DNA of 64,000 nucleotides, from assembly GCF_022045235.1 (NCBI RefSeq), contig NW_027266275.1, positions 55,490,001 through 55,554,000 on the forward strand, read 5' to 3'. The position numbers and the translations under genes were made by a program. This DNA comes from Haliotis cracherodii (lineage: Eukaryota). This document shows positions 1 through 64,000 of this stretch, piece after piece. Every line of letters begins with the position of its first letter. Position 1 is the stretch's first letter. Below the pieces are notes generated by a model, which saw nothing but the letters and a program-made list of their open reading frames with translations, had not been told where the DNA came from and searched no databases.

Positions 1-149
1 AGTTATACCAAATATTTAATAGTCTCCAGTTTCACCGACAAATTTCTGGGCAGCTCCTCTTCATTTGCTGCTCAAAATAAATTTCTGGTTCACTCTTTAC
101 TGACCCTGCACTTGAGGCCAAATAGAAACTTTCCATTTGACAAAAACAA

Positions 150-845
150 GAGTGGTTAAAGCATTCGCTCATCACGCCGATGGCCCCGGTTCAATTCCAG
201 ACAAGGGTACAATGTGTGAAGCCCATTTCTATTGTCCCCTGCCATGATATTGCCATCTTCCCGAGGCAAGAGAGTTGACCGACTATAAAAGTCCAGTTTC
301 CACCCTTGCCGAACTAAGCTGGGATTATGGAGTTACATTTTGGCTGGACTAACGAGTCTATGCATAGTCCAATCAAAATCGCACCCAAATCGAAATCCGG
401 TTCGTAAACTGTCATGCAGAGTTCAGTCGATTGCAGGATTTGCAAAGCATGTGCATCACCAACTCGATATTTTCCAAATCTTTTCACGTTTTTAATCAAG
501 GTGCTCACATGATTTGATGTACTTCGCGAAATAAGAACTGCTTTATCACAAAATAGTTCTGGATGGTCGATTAGATCGTCTTGACTGGGCGCCACCATTT
601 TGTTTGAAGCAAAGGCATGTGATACGAGAGAGGAAATCTGATTGGTCCATATGGTAGAGGCATAGAATGGACATAACTTGTTATAGCCACTGGTGGCGTT
701 ACAATCGAGCCCAGGAATTCCAGCCTAGTTCAGCAAGGGTGGAAACTGGACTTGTAAAGTCAGTTAACACTCTCGCCTCGGGAAGATGTGATATTGCTGA
801 AATATTGCTAAAAGCGGCGTAAAACCATCTTTACTTACGAACAAA
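150..845 (+). mobile_element. Short tRNA-derived SINE (family A) split by the MITE
   Basis: gtggttaaagc (A box) and ggttcaattcc (B box), body ggtacaatgtgtgaagcccattt, tail aatattgctaaaagcggcgtaaaac after the insertion. Confidence 0.75.
254..788. mobile_element. Non-autonomous DNA transposon with about 70-bp TIRs and 9-bp TSD (Mutator/MULE-like MITE)
   Basis: Termini catcttcccgaggc...gcctcgggaagatg; TSD tgatattgc at 245-253 and 789-797; interrupts a SINE. Confidence 0.85.
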
Positions 846-1005
846 CAACAAGGTAGCAACAAGGTTAAGGGCAAGCTTATCTTCACAAGTGATGTCAAAT
901 GACTACCACTGTCAAGCCAGCATCTCAAATGAAGATTTTGTGTTCATTTCTGATGCTGCTCTTAAATTGACATAAGTTGACTCAGTTGTTGAAAGATAAT
1001 TGTTG

Positions 1006-1986
1006 GCACTGGGGTAGCGGAGTGACATAGGGGGCACTGGAGTAGCGGAGTGACATTGGGGGCACTGGGTTAGGGGAGTGACATAGGGGAGACTGGGGTA
1101 GCGGAGTGACATAGGGGGCACTGGGTTAGGGGAGTGACATAGGGGACACTGGGGTAGCGGAGTGACATAGGGGGCACTGGGGTAGCGGAGTGACATAGGG
1201 GGCACTGGGGTAGTGGAGTGACATAGGGGGCACTGGGGTAGCGGAGTGACATAGGGGACACTGGGGTAGCGGAGTGACATAGGGGGCACTGGGGTAGCAG
1301 AGTGACAGGGGGCACTGGGGTAGCAGAGTGACAGGGGGCACTGGGGTAGCAGAGTGACACACGGAGCACTGGGGTTGCGGAGTGACATAGGGGGCACTGG
1401 GGTAGCAGCGTGACACAGGGAGGACTGGGGTAGCGGAGTGACATAGGGGACACTGGAGTAGCGGAGTGACATAGGGGACACTGGGGTAGTGGAGTGACAT
1501 AGGGGACACTCGGGTAGCGGAGTGACATAGGGGACACTGGGGTGGCAGAGTGACATAGGGGACACTGGGGTAGTGGAGTGACATAGGGGACACTCGGGTA
1601 GCGGAGTGACATAGGGGACACTCGGGTAGCGGAGTGACATAGGGGGCACTGGGGTAGTGGAGTGACATAGGGGACACTGGGGTAGTGGAGTGACATAGGG
1701 GACACTGGAGTAGCGGAGTGACATAGGGGGCACTGGGGTAGCGGAGTGACATAGGGGACACTCGGGTAGTGGAGTGACATAGGGGACACTGGGGTAGTGA
1801 AGTGACATAGGGTACCACTGGGGTAGCGGAGTGACATAGTGGCACTGGGGTAGCGGAGTGACATAGGGGACACTCGGGTGGCGGAGTGACATAGGGGACA
1901 CAGGGGTGGCGGAGTGACATAGGGGACACTCGGGTAGCGGAGTGACATAGGGGACACTGGGGTAGTGGAGTGACATAGGGGACACT
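1006..1986. repeat. G-rich 28-bp minisatellite, about 35 copies (cactggggtagcggagtgacatagggg(g/a))
   Basis: Directly visible; explains the three overlapping minus-strand ORFs with a 28-aa period. Confidence 0.95.
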
Positions 1987-2129
1987 CTGTGAATGCTGTG
2001 TGAAAAAATAGTTTCACAAAACTACATGGGTAAGTTTGTTAAAACTGATACTTTAGGTCTGGATGCCTTTGATAATGATCAATGATGACCTTTAATAGTA
2101 CTCACTATCGGAGGAGCCCTCAAGGTCAA

Positions 2130-2745
2130 AAGTAGGTCTTCAGCAACCCATTCTTGCTGTAAAAGGCGACTATGCTTGCGGTAAGAGGCGACAGGATCGG
2201 GTGGTCAGGCTCGCTGACTTGGTTGAAGCATTTCATCGATCCCAGTTGCCTGGATCGATGCTCATGATATCAATCATGGATTGTCTGGTCCAGACTCGAT
2301 TATTTACAGACCGCTTTCACATAGCTGGAATATTGCGGAGTGTGGTGTTAAAAAACTAACAAAAGTAGGTCCAAAGAACCACAGCTTGTTGGGAGAGCCA
2401 ACTGGCAAGAGGATCACGTTGTTGCAGAGTACGCCCATGTTGATTGTATGGCATACTCAGGCAGTACTGATTGGTGCTCATGCTATTAGCCACTGGTGTG
2501 CCTTGATGTAGACCAGATAGCTTACAGGCTGGCATAATGTTGCTTGCTCACAATCCCCGTCAAGATCCGGGATAGAATAGGTCTTTATGAACCCATGCTT
2601 GTCGTAAAAGGTGTCTAAAGGATCGATGCTCATGATATCAATCAATGGATTGTCTGGTCCTGACTCGATTATAAACAGACCATATATATGATATAGCAGG
2701 AATATTGTTGAGTGCGGCGTTGAACAACCAGCAAACAAACACTCG
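2130..2745 (+). mobile_element. Two family-B SINE-like copies (about 2130-2362 and 2555-2745)
   Basis: taggtcttcagcaaccca...ggatcgatgctcatgatatcaatc...ggattgtctggtcc shared with the other copies. Confidence 0.75.
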
Positions 2746-2780
2746 CTCACAATCTATGATACGATTAACATCTCACAAAG

Positions 2781-2820
2781 AAAACTACAACAAATGACCG
2801 TGACAATCAGTGGGTTTATT
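2781..2820 (-). terminator. Candidate polyadenylation signal AATAAA with downstream GU-rich element
   Basis: tttatt at 2815-2820 on the plus strand; minus strand reads tttgttgtagtttt at 2794-2781. Confidence 0.45.
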
Positions 2821-5800
2821 GGCACTTGATTTATAGTGAGTCAAGGACACAGACTGTAAATAAATATAAATCAGTACTATCGACATCAGTGATTTATACA
2901 TAAATCAACATTTAAAATGATATGTATGAGGAAATCCAACTCTTAAATTTCATCCATTTCATAAAAGAAAGGGCACACAAATAATCACTGACAGCATTTT
3001 GATGTAAATAAAGTAAATGTAAATATTGTTATCCAATTAAATGATATTGTAAAATGAATATATGCAAATTGAAGAAAAAATAACATCCCGGGGAAGTATG
3101 GTATCACAAAATAAATGAAGTATTTTGGGTTTCTTTAAAAAAAGTAATTTAAGATGCTTCTTGACAAAACTTGATTACACAATACAGATTCCCTAAAACC
3201 TAATTAATATACAAATCTACATTTAGAAGTCGTAACTTGATAAGATGCAGTTTGAGCACTCTTTGTCACTGAACATCTACAGGGAGGTGGAACTAGCATA
3301 CAGGGGAGATGAACAGTCAACATTTAGTGTCCAGGTTCAAAGTTCACTTATATATACTACTCAAAAGAAGTTAGAACACCTGACTTTTTCATATTATGCC
3401 ATGAGTATAACGATAGTAATATGAAAGAATCTGGTGTTCTGTAACTTTTGAGTAGTATACTAGTATTTTATACACACTTTTTCCTTTAGGGATTTTTTCA
3501 TTTTGGATTTAACCTGGAATCAGATGGGCGACTAAGCTTGTAAAATTTACTCATTAAGTAATCACATACTATGGTTGGGCACATGAGCAAAGCATTTCCA
3601 CAACCCTGTAATAACAGTTGACCGGTATTTCACATTACACACACACTTGTTTTAAATACTAGCAGTCTCAATACAATCTCACAACCTACTTCAAAATAAT
3701 TCATAACTAATAATTGTTACACCACAATATTAGTCAAACTGAACAGTCCTTATACTGAAGTTATCATCTGTGAATGTGATGTGATATATACATCAAGGCA
3801 TAATGGGTACATTGTAGCAATACTGTATATACAGGACAAGGTGGAAGAGGATAATAGTTTATATTCAACACAGTAAATATAGACCCAAACACACCCAAGT
3901 TTATAGTTTTTAATTATTTGGTTTACGAATCCGCCTGCCCAAGTATTCACAAGTGTGAAAAAAAGAAATTAAACTGTAACAAGTTTTAATTGCTTCCCTG
4001 GATTATTTGTGGATCAATATAGGAAGAAGAGCAAACCTGACATTTTTATTCCTCCATAATACCTTCTTTTTGTCATTTCAATCAACTAACAATTTCTTTA
4101 GAAATCATGTAAAAAAAATGTTTTGGATATTTTATTTTATCTCAATCGCTGTCTTTAGTTTATGAAACACACTTGGTAAACCAAGTGAATAGAAAATACC
4201 ATGGCTACAAATTATACAGATTTAAACTTTGACAGTAAATACTTTGCAAAGTAGTCATCTAGGACATCTATATAATTTGACGATTAAGGTAACTAACTGA
4301 ATTTATTTAAATCTTATTTTTCTTGTAATTTATTAGAATATTTGAATTAATAATATATTATGATCGCTATGTAATTGTAATCTAATACCATAATTTCAGT
4401 TATTGTTCAACATAATACATAGTTTTGCTGTAAAGAATATCAATGCTACACCATCATAATACATTTAAAGACCTATATAAGACTATACATGAACTGATTA
4501 TTTAGCTTGTGTTCACACAGGTCTTTCCTGTGAAACTACTACATGAGAATATCCTGTGCTGCAAAAGGAAACTGAAGAGACAACACTGCCTTGCACTATT
4601 TGTTCTAAAACCAGTCCTGACATCCAATGAATAACATTTAAAACCTTAGCACCTCTTTCTACTTGACTAGAACAAGTGCCATTCAAGCAACACGGGCACT
4701 AAAAATAACCAATTAAGAATTCATCACTAAGATGAAAATGGTGGAGCTGTAATGAAACTTATTTTATTGAACTTTTACTTCAGTCATGTTTTATTTTATA
4801 TTCCAGGAAATTAAATCTGATGACAATGAACAAGTAAATCTTGTTTCCTTTTTTCAAACATACCATAAAACAAAATGGACAATGAGTGTTGTATGTTGGA
4901 ATATATTGCACATGCTTTGTGTAGACGAACCTATCAACAAGCGTCAAGCAAAATACATTATTAACACTGGTAAAGTAATAACATGGGAAGCTAATTAACA
5001 AACCCAATCAAAATCAGCACAACACCTTGTATATTATGCATTCATAATCAGTTAGTAATCATTTAATAAGCACAATCAATCATGGCACCCTTGGGACGAC
5101 TCAAGACCTGTTACTGAATATTAGTATACAGGGAAATAGTAGGTCAGCAAAAATAGTACAAGGACAACTAATATTAACTTAAAACACAACCGTAGAACAT
5201 GCATGAGCAATCACTAACATGGAGTCACAACTAATGTTCAAATGTACTGTGAGTTCGAAGTGACACGGTTAACGAAGTATCATGTCACAATTTAATGAAC
5301 TGTCTTATCAAAGTCTGCCATATGAAAGTATAACATACATAATAAATTTAACTTGAACTAACACAAACAACTTCATTTTGTCAGATACTCTCTGCTTTTG
5401 AGCACATCACATGACAGTATCTACCTGTGCAGTAGTCAAAGAAAAAACATGCAGATTACAAGATCTTAAAGGCTTCCAAGATTTGTTATGGGACAAAAGA
5501 TTTTCTTATGGATGATATTGTACCAGTTAATAAGAGTAACTTACCCCAAGTCCCCCCAAAACATACACAACTCAACATTTTCTAAGAACCAAAATAGTCA
5601 TCTTTAATCAAAGAAGGTGGTTCTAAGCAAATGATGTTTAGTACATCTTGGTCAATAAGGTTTTTCAGGTAGAGGAAGTAATATGTTCTTTGCGAGATAA
5701 TCTGAGGAAGCAGAGTTACCTACCCTTGGTCGTAGTCATAAAGAAACACATTTTTTTAAAAAGTTACAGTGAGTGAAAGAAATAATTTGATTAAGTATAT

Positions 5801-6511
5801 GAAAAGACTGACAATAGTATACCTATCTATCTATATCTCCATACTCCCATTTAACACTTGTTCTATTAACACATACCAAGTATCAAGAGGTGAATCAGGA
5901 CTAAAGATATGCCTTCATGTCAAACTGAACTATGTTTCAGACTTCCACCAGCTTAAACAATATGAGGAAATAGGAACAAAACAGATAGGATTTCGTAGCT
6001 ATACACCTTTGGTAAAACTGTGCTGTGCCTTATCACATAACAAGCATATCTATTTCAGATACAAGTTGTATATATTTTACTGCTTTGTATAGAAAACTTT
6101 GGGATAAAGGAAACAGATAACATCAACATGGTATTGTGTAGTGTTCTACAGAGGACAGTCTTCTGACCAGCCGCTTCCGTCTAACCAGTGGGAGCATCTC
6201 AAGCACCATCAGTTTTACAGTGACAACAGGAGGCAAGGTCAACAAAACCCAATTGTGAAAACAAAATTATACAAATATGGAACAGCTGCGAATATAAGCA
6301 GTTATTTTCAGTTTGGGTACTTTTTCTAATAAGGTGCCCAAGTTCTGCATCATGTACATATAATGTTATTCACAGTAATATTATTTTTTCAACAATTCCT
6401 CTTGTAAGGATGAATATGTTAAGTAAATTGCCATATTTGAAAATCAAAATGTCTCAAATGCATTTGTTAAGTCTCATGGACTGATTTCTACGTGTTTGAA
6501 CAAATGACATT
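2797..6511 (-). other. Probable 3.7-kb 3' UTR of the LMTK gene
   Basis: AT-rich, almost free of SINEs after the stop codon; ends at a minus-strand AATAAA (2820-2815) followed by a GU/U-rich tract; inference. Confidence 0.5.
3353..3459. mobile_element. About 107-bp TA-flanked inverted-repeat element (Tc1-like MITE remnant)
   Basis: tatactactcaaaag...agaacacc pairs with ggtgttct...cttttgagtagtata. Confidence 0.5.
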
Positions 6512-9500
6512 TCAAAAAAGATCAACAAGTGAAGAGGTGTCACTCTTTTGTGGCTCAACTTCTGTGGAAGGAGGTGGTTTTTCAAACATATCTAACAATG
6601 CTGATTGGTCAGATTCTTTGGTGTCAGCAGCTGATTGGCTCAAGTCTTGAGAAGATGAAAAATCTAGTGAAGATCCGAACATGTCAGCCGAGGTGCCACT
6701 GTTTGCCCGAGATGGTGCCTCAGAACCAGCCTGCACAAAGTCTAACAACATCCCAGAAACTGTCATGGGGCTTTGTTCGGCAGCGCCACTACCTAATTTA
6801 CTACCAGAGTTAAAATCAAACATGTCACCAGTCTCAAGTTGACTTGGATCAACCTGCAATGTCAGGCCAAAGGGATCACTGTCTGCTGTCTGACCGGTCT
6901 CTACTGAAGGGAACGTATTTGATGTGCTGAGATTTGGAACAGTATCATTCTGAGAAAGGGCTGTCATGCCAAATGGATCACTGTCTGCAATTTGACTGGC
7001 CTCTACTGAGGGGTTTGGTTCAACACTACAAGGAACAGTCTTGTCCTGGGAAGATGAAAGGCCAAATGGATTAATATTTACTTTGTTTCCTATTACTGAA
7101 GGGAATGAACGTGCTGCACCCAGATTTGGAACAGTGTTCTCACCAATAGCAGACTTCAGACCAAATGGATCACTGTCTTCTGTTTGTCCAGTCTCCACTG
7201 AGGGGAATGCATCTGATGCCTCTAGATTTGAAACAGTGTTCTCACCAGTGGCAGATGTCATGCCAAATGGATCACTGTCTCCTGTTTGTACAGTCTCCAC
7301 TGTTGGGAATGCATCTGATGCCTCTAGATTTGGAACAATGTTCTCACCAATGGCAGATGTCAGGCCAAATGGATCACTGTCTGCTGTTTGTTCAGTCTCC
7401 ACTGAGGGGAATGCATCTGATGCCTCTAGATTTGGAACAATGTTCTCACCAGTGCCAGGTGTCAGGCCAAACGGATCACTGTCTTCTGTTTGTACAGTCT
7501 CCACTGAGGGGAATGCATCTGGTGCCTCTAGATTTGGAGCAGTGTTCTCACCAGATGTCAGGCCAAATGGATCACTGTCTGCTGTTTGTACAGTCTCCAC
7601 TGAGGTGAATGCATCTGATGCTTCTAGATTTGGAACAGTGTTCTCACCAGTAGCAGATGTCAGGCCAAATGGATCACTGTCTGCTGTTTGTACAGTCTCC
7701 ACTGAGGGGAATGCATCTGGTGCCTCTAGATTTGGAGCAGTGTTCTCACCAGTAGCAGATGTCAGACCAAATGGATCACTGTCTTGTGTCTGTCCAGTCT
7801 CTACTGAGGGGAATGCATCTGGTGCCTCTAGATTTGGAGCAGTGTTCTCACCAGTAGCAGATGTCAGGCCAAATGGATCACTGTCTGCTGTTTGTACAGT
7901 CTCTACTGAGGGGAATGCATCTGGTGCCTCTAGATTTGGAGCAGTGTTCTCTCCAGATGTCAGGCCAAATGGATCACTGTCTGCTGTTTGTACAGTCTCC
8001 ACCGAGGTGAATGCATCTGATGCTTCAAGATTTGGAGCAGTTTTCTCACCAGTAGCAGGTGTCAGGCCAAATGGATCACTGTCTGCTGTTTTTCCAGTCT
8101 CCACCAAGGTGAATGCATCTGATGCTTCAAGATTTGGAACAGTGTCCTCACCAGTAGCAGATGACAGGCCAAATGGATCACTGTCTGCTGTTTGTACAGT
8201 CTCCGCCAAGGTGAATGCATCTGATGCTTCAAGATTTGGAGCAGTTTTCTCACCAGCATCAGATGTCAGGCCAAATGGATCACTGTCTGCTGTTTTTCCA
8301 GTCTCCACCAAGGTGAATGCATCTGATGCTTCAAGATTTGGAACAGTGTCCTCACCAGTAGCAGGTGTCAGGCCAAATGGATCACTGTCTGCTGTTTGTA
8401 CAGTCTCAGCCAAGGTGAATGCATCTGATGCTTCAAGATTTGGAGCAGTTTTCTCACCAGCATCAGATGTCAGGCCAAATGGATCACTGTCTTCTGTTTG
8501 TCCAGTCTCCACTGAGGGGAATACATCTGATGCCTCTAGATTTGGAACAGTGTTCTCACCAGTAGCAGATGACAGGCCAAATGGATCACTGTCTGCTGTT
8601 TGTACAGTCTCCACCAAGGTGAATGCATCTGATGCTTCAAGATTTTGAGCAGTGTTCTCACCAGTACCAGATGTCAGGCCAAATGGATCACTGTCTTCTG
8701 TTTGTTCAGTCTCCACTGAGGGGAATGCATCTGATGCCTCTAGATTTGGAGCAGTGTTCTCACCAGTAGCAGATGTCAGGCCAAATGGATCACTGTCTGC
8801 TGTTTGTACAGTCTCCACTGAGGGGAATGCATCTGGTGCCTCTAGATTTGGAGCAGTGTTCTCACCAGTAGCAGATGTCAGACCAAATGGATCACTGTCT
8901 TGTGTCTGTCCAGTCTCTACTGAGGGGAATGCATCTGGTGCCTCTAGATTTGGAGCAGTGTTCTCACCAGTAGCAGATGTCAGACCAAATGGATCACTGT
9001 CTGCTGTTTGTACAGTCTCTACTGAGGGGAATGCATCTGGTGCCTCTAGATTTGGAGCAGTGTTCTCACCAGATGTCAGGCCAAATGGATCACTGTCTGC
9101 TGTTTGTACAGTCTCCACCGAGGTGAATGCATCTGATGCTTCAAGATTTGGAGCAGTTTTCTCACCAGTAGCAGGTGTCAGGCCAAATGGATCACTGTCT
9201 GCTGTTTTTCCAGTCTCCACCAAGGTGAATGCATCTGATTCTTCAAGATTTGGAGCAGTTTTCTCACCAGCATCAGATGTCAGGCCAAATGGATCACTGT
9301 CTTCTGTTTGTCCAGTCTCCACTGAGGGGAAAGCATCTGATGCCTCTAGATTTGGAACAGTGTTCTCACCAGTAGCAGATGTCAGGCCAAATGGATCACT
9401 GTCTGCTGTTTGTACAGTCTCCACTGAGGGGAATGCATCTGGTGCCTCTAGATTTGGAGCAGTGTTCTCACCAGTAGCAGATGTCAGACCAAATGGATCA

Positions 9501-12500
9501 CTGTCTTGTGTCTGTCCAGTCTCTACTGAGGGGAATGCATCTGGTGCCTCTAGATTTGGAGCAGTGTTCTCACCAGTAGCAGATGTCAGGCCAAATGGAT
9601 CACTGTCTGCTGTTTGTACAGTCTCTACTGAGGGGAATGCATCTGGTGCCTCTAGATTTGGAGCAGTGTTCTCACCAGATGTCAGGCCAAATGGATCACT
9701 GTCTGCTGTTTGTACAGTCTCCACCGAGGTGAATGCATCTGATGCTTCAAGATTTGGAGCAGTTTTCTCACCAGTAGCAGGTGTCAGGCCAAATGGATCA
9801 CTGTCTGCTGTTTTTCCAGTCTCCACCAAGGTGAATGCATCTGATGCTTCAAGATTTGGAACAGTGTCCTCACCAGTAGCAGATGACAGGCCAAATGGAT
9901 CACTGTCTGCTGTTTGTACAGTCTCCGCCAAGGTGAATGCATCTGATGCTTCAAGATTTGGAGCAGTTTTCTCACCAGCATCAGATGTCAGGCCAAATGG
10001 ATCACTGTCTGCTGTTTTTCCAGTCTCCACCAAGGTGAATGCATCTGATGCTTCAAGATTTGGAACAGTGTCCTCACCAGTAGCAGGTGTCAGGCCAAAT
10101 GGATCACTGTCTGCTGTTTGTACAGTCTCCGCCAAGGTGAATGCATCTGATGCTTCAAGATTTGGAGCAGTTTTCTCACCAGCATCAGATGTCAGGCCAA
10201 ATGGATCACTGTCTGCTGTTTGTACAGTCTCCACTGAGGGGAAAGCATCTGATGCCTCTAGATTTGGAACAGTGTTCTCACCAGTAGCAGATGTCAGGCC
10301 AAATGGATCACTGTCTGCTGTTTGTACAGTCTCCACCAAGGTGAATGCATCTGATGCTTCAAGATTTTGAGCAGTGTTCTCACCAGTACCAGATGTCAGG
10401 CCAAATGGATCACTGTCTTCTGTTTGTTCAGTCTCCACTGAGGGGAATGCATCTGATGCCTCTAGATTTGGAGCAGTGTTCTCACCAGTAGCAGATGTCA
10501 GGCCAAATGGATCACTGTCTGCTGTTTGTACAGTCTCCACTGAGGGGAATGCATCTGGTGCCTCTAGATTTGGAGCAGTGTTCTCACCAGTAGCAGATGT
10601 CAGACCAAATGGATCACTGTCTTGTGTCTGTCCAGTCTCTACTGAGGGGAATGCATCTGGTGCCTCTAGATTTGGAGCAGTGTTCTCACCAGTAGCAGAT
10701 GTCAGGCCAAATGGATCACTGTCTGCTGTTTGTACAGTCTCTACTGAGGGGAATGCATCTGGTGCCTCTAGATTTGGAGCAGTGTTCTCACCAGATGTCA
10801 GGCCAAATGGATCACTGTCTGCTGTTTGTACAGTCTCCACCGAGGTGAATGCATCTGATGCTTCAAGATTTGGAGCAGTTTTCTCACCAGTAGCAGGTGT
10901 CAGGCCAAATGGATCACTGTCTGCTGTTTTTCCAGTCTCCACCAAGGTGAATGCATCTGATGCTTCAAGATTTGGAGCAGTTTTCTCACCAGCATCAGAT
11001 GTCAGGCCAAATGGATCACTGTCTTCTGTTTGTCCAGTCTCCACTGAGGGGAAAGCATCTGATGCCTCTAGATTTGGAACAGTGTTCTCACCAGTAGCAG
11101 ATGACAGGCCAAATGGATCACCGTCTGCTGTTTGTACAGTCTCCACCAAGGTGAATGCATCTGATGCTTCAAGATTTTGAGCAGTGTTCTCACAAGTACC
11201 AGATGTCAGGCCAAATGGATCACTGTCTTCTGTTTGTCCAGTCTCCACTGAGGGGAAAGCATCTGATGCCTCTAGATTTGGAACAATGTTCTCATCAGTA
11301 CCAGATGTCTGGCCAAATGGATCACTGTCTGCTGTTTGTTCAGTCTCCACTGAGGGGAAAGCATCTGATGCCTCTAGATTTGGAACAGTGTTCTCACCAG
11401 ATGTCAGGCCAAATGGATCACTATCTGCTGTTTGTACAGTCTCCACTGAGGGGAATGCATCTGATGCCTCTAGATTTGGAGCAGTGTTCTCACCAGTAGC
11501 AGATGTCAGACCAAATGGATCACTGTCTTGTGTCTGTCCAGTCTCCACTGAGGGGAATGCATCTGGTGCCTCTAGATTTGGAAAAGCGTTCACATTAGTG
11601 GCAGATGTCAGGCCAAATGGATCATTGTCTTCTGTCTGTCCAGTCTCCACTGAGGGGAATGCATCTGATGCCTCAAGATGTTGAGCAGTGTTCTCACCAG
11701 TAGCAGATGTCAAACCAAATGGATCACTGTCTGCTGTTTGTACAGTCTCCACTGAGGGGAATACATCTGATGCCTCTAGATTTGGAACAGTGTTCTCACC
11801 AGATGTCAGGCCAAATGGATCACTGTCTCCTGTTTGTTCAGTCTCCACCAAGGTGAATGCATCTGATGCTTCAAGATTTGGAACAGTGTTCTCACCAGTG
11901 GCAGATGTCAGGCTAAATGGATCACTGTCTTCTGTTTGTCCAGTCTCCACTGAGGGGAATGCATCTGATGCTTCTAGATTTGGAACAATGTTCTCACCAG
12001 TAGCAGACTTCAGACCAAATGGATCACTGTCTTCTGTTTGTACAGTCTCCACTGAAGGGAATGCATCCGATGCCTCTAGATTTGGAGCAGTGTTCTCTCC
12101 AGATGTCAGGCAAAATGGATCACTGTCTCCTGTTTGTTCAGTCTCCACTGAGGGGAATGCATCTGATGCCTCTACATTTGAAACAGTGTTCCCACCAGTG
12201 GCAGATGTCATGCCAAATGGATCACTGTCTGCTGTTTGTACAGTTTCCACTGAGGGGAATGCATCTGATGCCTCTAGATTTGGAACAGTGTTCTCACCAG
12301 ATGTCAAGCCAAATGGATCACTGTCTGCTGTTTGTACAGTCGCCACTGAGGGGAATGTATCTGATGCCTCTAGATTTGGAGCAGTGTTCTCACCAGTAGC
12401 AGATGTCAGACCAAATGGATCACTGTCTTGTGTCTGTCCAGTCTCCACTGAGGGGAATGCATCTGGTGCCTCTAGATTTGGAACAGCGTTCACATTAGTG

Positions 12501-15500
12501 GCAGATGTCAGGTCAAATGGATCATGGTCTTCTGTCTGTCCAGTCTCCACTGAGGGGAATGCATCTGATGCCTCAAGATTTTGAGCAGTGTTCTCACCAG
12601 TACCAGATGTCAGACCAAATGGATCACTGTCTGCTGTTTGTACAGTCTCCACCGAGGGGAATGCATCTGATGTCTCAAGATTTGGAACAGTGTTCTCACC
12701 AGATGTCAAGCCAAATGGATCACTGTCTCCTGTTTGTTCAGTCTCCACTGAGGGGAAAGCATCTGATGCCTCTAGATTTGGAACAGTGTTCTCAGCAGAT
12801 GTCAAGCCAAATGGATCACTGTCTGCTGTTTGTTCAGTCTCCACTGAGGGGAATGCATCTGATGCCTCTAGATTTGGAACAGTGTTCTCACCAGATGTCA
12901 AGCCAAATGGATCACTGTCTGCTGTTTGTACAGTCTCCACTGAGGGGAATGCATCTGATGCCTCTAGATTTTGAGCAGTGTTCTCTCCAGATGTCAGGCC
13001 AAATGGATCACTGTCTCCTGTTTGTTCAGTCTCCACTGAGGGGAATGCATCTGATGCCTCTACATTTGAAACAGTGTTCTCACCAGTGGCAGATGTCAGG
13101 CCAAATTGATCACTGTCTGCTGTTTGTACAGTCTCCACCAAGGGGAATGCATCTGATGCCTCTAGATTTGGAACAGTGTTCTCACCAGATGTCAGGCCAA
13201 ATGGATCACTGTCTGCTGTTTGTACAGTCGCCACTGAGGTGAATGCATCTGATGCCTCTAGATTTGGAACACCGTTCTCACCAGCGTCAGATGTCAGGCC
13301 AAATGGATCACTGTCTGCTGTTTGTACAGTCTCCACTGAGGGGAATGCATCTGATGCTTCAAGATTTGGAACAGTGTCCTCACCAGTAGCAGATGTCAGG
13401 CCAAATGGATCACTGTCTGCTGTTTGTTCAGTCTCCACTGAGGGGAATGCATCTGATGCCTCTAGATTTTGAGCAGTGTTCTCTCCAGATGTCAGGCCAA
13501 ATGGATGACTGTCTCCTGTTTGTTCAGTCTCCACTGAGGGGAATGCATCTGATGCCTCTAGATTTGAAACAGTGTTCTCACCAGTGGCAGATGTCAGGCC
13601 AAATGGATCACTGTCTGCTGTTTGTACAGTCTCCACCGAGGGGAATGCATCTGATGCCTCTAGATTTGGAACAGTGTTCTCACCAGATGTCAAGCCAAAT
13701 GGATCACTGTCTCCTGTTTGTACAGTCGCCACTGAGGGGAATGCATCTGATGCCTCTAGATTTGGAACAGTGTTCTCACCAGCGTCAGATGTCAAGCCAA
13801 ATGGATCACTGTCTGCTGTTTGTTCAGTCTCCACTGAGGGGAATGTATCTGATGTCTCAAGATTTGGAACAGTGTCCTCACCAGATGTCAAGCCAAATGG
13901 TTCACTGTCTACTGTTTGTACAGTCTCCACTGAGAGGAATGCATCTGATGCCTCTAGATTTGGAGCATTTTTCTCACCAGTGGCAGGTGTCAGGCTAAAT
14001 GGATCACGGTCTCCCGTTTGTACAGTCTCCACTGAGGGGAATGCATCTGATGCCTCTAGATTTGGAACACCGTTCTCACCAGCGTCAGATGCCAGGCCAA
14101 ATGATTCACTGTCTACTGTTTGTACAGTCTCCACTGAGAGGAATGCATCTGATGCCTCTAGATTTGGAGCAGTGTTCTCACCAGTGGCAGGTGTCAGGCT
14201 AAATGGATCACTGTCTCCTGTTTGTACAGTCTCCACTGAGGGGAATACATCTGATGCTTCAAGATTTGGAACAGTGTCCTCACCAGATGCCAGGCCAAAT
14301 GGTTCACTGTCTACTGTTTGTACAGTCTCCACTGAGGGGAATACATCTGATGCTTCAAGATTTGGAACAGTGTCCTCACCAGATGCCAGGCCAAATGGTT
14401 CACTGTCTACTGTTTGTACAGTCTCCACTGACGGGAATGCATCATGGACAGGGTCTGCTTCAGATGTTAAGTCATCAATACCTGTGGCTTGATTGTTAAT
14501 ATGTGTAATGGTATTAGATGGCTGACTTGTTTTAATGTCCTCAGTAGGTGATATGCTGACAATGCCCTCTGATATGATCACTTGTGCAGCATCAGATACA
14601 GTAGAATCTGCCATCATATCCTGACTTGATGGATGCATATCTTTTAGGTCTGAAGAAACATTTTGATTAGGTTTCAAAGTGTCTTCTTCTGTTTGACTTG
14701 TAGCTATTGGTGGTGACATACATAACACATCAGTGTCTATGTTAATTTCTGCAATGGTGACTGGAGAAGCTGTGTTTAATTCCCCTTTAGTCTCAGACAT
14801 ACCAAATTCATCATTGTCTATTTCTAGACCCTCCTGAGAGCTTGATTGAGACTGAATGTCTGGTGCAAACTTAAAAGTGCCCGCATCTTGAGGACTTTTG
14901 TGATTTTCATCCGAAGGTAAATCAAGGAATGCTGCAGATTCTTGTGAGTCAGTTAATGAAGAATCTGGAAAATCAATAATGCTCTGACCTAAATTACTTT
15001 CGTTTGAGCCATCACTGTAAAACTTTGTTTGTTTCTCTTCCTCTGATGCACCAAGGACTAGAAATTCATCTCCTCTTTCTTCAACAGTTTCACCATCATT
15101 AGCTACTTCAGTGTTTTCTGTGAACTGTGAATCTGACTGAGTTTCACTGGTTTCACTGATGTCACCGAGAAATCCTTGTTCTCCTACGGAATTGGAGATT
15201 TCAACAAAGTCATCCAATAAGGAATCAGTGGACACAGCACTACCATCACCTTGTTGACTCACTACCACTTGTTCTGATGTTGTCATACCAAGGTCCTCAA
15301 AATCATTGAGAGAGTTATCACTTCCTGCTTCAGAAACATCAGAAGCCCACGACACCTCTTCTGGGGCATCATTTTGTTCTGAAGTTCTTTGTTTCAAGGT
15401 GTCCTTTCCAAGGATGATTGCTTGGCCAAAGTCATCAACATTGCTAGGTTCAAAAAAATTTGATGTCATGCCTGATGAACCAGAAACTTCTGCGGTGCTC

Positions 15501-18481
15501 TCTTTTGCATCTATGCTTATGTCAGGATGAGATGTGTGATCAGCAAGGCAAGTTAACTGCTCAGAATCGGGGACTGAGGGTAAATCATTGGGTACTGGGA
15601 TTTGCTCAAAACCTTGAAGGCCAGTGAAGTCACTGTTCTCGCTAGATGGAACCTGCTGTGCAATATTAACACCAAGGAGTTGATCTTGAGGCTTTGAAGA
15701 CTCATCAAGAATCTTGTCTTTATCAATTAACTGCTCAGATACCGAGGGTAAATCATCTGGCACAGAGATTTGTTCCAAATCTTCAAGGCCAGTGAAGTCA
15801 CTGTCCTTGCTAGGTGGTAGCTGATGCTGTTCTGGAGACATGTCTGGAAGAAGGGCATCAGGCCTGAAGGCATGGATTTCCTTTTCTGTGTCTGTTTCAT
15901 CAATAGCATCTTCAGTCAAAATGCTTGAAATTGAGGTGGCTGGAATTTCATCATTATCAAAGGCTTGCACTGGTGATAAGTTGTCATAAAAAATATCTGC
16001 TTGGAAATTGGAAGGTTTCACAGATACATCATTGTCTTGTGTGATCAGACTGCCTGGTGCATCACTACCTTTTTCAATCACTGCAGATTGATCTGTCACC
16101 AAACCCTCAAACACATCAGTTTGATTTACAGTTTGTTGACTGACCATTGTCTGAACATCCTCCTCCATCTCACTACTAGAAGAACTTAGTTCCTGACCTA
16201 AGACATCATGATCATCAACCTTGGTCTGTTCAATGGCCATCGGGCTCTGAGAGTAAAGGCCAATCTCAGAAACAATGCCCTCTGAGTCACCCTCAGTAAC
16301 AGCATCATTGTAATGTATTGGTCCTGGACCTGATATCACATCAGCTGCTTTGTCTGTTCCACCTATGGATGCGTTGGTCTCTGCACCAATTTGTGAGATG
16401 TGGTCTACAGATTTATCCTCAGTGTTTATTCCCTTTTGCAACAGAATGTGGTGTCCTACGTCTGTTTTCCCATCTAATAAATCTTGCTTTTCAGCATTTG
16501 CTGCAGTATTTGAGGTGTTTGGATAATCTTTAGCAGTTATTTCTAATTCATTCTTATCACTTATGGTATCAAGTACAAGATCTGTGTCTGAATGTCTAAA
16601 AACTGTCTCAAAGTCTTCCTTTGGGCTATTTGATTCTGTGCTCAATGTTTGTTTCTCCAAAGCAGAAAATGTGTCATTGTCCTTTTCTGTGTCAACTAAA
16701 ACTAGACTTCCACCTGAAATACCTGCATCATCATGAGATTCAACATCACCTGTCAAACCCTCATCTCCAATGCCATAAGCATCTGTGGGTGACATATCTA
16801 GGGTGGCAGTGGTTCCACCATGTGGCATGGATTCCCGTACAGCATCTGTTGCTGGATTTCCAATCTCAACAGATGCTGAAATGCTTGGAGACGAGTTAGA
16901 TAGCACACTATCCAGTGGCTTACACTCAACGGTAATTTCTGATTCATTCAACTCATCCATTGAATATGCTGGTGATTCAGTGATGTTGTCAACATCTGAT
17001 GCAGTCTCAACCATGTCAAATGAAGTATTATCTGATTCATAAGTTTCCTTCCCTTGTGGTGACTCTTGTGGTTCAATGGTAAAAGAAAAACTCTCTTCAT
17101 TTGTAATGTCACTGCCTTCTTGTTCAACAGATGCTTCTGAGTCTGCATGAACATCTGCAAAAGCAGAGTCACCTATTGTGTTTTGATTGGACAAAGCAGT
17201 ACTGACACAGGAAGGTTCTGTAACATCAGGTTTGTCTGCAGGATGCGTCTCAACATCTGGAGAAGTCTGTGACACAGAATCCTCATCTGACAAGTCAGAG
17301 AGAGGAGGCTCAGCAACTTCTGAACCACCAACAGGTGTGGGTGTTGTTTCAGCATCTTCAAGGGAAACATGTATCTCATCATGAATGCCACTAGACCCGC
17401 ATGTTTGACTCACTTCTACATCTTGGCAATCAGGTGGGGCCTCATAGCTACCTTTTAACAAGTCAGGTGCCTCAGTGTGAATACTTGGGACATCAATATT
17501 AACAAAACTATCACCCAACTGTGTCAAACTGTCTGTCATTATGTTATCCTCTGTGGTTTGTAATGCAGCAGAAGCTGTGTTACTCATGGACGGAATCTGG
17601 GTGGCATCAACACTTTGTCCGTCTCCAGGATAGCTGAGCACTTGGAAAGAATCTGCAGCATCTAGATCACTGAAGCTCACTGTGCTAGACTCAGGATCAG
17701 TAAACAGCTGGGTTTTTTCATGCTCATCAGAACCTGACCTATCTGTTAAGGCTGGCTCTGTGAGGGTATCCGATCGGCCAGGATCAGAATCTGATTCCTC
17801 ATCCTCATTTGGAACACTCTCACTCTTGATAAACTCATTCTTTTCATTTTCATGAGAATCTAATTCTGACTTATCAGTATGAATAACACAGGAACTATCA
17901 ACTTCTGAACTAACAAGGTCACTGCTTGATGCAGTCGGACTGACAACAGTTTCCTTACTAAAAGAGTCATCGCCAACAGCCCTCACAAGAGCTGCATTTG
18001 TTGTTGTAGGGGCAACAGGTAGTGTTGGAATGTCTATGCCAGTGAAAAAGGCCGCAACGGAAGGCACCTCGGGTTTATGAGACGTATCAATAGTATCAGG
18101 ACTTACAAAATCATCAAAAAGATTAACATCACTACTTTTGCCCAAAGACTCAAAACTGAACTCATTGTACTGATTATCAGATATGTTTGAAACTTCACCT
18201 GAGCCAAATAAATCAATACCATGCTGACTTGCCAACTCTTCAAATGCAGATTCCAGATCTTCTGGAACAGGTTTTTTCTTTGGTTGACCTTGCCTGCTTA
18301 CATTACCCTTCCCTTTATCAATCCCCCCTAACCCTTCCCAATTATCAGAGGGATCAGGTGACACTTCAGTCTGTTGCTCCCCAGGCAGTTTCTGATTGGT
18401 CACGTCTGCTTCTAAAACTGATGCAGATGACACATATGTTTCCACTGAGAGGGTTGGATCAGTTGTGCCCAAAGATGGTTG
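6512..18481 (-). CDS. LMTK: LMTK terminal coding exon (11,970 nt incl. stop): acidic disordered tail with DPF repeat array
   Basis: 3,986-aa uninterrupted ORF; acceptor ttattccttttcag directly before 18481, phase 0 matching exon 10; the ORF-track start is a TTG rather than an ATG; composition like exon 10. Confidence 0.8.
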   Translation of the reverse strand, partial: QPSLGTTDPTLSVETYVSSASVLEADVTNQKLPGEQQTEVSPDPSDNWEGLGGIDKGKGNVSRQGQPKKKPVPEDLESAFEELASQHGIDLFGSGEVSNISDNQYNEFSFESLGKSSDVNLFDDFVSPDTIDTSHKPEVPSVAAFFTGIDIPTLPVAPTTTNAALVRAVGDDSFSKETVVSPTASSSDLVSSEVDSSCVIHTDKSELDSHENEKNEFIKSESVPNEDEESDSDPGRSDTLTEPALTDRSGSDEHEKTQLFTDPESSTVSFSDLDAADSFQVLSYPGDGQSVDATQIPSMSNTASAALQTTEDNIMTDSLTQLGDSFVNIDVPSIHTEAPDLLKGSYEAPPDCQDVEVSQTCGSSGIHDEIHVSLEDAETTPTPVGGSEVAEPPLSDLSDEDSVSQTSPDVETHPADKPDVTEPSCVSTALSNQNTIGDSAFADVHADSEASVEQEGSDITNEESFSFTIEPQESPQGKETYESDNTSFDMVETASDVDNITESPAYSMDELNESEITVECKPLDSVLSNSSPSISASVEIGNPATDAVRESMPHGGTTATLDMSPTDAYGIGDEGLTGDVESHDDAGISGGSLVLVDTEKDNDTFSALEKQTLSTESNSPKEDFETVFRHSDTDLVLDTISDKNELEITAKDYPNTSNTAANAEKQDLLDGKTDVGHHILLQKGINTEDKSVDHISQIGAETNASIGGTDKAADVISGPGPIHYNDAVTEGDSEGIVSEIGLYSQSPMAIEQTKVDDHDVLGQELSSSSSEMEEDVQTMVSQQTVNQTDVFEGLVTDQSAVIEKGSDAPGSLITQDNDVSVKPSNFQADIFYDNLSPVQAFDNDEIPATSISSILTEDAIDETDTEKEIHAFRPDALLPDMSPEQHQLPPSKDSDFTGLEDLEQISVPDDLPSVSEQLIDKDKILDESSKPQDQLLGVNIAQQVPSSENSDFTGLQGFEQIPVPNDLPSVPDSEQLTCLADHTSHPDISIDAKESTAEVSGSSGMTSNFFEPSNVDDFGQAIILGKDTLKQRTSEQNDAPEEVSWASDVSEAGSDNSLNDFEDLGMTTSEQVVVSQQGDGSAVSTDSLLDDFVEISNSVGEQGFLGDISETSETQSDSQFTENTEVANDGETVEERGDEFLVLGASEEEKQTKFYSDGSNESNLGQSIIDFPDSSLTDSQESAAFLDLPSDENHKSPQDAGTFKFAPDIQSQSSSQEGLEIDNDEFGMSETKGELNTASPVTIAEINIDTDVLCMSPPIATSQTEEDTLKPNQNVSSDLKDMHPSSQDMMADSTVSDAAQVIISEGIVSISPTEDIKTSQPSNTITHINNQATGIDDLTSEADPVHDAFPSVETVQTVDSEPFGLASGEDTVPNLEASDVFPSVETVQTVDSEPFGLASGEDTVPNLEASDVFPSVETVQTGDSDPFSLTPATGENTAPNLEASDAFLSVETVQTVDSESFGLASDAGENGVPNLEASDAFPSVETVQTGDRDPFSLTPATGEKNAPNLEASDAFLSVETVQTVDSEPFGLTSGEDTVPNLETSDTFPSVETEQTADSDPFGLTSDAGENTVPNLEASDAFPSVATVQTGDSDPFGLTSGENTVPNLEASDAFPSVETVQTADSDPFGLTSATGENTVSNLEASDAFPSVETEQTGDSHPFGLTSGENTAQNLEASDAFPSVETEQTADSDPFGLTSATGEDTVPNLEASDAFPSVETVQTADSDPFGLTSDAGENGVPNLEASDAFTSVATVQTADSDPFGLTSGENTVPNLEASDAFPLVETVQTADSDQFGLTSATGENTVSNVEASDAFPSVETEQTGDSDPFGLTSGENTAQNLEASDAFPSVETVQTADSDPFGLTSGENTVPNLEASDAFPSVETEQTADSDPFGLTSAENTVPNLEASDAFPSVETEQTGDSDPFGLTSGENTVPNLETSDAFPSVETVQTADSDPFGLTSGTGENTAQNLEASDAFPSVETGQTEDHDPFDLTSATNVNAVPNLEAPDAFPSVETGQTQDSDPFGLTSATGENTAPNLEASDTFPSVATVQTADSDPFGLTSGENTVPNLEASDAFPSVETVQTADSDPFGMTSATGGNTVSNVEASDAFPSVETEQTGDSDPFCLTSGENTAPNLEASDAFPSVETVQTEDSDPFGLKSATGENIVPNLEASDAFPSVETGQTEDSDPFSLTSATGENTVPNLEASDAFTLVETEQTGDSDPFGLTSGENTVPNLEASDVFPSVETVQTADSDPFGLTSATGENTAQHLEASDAFPSVETGQTEDNDPFGLTSATNVNAFPNLEAPDAFPSVETGQTQDSDPFGLTSATGENTAPNLEASDAFPSVETVQTADSDPFGLTSGENTVPNLEASDAFPSVETEQTADSDPFGQTSGTDENIVPNLEASDAFPSVETGQTEDSDPFGLTSGTCENTAQNLEASDAFTLVETVQTADGDPFGLSSATGENTVPNLEASDAFPSVETGQTEDSDPFGLTSDAGEKTAPNLEASDAFTLVETGKTADSDPFGLTPATGEKTAPNLEASDAFTSVETVQTADSDPFGLTSGENTAPNLEAPDAFPSVETVQTADSDPFGLTSATGENTAPNLEAPDAFPSVETGQTQDSDPFGLTSATGENTAPNLEAPDAFPSVETVQTADSDPFGLTSATGENTAPNLEASDAFPSVETEQTEDSDPFGLTSGTGENTAQNLEASDAFTLVETVQTADSDPFGLTSATGENTVPNLEASDAFPSVETVQTADSDPFGLTSDAGEKTAPNLEASDAFTLAETVQTADSDPFGLTPATGEDTVPNLEASDAFTLVETGKTADSDPFGLTSDAGEKTAPNLEASDAFTLAETVQTADSDPFGLSSATGEDTVPNLEASDAFTLVETGKTADSDPFGLTPATGEKTAPNLEASDAFTSVETVQTADSDPFGLTSGENTAPNLEAPDAFPSVETVQTADSDPFGLTSATGENTAPNLEAPDAFPSVETGQTQDSDPFGLTSATGENTAPNLEAPDAFPSVETVQTADSDPFGLTSATGENTVPNLEASDAFPSVETGQTEDSDPFGLTSDAGEKTAPNLEESDAFTLVETGKTADSDPFGLTPATGEKTAPNLEASDAFTSVETVQTADSDPFGLTSGENTAPNLEAPDAFPSVETVQTADSDPFGLTSATGENTAPNLEAPDAFPSVETGQTQDSDPFGLTSATGENTAPNLEAPDAFPSVETVQTADSDPFGLTSATGENTAPNLEASDAFPSVETEQTEDSDPFGLTSGTGENTAQNLEASDAFTLVETVQTADSDPFGLSSATGENTVPNLEASDVFPSVETGQTEDSDPFGLTSDAGEKTAPNLEASDAFTLAETVQTADSDPFGLTPATGEDTVPNLEASDAFTLVETGKTADSDPFGLTSDAGEKTAPNLEASDAFTLAETVQTADSDPFGLSSATGEDTVPNLEASDAFTLVETGKTADSDPFGLTPATGEKTAPNLEASDAFTSVETVQTADSDPFGLTSGENTAPNLEAPDAFPSVETVQTADSDPFGLTSATGENTAPNLEAPDAFPSVETGQTQDSDPFGLTSATGENTAPNLEAPDAFPSVETVQTADSDPFGLTSATGENTVPNLEASDAFTSVETVQTADSDPFGLTSGENTAPNLEAPDAFPSVETVQTEDSDPFGLTPGTGENIVPNLEASDAFPSVETEQTADSDPFGLTSAIGENIVPNLEASDAFPTVETVQTGDSDPFGMTSATGENTVSNLEASDAFPSVETGQTEDSDPFGLKSAIGENTVPNLGAARSFPSVIGNKVNINPFGLSSSQDKTVPCSVEPNPSVEASQIADSDPFGMTALSQNDTVPNLSTSNTFPSVETGQTADSDPFGLTLQVDPSQLETGDMFDFNSGSKLGSGAAEQSPMTVSGMLLDFVQAGSEAPSRANSGTSADMFGSSLDFSSSQDLSQSAADTKESDQSALLDMFEKPPPSTEVEPQKSDTSSLVDLF

Positions 18482-21400
18482 CTGAAAAGGAATAAAGCGG
18501 TAATGTGAGAAAATGAATTGGACAAAATGAAGGAATGCACTATGGTAAATACTTTAAATCATCAGAGTTCAGAAGACACTAACGCACCCACCATTTAATA
18601 TTTTGTATTACTTTACTGGAACAAATGATATTTTTTTTTTTTTTAAAAAAGGCCCTTCACAGTTCATCAAACAGTCAGTCCCTTGATGATTAATTGAGAT
18701 TTGCATTTGTGATTTTAACATTAACTCTTTGGAAACCTCTGTTCATTGAAAACTAGATCCAAATCTGACAAACCTGATAAGCAATCTTAATGATTAAAAT
18801 AAACAATGTATATACTGCATTACTTCCATAAACCATTATGATAAATTCAATGCTTGACACGGGGTTAATGTTGTCCACTTTAGACATAATACCCAAGCCA
18901 AATTATGGTTCAGAAATCAGGCAGAAAGATAAAAAGAACTTCTCATGCAATCAAAACAAGTTATATCAATAAAGAATTAAAACGAACTGATAAACTTTCT
19001 TCATCTCAACATGAGTAAAGTGATGCTTGTACAACTGAGCAATTCTATTTCTTCTTTTTTTCAATTTAGGTAATTATTTCATTTCATTTGTATCAGCTAA
19101 AAATGTCATTTAAAAGTAAAATTACTCAATGACCTTTCTTTTGAAATAGTCTGACATGATATCCTGAATATAGGATTGTGATTCAACTTGCATAGGTAGG
19201 AGTACATTGCAACACAACTAAGCTAAGGCTACTTTACTACTTGCATCTGTGAAAGGGAGTTGAGTTTAACATTGCTTTCAACAGTATTTCAGTCATATCT
19301 TGTCGTGTCTCCCTGGAGTGGGAATAAAGACCCAGATAACACAGGTGAAAGACCTTGGATAGATTGCAGTTTCCAGATACCTTCTGCCATTTTGGTAAGG
19401 GGTGTGACCTTAGATAGATTGCAGTTTCCAGATACCTTCTGCCATTTTGGTAAGGGGTGTGACCTTAGATAGATTGCAGTTTCCAGATACCTTCTGCCAT
19501 TTTGGTAAGGGGTGTGACCTTAGATAGATTGCGTTTCCAGATACCTTCTGCCATTTTGGCTGCCATTTTGGTAAGGGGTGTGACCTTAGATAGATTGCAG
19601 TTTCCAGATACCTTCTGCCATTTTGGTAAGGGGTGTGACCTTAGATAGATTGCAGTTTCCAGATACCTTCTGCCATTTTGGTAAGGGGTGTGACCTTGGG
19701 TTAGATTGCAGTTTCCAGATACCTTCTGCTAAATTGGTAATGGGGGGTGACCTTAGATAGATTGCAGTTTCCAGATACCTTCTGCCATTTTGGTAATGGG
19801 GGGTGACCTTGGATAGATTGCAGTTTCCAGATACCTTCTGCCATTTTGGTAAGGGGGGGGGGGGGGGGTGACCTTGGATAGATTGCAGTTTCCAGATACC
19901 TTCTGCCATTTTGGTAAGGGGGGGGGGTGACCTTGGATAGATTGCAGTTTCCAGATACCTTCTGCCCTTTTGGTAAGGGGGGGTGACCTTGGATAGATTG
20001 CAGTTTCCAGATACCTTCTGCCATTTGGGTAAGGGGGGGTGACCTTGGATAGATTGCTGTTTCCAGATACCTTCTGCCATTTTGGTAAGGGGGTGTGCAC
20101 AAGCTCCTTCCCAAATAATGCTTTCATAGTTTTTCAGCTGCCATTTATAGCAGTCTCGTGGAATTAATAGGGCGTTTGTGGGGCTGGCCCCTGACAAAAA
20201 TCCTTGTGATAAAAGCTTTCATAAGCAGTTGTCATTATTAGCTGCCAAAGGAAATTAAATATACGTCTGTTGAAATGAGGCCGCAGTGCATGTAACTGCT
20301 CCTGCTGCATGCCATTGTAAAACTTCCATTTTCGAGCAATGCTGATGTCCAATTTCCAATGTTTCTAAATGGCTTTGATATCCAATTTCAACGTTTAATC
20401 ATATTAAACAATGCAAAGTCAAACTGTCACTTTTCTGCTTATGTTTAGCTTTATCCCCTACTTTTCAAATAGCCATGCCATGGCGTGCCTCTGTATTAGA
20501 AACATTTAACAAGTATGGCCACAGGAATCCAGTACAATGCAAATGGTCCAAGGCCCTAACCACCTGTATTGGTGCTCACAGACCAAGGATCAAAGTTAGA
20601 CTCAAACCCAGAGCTAGTGGAACTAGTCCAGCCAAAGGGGATAACATGAAGTGAGACAGGTTTTAAACCATTACCACTTTAGTGAAACCAACAAGCACGG
20701 GTATGGTGCTGAGAAAAACTTCAAACATAATCAGGGCAAAACTGGGTTTCCAATCCAAGATCAAAGGTATCTGGCATGCTTAACTCTGTATTGCCAAATG
20801 TGGCACCTTACTGGGCCCCTTTAGCGATTGCAGCCCTCTGAGCCACCTTACGCCACCCTTGCACCACCCTTGCACCTTTATTATTAGAATGACTACTGGT
20901 ATTAATATTAGACATTGGAATAGAATCATAATATTAGACAGGTGATAATCCTTGATAAGAGAGAAACAGTAAGCATGCCAACCCCTAAATAGAAGAGCCA
21001 ATCAACAAAGTGACCCATGAAAGAGTATGTAGATTCCAGTGTTATTTAAGAAAAAGAACTCCAACAAAACAGAACTTGAAATAATTCATAGATGTGGCAC
21101 AAGGATTAAACTACATTCCAAAGTCAATACAAGAAACAGTGTTAGGTTGGTTAAAGGCTCACAAGATGAACTGAAGGAACTAAAGCTGACTAGAAAGCAT
21201 TCATACATTAGGCAGACAAGCCAGAGGACCCTAGCATACCATGTACCTGAAGTAGCCAACAAAGCTTGTTTAAGCTTTACTAGAACTGGGAACCTGAAAA
21301 GAACAGGATTGGTTGCATATTTACTATCACTAACAAATTCCTATCACAGGCGCTAACGAGAACGCTAATGTGCTTTAGTGTGTGTGGCCGATTTTAGGCT

Positions 21401-24400
21401 GTCAAAATGCAGTCATAGCTGAACTATTGCTGAGCGTGGAATTAAACAACAAACAACAAAACTGCAGCAGTCTTTCAGCCATATTATAGAGAGAGCACTT
21501 TGTATGTGTACGTATGTTTGGACTCGAACTCTTTGTCTTAAGCTGCAGAGCAAACACAAATACAATCATACACTTAAATTCACGGCCAGGACAGTTAATG
21601 TAATAGTTTTGAACTCTAAAACAGATGAAAAACGTTACTCATATTTCAGTCTTAGTTCAAAGTAGAAAAGTTCATTTACAAATCTTAACGTAATCATACT
21701 TTATGTAAACAATGAAATCATAGACTACGTACTTCATTTTGTGAAAAAATATCCATTAGCATTGAGTTGTTGTTTTACCTGTTATTACTAGTAATTACGA
21801 TGCATTGTGTCTCTCAACAAAACAACCAACATGGCATGCCTATGTCTATGTAAGCATCTAACTAAATCAAATGACACATGATTAAACCCTTATTATGACA
21901 CAGGAGAAACTAGATCTTCAGATATTTCTCATCAAAGTACATCTCTTCAATGCATGAAATACCCCACAGGTATTTCTGACTCACCTACAAGCAATATTCT
22001 GAAAACACTAGTTGAAAAGATATATGCATATCTAATTTCCTTTAAGTAAATTACAAAAGGGAGATAACTCTAATGATCACCAAACATCATTTGTAATGAT
22101 ACAAAAAGGCTCAGTAATTAATTCATAATAAACAGTAACAAAAACAACATGTTCACATTCTTAGATATCAACAATAAAATATTTCTGTACCAATTGAGGT
22201 ATTATTATAACCAAGAGGGGATATGCATGCATAGTTCTGACTCTTTTATCATGCAAAATATTTCCCTGAATCAGTTCAGAATAATTGTATTCTAAATGGT
22301 AAATATTATGTTAAAAAAGTGTGCCATGAAAATAGAAAAATCTCACCCATGCCTTATGTTTATCAGTATAAAAGATGAATTCTTAGGAAAACAACATAGA
22401 TTAGTATTAGAATCCAAGCCACGGTTAATGAATAGACGAAGCATGCATACAACTATTTTTGTTCTAACCCATTCTATAATCATGCTGTTTCGTTTGCTGA
22501 TGATCAAGATTTTTCATTTAACGAAACCTGACTAACTAGGGATCTTCATCTGACAAGGAAGTCACTTAAAACAGAACATCACCATGGTTACAAATAATTT
22601 AACACAACAAAAAATCTTCATCATTATCATCACTATCAAAATATGTTAACATGATGTTTATTTAGCTATTTTAGTATGTGTATGGATATGTATCTTTGAC
22701 ATATTCATTAACTGCATAACCCGATCGTCTAAAACGTAATAATAATCATAGTTTCAGTCATGGTTAACTTGTCACAAAGGCCATTAAATAGAACTGCAGA
22801 AATATATCGCCAGTGTAGGGCTAGAAGAGATCTTACAAAATCTCTGAAAAAAGAAGTACATCCATCCACAAAATATACATAATTGTCTTTATTTCATCTT
22901 CTATTACCACAGGTCAATGCCCATTATCGTCATGATGAGGAGGATGTAGATGACAATGATGACGATGATGATGATGAAAATGAAATGCTGTTAATAACAC
23001 ATTGCACAGTTGTGGAACCTAACAATGTTGAACACAAAACAATATTGATTTACTTTTTCCATTTCATTGATAAATAAATACTTTGTTTTCAATTAATGCT
23101 TTTAATTGATGAAAATACGAAGGGATTTTGAAAACCTACATTTAGCAGTGCACATCATTGTTATTTAGGATTATTAAGTATTCGAAACAGATAAACAATA
23201 CACAATTAGTAGTTGTGGGAGAAAACTAAACACCAAAATTGTGCCATTAGTATCCCACTGTGCAATGTGCCACACCGAACCCATTGTTACCACAGACTGG
23301 TTACCATGGTTACAACATTGTGACGAGGAGACCCATTGATCTACAACAGCAAGCAGCAAATGAAACCAAAAAGGACGCAGCATGCTAGTGTTACGATTTG
23401 ACCGAGAAGCATACCTGAATAAACAAAGAGTCGTCAGTCCGAGAGCCGGACGCTAAATCTTCCACTTTGTCATGCAATCCTGCTGGGGCTGTTTCAGTTA
23501 GGCGAGATTCAGGCTGGTTAGATTCTGGGCTCAGATTAGTATCTGAGTCGGAGTCCATGTCTACGTTATCAAATAATGAGTAAAAAGGTGTCCGGGTATT
23601 TTTTGTGTTAGTAAAGGAGTCGTGTATACTACGATTAGTGATGAGATCAGATACATATGAACGAGACGTCCGGCCTCGTTGTCGCTTTACCTCCGAAGTT
23701 GAGGCAGTCGAGAGACGTATGGAGGGATCACTAGTTCCGAGAATATCCGGGCTGACACTTTCAAGCGGAGACTGGATGCTGCCGCTGCTCCTGTAGCTGA
23801 GGGAGTCCCCATCCATCAACCAATCAGACATGTCAAAACTAGCCTTAGGAGTGTTACTAGTCCTATCACGGCCCACAATAGACTCGCCCATAAAATCGTC
23901 CCACTCAAAATTATCTTGAGAGGCGAACACATCGTCAAAGTGGGCATCAAATTTAAGATCTATGGAACTTGTATCGGAGGGTGAGGGCATCACGTCCTCT
24001 GGAATGGTTTCTAATGGCGGCCGTTCAAACACTCTTGGAGAACTGACACCTTTAGAGAGGTAGAGTTCACTAGCAAGTCTAAGGTCAAGATCCTCATCTG
24101 AATCTGTCACTTCATCACTTATGTTATCCTGGCGTTCATCCAAATTATCGGAATCATCGTCGTCTGCATCAAGATCTGTCACCTGAATGTGCCGTCTTCT
24201 CTCCTCACATACATAAGAACTGCCACTGTTTGAAGAGTCAGACGAACTATCGGATTCAGAGGAACTACTTTTACTTTCATCATCACTCACATATTCTACA
24301 CATGTACCTACCTTCTCACCGGAGGGCGCTGCTCCATCAAAGGAACTGGGCGCATCTGCCAGCTCTGGGGAACTCACACACACAGCACTGTCTGACGAAG

Positions 24401-27400
24401 ATTCAGCCCCACTTGTGTTTTCCTCATTAGAGTCTGATTTGACAGACTGATCTGCAGGAGTTTCATATCCGGATGTGCCATTGTCCAGAGCAAGGTCTGA
24501 CGGCTTCACATTCTCACCTTTTGAAACAGGTTCATCCGCTAATCTCTCATTGGATTGGAATGTACTCGGAATTATACTCTCAGCCTGAAAGTTACGAGAC
24601 GACACTAAATCTATATCATTAGAAAGAAAATTCTGTGGTTCTACATCAGTGTCACGTTTGGTGTCAGATGAAGCCGTCTGCTTACCTGCAGGATCAGCTT
24701 TGCTGTCCGGCTCATCAAATCCTGAGACAGGTGACTCTGCATCACCTTTAGATGAAGATTCACTGAGTAGTGATTGGTTTCCTTTGCCAGGCAACAGCTC
24801 AGCACTAGCATCTGGCTGAGATGACACAGGTTTTATCTGGTCTGCAATATCACCTTGCCCGAACAAATCTGCAAAAGGATCTTTATTGTTTGCAGGTGCT
24901 TGTTCTGGCTTATTCCCCTCTAGTGCTATGTCTGATGCAGGTGTGTTATGCTGATTTTGTACATCTTGGTGAGGTTCCCCAACAGCTTCAAGAATATCCA
25001 GACTGGATGCTGGCTTGGTTGGGGAAACTACAGGTTTTCCTCCCAACAAATCAAACTGATCAGATGACACAGGCAAATCCTCCTCCTTGTCTAATGCTCC
25101 CAGAAGATCTGCAGCTGTATCTTCCTGTGGCACATCAATCAAAACATCAGGTGTCTTCTCCTCTGATGGCACTGGTGAAGCTAAGGAACTGGAATTGCTT
25201 TTGGTTGAAGCTGCTAATGCTACACTGAATTCATCTTCAATTTTTCTACTGGTTCTCGACCCCGATCCTGATTTTTGTTGTTTCTGACTGACATCAGGTT
25301 CAGCTGGGGTTGGTGCCAGGTCCATGATGGGAGTGCTGGTCATGTGAGCAGGCAGTGTATGGCGAGAGGGTGTGGGTAACTGGGCCAGTTTGCCAGCCAA
25401 ACTCGGCTGCATGTTGACAGTAATATGGTCACCATTGGTCACTGAGGTTGACATATTGTCCTCAATTTTCACTGAAAAGAGTTCCTCTGCTTTGGCAGGT
25501 TGATCGGAGACTGGTTGTTGGGGTTCAGGTTTCGGGTCCGGAACAAAGTTGCTGTCAAAGCTAGCTGATGCCGGTCGTGTCTGCTGCTTGTGCTGTGGTT
25601 TGGCCGCCACAATACGTGCCTCGTGGGGTATCATCTGGTTCCATTTCTTTTCAAAGTTCTCTGCCTTAGCTTGATCACCGGCCACAATTTCATACAATCT
25701 CTGTAGCAGACCATGGGCATCCTCTATGCTGGGTCTCTGACCTGGGTTTAGCCAACAGAACAGCATCACCTCCACTCTGAAAGTAAAGGAAACAATTGCA
25801 AACCACATACTCTGTGATAAACCTTCAGAAGAAAATGCTTGAATTGTGGCTCTGACAAGTATAAAAGTCTCAAGCACACAGACTTGTGTACCCAATTTCA
25901 AAGTTTTTTTCTCACACAATCTTCATCTTTTTATCTTACATTATCGAAGTCAAAATGCATCCAGACACTGTACTGCTTCACATCCATATCACAACACACG
26001 TGTTAGAGAAGTTAAGATGTGAGTTATCTCCCCTGGCCAGGTACCCGAGTCCTTAATTAAGTTTTGTAACCCACTGTTTTCCCACTGAGCCAGGTGATGA
26101 AAGCGTAATCAATCTTACATGTCATGACTTCAGTTGTGAGTATACTGCACATGGTCTTTCTCTCCCACGTTTTGATCAAATTCGTTTTATCCCGATGTTT
26201 TCTTATTATTTCTGATATTTCTTGCACTTAGACGGTTCGTAAGTTGGACAAAACACCCCTCCTCAGTTTTGGTTGAAAATGTAAAACCTTTTCCCTTGCT
26301 CCCAGTTTTACGTTTGCAACCAAAACCTCTGATACCTTTTTTATCTTAAAAAACACATTTACAGCCACCAATAAAGCATTTGTGATGAGTTGAGCACACA
26401 AAATAGACTTTCAACATCAAATCAAGTTGTGGTTATGTTGACAATAGGGCCAAATAAGTCCCCCAAGAAGTCAAAAGAGCTTTCTTTAAGGGGAATCTCA
26501 TTTTTAAAAAGTACTTGGATTTGGATCATCATACCCAAATGGATTGGTTGATCACACTATCAACCACAGGTTAGCATGGACTAAACTTGATTGTGATACT
26601 GGCAGTCATTGTCCTCAATACACTATACACATATACATGCTCACATTCTGTCCTTGAACGGTATGTTGACGTCAGGCTCTGGGAGTTTGACCATGCGGTC
26701 TGCAATGACCGTCTGCAGCACCTGGTCGTCGGCCATGTTGCCATACGGCTGCTTGCCAAACATCAGCATCTCCCACAGCAGCACCCCGAACGACCTGAAG
26801 AAGACAGTCCTCATCATCACTGCCTTTCATCTGGGCGACTCAACATCATCTGAAGATGCCACTCATTTCAGACTAGCAGTTTATGTAAATTAACTTGGAG
26901 GAAAAAGTCATACATTTTCACTTGTCTTGCTTGCAGGACTTTAATTCACTAATTATGTGGGACAAAAATTTTGTCAGAAGCTAATGAAAATAAGTAAAGT
27001 TAGTTACATGGTTGCCCTGCGCCATGACTGGAATTTATATATACATTTTTTGTTACTGAAAGCCCAGGCAAGTCTAGATCAAACTAAACCAAGTCTAATT
27101 TCCTCAATTCCACATATGAAAACAGCTGAAGTGGAAAGGTTCTTTTTAAGAACAAAAATATATAATTATTTTTAAAAAATGTCTCCATTGACTAAGTGTT
27201 AGTCTATGAAACCAGCAGAAGAAGAACGGTTCTTTCGAAGAAAAAAAAACATTATTATTGAAAAGGAATCTTTTGATGACTAAGTGATAGTCTATTAACA
27301 TGGCTGAGCAATCTAGCAAAGGATAGGGTTTGGCTGTGGGAGTAACTAGTTCAGACTAACAGTCAAAACTATCGAGGTCAAGTACATATTATTTGAACAT

Positions 27401-30400
27401 TTGTTACAATATGCTCATCAACGTTGAAATAGTATAAAAACCAAAGATGACTTGATTATGAAAACAAGCACTCAAATCAAGCAAGTCACCGAGCCTGATC
27501 CATTAGTTGCATCATGCGAACAGTTGCTGGGGACCTATTCTACCCTGGAATCACCATCGGCTTACTTCTAGTACACCAAAAGGTAAGTAACGGAAGATAA
27601 CACACACATTAACACTAAACTCTGCTGGAAATAATGCCAAATACTTGATTGGACAAGTGATATCAAAAGCTTGTGGCAGAAACTGTTACATAACTTGACA
27701 TACAGCTTTAACATGAACCATGAGACTAGGTTAAACATTGGGTTAAAACAATAGATTTCCCCATTTACACCAAGAAATGAGATACTATGTGTAAATATTT
27801 CATTAGTTTGTTGCACAATCCATTGTCCTTGACAACTCGATTGTCCTTGTTTTTTCCATTGTCATGCAGCTGATGAGGACAAAGTTCACTAATCAGCACC
27901 GGTGGGGAGGCAGCAATTTATCTGTTTTTACAGTACATGAAATTTGGGCAGTGGTTCTAAACTGACAAGCATTTAAGTATTAATCTCAGCCACCATGACT
28001 TTAGTCATTAGTCCACAAATGCACAAATCAAGGCTACACTCAGGTGCTAATGCTAATATAGGTACAACTAGTCACAGTATTCATTCAAAAAATATTTGGC
28101 GAAGTGCAAATAAGGGTTAGTAACACTAATATAGGTAAAACTAGTTATCACTGTATTTCATTCAACAAATATTTGGCTGTGTGCTATTATAGGTACAACT
28201 AGTTATCACTGTATTTCAATCAACAAATATTTGGCTGAGTGCTAAAGGGGTACAACTAGTTATCACTGTATTTCTATATGCCTGTGTGCTGACATAGGTA
28301 CACAGTGCTTGGATAGCATTGCCTGAAAAGAGGTGAGTACTGCAGAACTAAATGTTGCAAGATGTCCATAGGGAGGACCGTTACAGTAATGCTTACATTA
28401 TTTGCACAATAGTATCTTATCATCTTTACCTTGAATAAAGGTAAGCATTATTTTGAAAATTATGGTTTAAATATATGAAAGCAAACATACCGAAATATCT
28501 TACTGTCCTGATCCCTGAATTGATCTCTTTACCTTATAAACAATTTGAGACTCACCCAATGACACATCACTGACCAGAGACTTGAAGACACTGTAGGTCC
28601 ATCATGCACATCTCACTCACCAGATATTTGCCTCCCTGGTGATGACAGCTGTTTGCCAGTTGCCTGACTGCTGACTGAGGGACTCTGGAGCCATCCACCT
28701 GATGGGGAGACTCTCCTTCCCACTGATGAAGTAGTCATCCTGTCAACATCAACATCATTGCTGTAGGTCTTTGTTACATGTACATCAGAAAGTGTCATCT
28801 AACCCCCATGGCGTGGGACTGTTGTCCAAAATATTGAACACTGGTTTGTCCGGTACAGACTTGGCTGTTATACAGCTGGAATATTGCTGAGTGTGCTGTA
28901 ACAGACAACTAACGGGTGGTCAGGCTCTCTGACTTGGATGCATGTCATCGTATCCCCATTGCGTGGATCGATGCACGTGATATCAATCACTGGACTGTCT
29001 GGTCCAGACTGGATTATTTCCAGACTGCCATCATATAGCTGGAATATTGCTGAGTGCGGCGTTAAACAACAAACAAACACTCTCTGCAACCAATGTTGCT
29101 TAGCTTTGTCTGATTTGTGACCTGTGTGCTGTGCACAGGATCCATACTACTATGTTACATGATTATGAGAACACGCTGTTTAAACATACCTTGAACACAT
29201 CCTCGGATATCCCATAATCCCCTATTTTGACCGTGTAATCTGACATCACCACACAGTTTCGGGCTGCAAAATCCCTGCAACAAAAATGTTTTGTTATAAC
29301 ATTGAAAGTGTTACAGAAAGTAAAAATATATCATAAGCTTCCTTGTAAATTTGTTCAATTCTATCAGGTATGTTGTTTTACCATTTCACTGCTGATTGAA
29401 TGAGAATGAAACTGTGATGGAAACATACAAAAAGTGACATAAAAAATACATGTTGGTGTACATGTGCACCATGAAGTTACATTAACAGCAAAATATGGAT
29501 TCAAACTCAGGAACACTTACTGGTGTATGTAACCATGGCGATGTAAACAAGCCAATCCACTCGAAGCATCAATGGCAAACTTAACCACCTGGTAGTTCTG
29601 CATCATAACTTCAGCTCGATCCTTCAGTTTCTTCACACACGTCTTGAGGTCACCCTACAGCACACACACACAATGACAAAGTGACATACTCAACCACTGA
29701 AACAGCGATGCAGCCAGCTAACCAAAGTCAGTCAAAGGTATCAGGAGGGCTTTGCAGAAGTAATGACCTAATTCAATATTATGAACTGGTTTAAGTTATT
29801 ACTGCAGAATTCAAAAAGCGGCTTCTAGCGCCACCTTTGTTTGGTTGATCCTATTGAATATTTTAACTTCAGCATGCCTCGCTGAAGATTTTGTAAATGT
29901 AGAGCTGAGGTGCCATGCGTCCAAGATTATTGCACTTACATGCATGTGTGGGTTGGTGTGGGTGTGTGTGTGGGTGGGTGGGGGTGGAGAGAGAGAAAGA
30001 GAAGGGTGTGTGTGGCTGTACTAGTCCTGACTGATTTAAAGTGCTAGCTCACTGAGATACCATGCCGCATTTTTAACATGAATACCACACTCTGACACGG
30101 TAATATACTGACTCCGAGCCGACCAGTCCACATTTTAGCCCCTTAATGGCGAGCGCCAGACAGGGTAGCAACAAGTACCCCGGACTATTCGGTCTTGTAA
30201 ATGTAGATGCTAATGATGCACCATGAGGTAGACAGAAAAGAACATTAGGTTGAGATGGGGCTAAAAGTGTGGCCGATGCAGACAAAATGAAGGATGTAGA
30301 AGGGTGCAACTTTAATATCAAATATCATTTAGAGCAAGTGACAGAGACTTTGCCTTGAACAGTATTTCAGCCACATCATGGCATGTCAGCTTCATGAAGA

Positions 30401-33400
30401 ACAACGTTCCAGACGATGAGGTCTTAGATATTTACTACTGATAAACAAAGAGTAGCAGATTCAGCCAAATCTTGGTCAATGCTTAATGGTTTCTTACCTG
30501 ACTTAGGACATCTTCCTGGGTCAAGGGCGTTCACTGACCATAAAAGTCCAGTTTCCACCCTTGCCCATGTAGGCTAGAATTATTGAGTTACATTTAAGCT
30601 TGACTTACGAGTCTATGCATAGTTCAATTAAAATAGCTTAACGAATTTGACATCCGGTTCCTAAACAGCTGCGCAGATTATGGTTGATTGAAGGATTTGC
30701 AAAGCATGTGTACCGACAACATAGCGTCAACAGATATTTCCAAATGGACACCAAGTTTTAAAATAGAACCATGGTCATCAGCGTGATAAGCTAACGCTTC
30801 ATCCAGTGGGCTAAGCCACTACTCATTTATACCTCTACCCAGCTGTAACAACTCTTATCTATGATACATACCATCTGAGCATACTCCAGAATCATGAGAT
30901 AGGGGGCGCTTTCAGTACATTGCCCCAGCAGACGCAGCACATTGGAGTGTTCCAGTTCCCTGTACAGATGCCATCATCTCAGTCATAATGTACAAACCAT
31001 ACTAATCACAATGAGGCTCAAACAGTAAAAGTTTTGTTTTCATGGTCCACATAATGAAGAAAACAAACATTTTGATTATCTAGTAGAACACCTTTTGACA
31101 AAACACCAAGGAGATTGTCAAAAGTTAGTTCATTCTGCTCCAAAAACAAATCAACATTTACATCTGAGTCTTTCAAGAAACAAAACATTAAATACTCATA
31201 AGATTCCAATTCTGATTAAAATGAGTTGTTAGGAAATCACTACCTGTAAGGTACTACATCCTCAAGGAAGAGTTTCTTCTCCGAGTTAGATGCATCATCT
31301 CTCAAGACTTTGGCCACGACGCGACTCAGAGGAATCCCTGTTGTAATGTGCTCTGCATCGGACTCCAGTACCTACACAACAAGTGCAGGTGAACGAGAAT
31401 ACAAAAGTGAGAAAATTCAAAAATAAAATTAAAAAAGATCTAATATCAAATTGTATGTCTATTCTTTGCTTCTGTGTGAACAATATGGGCAGCAGCCATT
31501 CCACATTCAATGGGAGAATCCATTTTCATTGATCAGAGGACTGTGGTGGAGTTGCTCTTTGTGTTTTCATCATCGGCCAGGTCAACTGGCTCACGAGCAA
31601 ACCTACCGCCCCTGCTGTTGTTATTGACTGTACGGATTATGTTGATCCTCCGGTTCAATTATAAGGTTGTGATATTTCTTGTTTGTTTAACAGGTGTTAC
31701 TACTGTTACCTGCTGTTTAAACATACCTGTCCAAACCATCCAGTTCCAATTTCTTTCAAGTAGGTCAGCTGTCGCCTTGGGAAAGGGTGAGGGTTATTTA
31801 TTACTGAAAGGTACAGAAAATATTCGTCAAGTTTGGGGATGGAGTGTGTGTGTCAAGGGTCAAGTCAACACATCACTTTATATAGTGTTCAAATCAATTT
31901 TAAAGTGCCTTTCAAACATAATTTTATTAACATCCAAATCTTTCAGACATTTTGGAGACAAATCTGGCGATGTACTACAATATGAAGTATCCTGACATTG
32001 CGAAACATAAACAATCAACCAGTTATAACCAGCTACATTTTATAATTAATAATTTTGGGCAATGCTGAGAGAATGTTGTTTTACTCCAGTCAATATACCA
32101 GAAATATTCACTTCCTTGGAATCCTGATGAATGATGAAAGGGGAACTATTCTGGCATCCCCACTGGGGCACAAGTTGGCAACTATCCTGCCCCAGAACCA
32201 CACTAGGTGCCACGACCTGCCTAAACCCTCCCTGGGAGAAACACCCTTGACCTGTCTTACCCACAAGCTTGAAGGCTGCCTCTTGCTTCGTCTTCTCCAC
32301 ACATGCTATCTTTGGCTTCCTGGGTGTGGACTCGGCCAGCAGCTCCGGTAGGGGTTCGATCTGAATGGTTGTTGACATTGTCTGATCTCTGGTGTCCACA
32401 TCTTGACCCATGGCGAAGCCAGGGTTGATTCTCGCTTCCATACGAGAATCCTCATTTTCAAAAGTCTGAAGTACATCCATATCACCATATTAAGATCGAG
32501 CAAAAACTCATCACTAATAATTTCAATTGTATCAAATACTAAAATGCAAACTGGTACCATTACAGTGAGTGAGTTTAATGCCACTTTGAACAGTATTTCA
32601 GTAATATGGTGTGTAATCCTGATGTGGAAAGAAAGCCTAAGTTAAGTGATGCAGGCCTTGGACATTCACTACTTGGTAACACCCACGAGCATGCATCTTC
32701 CCAAGGCAAGAGAGTTAACTGACTATAAAAAGTCCAGTTTCCACCCTTGCCAAACTAGGCTGGAATTTTAAGTTTTATTATGGCTGTACTAATGAGTCTA
32801 TGCATATATAGTCCAATCAAAATGGCATAACGAAATCAACCAACAGTCGATTGCTGGATTTGTAAAGCATGTGATTTGTAAAGCATTTGATGCACTTCAC
32901 GAAGTAAGACATTTATAACAATCTAAATCATTATGGAATCTGAAAGGTCAAAAGGAGGGACATGGAAGGGACATAACCTGTAATTGCCACTGGTGGCGCT
33001 ACGATCGAGCCCAGAATTCCAGGACAGTTCGGTAAGGGTGGAATCTCTTACTTTACCTTGATTCGGGAAGATGATGAGCATGATAAGAATCAAGGCAAAA
33101 TTGGAATTCAAGCTTGAGACAGGTTCCTGGCATGCTGAAGGGAGACAACTCTGCACAGCAAACTGCAGCACCTAAACAGCTAAACTTGTGGGCGAGCGGT
33201 CTGTAACTATTCACTGTCAAGCAGTTCACAGTCTTAACCTGCTTACATTAAGACTGAATGCATAGTGTTACACCCCTCTTGAGTGAGGGAGTTGGGTTTA
33301 CACTGCCATTAGCACTATTCCAGCAATATCACGGCAGGGACACCAGAAATGGGCTTCACACATTGTACCCATATTGGGAATCGAACCCGTGTGTTCGGCG

Positions 33401-34281
33401 TAATGAACAAACACTTTAACCACTGGGCTACCTCATCACTCCCAGACCCTCTTGAGCCAGCTCGTCAACAGTGAGTGAGTGAGTTTGGTTTTACGCCACT
33501 TTTAGCAATATTCCAGCAATATCAAAGCTGGGGACCCAGAAATAGGCTTCACACATTGTATCCATGTCAGGAATCGAACCCAGGTCTACAGCGTGACAAG
33601 CGAACACTTTAACCACAACGCTACCCGACTGCCCCTACAGGTAGAGAGGGTGTATGCATGTTATGCTTATGTAGGTCATGACAATGAAACTGACTATGCT
33701 CCCTTGGACACACGTTTCCCATGAGACTATTAAGAGGTCGGTGGGACATGAAGATACCAGAATTCTGAGCAGAGACACGCACATATCCATCAGAACTACT
33801 TGTCACGGACCACCCGCTACCCCTTTCTTCATAATGGTATGCACCAGTGGGTGCCCCTCATACATAGTCATGCAGGGTTAACTGTCAGGTATCTCAACTT
33901 ACCCTGGCTTCCCAGTAAGTATGGAGTTACTTTCTTGTGATTTCCTTGTTGGTTTTACCAGAATACATTTCAGAAAAGCTATTTTTCGGTGTGACACTAT
34001 TGTAATTCCTTTTTGTATTCAGATTCCATATTCTTGATAAAACATGTATTCATATTTTTCACACTAAGGTTCAGCAAGTACATGTTGCTATATATCATAC
34101 TGGACAAAATGTATCGGAATTAACCACATCAGTAGATTTTAGTCTCCTAAACTAAAGCAAGGTTGGATCAACTTGTTACCTTGAAACCCTCTTTTTTCCT
34201 CAGGCAACCCAAACACTTGATGAGCACCACCACCAGCAGCAGCAGTGGCGCCACCACGGACACGGCGACCACCACTACCAT
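6512..34281 (-). CDS. LMTK: LMTK/AATK-family transmembrane kinase, spliced gene of 11 coding exons (about 5,139 aa): join of 34281-34180, 32465-32261, 31803-31727, 31371-31244, 30959-30872, 29654-29521, 29274-29190, 28739-28621, 26794-26645, 25776-23415, 18481-6512
   Basis: All introns are GT-AG and the phases join into one frame. The kinase motifs are diagnostic of the LMTK family: LTYLKEIGTGWFGQV, VVAK, HQDFAARN, KIGDYG, LPIRWMAPE, ANIWSFG, CW..P..RP. The N-terminal hydrophobic helix is followed by C..C..GFK|TFEN, as in AATK/LMTK. The join to the last exon is inferred from splice sites and phase only. Confidence 0.88.
7095..14445 (-). repeat. Coding tandem array, about 73 units of 102 bp (34 aa) or 96 bp (32 aa); consensus ENT(A/V)PNLEASDAFPSVETVQTADSDPFGLTS(AT)G
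   Basis: Anchor ccaaatggatcactgtc recurs at 7161, 7263, 7365 and onward; units counted by hand from the translation; three degenerate units follow down to about 6860. Confidence 0.97.
19351..20097. repeat. About 55-bp intronic minisatellite, about 13 copies, with a variable poly-G tract
   Basis: gaccttagatagattgcagtttccagataccttctgccattttggtaagggg; starts at 19351, 19406, 19461 and onward. Confidence 0.95.
23415..25776 (-). CDS. LMTK: LMTK exon 10 (2,362 nt): kinase subdomain XI plus long acidic S/P/D/E-rich disordered region
   Basis: Within ORF 23391..25919; tttactttcag acceptor gives VEVMLFCWLNPGQRP in the right phase; CAG|gtatgc donor at 23414. Confidence 0.88.
26645..26794 (-). CDS. LMTK: LMTK exon 9, subdomains IX-X (SFGVLLWEMLMFGKQPYGNMADDQVLQTVI...)
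   Basis: WSFGVLLWE...G.QPY; cttcag / AT|gtgagc. Confidence 0.95.
28055..28275. repeat. Degenerate tandem repeat of about 55-70 bp, 4 copies
   Basis: ggtacaactagttatcactgtatttcattcaacaaatatttggc recurs. Confidence 0.7.
28621..28739 (-). CDS. LMTK: LMTK exon 8, activation segment (DDYFISGKESLPIRWMAPESL...TREANIW)
   Basis: PIRWMAPE; ttgacag / TG|gtgagt. Confidence 0.95.
28805..29080 (+). mobile_element. 5'-truncated family-B copies in LMTK intron 7
   Basis: gactaacgggtggtcaggctc...ggatcgatgc...gctggaatattgctgagtgcggcgttaaacaacaaac. Confidence 0.7.
29190..29274 (-). CDS. LMTK: LMTK exon 7, catalytic loop and DYG (QDFAARNCVVMSDYTVKIGDYGISEDVFK)
   Basis: DxAARN and KIGDYG; gttgcag / AAG|gtatgt. 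Confidence 0.95.
29521..29654 (-). CDS. LMTK: LMTK exon 6, subdomain VIa (GDLKTCVKK...FAIDASSGLACLHRHGYIH)
   Basis: GDL and GL..LH..YIH motifs; gctgtag / CA|gtaagt. Confidence 0.92.
30509..30745. mobile_element. Truncated copy (left TIR and internal part) of the same MITE
   Basis: catcttcc...ataaaagtccagtttccacccttgcc...gagtctatgcatagt homologous to 254-480. Confidence 0.7.
30872..30959 (-). CDS. LMTK: LMTK exon 5, subdomains IV-V (ELEHSNVLRLLGQCTESAPYLMILEYAQM)
   Basis: HxNxL.LLG.C motif; tgtacag / ATG|gtatgt. Confidence 0.92.
31244..31371 (-). CDS. LMTK: LMTK exon 4, subdomains II-III (VLESDAEH...VVAKVLRDDASNSEKKLFLEDVVPYR)
   Basis: Catalytic Lys in VVAK; tgtgtag / AG|gtagtg; phase consistent. 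Confidence 0.9.
31727..31803 (-). CDS. LMTK: LMTK exon 3, kinase subdomain I (FPRRQLTYLKEIGTGWFGQ)
   Basis: Gly-rich loop GxGWFG; ctttcag / CAG|gtatgt. Confidence 0.92.
32261..32465 (-). CDS. LMTK: LMTK exon 2, juxtamembrane region (TFENEDSRMEARINPGF...AAFKLV)
   Basis: cttcag acceptor, G|gtaaga donor, phase 0 to 1; lies within ORF 32046..32480. Confidence 0.8.
32694..33073. mobile_element. Second, internally deleted copy of the 9-bp-TSD MITE
   Basis: Same termini; TSD acgagcatg / atgagcatg; homologous internal sequence. Confidence 0.8.
33281..33635 (-). mobile_element. Two adjacent family-A SINE copies (33281-33443 and 33472-33635)
   Basis: Reverse complements of the family-A consensus with B box ggttcgattcc and (ACTC)n tail. 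Confidence 0.8.
34180..34281 (-). CDS. LMTK: LMTK coding exon 1: signal-anchor/TM MVVVVAVSVVAPLLLLVVVLIKCLGCLRKKEGFK
   Basis: ATG at 34281-34279 with an in-frame TGA two codons upstream; acceptor ttcttgttattccag before 34293; donor AAG|gtaac; about 21 hydrophobic residues then Cys and basic residues. Confidence 0.8.
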
Positions 34282-36092
34282 GTCTCACTTCATCTGGAAT
34301 AACAAGAAACGATATCAAACACTGTCAGGACAATATTCAACACAGTGAGAGCAGTGGCGCCACCACGGACACGGCGACCACCACTACCATGTCTCACTTC
34401 ATCTGGAATAACAAGAAACGATATCAGACACTGTCAGGACAATATTCAACACAGTTAGAGCAGTGGCGCCACCACGGACACGGCGACCACCACTACCATG
34501 TCTCACTTCATCTGGAATAACAAGAAACGATATCAAACACTGTCAGGACAATATTCAACACAGTTAGAGCAGTGGCGCCACCACGGACACGGCGACCACC
34601 ACTACCATGTCTCACTTCATCTGGAATAACAAGAAACGATATCAGACACTGTCAGGACAATATTCAACACAGTGAGAGCAGTGGCGCCACCACGGACACG
34701 GCGACCACCACTACCATGTCTCACTTCATCTGGAATAACAAGAAACGATATCAGACACTGTCAGGACAATATTCAACACAGTTAGAGCAGTGGCACCACC
34801 ACGGACACGGCGACCACCACTACCATGTCTCACTTCATCTGGAATAACAAGAAACGATATCAGACACTGTCAGGACAATATTCAACACAGTGAGAGCAGT
34901 GGCGCCACCACGGACACGGCGACCACCACTTCCATGTCTCACTTCATCTGGAATAACAAGAAACGATATCAGACACTGTCAGGACAATATTCAACACAGT
35001 TAGAGCAGTGGCGCCACCACGGACACGGCGACCACCACTACCATGTCTCACTTCATCTGGAAAAACAAGAAACGATATCAAACACTGTCAGGACAATATA
35101 TAACACAGTTAGAGCAGTGGCGCCACCACGGACAAGGCGACCACCACTACCATGTCTCACTTCATCTGGAATAACAAGAAACGATATCAAACACTGTCAG
35201 GACAAAATACAACACAGTTAGAGCAGTGGCGCCACCACGGACACGGCGACCACCACTACCATGTCTCACTTCATCTGGAATAACAAGAAACGATATCAAA
35301 CACTGTCAGGACAATATATAACACAGTTAGAGCAGTGGCACCACCACGGACAAGGCGACCACCACTACCATGTCTCACTTCATCTGGAATAACAAGAAAC
35401 GATATCAAACACTGTCAGGACAAAATACAACACAGTTAGAGCAGTGGCGCCACCACGGACACGGCGACCACCACTACCATGTCTCACTTCATCTGGAATA
35501 ACAGGAAACGATATCAAACACTGTCAGGACAATATATAACACAGTTAGAGCAGTGGCGCCACCACGGACAAGGCGACCACCACTACCATGTCTCACTTCA
35601 TCTGGAATAACAGGACACGATATCAAACACTGTCAGGACAATATATAACACAGTTAGAGCAGTGGCGCCACCACGGACACGGCGACCACAACTACCATGT
35701 CTCACTTCATCTGGAATAACAAGAAACGATATCAAACACTGTCAGGACAATATACAACACAGTTAGAGCAGTGGCGCCACCACGGACACGGCGACCACCA
35801 CTACCATGTCTCACTTCATCGAGAATAACAGGAAACGATATCAAACACTGTCAGGACAATATATAACACAGTTAGAGCAGTGGCGCCACCACGGACAAGG
35901 CGACCACCACTACCATGTCTCACTTCATCTGGAATAACAGGAAACAATATCAAACACTGGACAATATACAACACAGTTAGAGCAGTGGCGCCACCACGGA
36001 CACGGCGACCACAACTACCATGTCTCACTTCATCTGGAATAACAGGAAACAATATCAAACACTGGACAATATACAACACAGTTAGAGCAGTG
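34241..36092. repeat. 109-bp tandem array, about 17 copies, overlapping the first LMTK coding exon
   Basis: ORF starts at 34245, 34572 and 34790 differ by multiples of 109; the last two units are 4 bp shorter. Confidence 0.97.
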
Positions 36093-36810
36093 AAGTAGGC
36101 AGAATAAAAACGAGGGTCTGGATTAAAGCATGGAGTAAACAGAATGAACACAAGGGTCTGGATGAAAGCATGAAGTAAACTGAATAAACACGAGGGTCTG
36201 GCTCAAAGCATGGAGTAGACTGAGCGAACAAGGGGGTCTGGCTTAACATGGGCTTAAAGCATGGAGTAGGCAGAACAAACAAGGGGGTCTGGTTTAAAGC
36301 ATGGAGTAAACAGAATAAACACAAGGGTCTGGCTTAAAGCATGGAGTAGACAGAACGAACAAGGGGGTCTGGCTTAAAGCATGGAGTAGGGTGAAAGAAC
36401 AAGGGGGTCTGGCTTGAAGCATGGAGTAAACAGAATAAACAAGAGGGTCTGGCTTAAAGCATGGAGTAGACAGAACGAACAAGGGGGTCTGGCTTAAAGC
36501 ATGGAGTAGACTGAACGAACAAGGGGGTCGGGCTTAAAGCATGGAGTAATCAGAATAAACACAAGGGTCTGGCTTGAAGCATGGAGTAGACAGAACGAAC
36601 AATGGGGTCTGGCTTAAAGCATGGAGTAGAAAGAATGAACAAGAGTCTGGCTAAAAGCATGGAGTAGACAGAACGAACATGAGGGTCTGGCTTGAAGCAT
36701 GGAGTAAACAGAATGAACATGAGGGTCTGGCTTGAAGCATGGAGTAAACAGAATGAACATGAGGGTCTGGCTTGAAGCATGGAGTAGTGAGGATAAACAC
36801 AAGGATCTGG
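36093..36810. repeat. 40-41-bp minisatellite, about 17 copies (aagcatggagtagacagaacgaacaagggggtctggctta)
   Basis: Directly visible, abuts the 109-bp array. Confidence 0.93.
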
Positions 36811-39599
36811 AGTTGTGGGGAGAAGTACACCAGTGTAATAATATAAAACACTTAGAATGAGAGGGACTGACACAGGTTGACATATGCAAGGTGTCTGAAA
36901 AAAGAAGGGGTGCGCACCCGTCTGAATCCATCAGTGACCTTGTGAGAAAAGTCAATTAAAATGGGGATCAGGTAGTTACACTGACATCATGTGATTTGGC
37001 TGAATTGTCATTGTAGCAGCATATATTATTGCTGACTGCGTCGCAAAACATTCATTCACTCGATCATGACAGCCTGTGAAATAATCCAAACTGAAACACA
37101 CAAGTGTGAACCATGCTCCTGGTCACCTGTCCATCTGCTATCTGCACCCAACATCCATTGTGTTTTGTACCATTGATGTTGGCCCTCAGAAGAAACATGG
37201 GCCCTTGAAATCAACTGCACTAGCATTTGCACACATCAAAGCTAACAATAAAACTTAAATAATTAAGTTGAATCAAGAGTTCTTATTTCGGAGACAGTTG
37301 ATGATAAACATTGCGAAACAATAAACCTTACTTGGATCACATTTGCAAATCTGTCAGACCCACCCACTGCAATCAATAGCGGATATATGTAAATTAGGTC
37401 ACGTTGAAAAGGTATAAAACTCAAACCCGGAACTAACGAAAGTATTTTGGATCTTTCACCTACATTCTTGCACAATAGCAACAGATCATGACAGAGTTCA
37501 TTCGAAGCACAACGGTTGACCTACACCAAACATATGTATCTACGCAATATCATATATTTTGCACGGATTAAACAACAACTATTGCGCCAACATCAAGTCC
37601 AAAGCGAGAGTACACCTTGACACAATGGGGGGATAAGATTCAAGTGTGCTAAAAAAGAAGTGATCAGATAAGGACTTTGGTGCGGTGGGGTGTGTATCCA
37701 AAACGTTGTTTACAAACTATCATCATGACTTACGTCATAAAGAATAATGTTTTCGTCGTGTACTGCACGTGTGCATTGTCCATGCGGGAGGCGTGTCCCT
37801 ATCGGGTAGATCACACACGCGCACCTGTCACCGTCAAATGTCACGAGGGCTTTATTTTGGGTAGGACCCAACATCGACACTTCCTAAAAACTGATTACAC
37901 TTACAAATGTCGGAACCGACCTTCTGTTGATAATCGTATTTAGTTTCTTTGCGACACAATCATCAATATTGATACCGGGGATTTGATTTTAGAAATTGTG
38001 TTGTTTCTGTACAATCAAGAAAACATCTTGATAATTTAAAAGAAGATAGGTGGTTATTTTTAAATTAAATTAATTTTGCATTCACAGCAGCATTATTGAA
38101 TAGGTTACAACACGTGTACGTTGTCGTAACTTGAACACAAAATTTAAAATAGTTTCATTGTTACTTGATGTAAATCAAAATAAGTTTTACTCCATACAGA
38201 ACTGTAAAAAATATATGTTAACAACTCTATATTAGCCAAAACATTTACTTTTTGTATAACAACATCCATGTAAAACTATGCACGCATTTTGGGGGTTTGC
38301 CAAGAAATCAGAAATATTTCTTGTGGCCAACTGCTTATTTACACTGAACTATTTGGATGTTGTTCGGATACAGAATGCAATTCCATCATGTTCATCCCTA
38401 TTGTATGTCTAAATATACATTAAATTTACAAATAAATCATCGGTGTTGGGCGACGTGACCAGATGTAGGTCGTACATTCCTAGAATAATCCATGCCTATT
38501 CATGTTGATTATAACCATCAAAAAAAAGAAAACGTATCAAGATTTATCAAATGATCGTGAATAATACACTAGGACATGGTTTCAGGTGAGTGACTTTTCT
38601 AAACACTGGGTGATTGGTATCCAAAACGTCTTGAATATTTGTATTTAATATTAGTGATGGTATACCACAATGTCCTATCAACATTTCCTAAAATGATAAA
38701 AATGATCTTATGACATTTTTCTCCAGCAAAATCACTGTATGGATTTTTTAATTTGAAAGTGGAATATATACCACTCAGAGTTTGTTAAGGAACATCCAAT
38801 TCATTCGTATTACCACAGTTAATCTGTCATTTCACGACAGTTTATCTTTAGTAGTATGCAGAATTTGGTGGTCTTTAACTTTTTGAGGATTATATATCCA
38901 TATTTCTTGGTCTCTGTAGATTTTTCTTTTACTATTGCTGCACGTGCTTCCTCGTGGTGTGTGGCCATGAACTACCGTTAATATACAAAGGGAACTTGTT
39001 ATCTGGAACAAAGCAAACACCGTCCCCTGTTACATTCTACAGAGCACAGCATCTTCCATCAGATTGTTACATTGGGACAATTTCCACGACGGTCCGAATA
39101 CCCGTGCAGTTTCAATATATGTCCAGTCGTTGTTATTAGTGATTAATTGTCTTGTGGCTGTATATTCAGGGAAACCACTGTTAGATTGACAGACTGTTAT
39201 ATATCCTAACAGTTGAGTTAACATACAAACACAGTGATGTTTGGATCGAACTTGCCAGAAGCGTCAGTTTGCACGGGGAGCCTTGCCATCCCTCTGTTTT
39301 GTGTCAGCGTGTTGCTTATATAATCTATGTGTACATTTTGGATGCAATCTTATCACAATCAGATCATTTACTCCGATAATATACTTATCGTTTCGGAGGT
39401 AAAAGATGTCATTGAAATGTGATTTTGTTGTTGTTGGATGTTGTCTATTGGAGTTAAGAAATAGGAAAAAAAATGTTCTTTCAATACTGACTTTGGAAAT
39501 AAGATTAGGCCTAATTCTGATTATGATAATGTTATCTGGTTATAGCCATGACAGTCCTACACAAAGCATTTATAGACAAACAGCACACAGTGAGAGTTA

Positions 39600-39960
39600 G
39601 TACGTCTTTACTTTTCACACTGAATTGTTTTACGCGTGGGCCTATATATGTATGTTTAAACAGTTGCAAATACCATATCTTTACGCGTTGTGAAGACCGA
39701 TTATTAATTGTGAAAACCCCGAACGACGTCTATGTAGAATTAGTCGTGAAGATAATATTACTTTACGAAGTCGAAATTCATGTTCGTTATTTCGTAAACA
39801 ATTTGAAATGGCTTGATCATGTTATTGGAGAAGACCTTTTTATTGGAAATATGAAATGTTTTTATCGTGCAGATTAAAACAAAACGCGTTTAGGTTATCT
39901 CGTTACATAGAAAAAATGCGAGATCTGTGTCATCAATGGCGGCGGTGATTCAAGAAGGAA
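39600..39960. promoter_or_regulatory. CpG-retaining promoter region of cytohesin, possibly shared with LMTK
   Basis: Local CpG enrichment; ACGCGT at 39632, 39683 and 39884; YY1-like AATGGCGGC at about 39935; lies between divergent genes. Confidence 0.5.
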
Positions 39961-40047
39961 GTAGGCAGTGACTGATCGACTGAAAAAGAGGCTTACAGGC
40001 GATCTTCAAGCTGTGCCCAACTTCTACACATGTTAGATTGAAAGAGG

Positions 40048-40099
40048 ATGACTTCAGCCATGGTTGAGCACAAACACGGAGAAGGATTTAGTCTAGAAG
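40048..40099 (+). CDS. CYTH: Cytohesin exon 1 coding part (start could also be the strong-context gccATGG at 40060)
   Basis: In-frame TGA upstream at 40039-40041; GAAG|gtaata donor, phase 1 fits exon 2; lies just downstream of a CpG-rich promoter-like region. Confidence 0.65.
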
Positions 40100-43000
40100 G
40101 TAATATGTCCATCATGTTTATGTGGGGGAGGTTACTTTATAATTTGACATTTGGTGATAGTCAGTACGTGCTTTATGGATCTATGAGTCTGCAAGAATGA
40201 TTCACCACTCGTAACCACTAACCAGTCTATGTATTTGTATCCATACAGGTACTTTTTGTAAACAAACAACACTATCTCAAGATAGAGTATTGTAAATTGT
40301 TTCTGCTGTCAAAATTTGAAGGTGTCAAATAGAGTGTTTACCTCCATCAGTGGACTTCATGTGAGATCACAGGTCAACGTGACAAATAATAACAAATATA
40401 TTCACAATTATGTGTAATAGATTACCATCCTCTTTATATACACCACATAATATTTGACAATGTGAAAAATACACTCAGATGGAATGGTGGATGATAATTT
40501 ATGTTCATTGGTTTCTACATCTGATTTTGACATGTATCAGATGACTAATCAAGCATGTCATGGAAAGAAATTTTACGTTTGTTGACAATAACAACAAGTA
40601 ACAATCACTTGAGTGACTTAGAATGCTCAGTTTTGTTATTTTGAATATGTTAAATTAACACACATATGTTATAAAAGAAGATAGGAAAAACAAATTGTAG
40701 AGTGTCACCACCATGGTCAGTGGAAGTTTTATATGTATTTTCCTCTAAAAAATACACAATTTTTCTTGTCTTCTGTGGTGTTAGTGAAACAGCAATGTCC
40801 CTTTGCTGAATAAAAAAATATATCACAAACTTGATTTGTCAGCATTTATGGAGAGAAAAACATACATAACGATTAACTGAGTAACCCTTGTAGGGATTCT
40901 GAATGGTCACCAAAATGTGGTTATCAATAGTCATGTGACCTATTGTCAATACTCATCAAGTTACAATTTGTATTTATGTAATGTCTCGGTAACCAGTGTT
41001 AACTCCTGAGAGGACACATTTAGGAATAAGCGGTTTTCTTATGAACATGTATGAATTTTGTTTTTATCTCAATTTCTGAGTCTTATTTTATAGAAGGTAA
41101 TGATATAAGACCTACTTATCAGGAATGTATCTACGATACTAAACTAAATGCCCTCAACAAACAAATGGAAAATTATTGATTATATTTAAAAGTTCTTATT
41201 CAGAGGCATTATATTTTGACATTGTATTCCAACATTGCATTCAGTGCAATAATGTCAAATTTTGTGTTCACGGCTATTCCTCTTTATCATGTTTATAGAT
41301 CATGTTATCAGTAACATACAAGTCACCAATGAACTTGGAAATCTTAACTTCCACTGACATTTGCTGCAGATTAATGGCCAAATATTTCACTCTGAGCAGA
41401 TTCAGATTAATCCCTGCATATGGCGTGTCTGATGCAAATATGCATATGACAATCTCAATGTATTCAATACCATAATGTCAAGTTCACCTTACATTGGGAT
41501 ATTTGTTGATTAATAAAATTAATGTTGGTTTAGAAATTATGAAATGACCATGATTAGTAAGGATGAAATGATACATAGGTCAGTGTAGGTCACTGCTCGA
41601 TATATATCGCGATACACATATTTACGTCTAATCCTGTCAAGACTTCTTGATTATAAATAAAGTTCAAAAGGAAAAGCTAGCTGAAGACACATGTTCATAG
41701 CAGCTATTTCTAGTAGTGAACTGGGAAGGCTAGTTACAGCACCTTTTGTGATATTTGATGGATAAAATTGCTAGGGGTGTCATAAAATGAGTAGGAAGTA
41801 ATATATTTTAGCAAGTGTATCGTTTTGTATCAATACAGATAAAAGATTTTTTATGTATCATATTGCCACATGGAAACTTATGGTGCACCGATGTATTGTT
41901 TTACCCCTAACCTTCAGACAACTGGTCAATCTCTGCTGGTCGATCTAATGGTCCCTAATGTCAGCCATTTTAACTTACATATTGCTGCCACAAAAATATA
42001 ATTATCACATAACATTAAGTGTTAAGAAGGGGGAAATTGCCTTTGGGTGTTCTTTTATCCCAGTATGTATTAAGCATATTGAAAAGAGGTGTACAATGTC
42101 AGAAAATCAACAAATCTTTTTAAACTTAATGATGAAGTCATTGTCATCACAAATTACAAGGGGTTACTTTATGGTTAAATCGTTCTCTTGTCAGGCCAGG
42201 GTTGATTTTCAATGTGAGTAAAATGTTTGACACCCATTTTTTGTGTTCTCCACTGGGTTTACCTTGGTTATATATATTTTGTGGGTCCAGGGAACTCAAA
42301 GCCTTTAATTGTAGGGTCGCAGGTTAGTAAATAGGAGTCCCAGTAACCCTAATAGGGCCCCAGAGTAGACGTAGAACGATACCATTGGGTTGTGATACAT
42401 TACGTATCCTGATACAACATGTACAATGGGTGCCTTACAATTCGTATCTCATTACAGTTCTTATATTTCATAAGTACATATTCTTCCAGAGAAATGTCAA
42501 AAATTGATTACAGTACTCAAATGTTGCTAGGAGATAGGGATACTTTCAACTGTGTATTTTATTTTATTAAATAATTATGGACAGAAATAGATTTTAAGTC
42601 GTACCAAATTATCAAATAGAAGCAATTATTCCAAAACATGCGTACAAAAATTTCTGCATTTCAGGGACTACACTCTGTATTTGTTTTCCATCCCTTTTTT
42701 AAATTTTTACACATGTTAAGGCACATGTATATCCGTCCCCATAGTGATGAATGCTGGAATATTGCTAAAAGTAGCATGAATCCATTTTCACTCACTCATA
42801 ACTGAAAAACAACTAAGTGAGTGCTAAATCTTTATGACACAGTTGATTGTGATTATTTATTTACTTATTTCAAAATGCCCGTTCATATCTTGGTTCTTAA
42901 TGATAGTATGGTATGTATTGTTTCACAAACATGACCAGCTGTTCAGCCGGCAGCCCCTAGGACTTAAATTCGGAATATGTATTTATAATGTCAGTATTCT

Positions 43001-46000
43001 CTTCACAATGGACACATGAAGGATGGTGAAATCAGTGGAGACGTAATCCGACTGCTGTAAGACCCAATTATATCAATGCATGATCAATAACCATGTGTTG
43101 GTCTTTTCAATTTGATTACAACAAACATTGGACGAATAGTGTTTGTGTGATTTGAAGATATTGATTTCTTAGCAAGTCTACCAGCTGTCTGATACATGTA
43201 CTAATATTTAAATATCCCAACATTGTGGAATAAAAAATAGATTTCCATATTATTGCTACATCATCAGGTATATTGATTTTGATATACAGTAGTGTATTCT
43301 GTTTTAGCATGGTGAGCGTGACTAAAAACTGACATTTTGGTAACATGTTGAAATGGTTTAAAATGTATATTTTTCGCTTTAGCAGTGACAAAGCATTACA
43401 CTGAACATTTTAGACAGCTCGTGTACTTTAATCGAAGAGATTACCATATTGTGAAAGACCCTAAGTCATTAGCATATTAACTGTTAAGGAAGTGGAGCAT
43501 CTGGTTGCAGAATTGTTTGTGTAAAGAAAGAGCAATCTGAGCACGTTTTTAACAATTTCTGTTTTGTCCAGTAATGACAAAGCTTCAAGTTGCAGTACAG
43601 TAATTACAGAAGATCGGTATAATGGAATTCAACAGTAAATACCTTCTTTTTCTGATTGAAGTTTTTCATGATGTTATTGATGTGTTACTTTTGAGTTTAC
43701 ATGATTTATTCAGATCCTGGCTACCCATCTGCGAGTGAAATTGAATTTGAGATTTCTGAACTGTTCAATGGATCATATTACCGAATAACAAATATTGTGT
43801 ATATATTAACATGATCTCTTCTTGTTGCAAACAATATCCTCCTAACTCCTTACTGTAGCATTTCCCCTGTACAGAGAAACTTTGGTAACTTCATCAACTT
43901 TATATATGTTATGATGATTTTAAGACCATGCAACAGAAAGAATCGTAAGTGACAGTGTGACACTATGGTCCAATTGTGCTAACATAGGATCTTTGCTTCC
44001 CGCCAAAGATATGCATCTGTTATTAAAGACATAAGAAGGTTTTGCTTTGAAAAGGGGATGTGTCTGGGATTCCAAACTAGATCAGATGCCCTTGGAGGAC
44101 AAGTTTAGAAATGTGAACAGATTAAGAAGTTATTCTCATTAACAAATCATGGGTATGTTTAAAAGTTGCAAAGAGTATTTATCTGGATAACCCAGTTTCA
44201 GGACTGACCTGGTTTCCAGACTAACACAGTTTCATTGAGTACACATTCTGAGTAACACGATGTGTTTTTGTTTCAGACCTGACCCCCGAGGAGCAACAGC
44301 TTCTCAGTTCCATCAGGGAGAAGAAAAGACAACTCTTGGAGGAAATACAGGTATACACAAACAAACATTCCCATTTCATGTGTTGATACGTGTGAGTGGG
44401 TGAGCTGAGTTTAAAGCCGCTTTGATCAGTATTTTCAACGATAGAAATTGGCACTAGTCTTATTTTCCTTGTCAAACTGCCCAATTGTTTAGGTAACAGG
44501 ACTAGTAGAAATTTGCCATTTTTAAGTTATCGTTATAAAGACTAGTGGACTATAAATGTTAGTTTCTATTGCTGATTTTGGTTATATCATTGCATGTCTG
44601 CTTGATGTAAAGGTAAAAAACCCTCCTCCTGTGTCTTGACTGAGAGTGTAAGCTAAGGGCAGAGGGATAATGGGGAGGCCCCAGGCTTCCATTCTCAGTC
44701 AAGACCAAGGATGTATTCATCCAATTTATAAAGCATCTAACTTCATGAAATACCAGAAAAAATAAGAAAACATTGGGAAACTCTATTGTGACACAATACA
44801 GTGTGTAGCAGTATGAAAGGAATTCAAGGAATTCAATGAGAAAGACCATGTGCAGTATGCACAGAACTGAAGTCTTTACATGTAAATTTGAACATCCTTT
44901 CATCACCTGGCTCAGTCAGAAAACAGAGGGTTTCAAAACTAAGCATGACGTGAGGTTGCAGATTCAATTCACATCATGGAATTTTATTGTGAAAAAACTT
45001 CAACCAATAAAAAATCAACAAAATTCACATCAAAAGGCCAGTTTATATAATTCAACTTTAAAACCTTGGTCTGACAATTCAATTAAAGTTGGGGCATATC
45101 CTTCACAATTCCTGGGGCATTCTGGCGGAATGTTAGGGGTTTTCTGGTAATGAATACATTCACAGTTTATCAACATGTTAAAGAACCTACTCACACAGTA
45201 GTGTTGCATCACAAAAGGTTTATAAGTGGGAGGTTAGTTCAAAGTGAGGCTCGTGTTAGACGTCAAACATAGAAATATAAATCTGGGATTCAAACCCACG
45301 ATCATTGTTTCGTAGGATGCCCAAGTGTCGCAACTCTGAATACCGGGTACAGGGTGCTGTTGTACAGAGCGATCTTAGCGCTAAGGTGATCATAACTCCC
45401 TTTCCTTAACATAGACTTACGAGAGTCGTAGCGCTACTGTTGTTTTGTACAACGGCACCCAGGTACAGGGATGGTGCTTACAAACACAGCTATGGTACTG
45501 ACAAACCTAAAAACATAATCAGGGCAAATCTGGGAATCGAACCCATGATCATTGATTTCTAGCCCGCCTAAGTAATGGTTGCTACTCTGCACAGCGAAGT
45601 GAAACCCACATGCATCGGTTTGGTACTGACAAACCTAGAAACAGAATCAGGGCAAATCTGGGAATCGAACCCATGATCATTGATTTCTAGCCCGCCTAAG
45701 TAACGGTTGCTACTCTGCACAGCGAAGTGAAACCCACATGCATCGGTTTGGTACTGACAAACCTAAAAACATAATCAGGGCAAATCTGGGAATCGAACCC
45801 ATGATCATTGATTTCTAGCCCGCCTAAGTAACGGTTGCTACTCTGCACAGCGAAGTGAAACCCACATGCATCGGTTTGGTACTGACAAACCTAGAAACAG
45901 AATCAGGGCAAATCTGGGAATCGAACCCATGATCATTGATTTCTACCCCGCCTAAGTAACGGTTGCTACTCTGCACAGCGAAGTGAAACCCACATGCATC

Positions 46001-48191
46001 GGTTTGGTACTGACAAACCTAGAAACAGAATCAGGGCAAATCTGTGAATCGAACCCATGATCATTGATTTCAACCCCGCCCAAGTAACGGTTGCTACTCT
46101 GCACAGCGAAGTGAAACCCACATGCATGGGTTTGGTGCTGACAAACCTAGAAACAGAATCAGGGCAAATCTGCACAGCTGTGGCCACTGGTGCTCCAGTG
46201 TATAAGCCAAGACCTTTGGTACCCATGCAAGCTTAAAGATGCACCAGTTATGCATATGTTTGGTGCCTACTTCTTTCAATGTCTTTGTGGATCTTATCAA
46301 GAAAGATAAAGCAGATAGCCGAGTGCCTGTCTCTCTTGAGCACTGGTCTACAATTACATTAGGAAGACATGTTAAGCAGGTGTAGACAACAAGGATCTTG
46401 TGTATATAGACAGTACCAATGGTAGCAGCTGTTGCCATGGTTGCCAGGGTTGGATACTATTACTATTACCAATAATGAAATATGTTGAATATGTTTGTTT
46501 GAAGATATACACTAAGCAGAGAATATTCTATGTTATTATCATGTGGTTATTGATATCATACATTGAACTTTATTATATGCAGCAATGTGATCTGTACTAG
46601 TAAAACGCTTAATCCAAACTGTTGCTTGCTCTTACAATTTGTTTTGATGTTTAGCTAACCCCTGAACCAATTCTTACATAACTGGTCCATTTCACTTACC
46701 TCTTTAATCTGACGAATCTGTATGATCCGGGGTGGAACAGGTCTTCAGCAACCCATGCTTGCCGTAAATGGTGACTATGCTTGTCGTAAAAGGCGACTAA
46801 CGGGATCGGGTGGTCAGGCTCACGGACTTGGTTGATGCAGGTCATCGTATCCCAATTGCGTAGATCGATGCTCATGATGTCAATCACTGGATTGTCTGGT
46901 CCAGACGCGATTATTTACAGACCATCATCATATAGCTGGAATATTGTTCAGTGAGGAGTTAAACAACAAACAAACAAAACTTGTATCCTTATGATTTCTA
47001 CTATGATAAAATCTATGTAGTTTGAACATTGGGTAATGTGAAGGAACTCTTGACTTTCATGCTTTAGTTTGAACACTATATCGGGTTTATAAAGCATGAT
47101 ACTGACAGCAGTCTTTAACTTTAGCCCTTGGCCCTAAGCCCATGACTAATTTTATTCTTTTTGTTTGTGGTCAAGTAAGCTTTGTCCATAAGTTGACACT
47201 AAAATCTACTGGGAATGATGTCAAGTGACAAGTTTGGGCCAGTGGATTGAAATGTTTTGTCACTGACTGCTGTCAGTGCTGTAATTATAATAAAGCTCTC
47301 GGAATTTTGATCTGGTTTTGAAATGTCACTTGCTGTTGTGCAGCCATATCTGATTATAAGAATATGTTACAGTAATTAGATATCCAACAAGGATGTGTGA
47401 TCTCAGGAAGTGCAGTATCTCAAGTTATGGCAGGTTGTCTGTCATCAAGTGTTGCCTAAATTTACATCTCTGAAACTGCGTGTGTTGAAAACTGCACCTC
47501 CCAATGATGATATCTGCGGTAGTGTCATAAAAACCTGACCAAAATGAAATAAGATGATAAACATGGCAATATTGATATCCATATTTTAGATAATATTTCT
47601 TTAGTTTAAACATGAATGACATGTTTGAATATTTGACCCAATTGTTGTGTCACTGAAGCTATCAGTCTACTGTTAACATAGTTAGATACGTGCGTATTTG
47701 TTGCTTCTCCCAGATTACACTCGAGTTCAGGTGGGCTACAGTGCCATGGCACAATTTGTGACCCTGTGTTCATGGTGTTTCAGTCTGATTTTCTAACGTA
47801 AAGAATTTGTCCTTGACATCTTCCAGAAGAGAATAAGTACAAAATCCATATAATTTGAACTATAAAATGGTTTATGCAGTACAAAAGCACCCGCTTTCTG
47901 AAAAAAAACAATCAGTAGAGAATAACTATAAAATCTATATAATTTGAAGTATAACATTTTTTGTGCCACACAAATGCATCAAAGTGTCAGGTGATATTGT
48001 GCATTCAGCAATTTACCATGATTTATAATGATTTCAAAAGTTGTTAAAACACATGCTGTCATTAGGGAGTTATAAATAATTCTTCTAGTGGGCCAGCTCT
48101 AACAACATTATGTTGATCGATTTCAGGAGTTGAAGAAGGAGATCGACGATGTTACCACCGAGCTGGAAGGAATCGACATGGTGGAAGAGTT
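40048..48191 (+). CDS. CYTH: Cytohesin (Sec7/PH Arf-GEF) gene, 5' part: join of 40048-40099, 44277-44350, 48127-48191; presumably continues beyond the window
   Basis: Translation MTSAMVEHKHGEGFSLE-DLTPEEQQLLSSIREKKRQLLEEIQ-ELKKEIDDVTTELEGIDMVEE matches the cytohesin N-terminal coiled coil (DLTxEExxxLxxIRxxKxxLLxxIQxLKxEI); GT-AG junctions, phases 1,0,2. Confidence 0.85.
44277..44350 (+). CDS. CYTH: Cytohesin exon 2 (DLTPEEQQLLSSIREKKRQLLEEIQ)
   Basis: tttttgtttcag acceptor, CAG|gtatac donor; recognisable coiled-coil motif. Confidence 0.9.
44436..44574. mobile_element. Sister copy of the 5-bp-TSD MITE, inside a SINE tail
   Basis: tagaaattggcactagtc...aggactagtagaaatttgccatttt shared with 49356-49511; atttt duplicated at 44431-44435 and 44575-44579. 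Confidence 0.65.
45353..45459. mobile_element. Small palindromic MITE, possibly PIF/Harbinger-like
   Basis: ggtgctgttgtaca / tgtacaacggcacc termini with CAG on both sides. Confidence 0.45.
45495..46170. repeat. 128-bp tandem array (about 5 copies) derived from the inside of a family-D SINE
   Basis: Unit starts at 45623, 45751, 45879, 46007; reverse complement aligns with about 63614-63738. Confidence 0.9.
46715..46980 (+). mobile_element. Family-B SINE-like repeat
   Basis: Colinear with 48620-48892. Confidence 0.8.
48127..48191 (+). CDS. CYTH: Cytohesin exon 3 (ELKKEIDDVTTELEGIDMVEE)
   Basis: atttcag acceptor, TT|gtaagt donor; continues the heptad pattern. Confidence 0.88.
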
Positions 48192-48619
48192 GTAAGTTTT
48201 CTGTTTGTTTGGTAACTAGATCACATGAACACAAGGACTGGATTAGGTCTATGGTCTATTGTGATGTAATAATCTATTAGGATAAATGACAATGATGGAT
48301 TGTTTGAAAAAATGGAGAGAAAAACAACAAATGTTTTTAGATCTCCACCACCATATGTTCGTCCCTCGGTGGAATTCATGGGCCAGGAGTACCTTGTGTT
48401 TGTTGTGGAGAGACCCGGTTAGGTTAGGATAATCATACACGAAGTACACAAGTAGATGTTCATGCTATCAACCTCTAATTTGCCTCATCAGGGTTGAATT
48501 GTTCACAGGTGGTTGTTATGTGGCTGGAATATTGTTAACTACAGCTTCAAATAACATTACGTCACTCATAGGTCTAAGATTGTTTTGTGTTTTTGTGCAA
48601 TCAGTTTAGCAATGCTTGA

Positions 48620-48892
48620 GACCCGTGAAGATCCGGGGTAGAATAGGTCTTCAGCAACCCATGCTTGCCGTAAAAGGCCACTATGCTTGTCGTAAGAGGC
48701 TACTAACGGGATTGGGTGGTCAGGCTCGCTGACTTGGTTGATGCATGTCATTGTATCCCAATTGCATGGATCGATGCTCATGATATCAATCACTGGATTG
48801 TCTGGTCCAGACTCGATTATTTTACAGACCGCCATCATATAGCTGGAATGTTATTGCTGAGTGTGGCGTTAAACAACAAACCAACCAACCAA
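48620..48892 (+). mobile_element. Family-B SINE-like repeat (about 270 bp, no tRNA head)
   Basis: Homologous copies at about 2130-2362, 2555-2745, 28900-29080 and 46715-46980; tail gctggaatattgctgagtgcggcgttaaacaacaaac. Confidence 0.8.
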
Positions 48893-49355
48893 GTAAGGCT
48901 TAAATTTGCATGTCATATGATTTATTGGTATTATATTTCTGTAAGACAGTCATGGTATAAAGACATGAACACATGTTATGGTTGTAAACACGGTGACTGT
49001 GTGCAATGTGACTCTTCATACAGAGTATTGATTGCCAAGCTCTGACTGCACATGCTTACTGAAGTGTGGAGACATCTGTCCTGGGTAGTTCTCCTATACA
49101 ATAACACTTTGGGAAATGTAACACATGGTACATTTATGACACAATGAATGACTAAAAGATAACACATGCATGACAACACGTTATTCAGGAAAAGATTGTG
49201 CATGATAACACGTTATGTAGTGTTACGTTATACATTAATCTCATGACCTGAGGGGCAGAATTTGAGAAATTCTACCCTGTGGTCTTATTAAATTTTTAAT
49301 GTCTGATATAAAGGGTTTGTTTAAAATCCTCATTATGATTAGTTACCCCAAAGCA

Positions 49356-49511
49356 CAGTGTTAGAAATTGGCACTAGTCCTATAGTCCTTGCCAAACTAC
49401 CCAATGGTTAAGGTATCATAAGGACTAGTAGAAATTTGCCATTTTTACTGGTTTTTCTTCATGTCATCATTATAAGGACTAGTGGAGTAACACTGTTAGT
49501 TTCTACCGCTG
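49356..49511. mobile_element. About 150-bp MITE with CAG...CTG termini and 5-bp TSD
   Basis: cagtgttagaaa / tttctaccgctg flanked by aagca on both sides; sister copy at 44436-44574. Confidence 0.65.
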
Positions 49512-49667
49512 AAGCATCGTCCAGATTTGATCATTTTCAGGTGGTCGTCATATAGTAGGACTCTTGCTGAGTGCGGAGTTCTCAACATCAAACAAGCACA
49601 CAAACAAAAAAACAAAAAAACAAATAGTAGAACACAGTCAGCAGTGTTCCAATATAATGGGGTCAAC

Positions 49668-50545
49668 ATGACATTGTAAGGTATTAAATCACGGTAACAA
49701 ACCCAACATTTAAACAGGACCAAACCATGTGAACAACAGCATGACAATATAAGGTGTCAAATCAATGTAACAAACCCTGTACGTTAATTGGACAAAACCA
49801 TGACAAGAAGTACAACTGCATGACATTGTAAGGTATTAAATCAGAGTAACAAACCCAACATTTAAATGTGAACAACAGCATGACAATTTAAGGTATCAAA
49901 TCAATGTAACAAACCCTGTACGTTAATTGGACAAAACCATGACAAGAAGTACAACTGCATGACATTGTAAGGTATTAAATCAGAGTAACAAACCCAACAT
50001 TTAAATGTGAACAACAGCATGACAATATAAGGTGTCAAATCAATGTAACAAACCCTGTACGTTAATTGGACAAAACCATGACAAGAAGTACAACTGCATG
50101 ACATTGTAAGGTATTAAATCAGAGTAACAAACCCAACATTTAAATGTGAACAACAGCATGACAATTTAAGGTATCAAATCAATGTAACAAACCCTGTACG
50201 TTAATTGGACAAAACCATGACAAGAAGTACAACTGCATGACATTGTAAGGTATTAAATCAGAGTAACAAACCCAACATTTAAATGTGAACAACAGCATGA
50301 CAATATAAGGTATCAAATCAGAGTAACAAACCCTGTACGTTAATTGGACAAAACCATGACAAGAAGTACAACTGCATGACAATGTAAGGAATTAAATCAG
50401 AGTAACAAACCCAATATGTAAACAGGACCAAACCACGTGAACAACCGCATAATAATGAAAGGTATCAAATCAGAGTAACAAACCCTGTATGTTAAAAGGA
50501 CAAAACCATGACAGCAAGTTCCAGAACATGACAATGTAAGTAATC
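49668..50545. repeat. 139-bp tandem repeat built from two related subunits, about 5-6 copies
   Basis: ORFs 49901 and 50179 offset by 278 = 2 x 139; catgaca...aaggt.t.aaatca..gtaacaaaccc occurs twice per unit. Confidence 0.9.
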
Positions 50546-51204
50546 AAATCAATTTTTATCTTGAAAGTGACCCATGGTTTGATAAATCTGTCTCTAATGC
50601 TCATTCTCTGAAGCCTCAACACCATTTGCAATATGGTAATTCTCAGAAAAAGTTTGATGCTGGGTGTTATGATTTCTGTTAGAATCATCACCGGATTAAG
50701 TTGTTAGGTAACGGATGTGTAGCCAGATTTGAGACCACCGCAGTGTTGGATGGTTGTAGCAGTGGTCTGACATTGGCTATATATAGGGGGTGGTATTAGG
50801 ACATAGGTATGTTTACATCCGTGAGTGGCCAGGGTTATTTATGCCGCTAGATTCTCGCCTCAGTTACTCACCACACAGATGAAGTGGCTGCCATTTTCTG
50901 GCACTCTGTCAAAAGCAGTGAAGTCATCACTTACAGTAATTTCAGTGGTCTACCTTCAACCAATTGAATACATCTGTGAATCATGCCGTGGTTGCTGGCT
51001 AAAAGACGTTTTTGTTCACTGGTTGTGTCTAAAAAAGTAATGAAGTGAATGTAAAAAAAGCATCAGTTAATGTGTATTGTCTGTGTTAAAGAGAGTGGTG
51101 TTGAAAAAGTAGCTTTCTCCATTTAGATGAATCTGTCCTGTATTAAGATAATGTGATGTGTTTGCTTTTAAGAACTAATGGGGGACCCAGTTGTCTAAGT
51201 GTGT

Positions 51205-51660
51205 GAGTGAGTGAGTCGGCTTCAATGCTGCTTCGAACAGTATTCCAGTTATATTAGACCATGTCAGTTTAATGTGGGAAGAAAGTCTGAGGTGATGTAG
51301 GTCTCAGATGTTTACCAGTTTAGAAAAATCTACGAGAAATGGGTACTGGGCTGACAAGCCAAGAAACATAACCAGCGTGAACCGGGATTCGAATCCACAA
51401 TCATAGGTGTCTGGTGTGCCCAAGAGATGCAACTCTGCATAGCAATTGCGGTGCCTTTGATGACTGGGCCATCATGGGTTCGAATCCTGATTTGCCTTCA
51501 GTATTGTTGCATGGATTGTTAGCGCCATACCCGTGCTTGTTGGTTTCTCAAAAGTGGTAAACTTTCAAGACCTTTCCTCTCACATCAAGCTGAAACACCA
51601 TGATATAACTTTATTATTGTTTAACATGTTTAAAGTGGTGTGAAACCAAACTCACTCAGT
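51205..51660. mobile_element. Two family-D SINEs in head-to-head inverted orientation (minus 51205-51470, plus 51471-51660)
   Basis: Both align by eye with 63582-63860. Confidence 0.75.
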
Positions 51661-53791
51661 TTTTCAGAAATAGGGAGGAAAACAATGACTTCTAAACATG
51701 CTAAAGTATAAATTTGATCTTGCACCGGAATTCTAATGCTGACCGGATCATATTTCATTTAAGTCAAATACAACATGATGGCACTTGGCATTTGAGTGCA
51801 TGACATTTGGTGGGACAGATAAAAATTATCAGATTAAATACTACACTGCATAATTAACTCTCTTTAGCCCCAAATTATCAGTTTTATGTTTCTAAGAATA
51901 GACTGTTTTCCCATTGTATTCAAATTTTCATAAGATACAGATTTAGTTTTTGCTTTAACCAATAATTAAGATTTCATTTTGGTTTTAGATATTTTTATTA
52001 TATATCAACCATAAGAGTAGAGAAATAGATGAAGACTTAGTAATTAATGCCATCTTCCAAGTCTCATTCTGCCTAGCAAAGCTCTTATGTCAGTGACGAC
52101 ACGACCTCATAACTTTCTCCCATCCCCAATTGGAGCTAAATAATATCTGAATTTAGCCATAGTGAAGTGTGTTTCCAAGACAACAACAGCTGTGAGGATG
52201 TGCACAAGAGGGAAGCCATTCCCATCCCAGCTTGGTTTATTCTAGTCTTGCTTTAAGTTTTCTTAAATTATATCAGTGAGCCACATGTGTGCATATCAGG
52301 AGACTTTGTCGAAACATATTCCGGGGATATTTGGGGAGTCTTTCTTACAGACCCTTGAGCATATTTTCTATTAAACAATAATCCCCTTTCCTCTTCTTAT
52401 CCCATCCCAGCTCTAGCAGTCGTACTTGAATTTGCTCCAGGAAATAAAGTGACTTGAGAGTTTCAAAATACTTTTAGCTTCCTTCATTGAATTATTTTTA
52501 TTTGAACTTATACCTAAGTCTATTTTGGAGACTATACGCTTGTCTAGTGGTCAGGTTACATTTGCCCAAATCACTTCAGTGAAACATCCATGCCACATAG
52601 TAAGTAAAACGATTTTATTGAGAATTTTATTGATGGCCAAAGCTAAGTTGATCTGAAAGCTTGTCCCAAAATGTAAAGAATCCACAATCACTCCGGTGTT
52701 GTTAATCTACTTTCAACTTCTTAGCATTAAGTTAATCTTCTTTTTTCCTTTGAAAAGATCCTTTATATATTTAAAATCCTGAAATACTTTGTTGTGTATG
52801 ATGTAACACTATATATTATCATAAGCAGCTTATTCCCCATAAGTTTGATTTAACAAACTGTTGCCCTTGACAAAAAATTATCTTGTGAGTAAATAATCAT
52901 TATAATCCCATCAAATGAACAGTGTCAAAATTTTAAAATATTAATAAGTAGCTGAAAAAGACGCCTCTAAAATTAGATTGACATGTTTAACAATGTAAAA
53001 AGTGAACTTTACATTTCCAATTGAAATAGATGAATACATAAAATTGAGAAGTTTGGTGACTGGTGTCTCTGTGTGTGCCGCAAACTGTTGCCAGCTGTGG
53101 TGGAGCATAACCTGCAATCTTCAGCATCTTGGCCCCTCTCTTCCATCAGCATCTTAGGCTGCGGTGCATGACGTTCCACCCTGCACAGTAGGGAGAGGAA
53201 GAAAATTCTTAATAATGAGCTTTGCAGGGATAATGTTTGAAGTGGGGGCCTGATATTAGAAACATAGGTGAAATTGTGTTATTGGATGGAGTTTCTTTCT
53301 GTAATGGAGAAAACACTATGGGTGAAATAGGATACACTTGTAAGGTTCCAGCAAACTTTAAAATAGTGCAGTCAGTTGACTTGCACAGGTCTCCAAAGTA
53401 AAGATTATTAGTTTAATTAATAATTTCTAGGTTATATAGATAATAAGAACAATTTCCCGTTAGTACTGTACTGTCCGCCTATCCAGACTTGCCTATTATA
53501 AGGATAGAGTTACTAAACATCCATGGACTTATCATTCAGTACAGACTTGGAGCAAGGCAGTGCAGTCAGCTGAGTTGATATATGAAGTGGGAGGGTGAGG
53601 GTCTTGATTGTTATCAGGAATGATGATTAAGCATGCACCAATGCGTGATGTCAAATTCATTATTATTCATAGAGTGGTCATGACAGGGATCTGAAAATGA
53701 TGATAATCTATGAGAATTGAACAGTAATTAATCGATAATCTTTATCATGGTTATCATTTAGAATAAAAACATTTCGTTGGTTGCAGTGATA

Positions 53792-54501
53792 CAGTCGTGC
53801 CCCGCTTATACGGACTTCAGATATCCGGAAACCTCGGTTCCCGGACGATTTTCATTCAAAACGAAATAATTACTATATAAATTTACCCGTATATCCGGAA
53901 ATTCAGTTTCCGGAACCGGACGGTCATTTTCATACACAAAACACTGAAATGCACTCAAAATTGTCTCACTTATCCGGACAGTACACTTCCGCTGGTGGTA
54001 ATATCTTTGATTCGTGAGATGTCAATTAACCAAGTGACACTGAGTTACGTTTGAGACGAGCTTGATTATTGTACATGTAATCCCCTTCGATAAATATGGC
54101 GTCTGTGGAGGTCAGAGGTCAAAGTTGAACTTCATTACGTATTACGAGAACATTACGAGGCACTGTTTTATATCTAGGGATTAAGATTACCTTGTGTATT
54201 TTCTCGTAAACTAAGCCGGAAACAGCAATCAGCTGTACACACGTTTTCTTGGAATCGACCGGTGATTAGGTAAAGACACACCCAATGATATAACTTTATA
54301 GGATTTTAAATGCAAGGATCGACAACAATTGTATCTGAAACTATTTTTTTTTATCAGGAATAATATATTCCATTATTTTCTTAATTATATGCAGCCTGAA
54401 GTAACTCTTCCAGTAAGAAGCTGGTTTCAGTTATACGGAAATTCGTTTATACGGACGAATTGTGAAATGACGCAAGTGTCCGTATAAACGAGGCACGACT
54501 G
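53792..54501. mobile_element. Tc1/mariner-superfamily (pogo/Tigger-like) non-autonomous element
   Basis: TIRs cagtcgtgccccgcttatacggac / gtccgtataaacgaggcacgactg; TA on both sides; subterminal tat(c/a)cgga repeats; no transposase ORF. Confidence 0.85.
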
Positions 54502-57500
54502 TATATCAAATTATGTTTTAAGAGCCAATGTTAATGAATTTATTATTTTGATTTAGAAAAAGGTATTATTCAGTGCTCCCGTTTACCGGTAATTGCCAGT
54601 TTTGTGACGGTAAAATTAGGCTTGGACTGGTAATTCATGAGACAGCAAGTCCCTGTGGATCAGCAAATAAAGTACAGCTTGTTAGTTACCATCAGGGTTT
54701 CCCGTTGTCTATTTCCAGTGCAAGGAAACAACATTTTGCGTTGCTTTGAGGTTAAATATGTATTTGTAGTGACATATTCTCGAAATATTCAAAGAAAAAG
54801 GAGAAGATTGTGACTGACCTTTGTGGGAATGACGTGTAGATCTAACTAAGTTACTTCAGAGATGATGTCCATGCAATCGAACATGATGTTAAAAGAATTT
54901 AAACCAGGTCATATTCATGAGGGTTCTTTATTTGTTGAAAGTTGGGACTGACAAAAATTAGGGAGGACTGGTAATTTTTAGAGTTGCCAGTCCACCAGGA
55001 CTGCCAGTATCAAAAACCAGCGGGAACATGATTATGATACAGTATCTGCAATATCCTTCCTAACAGCTAAGTGTAAATTTGAAGTTCTAAAGGGGATATG
55101 TCAACATGTGTCAAGTGCAAGAGAAAAGCATTTCTGTCTTAACCGTTTGTCATAATAACCTAGGGTTTATTACAGCATAGGGATATGATGTGATCACATC
55201 TGTCGAGACAGGCACTACATAATACATAAAAAGTAAACAACAACAGAAGCTTTTTATTCCTAGAAATACTTTCAGTTTCCTTTTATTTTAAGTCAGAGAA
55301 AGAGGTCTTTTGCCTGTATACTCTCATACCATTTTATACAGTGATCATAAGGGGAGGTAATCTATTGGTGTTAACATGGGCAGGACATCATTGAGTTGAC
55401 TGACCTTTTAGGACAATATGTATTATATGTAGTCAACGACTAAATCCACAATCTCTTTGCTCCAATGACCATAATAAAAATTCATATTATTACACTAATA
55501 TGTAAAAAGAATATGATACTTTGGGCCAAGTTTGTGTGAGTAGACTCAAAAAGTTTCGTGAACAGGTGATTTTTTGTTAAAATATATGTGCTGTAAAACA
55601 TACCTACTGAGCATGAGGTGTGTTTTTTTCTGAAAGTTTTTTACACAAGGGAAGACAACTAAACATATTTCAGTGGCATGGTTACATATTATGCTCTCAC
55701 ACTTACAAGGACTAAGAAAAGTCTTATCAGCAATGTTACTCTTTCAGAAATGAAAAACAAACCATTTTACGGATACCCAAGTTATGACTTTTCTGTATAG
55801 ATTCATGTAAACATTCTTGAACAATGACCGATTGTAATTAATGCATGGCTATAGGAGGTTACATAATGTCATCTATCACTGAACAGGGAATGCTCATTGA
55901 CAGTCATGACACAATCTGCTACATTAATTACAAGAGATAAGGCCAGTCATGACAGCATGGTCAGCCATTGACAGGTCTGTTCAGGATGCTGAGTTTGCTG
56001 ACCCGTCCACAGTCAGGACAGTTGTTTGTGTATACTGGGACAGTTATGATGGGATTCTGTATACAGGTGTGAGTATGTTGTACTGTTCGTAGGTACACGA
56101 ATTATGCAGTTCATACTCATAGTTATGTGGGTTAACTAGCCTTTGACATTCATGCAAATCTACTGGCCCAAGACTACTGTGCTTGGGACAATGAAAAATC
56201 CATTGATGGTATTCCTCAATGATAAGTAACTTTTGATATTTTTTATTATTTGTAGATGCATTTTTTATGTCAAATCTGCCTGCTAGGCAATCTGCAAACT
56301 CTGAGGACAGATGAAATATGTTTTGTACAAGTGCATAGTTTTAAGGATGTTGACAATTGTTATTTCAGTGACACTTGCAGTGGTATATATACTTGTCCTT
56401 CTCTGTAAGCTGGTTCAGATATCTCTAAACGAAAGCCGTATTTTGTAAATTTTAAATCATGGATGTCATGAAAAATGGTTTTGTAAATGAAAAAAATAAA
56501 AATGTGTTCGTCTCACTGTTTCAGTGATAAAGATTGTATTGTCTTGTCACTTTAATTAGTGCTTGAAAAAATATTCTTTCGACTCCCCACCCCTGATTAT
56601 AAAATAGTTGGTCCCTAAGCATGATAAGTATGTATAATTAGATATCACCTAGTGAATGCCACATATTCAAAGAATTCGGAATTTAAAGTCATGCTGATAA
56701 CACCAGAATTTACCAATGTCCCAAACTGACCAATCAGCCTGTGTGGTTATCACATTACTGTCTCCCACACTGAGTGCCCTTGCCAGTGCTAATGTCCCAT
56801 TACGTGAAGGAGTATTTTAGCCATGATCGTTGATAACCTGTGTCCCCTGGGTCATACAGCATGAAAACTCCCCTGCCTTTCCCTCCAGAAACATACTGCA
56901 CATGTGTTGCCTCAGCTTACTTCTGTGAGGTGGACCAGGCCATTGTCTGGAAGGGGTGTTGGGATGCTCTCTCATTGTAGGCGGTAATATATCACAGAGA
57001 ATAGCAGGCTTTCATTCACTGTTCCCCTTTCAGGGCTGAAGTTGAGCACAGAGGAGGACTACATATACTTATATCATGGTACAGTCCATCTGCTGACAGG
57101 GACCATCTCAAAATTATTTTTAATTTTAAACTAAATCACTGTTTCCAGATGGAATCATTTCTGTTAAGTTCAAAGGAAATATGAGATTGCAAATTAAGAA
57201 AGTCAATGGTCCATTTTAGAAAACAATTTGTTTGAAAATCCATTTAAAACTTCTTTTTTTAATGTGCTATCAATCAATCTCAAAATTAGATGACTTTCAA
57301 CTGGAAAAGTGCTGGCCCAGTGGTATGAGGCAAAAATTCCAGGAACTTGTTGTAGGTTTGAATCCCAGACCTTCTCATAATTATGATCTTTGGCTTGTCT
57401 GTGCCATGCCCATGCCTGCTTGAGGGCTTCACCAAATTCAGATGTCTACTACCTGCCTCAATTATGTATTTTCCCTGACATTGAAGTCTCACCATCGTAA

Positions 57501-58214
57501 TGTGATTAAAATACTGGTTCAACTGCGAAAGCAATCACTTTCTGACGTCCTTGTCAGTTAGACATACTTTAAAGTTTTGAAACCCAGCGTGAATGTGAGT
57601 TTATGTGAGGATGTATCATGAAACATTTCCTCAACGTTTGCATCCTGTGCCCAGTATACAAGGTACACTCATCGATTGGTGACTTGGCTGACCGTAACCC
57701 CTCTTTGAAGATGATCAGTACAGGAGCTCTTGCATTCTGGTCATTTGTCAGTCCTGTGTGCATTTAGATCCGTATTCAAGGAAAACATGCTGTCACAATG
57801 AGTCAGTTTGTTGGTGAATAAAGTTAAATTTCTACAATTTGTCGCAAAGGAAAAGTTTATTTCCATGCAGGAAATCCTTGTCTGGTTTGCCACATGATGT
57901 TGTGCCTTCTGATGCTACGTAAACAAAGGATGAAAAATGACACTGTTTCTGCTGCTATGAGGTGAAAAACCAACATTGTAATTCAACAATTATTAAAGAC
58001 ACAGGCATTATTTTAAATTTGTTGTGAAAATGCTGTTTTCCTGTGAAATTTGGGAATCTTTGATGCTTTTGAATTAATTTTGGCAGATAGAAACAATGTT
58101 TGAAAATGTGTTCAGAAAGACAGAACTATGAATGAATAAAACATAATCCTTTTTTAACATGTGCTAAGTGCTTTCAATTTGTACATGTCTAGTCAGTATT
58201 TCACTGTTATGGTT

Positions 58215-58377
58215 GGGGGCGGTCGGTTAGCCTAGTGGTTAAAGCGTCTGCTCTTTGTGCCGAAGACACGGGTTCGATTTCCGACATGGGTACAATGTGT
58301 GAATCCCATTTCTGGTGTCCCCTGCCATGATATTGCTGGAATATTGCTAAAAGCGGCGTTAAACCATACTCACTCTC
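58215..58377 (+). mobile_element. Family-A tRNA-derived SINE, full length
   Basis: tagcctagtggttaaagcg A box, gggttcgattt B box, shared tail ending in actcactc. Confidence 0.85.
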
Positions 58378-60825
58378 TGTTTTGGTTGAGAATATTCAGT
58401 TATGATTTTCTCATACAGTTAATAATAGATATCCTCTCGTAGATAAGTGGCTATAGTTTTTAGATATTGATACTCCTGAACTTGTTTTCCTTTTGTTTAG
58501 GCATTTTGAGATAAACAAGTATATGGTTATGAGGCACATGTGAAATATTAATATTTCACACCTGTTTCCAATTTGCATTTATGTTAATTATCGTCTCTTT
58601 GGATGTTTATGCAGCACAAATCACATAAATTATTGACAAACTCAACCACATTAACAGTAATTACACATACCCAGCATGAATTATTTGATATCCAGTTGAC
58701 TTAATGAGTTTAACCTATACACAACTGCAGCATTTACCGGGCGTGACACAATTAGTCCATGCTACATGTGTAAGCTCATGCGGAATCGTGTAGAGATCAG
58801 CCTTTACTTGCTTCTGATTGGCCCTTCATTGACCTCTGCTGTTCCGATATACATTGTATCATGATAAAGGATAGTGTTTTTTACTCATGTTAGCTGGTGG
58901 TTATAATATTTCCACGTTACTTATGAGATTGCCTCCAGAAGACAGACAGGTTCCATAGTGATGGTTAAATGACTTTCACACTTTTGTTGACAAGCATGAC
59001 AATTTGACGTCATAATTTACCAAAATACTCATGGGACGGTCCAACTTGATAGGGCATGATCAACCTTGACAGGATTGTGATTATTCCTGTTTCTTATACA
59101 CAGAGGTAGCCTGCTGACAAGTTCAAACAGTTATGCCTCACAACCAAGCTTTTTAGGAGTCATAAATTGACTATTTTACTTGTGAGCCAACCCCTACAGG
59201 AGAGGGCAGGGAGCATCTCCTGCAGGCTTCTGAAGTTGCCAGTCTCAGGGACTGGTGTTAGTACCCTCACATTACAATATGGCAGAAAGCACAAGGATGA
59301 CACCATGGCTTACTAGACACACAGTTTTTCTGTGAAATACACATCAGTGGATACATACTTAGCCAGAGGACACTCGGATATGATTGGGTGACATGGATAT
59401 GTTTCATGATGCGCTGGCCAGGACGCTAGCATGTTGGGAAATATCTGCATGTTCTGTGATTGTGGAGTTGTTATTACAGTAAATATTGTGGCCAGGTGGA
59501 CATACAATGAGTGAAAACAATGAGGTAGGAGGGACCAGATACTCAGTTATTTCTATATTAATTAATGTATTAATATGATAAATTATAATTTCTTATCATC
59601 ATAAATTTTGATGTTTGGAAAGGTGCTCTATCGTCACAAAGAAACCATGTCTGTTTGTCCTGTCAGTCTGAGAAGCAGACATGATATGTTTCTTTTTATG
59701 TTTATTATATATTAATATGATACTGTATTATTCTTAGGTTATGGTGTGCTCATGTAAATTTAACTGATTGTATTTTGAAGAAAGCCCATCGACATGTTCA
59801 GTCAATCTAGGATACCCTTGATATGGATTTGTGTTAGTTTCTGTGAAAATCAGTGCTGGTGTTTTGATTCTTTTCATGTATAATATTGTTCAAGCACAAA
59901 GGTTTCATTGAGTTCTATGAAATAGTTCATTACTGATGAGGCACAGTTGACTTACAGTTGATCCCCAATAATTGTTTTCACACTCTAAACAGTAATAGTC
60001 AATTTAGCATTTGCAGAGTAGTAAATTCTTTAGTATTTGAGTACATGCTTGAGGATGTATTCATGTGGTCTCCCCATCATCAGCTGATGTAATTACATCA
60101 TCATCAAACTGCCATTTTGCTCTTCCAAGTTTAAAAACTGAGATGCAATAAAATCATTGAAAAAATCCAGTTCCGTACCAAAATTTCCCAAGAAAATCCA
60201 TCATCAAGTGTTTGGAAAATCAATGAATTGTGAACCTTACTTGTCAAAACTCCAGTAAGGAATTACAAAACAAATTTCATGAAGTAGAAGAAGACTCCAG
60301 TGGCATGTCCTCTAGTACTTCATAGTAAGATGGAAACCTGATTCCGCTGTACACAGAGTACGTGCATGCTGTTGTGCAGCGCGGAGATTCTCTGCACAGT
60401 GTTGCACCAGCACTCGGGGCATCTGTGTCTCAGTAAGAAAAGCGATGACTGATTCCCTCATTCCCAGGAAGGTGAAAAACTCTTGGCACAGTTCCATTTA
60501 AATTTCCCAGCATTGTGTGGAACATCTGTAGGATGTTGGAAAGTGGAAAAAGTATGCCATAGTTCGTTCTGATTATGTCATGGCAATGTAAGCTTTGAGT
60601 CGCCTAACAACAGAAGGGGAAGTACTCATTTTGCCCTGGATTCTGCCCTCACAGGCCCTCATTCCAGCATTTTAATCAGCAGTTATTTGTAATTGTTATA
60701 TTATTATGCTCTAACTGTAACATGAAGAAAATGAATTTGATCACAGAAATAAATCTTTTGAGTACTTTAAATATTCATATAAAGCGAAAGCTTAAATTTG
60801 TTTTATATGCTCTCATGTTCTCTGA

Positions 60826-61000
60826 GGGGTGGTGGGATAGCCTAGTTGTTAAAGCATTGGTTCATCATGTCGAAGACTCGGGTTTGATTCCGTACATGGG
60901 TATAATGTGTGAAGCCCATTTTCTGGTGATCCCTGCCGTGATATTGCTGGAATATTGCTAAAAGCACCGTAAAACCATACTCACACTCACTCACTCACCC
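60826..61000 (+). mobile_element. Family-A tRNA-derived SINE, full length
   Basis: Colinear with 58215-58377; (ACTC)n tail. Confidence 0.8.
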
Positions 61001-62558
61001 ACTGAGTTAGAGACCATGCATCATTTCAAGCTTTCCTCCAAATACTGTTCAAAGAGACATTAAGACCCAACTCACTCACTCACACAAGTATAGAAGACTA
61101 ATGTTAACTTTGCTCTGTCAAAGTGTAAAATAGAAATCTATAAGCCACTGCATTTGTTTACAAAGAGTGTTTACACATCGTATTTGCTGAATACACATTC
61201 AAAAATACTCAATCTCAAGATAAGTTTTGTTTTTCTAAACCAGTTTTGACAAGTCTTGCAGGTCAAATAAGTTTTTATTGTCTGCCCGAGGTGGTTGTAT
61301 GTTTTTGATGTATATGTCATGTGTAGCTGAATAAGAGGGGTGTTTGACAAGTCTGTTATCTAGGGAGTACTGATCCATGGCTACTTGACTGATTAAACTT
61401 GCTTTGATTTGGTTGGATTGCTACATCCAAGTCTTACTCGGTCAGGAATACAAAGGAAATAGGCTGACATTTGCATTGTGGGTTGATGGCAAATTAGGGC
61501 TGACATTCAGCCACTCAAAAGCCATGATGGTACTTTGGAGATCATTATAGTTGCATGTCAAGAGGTCAGAGGTCACCAATTGACAGAATTATTGTCAGGT
61601 TTAGGTTTTGATATGTTTGGACTAAGTGTACATGGTTTTGTTTGGGGAGTGTTCAGTTGAGTTTTGGACTGGATGAAGTATTTTGTATAGACTTTCCAGT
61701 TTCCGACCTGTTAAGTGAAGTAAAAAAATAAAAAGTTTTCTTTTTTAATAAGCTTGGCATTTGGTTTTCATGTGCTCTAAATAATTATGTTCCAGGCAGT
61801 TGTGTTATCATGAAATCACGAATAAAAGCTTTTCTATTTAATCTGTGCTACACCTGGAACACTGTAATATGATTCTGTTCTGAAAGTGAAACTAATTGCT
61901 CAACATATGTCCAGATGTGTTTTTCATCAGGGCAACATTTTCTGTGTAAGAAATTGGGTCAGACTTGAAGACCAAAAGAAAAGGAAATGTGGACAAGTCG
62001 ATCATTACATCTCCTCTCTCCCTCCACCCATCCCTTACCACCTTAATAGTGTGGTTGGATAAGGGTAGAGTAGGCGGGAATAACAGAAACTTTCAAAATT
62101 TGTTTGTCACTAATATCACTCGTGAGAAATGTGAAAAAGACTGTACAAAAAGTACCCATAATTCGCTGTCTAGATACTTCCCTAAGTCGCTATAGAAGTG
62201 CAATAATCTTGGACGCGAGGTTAAACCCATTTTCAACTCAAGTTATTTCCCTTAGGAGAGCCAGGATCTGCTGGTTGTGGGTTCAGATCCCAGGTTTAGT
62301 ATAAGTTGCACCTGGGAGTATGTTGTATGGGAGTATACTGTATGTTGTACAGGCAACAGACCTTTTTCTCGGGAACAGTTATACCACTTGTTAAAAAACC
62401 TATCTGAGGAAAAGTTTCAAATTTATCAGTTTCCATAACAATCCCATAGGGAGCCAAGGTAACTGATCTGCATAGATATCCCATGGTATTTCATAGTTCT
62501 GTTTAGATATGATTGTATGTCAAGTGACTGTAATACAATAGTGACACTGTGTTGAAAT

Positions 62559-62591
<33 letters not shown>

Positions 62592-63581
62592 CACACACAT
62601 ATATATATAGAACGAGACAGATCTGGACCACATCCTACCTCCAGTGTGGCAAATGGTGCAGGGAAGTAAAACTGATGTTGGCTATGGATGAGATAGTTTC
62701 CTTTGGCACACAGACAGAATGGAGGCTACTGATCAACAAAATGGGTAATATATTGTCATGAGTGCTTTGATGTTTCAAGGCTCTAATTGTGTTAAGTATA
62801 ACCTACAGCAATCTGATCAAGCCGTCTTTGTAGATATTGGTTTCGTCACTGCCTTTATGCTTTTAGTTGCATGTTTCTGAATCTCCTCATCAAGTTATTG
62901 TAACTAATACCAGTAATATGGTTATAAAATTTTACTATTGTTTAGCTGCTTTGTAAGTATTAGTTATGGAGAGTGTTCTTCATTTTGCAATGTTTCTAGT
63001 TTTGAATTGGTCTGTAACAGTCTATGGTTTCAAACACTGTTGATTCTGATATCTTGTCTTTTGAAATCATTCTAAGTAGATTTCTGGGTTATTGGTGGAA
63101 CTGGGATTTAGACCTGTGACCAGGGTTTCAGATGGGTTGATGATCACGAAAGGATCGAGCTTATTTTGTGTGATGTAGTGCAAACACCATGTATTGCGTG
63201 TTCACTTGACACTGATGCTTTGCATTACAGTGATGTGACTCGGAAGTCAAAACAGTTGAAGCATTAATGTCACACATCAGCTCAGTGGTGAATATTTTGA
63301 ATGCTGCTGGTGCTACTCAACATGTCAGGTTCATATTCATCGTCAGGACTGTGTCAGAGCTAGAGTTAGATAAGGTTGTTATTTCATGGGTTTCACTTTC
63401 ATCAAAGTGGTCTTTGACCTTCGTCACTTTCGTGTTGGTAATTAGGACCAAAAGTCAAGGGGCTCTTGTCCTAGTCTTCGGATAGATTTAGGAGATCCTC
63501 TGATTCAAGTGCTTTTGCCTCAACAGGGATGCAACTTGGCTTTAGCCCACTAGCCCGAGTCAGTTCTTCTAATGTTAAAGG

Positions 63582-63860
63582 TGGCACGGGTGGCCCAGTC
63601 ATCTAAGCACAGCGATTCGCTGTGCAGAGTTGCGTCACTTGGGCATGCCAGAAACCTATGATTGTGGGTTCGAATCCCTGTTCGCCCCGATTATGTTTCT
63701 AGGATTGTCAGCACCATACCCGTGCTCGTGGGTTTCACCGAAGTGGTAAACGTCTGAGACCTGCATCACTTTGGGCTTTCCTCCCACATTAAGCTGACAC
63801 GCCGTGATATAACTGGAATAGTGTTAAAAGCGGCGTTAAACCCAACTCACTCACTCACTC
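63582..63860 (+). mobile_element. Long tRNA-derived SINE (family D), full length
   Basis: tggcccagtcatct A-box-like, gggttcgaatccc B box, shared tail and (ACTC)n; fragments also at about 20640-20800, 32563-33180 and 45200-45340 on the minus strand. Confidence 0.8.
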
Positions 63861-64000
63861 TAATGTTGGTGTCCTAGCACCAGTAGCGATTTAGGTCTTT
63901 TATGGGTATCTTTATATGTTGCATTGGTCGGGATAGAAAATGTTTACTGTTCAGTTGAACCTGAAGCTTCCCTTTATTTCTTACTGATTTGGGCTGTCGA

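Follow-up and report, generated by a model that had tools for sequence, protein, structure and literature searches.

The window, a stretch of 64,000 nt from Haliotis cracherodii (NW_027266275.1) that contains no N and nothing human-looking, carries an LMTK gene on its minus strand. Its features are the following:

34183..34284, minus strand: exon 1 (approximate), with the start codon and the N-terminal membrane anchor MVVVVAVSVVAPLLLLVVVLIKCLGCLRKKEGFK, aligning with the LMTK3 anchor and juxtamembrane region
26644..32471, minus strand: juxtamembrane exon (about 32471-32262) and kinase exons (tblastn, approximate coordinates)
31825-31724 (G-loop IGTGWFGQV), 31371-31243 and 30964-30848, minus strand: kinase-exon blocks (tblastn, approximate)
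29654-29520, 29285-29190 (QDFAARN..KIGDYG), 28742-28620 and 26823-26644, minus strand: further kinase-exon blocks (tblastn, approximate)
23415..25776, minus strand: exon 10, coding for the last part of the kinase domain and the constant LMTK tail (787 aa), with phase-0 donor CAG/gtatgc
24881-24861, 23939-23925 and from 23903, minus strand: exon 10 motifs DPFADLF, FDDVF and FEWDDFMGE, respectively
21247..21293, minus strand: 47-nt cassette exon with AG/GT borders and stops in all three frames (RNA-contig joints)
6512..18481, minus strand: giant terminal exon, 3,989 codons and a stop (6514-6512), with phase-0 acceptor ttttcag/CAA at 18481
14447..18481, minus strand: N-terminal part of the giant exon (1,345 aa), unique and acidic, containing PEDLESAFEELASQHGIDLFGSG (18253-18206)
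6869..14407, minus strand: DPF array made up of 76 units, each 96 or 102 nt long (TRF core 7122-14443)
7591..11147, minus strand: very recent internal duplication, in which 7591-9425 recurs at a 1,722-nt offset (17 units) with at least 98.5% identity
6515..7120, minus strand: degenerate array end and C-terminal tail, 61-66% identical to H. asinina and H. rubra
Within this tail, minus strand: NPF (7072-7064), LLDF, DMF, LLDMF and the terminal SSLVDLF-COOH (6529-6515)

Its sequence identifies this gene as the LMTK kinase orthologue of abalone (Haliotis). The H. rubra short isoform, whose exon 10 is 89% identical to that of the window, stood in for the window protein in a PDB search. Human LMTK3 (PDB 6seq) was the closest solved kinase (233 bits, E 5e-68) and the insulin receptor came second with 176 bits. 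The alignment begins at LMTK3 residue 43, takes in CL.C.R...GFK.FEN and, residue by residue, sets HSDLALRN against HQDFAARN and IGDYG against VGDYG. The family motifs IGxGWFGxV, non-RD H-x-D-[LF]-A-x-RN and GDYG replacing DFG are all present. Exon 1 encodes the membrane anchor, MVVVVAVSVVAPLLLLVVVLIKCLGC, directly before the kinase and without an extracellular ligand domain. Bit scores, anchor and the GWFG/H-x-D/DYG motifs thus bear out the LMTK identity given in the preliminary description. Exon 10 and the giant exon form a long C-terminal tail of disordered composition (pI about 4, S+T+P+G 33-40%). With its N-terminal anchor, juxtamembrane GFK-FEN block, GWFG, non-RD H-x-D, DYG and long disordered acidic tail, the gene resembles vertebrate LMTK1-3, LMTK3 in particular, but the Haliotis long form differs from vertebrate LMTK3 (about 1,460 aa) by its tandem array of DPF and by the splice switch at the stop cassette. 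For exon 10, identity is 99% with H. rufescens, 82% with H. asinina and 35-39% with Patella and Gigantopelta, and a search of PDB sequences found no match. Pfam assigned no family to four tail pieces, and the kinase is the sole domain of the gene.

The giant exon holds a minus-strand ORF of 3,986 aa (6512..18472), whose frame is already open from the acceptor at 18481. Its net charge is about -699, with 2% K+R, and its 5′ unique part is covered by RNA-like contigs of 4.0-6.6 kb. Its codons 1-298 contain no Met (the first is codon 299), and neither do the 24 codons of open frame upstream. Conservation within the exon is highest over the first 100 aa: these Met-less codons are 83% identical to H. 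asinina, on par with the constant exon 10 (82%).

Between exon 10 and the giant exon lies the 47-nt cassette. Together with the second DxF of each array unit and the recent 1.8-kb duplication (see below), it was missing from the preliminary description. In frame 0 the cassette reads VPSSSKA and then a stop, in frame 2 it reads TAG TAA, and frame 1 meets a TGA 7 codons into the giant exon. The joint 18481->21247 was found in 4/4 RNA-like contig sets and the joint 21293->23415 in one of them (X4); a single 6.6-kb RNA contig holds exon 10, cassette and giant exon. The direct junction 23415/18481, on which the preliminary description had relied, is not listed in any of the four RNA-like contig sets, and the stop exon sits in its place. 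As the cassette carries stops in all three frames, the main assembled mRNA encodes a canonical LMTK of about 1,157 aa ending in VPSSSKA, without the array.

Fusion of the kinase to the array requires skipping of the cassette, and this skip is seen only in RefSeq models. Donor 23415 and acceptor 18481 are both in phase 0, so that skipping keeps the frame. The fusion is based on this matching phase, on the conserved Met-less first 100 codons and on RefSeq models in three species. The H. rufescens model XP_048238661.1, which is 96-99% identical to the window exons, joins them directly (SLFIQ/QPSL), and the exons are also joined in the H. asinina RefSeq model of 4,214 aa (P0002, "uncharacterized protein isoform X2"). 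In H. rubra, with RefSeq entries XP_046581876/7/9 at this locus, isoform X2 has the direct join, and X1 and X3 are cassette isoforms ending in VPSSSKA. Because contigs drop minor isoforms, the skip isoform may be rare or tissue-limited despite the absent joint; alternatively, it may be a product of ORF-maximising gene models.

H. rubra RefSeq also annotates the giant exon as a separate "mucin-5AC-like" gene, starting at an internal Met. If the giant ORF lay outside the kinase protein, it would be translated on its own from such a Met or be mostly 3′UTR of the short LMTK mRNA. The assembled path, which includes the cassette in 4/4 runs, and the division of the H. rubra locus into two genes both agree with this. 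The greater depth of giant-exon than of exon-10 contigs in three runs would also suit it, although contig depth cannot rank parts of one gene. We nevertheless regard this explanation as improbable: an ORF of about 4,000 codons is retained in four species, the phases match and three species have direct-junction models. Moreover, the stretch before codon 299 is the best conserved, and no in-frame ATG lies upstream.

RefSeq annotation of the locus is inconsistent in three genomes, fused in two and split in one, and the Haliotis models are named "uncharacterized", "serine-rich adhesin for platelets-like" or "mucin-5AC-like". A mucin, which would be secreted with a signal peptide and have PTS repeats, was rejected as a class, as the frame has no start for 298 codons, continues a cytoplasmic kinase tail and consists of acidic repeats; the name looks composition-driven.

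TRF analysis of 7122-14443 gave a period of 102, 72.9 copies, 89% matches and 2% indels, with a higher-order period of 402 nt. Cutting at the PF core yields 76 units, 55 of 34 aa, 19 of 32 aa, one of 33 aa and one of 31 aa. The translation contains 69 DPF, 62 DSDPFG, 3 EPF and 1 NPF (7072-7064), in agreement with the roughly 73 units, 69 DPF and single NPF counted previously. Neighbouring DPF are 34 aa apart 49 times and 32 aa apart 14 times. The consensus unit is DSDPFGLTS(AT)GENTxPNLEASDAFPSVETxQTA; its second DxF (DAF, DVF or DTF) occurs 73 times, the array totals 144 DxF, and FG is present in every unit. The array has a net charge of about -454, with 0.8% K+R, and D+E make up 19% of the repeats. 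The most degenerate units are found at both array ends and are the oldest. In composition-preserving shuffles DPF occurred 1.2 times on average and 6 times at most, compared to 67 observed; since the units are copies of one another, this excess shows only that DPF belongs to the unit. All minus-strand (coding-frame) array matches in the 1.18-Gb genome (30/30) fall within the locus, and the array is unique in this genome. AF2 on six units as a single sequence gave a mean pLDDT of 49 with no residue at or above 70, which argues weakly against a folded repeat domain.

Other motifs of the constant tail and giant exon include, by the motif definitions of PMC5694535, an FxxLxxxH helix-like segment, DLL, DLF/DMF, DPFADLF and FDDVF. 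By BLASTP, the C-terminal 202 aa had no significant match to the Pomacea and Aplysia long isoforms, with which the terminal SL[IV]D(L)F is the sole commonality.

The array unit consensus is common to four Haliotis gene sets, with 69, 49, 51 and 17 DPF. This fourfold spread in copy number between assemblies may depend partly on assembly. Other gastropod or crustacean LMTK proteins retrieved lack the array (0-1 DPF each); the gastropod orthologues measure 1,074-1,577 aa with 0-1 DPF, and the Haliotis long form 4,200 to about 5,140 aa. Giant proteins (2,405-7,651 aa) with an LMTK-like kinase were found among crustacean and psyllid LMTK-like proteins, also with 0-1 DPF; a further giant-protein candidate (P0047) was a false lead, being a chain of many kinase domains. 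In the sequences compared, the tail is a new, lineage-specific, splice-switched addition to LMTK, Haliotis-limited among the proteins retrieved. Our search found no literature on mollusc LMTKs or on the Haliotis RefSeq models at this locus.

Part of the copy number is very recent, as the 1.8-kb block recurs at 98.5% identity or more. The D and F codons are identical in 72/72 units, third positions included; young copies would give this result even without selection. Codon variability across units had been named in the preliminary description as a check for purifying selection. Within the window array, pN was indeed lower in DSDPFGL (0.042) than in the linker (0.113; linker pN/pS 0.95), but the DPF triplet alone had too few changes (pS 0.02, pN 0.03) to give the test any power. 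The linker ratio, the duplicated block, the identical third positions and the range of 17 to 69 DPF between species are all consistent with a tolerated coding minisatellite. Unequal crossing-over would then have amplified a disordered-tail unit that by chance held an ancestral DPF, the copy number would be functionless, and DPF would persist mainly through the youth and homogenisation of the copies. We consider this unlikely in view of the comparison between species. The H. asinina array is the most diverged (mean column entropy 1.32 bits), yet DPF is its lowest triplet at 0.51, with conservation of 0.95 for D, 0.92 for P and 0.89 for F; the G after F reaches 0.70 and is often D. In half of the H. 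asinina units, the site that reads DAF in the window is DPF as well. The DPFGL of H. rubra shows zero entropy, compared to a mean of 0.91. Acidic residues flanking DPF vary, whereas the motif itself does not. One consensus unit runs through the four species, and the 7.3-kb array has no frameshift or stop in any of them. The original view of a coding, acidic (D+E 19%), DPF-centred array is upheld: the frame is open, the array recurs in four gene sets, and DPF is the most conserved triplet in H. asinina.

Clathrin-coat initiation is attributed to weak, multivalent motifs in disordered tails, for which Eps15 and FCHo are the model. The alpha-ear platform of AP-2 binds DP[FW] and FXDXF, and DPF is a short, weak motif of about 120 uM (PMC5694535). 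In Eps15, 15 DPF serve to bind AP-2 and FCHo (PMC4731787 and PMC4921775). Vertebrate LMTK3 reportedly binds alpha-adaptin and has a role in endocytic traffic (PMC11550312), in line with the earlier statement that vertebrate LMTKs function in endosomal traffic. The abalone gene has the motifs of a candidate platform ligand, all in a predicted disordered region: the array contributes 69 DPF, and exon 10 contributes DPFADLF and FDDVF. The abalone alpha-ear itself is split over exons, with PF02296 profile positions 48-93 in one 74-aa open frame.

From these data we propose that the giant last exon encodes an acidic region of about 4,000 aa without a confident fold, the core of which is a Haliotis-specific tandem expansion of a 32/34-aa unit centred on DSDPFGL with a second DxF. 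With the cassette included, the canonical LMTK of about 1,157 aa would be made and the giant ORF left untranslated; skipping it, from phase 0 to phase 0, would add the giant tail to the membrane-anchored kinase. In the long form, the array would most likely act as an extremely multivalent, Eps15-like ligand of the alpha (and beta2) appendages of AP-2 at their platform site. Single sites would be weak, but 69 to 144 of them at a contour spacing of about 12 nm could concentrate or trap AP-2 and its partners. Trapping on LMTK-bearing membranes would bring these proteins within reach of the kinase. This whole explanation joins the observed array, with its coding state, conservation, gene identity and cassette exon, to a splice switch and a multivalent AP-2 appendage ligand. 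We hold it with moderate confidence, and we infer the translation of the skip isoform and all binding.

A tail that is made but works independently of AP-2 could be a polyanionic spacer, a Ca2+ buffer, or a ligand of some other PF/FG reader, for example EH domains, FCHo/SGIP mu-homology domains or transport receptors. The array charge of about -454 with 0.8% K+R and the FG in every unit would suit such roles, and mu-homology domains and some EH domains are further readers of DPF (PMC4731787 and PMC2238750). This seems very unlikely to us: the G after F is less conserved in H. asinina (0.70) than D-P-F (0.89-0.95), and the acidic surroundings vary while the motif is constant. Mu-homology domains, moreover, require closely spaced DPF pairs (PMC4731787), whereas spacing here is 14-34 aa. 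An FG-repeat (nucleoporin-like) domain was likewise rejected as a class, the H. asinina G reaching only 0.70 compared to D 0.95, P 0.92 and F 0.89.

A stronger form of the AP-2 ligand reading is possible, and we advance it only tentatively. The 47-nt stop cassette would toggle LMTK between two products, an ordinary endosomal kinase and a membrane-anchored one with 69 DPF and about 73 further DxF. On a defined membrane, the long form would gather AP-2 and its partners by nucleation, trapping or condensation, and would phosphorylate them there. Coat nucleation and condensates, already suggested in the preliminary description, might be among its effects.

The closest parallel to the tail is the C-terminal domain of Eps15/Eps15R, which is disordered and has many DPF (there often DPFG or DPFA); this domain binds AP-2 appendages multivalently (PMC4731787, PMC4921775 and PMC2132690). 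Eps15 is soluble, with EH domains, a coiled coil, UIMs and 15 irregular, close DPF. The abalone tail, in contrast, has 69 DPF at a fixed period of 32/34 aa, no Pfam domain, and a membrane-anchored kinase at its other end. Membership of the Eps15 family was rejected, as Pfam found no EH, coiled coil or UIM family on the tail pieces and the kinase is the sole domain. Epsin (DPW), AP180/amphiphysin (FxDxF and DLL) and ARH/beta-arrestin (beta2 helix) resemble the tail at the motif level only, in single copies.

With 69 DPF, the array has several times more than the 15 of Eps15, the richest of the arrays compared; on the stronger reading above, the long form would amount to an enzyme with a natural "super-Eps15" attached. 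Since copy number runs from 17 to 69 between sister species, the protein would offer a ready-made valency series, which together with the kinase tether and the one-exon switch would let valency be tested against AP-2 clustering. The locus further illustrates clearly how a coding minisatellite can expand a short linear motif inside a single genus. Against the proposal stands the DPF spacing of the array, 34 aa, which is much wider than that in Eps15.

The kinase exons lie on the minus strand upstream of the giant terminal exon and encode IGTGWFGQV, VVAKVL, QDFAARN..KIGDYG, PIRWMAPE, and CWLNPGQRPS, and an N-terminal membrane anchor is encoded by exon 1. A PDB search with the kinase returned human LMTK3 as the best match (233 bits; insulin receptor, 176 bits), in an alignment that begins in the membrane anchor and includes the GWFG, non-RD H-x-D, and DYG family motifs. 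There is good support for placing the abalone gene in the LMTK family. Its nearest proteins are Haliotis RefSeq models, and these public models are the basis of our whole-protein comparisons. XP_048238661.1 from H. rufescens (4,372 aa) matches the window with 99% identity over exon 10 and 96-99% over the giant exon; the model from H. asinina is 4,214 aa long. These matches indicate that the window comes from an abalone, H. rufescens or a very close relative. RefSeq treats the locus as a single gene in H. rufescens and H. asinina and splits it into two in H. rubra (protein models P0001, P0002, P0004, P0023, P0024, and P0046), and the names "serine-rich adhesin for platelets-like" and "mucin-5AC-like" reflect composition only. 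We found no description of the Haliotis LMTK array sequences in the literature; they are public as unnamed or misnamed gene models.

Contigs from four probable RNA runs, belonging to four studies, were placed on 18000-23800. Their splice borders are GT..AG on the minus strand, which marks them as RNA-derived. Position 18481 is joined to 21247 in all four contig sets, and 21293 is joined to 23415, the end of exon 10, in one (X4). One contig of 6.6 kb (X10) connects the giant exon with a small exon and extends about 2.6 kb beyond it in the upstream direction. Together, these joints and X10 show that exon 10 and the giant exon are separated by an exon that the preliminary description had overlooked:

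21293..21247, minus strand: cassette exon of 47 nt, from RNA contig joints

The direct junction 23415/18481 proposed in that description is listed in none of the four RNA runs, where contigs hide minor isoforms and its absence is not proven. In the frame arriving from exon 10, the cassette encodes VPSSSKA followed by a stop; its second frame holds TAG TAA, and its third, though open, passes into the giant exon in the wrong frame, where a TGA follows after seven codons. Inclusion of the cassette gives a protein of about 1,157 aa, with the giant ORF left as 3'UTR. The C-terminal peptide of this short form is ...SLFIQVPSSSKA, and VPSSSKA is the exact ending of H. rubra RefSeq isoforms X1 and X3.

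The giant exon opens its frame exactly at a good splice acceptor (ttttcag/CAA) and remains uninterrupted over 3,989 codons (6512..18481, minus strand); four Haliotis gene sets keep such a frame open over about 4,000 codons. The first Met of the giant exon is at codon 299, and the 24 open codons before the acceptor also lack an ATG. Codons 1-100 are nevertheless its best-conserved part, with 83% identity to H. asinina vs 48-70% in the rest of the giant exon and 82% in the constant exon 10. Translation must therefore come in phase 0 from an exon further upstream, and the donor at 23415 has this phase. RefSeq models of H. rufescens (SLFIQ/QPSL) and H. asinina join exon 10 directly to the giant exon, and H. 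rubra isoform X2, which coexists with the cassette isoforms, joins it from an alternative donor. Cassette skipping thus probably yields a real kinase-array fusion, with the junction peptide ...SLFIQ/QPSLG.... That the giant ORF makes a product separate from the kinase, or is mostly untranslated, would suit the cassette joints and the separate H. rubra "mucin-5AC-like" model; this model starts at an internal Met and looks like an annotation artefact, and given the conserved Met-less start we regard this reading as quite improbable. Contig depth in 18000-18481 (giant exon) is 2.5-4 times that in 23432-23800 (exon 10) in sets X1, X4, and X8, a measure that cannot rank gene parts. Extra transcripts starting downstream of exon 10 may exist.

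Within the giant exon, TRF reports a 102-nt unit in 72.9 copies at 7122-14443 (89% matches, 402-nt higher-order period). The translation contains 69 exact DPF, 62 DSDPFG, 3 EPF, and 1 NPF, and DPF motifs follow each other at 34 aa (49 times) or 32 aa (14 times). Because of these counts, the repeat and DPF numbers reported earlier (about 73 units, about 69 DPF) hold. Division of the array at the PF core yields 76 units, of which 55 measure 34 aa and 19 measure 32 aa. The sole NPF lies at its degenerate end:

7072-7064, minus strand: NPF, degenerate 3' end of the array

Two properties had escaped the preliminary description. Every unit contains a second DxF (DAF 67, DVF 4, DTF 2), which brings the array to 144 DxF. 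Moreover, 7591-9425 repeats 1,722 nt (17 units) on with at least 98.5% identity, so part of the copy number is very young. W, Y, C, M, and I are almost absent, and a single-sequence AF2 run gave no confident fold for six units (mean pLDDT 49). When four units were searched against the 1.18-Gb genome, all 30 minus-strand (coding-frame) matches fell inside the array locus.

Such an array could be a tolerated minisatellite without function. The linker of the window array, with a pN/pS of 0.95, is nearly neutral, as this would predict, while pN is 0.042 for DSDPFGL vs 0.113 for the linker. For DPF alone this test lacks power; the D and F codons of DPF are identical across window units, third positions included. 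Among the diverged units of H. asinina, DPF has the lowest entropy of all triplets (0.51 vs a mean column entropy of 1.32 bits), and half of the units carry DPF at the second site too. In H. rubra, DPFGL is invariant vs a mean column entropy of 0.91. This between-species evidence for selection on DPF is stronger than that from within the array, and we consider a functionless minisatellite unlikely.

The unit consensus is identical across the four Haliotis sources, with varying numbers of DPF.

DPF counts in Haliotis sources
The window: 69
H. rufescens: 49
H. asinina: 51 (spacings 14, 20, 32, 34)
H. rubra: 17

Orthologues from Patella, Gigantopelta, Pomacea, Babylonia, Candidula, and Aplysia have 1,074-1,577 aa and 0-1 DPF. 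Among proteins of 2,405-7,651 aa with an LMTK-like kinase, the array occurs in Haliotis only; the giant LMTK-like proteins of crustaceans and psyllids lack it (0-1 DPF each). As far as annotated proteomes show, the array is a Haliotis-lineage expansion.

The alpha-appendage platform of AP-2 binds DP[FW] (~120 uM) and FXDXF, and the beta2 platform binds [DE]nX1-2FXX[FL]XXXR (PMC5694535). Eps15 has 15 DPF that bind AP-2 and FCHo/SGIP (PMC4731787, PMC4921775, and PMC2132690), and LMTK3 was reported as an alpha-adaptin binder (PMC11550312). Related motifs occur in the constant LMTK tail:

24881-24861, minus strand: DPFADLF, a composite of DPF overlapping FxDxF
23939-23925, minus strand: FDDVF, a second FxDxF
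23903-23892, minus strand: FEWDDFMGE, close to WxxFx[DE]

Orthologues in Patella, Gigantopelta, Pomacea, and Aplysia conserve the EWDDF block. The giant exon has a conserved ESAFEELASQH-GIDLF segment at its start and LLDMF...SLVDLF at its end. Most likely, the gene is a splice-switched LMTK with an AP-2-binding long form, for which we infer all binding; the long form would be membrane-anchored and would bind AP-2 appendages with extreme multivalency, and might act in coat nucleation, AP-2 sequestration, or substrate presentation to the kinase. The array is also strongly polyanionic (net charge about -454, K+R 0.8%), as would suit a tail acting as a polyanion or via another partner, which we judge very improbable. 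The LMTK family and Eps15-type DPF scaffolds are known kinds on which the abalone gene varies; its distinctive features are valency, regular spacing, restriction to a single lineage, and the stop-cassette switch. The segment PEDLESAFEELASQHGIDLFGSG (18253-18206), at the start of the giant exon, has the same residues in H. asinina, and DLF comes after it. As a motif-level lead only, this segment is similar to the beta2-appendage helix motif, with H replacing R.

The Haliotis C-terminus is ...SSLVDLF (6529-6515); that of the long isoforms is ...ASLIDF in Pomacea and ...GSLIDF in Aplysia (P0033, P0036, P0045). Pomacea isoform X2 has a 7-aa alternative ending, LHSLKFP, at the point where X1 continues. 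BLAST similarity between the Haliotis and Pomacea/Aplysia tails is not significant. Given the two endings in Pomacea and the like C-terminal motifs, the two-ending splice switch may be older than the array.

Several further repeats surround the coding parts of the gene:

34241-36092, minus-strand sense: 109-nt satellite, 17 copies, 96% matches
19351-20097, intron: 56-nt tandem repeat, 13 copies, with repetitive ORFs in several frames (MAEGIWKLQSIQGHPP...)
1007-1986: G-rich 28-nt minisatellite, 35 copies, 90% identity
36082-36787, 45493-46172, and 49727-50422: tandem repeats of 40, 128, and 139 nt, upstream of the gene

Each of the 17 satellite copies holds the LMTK start codon and first 11 codons (GACATGGTAGTGGTGGTCGCC...), and the annotated ATG is in the last copy; the upstream copies, if transcribed, would be short upstream ORFs. 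In all four runs, summed contig depth is very high at 20522-20716 and 19164-19357, in the intron between cassette and giant exon, and also at 21298-21491; the peak, of up to 43,000, is at 20671-20716, and loose contig ends are numerous. These stretches appear to belong to an interspersed repeat or small RNA-like element that is abundant. The GC content of 0.51 and GC skew of 0.30 in the first 2 kb are due to the G-rich minisatellite.
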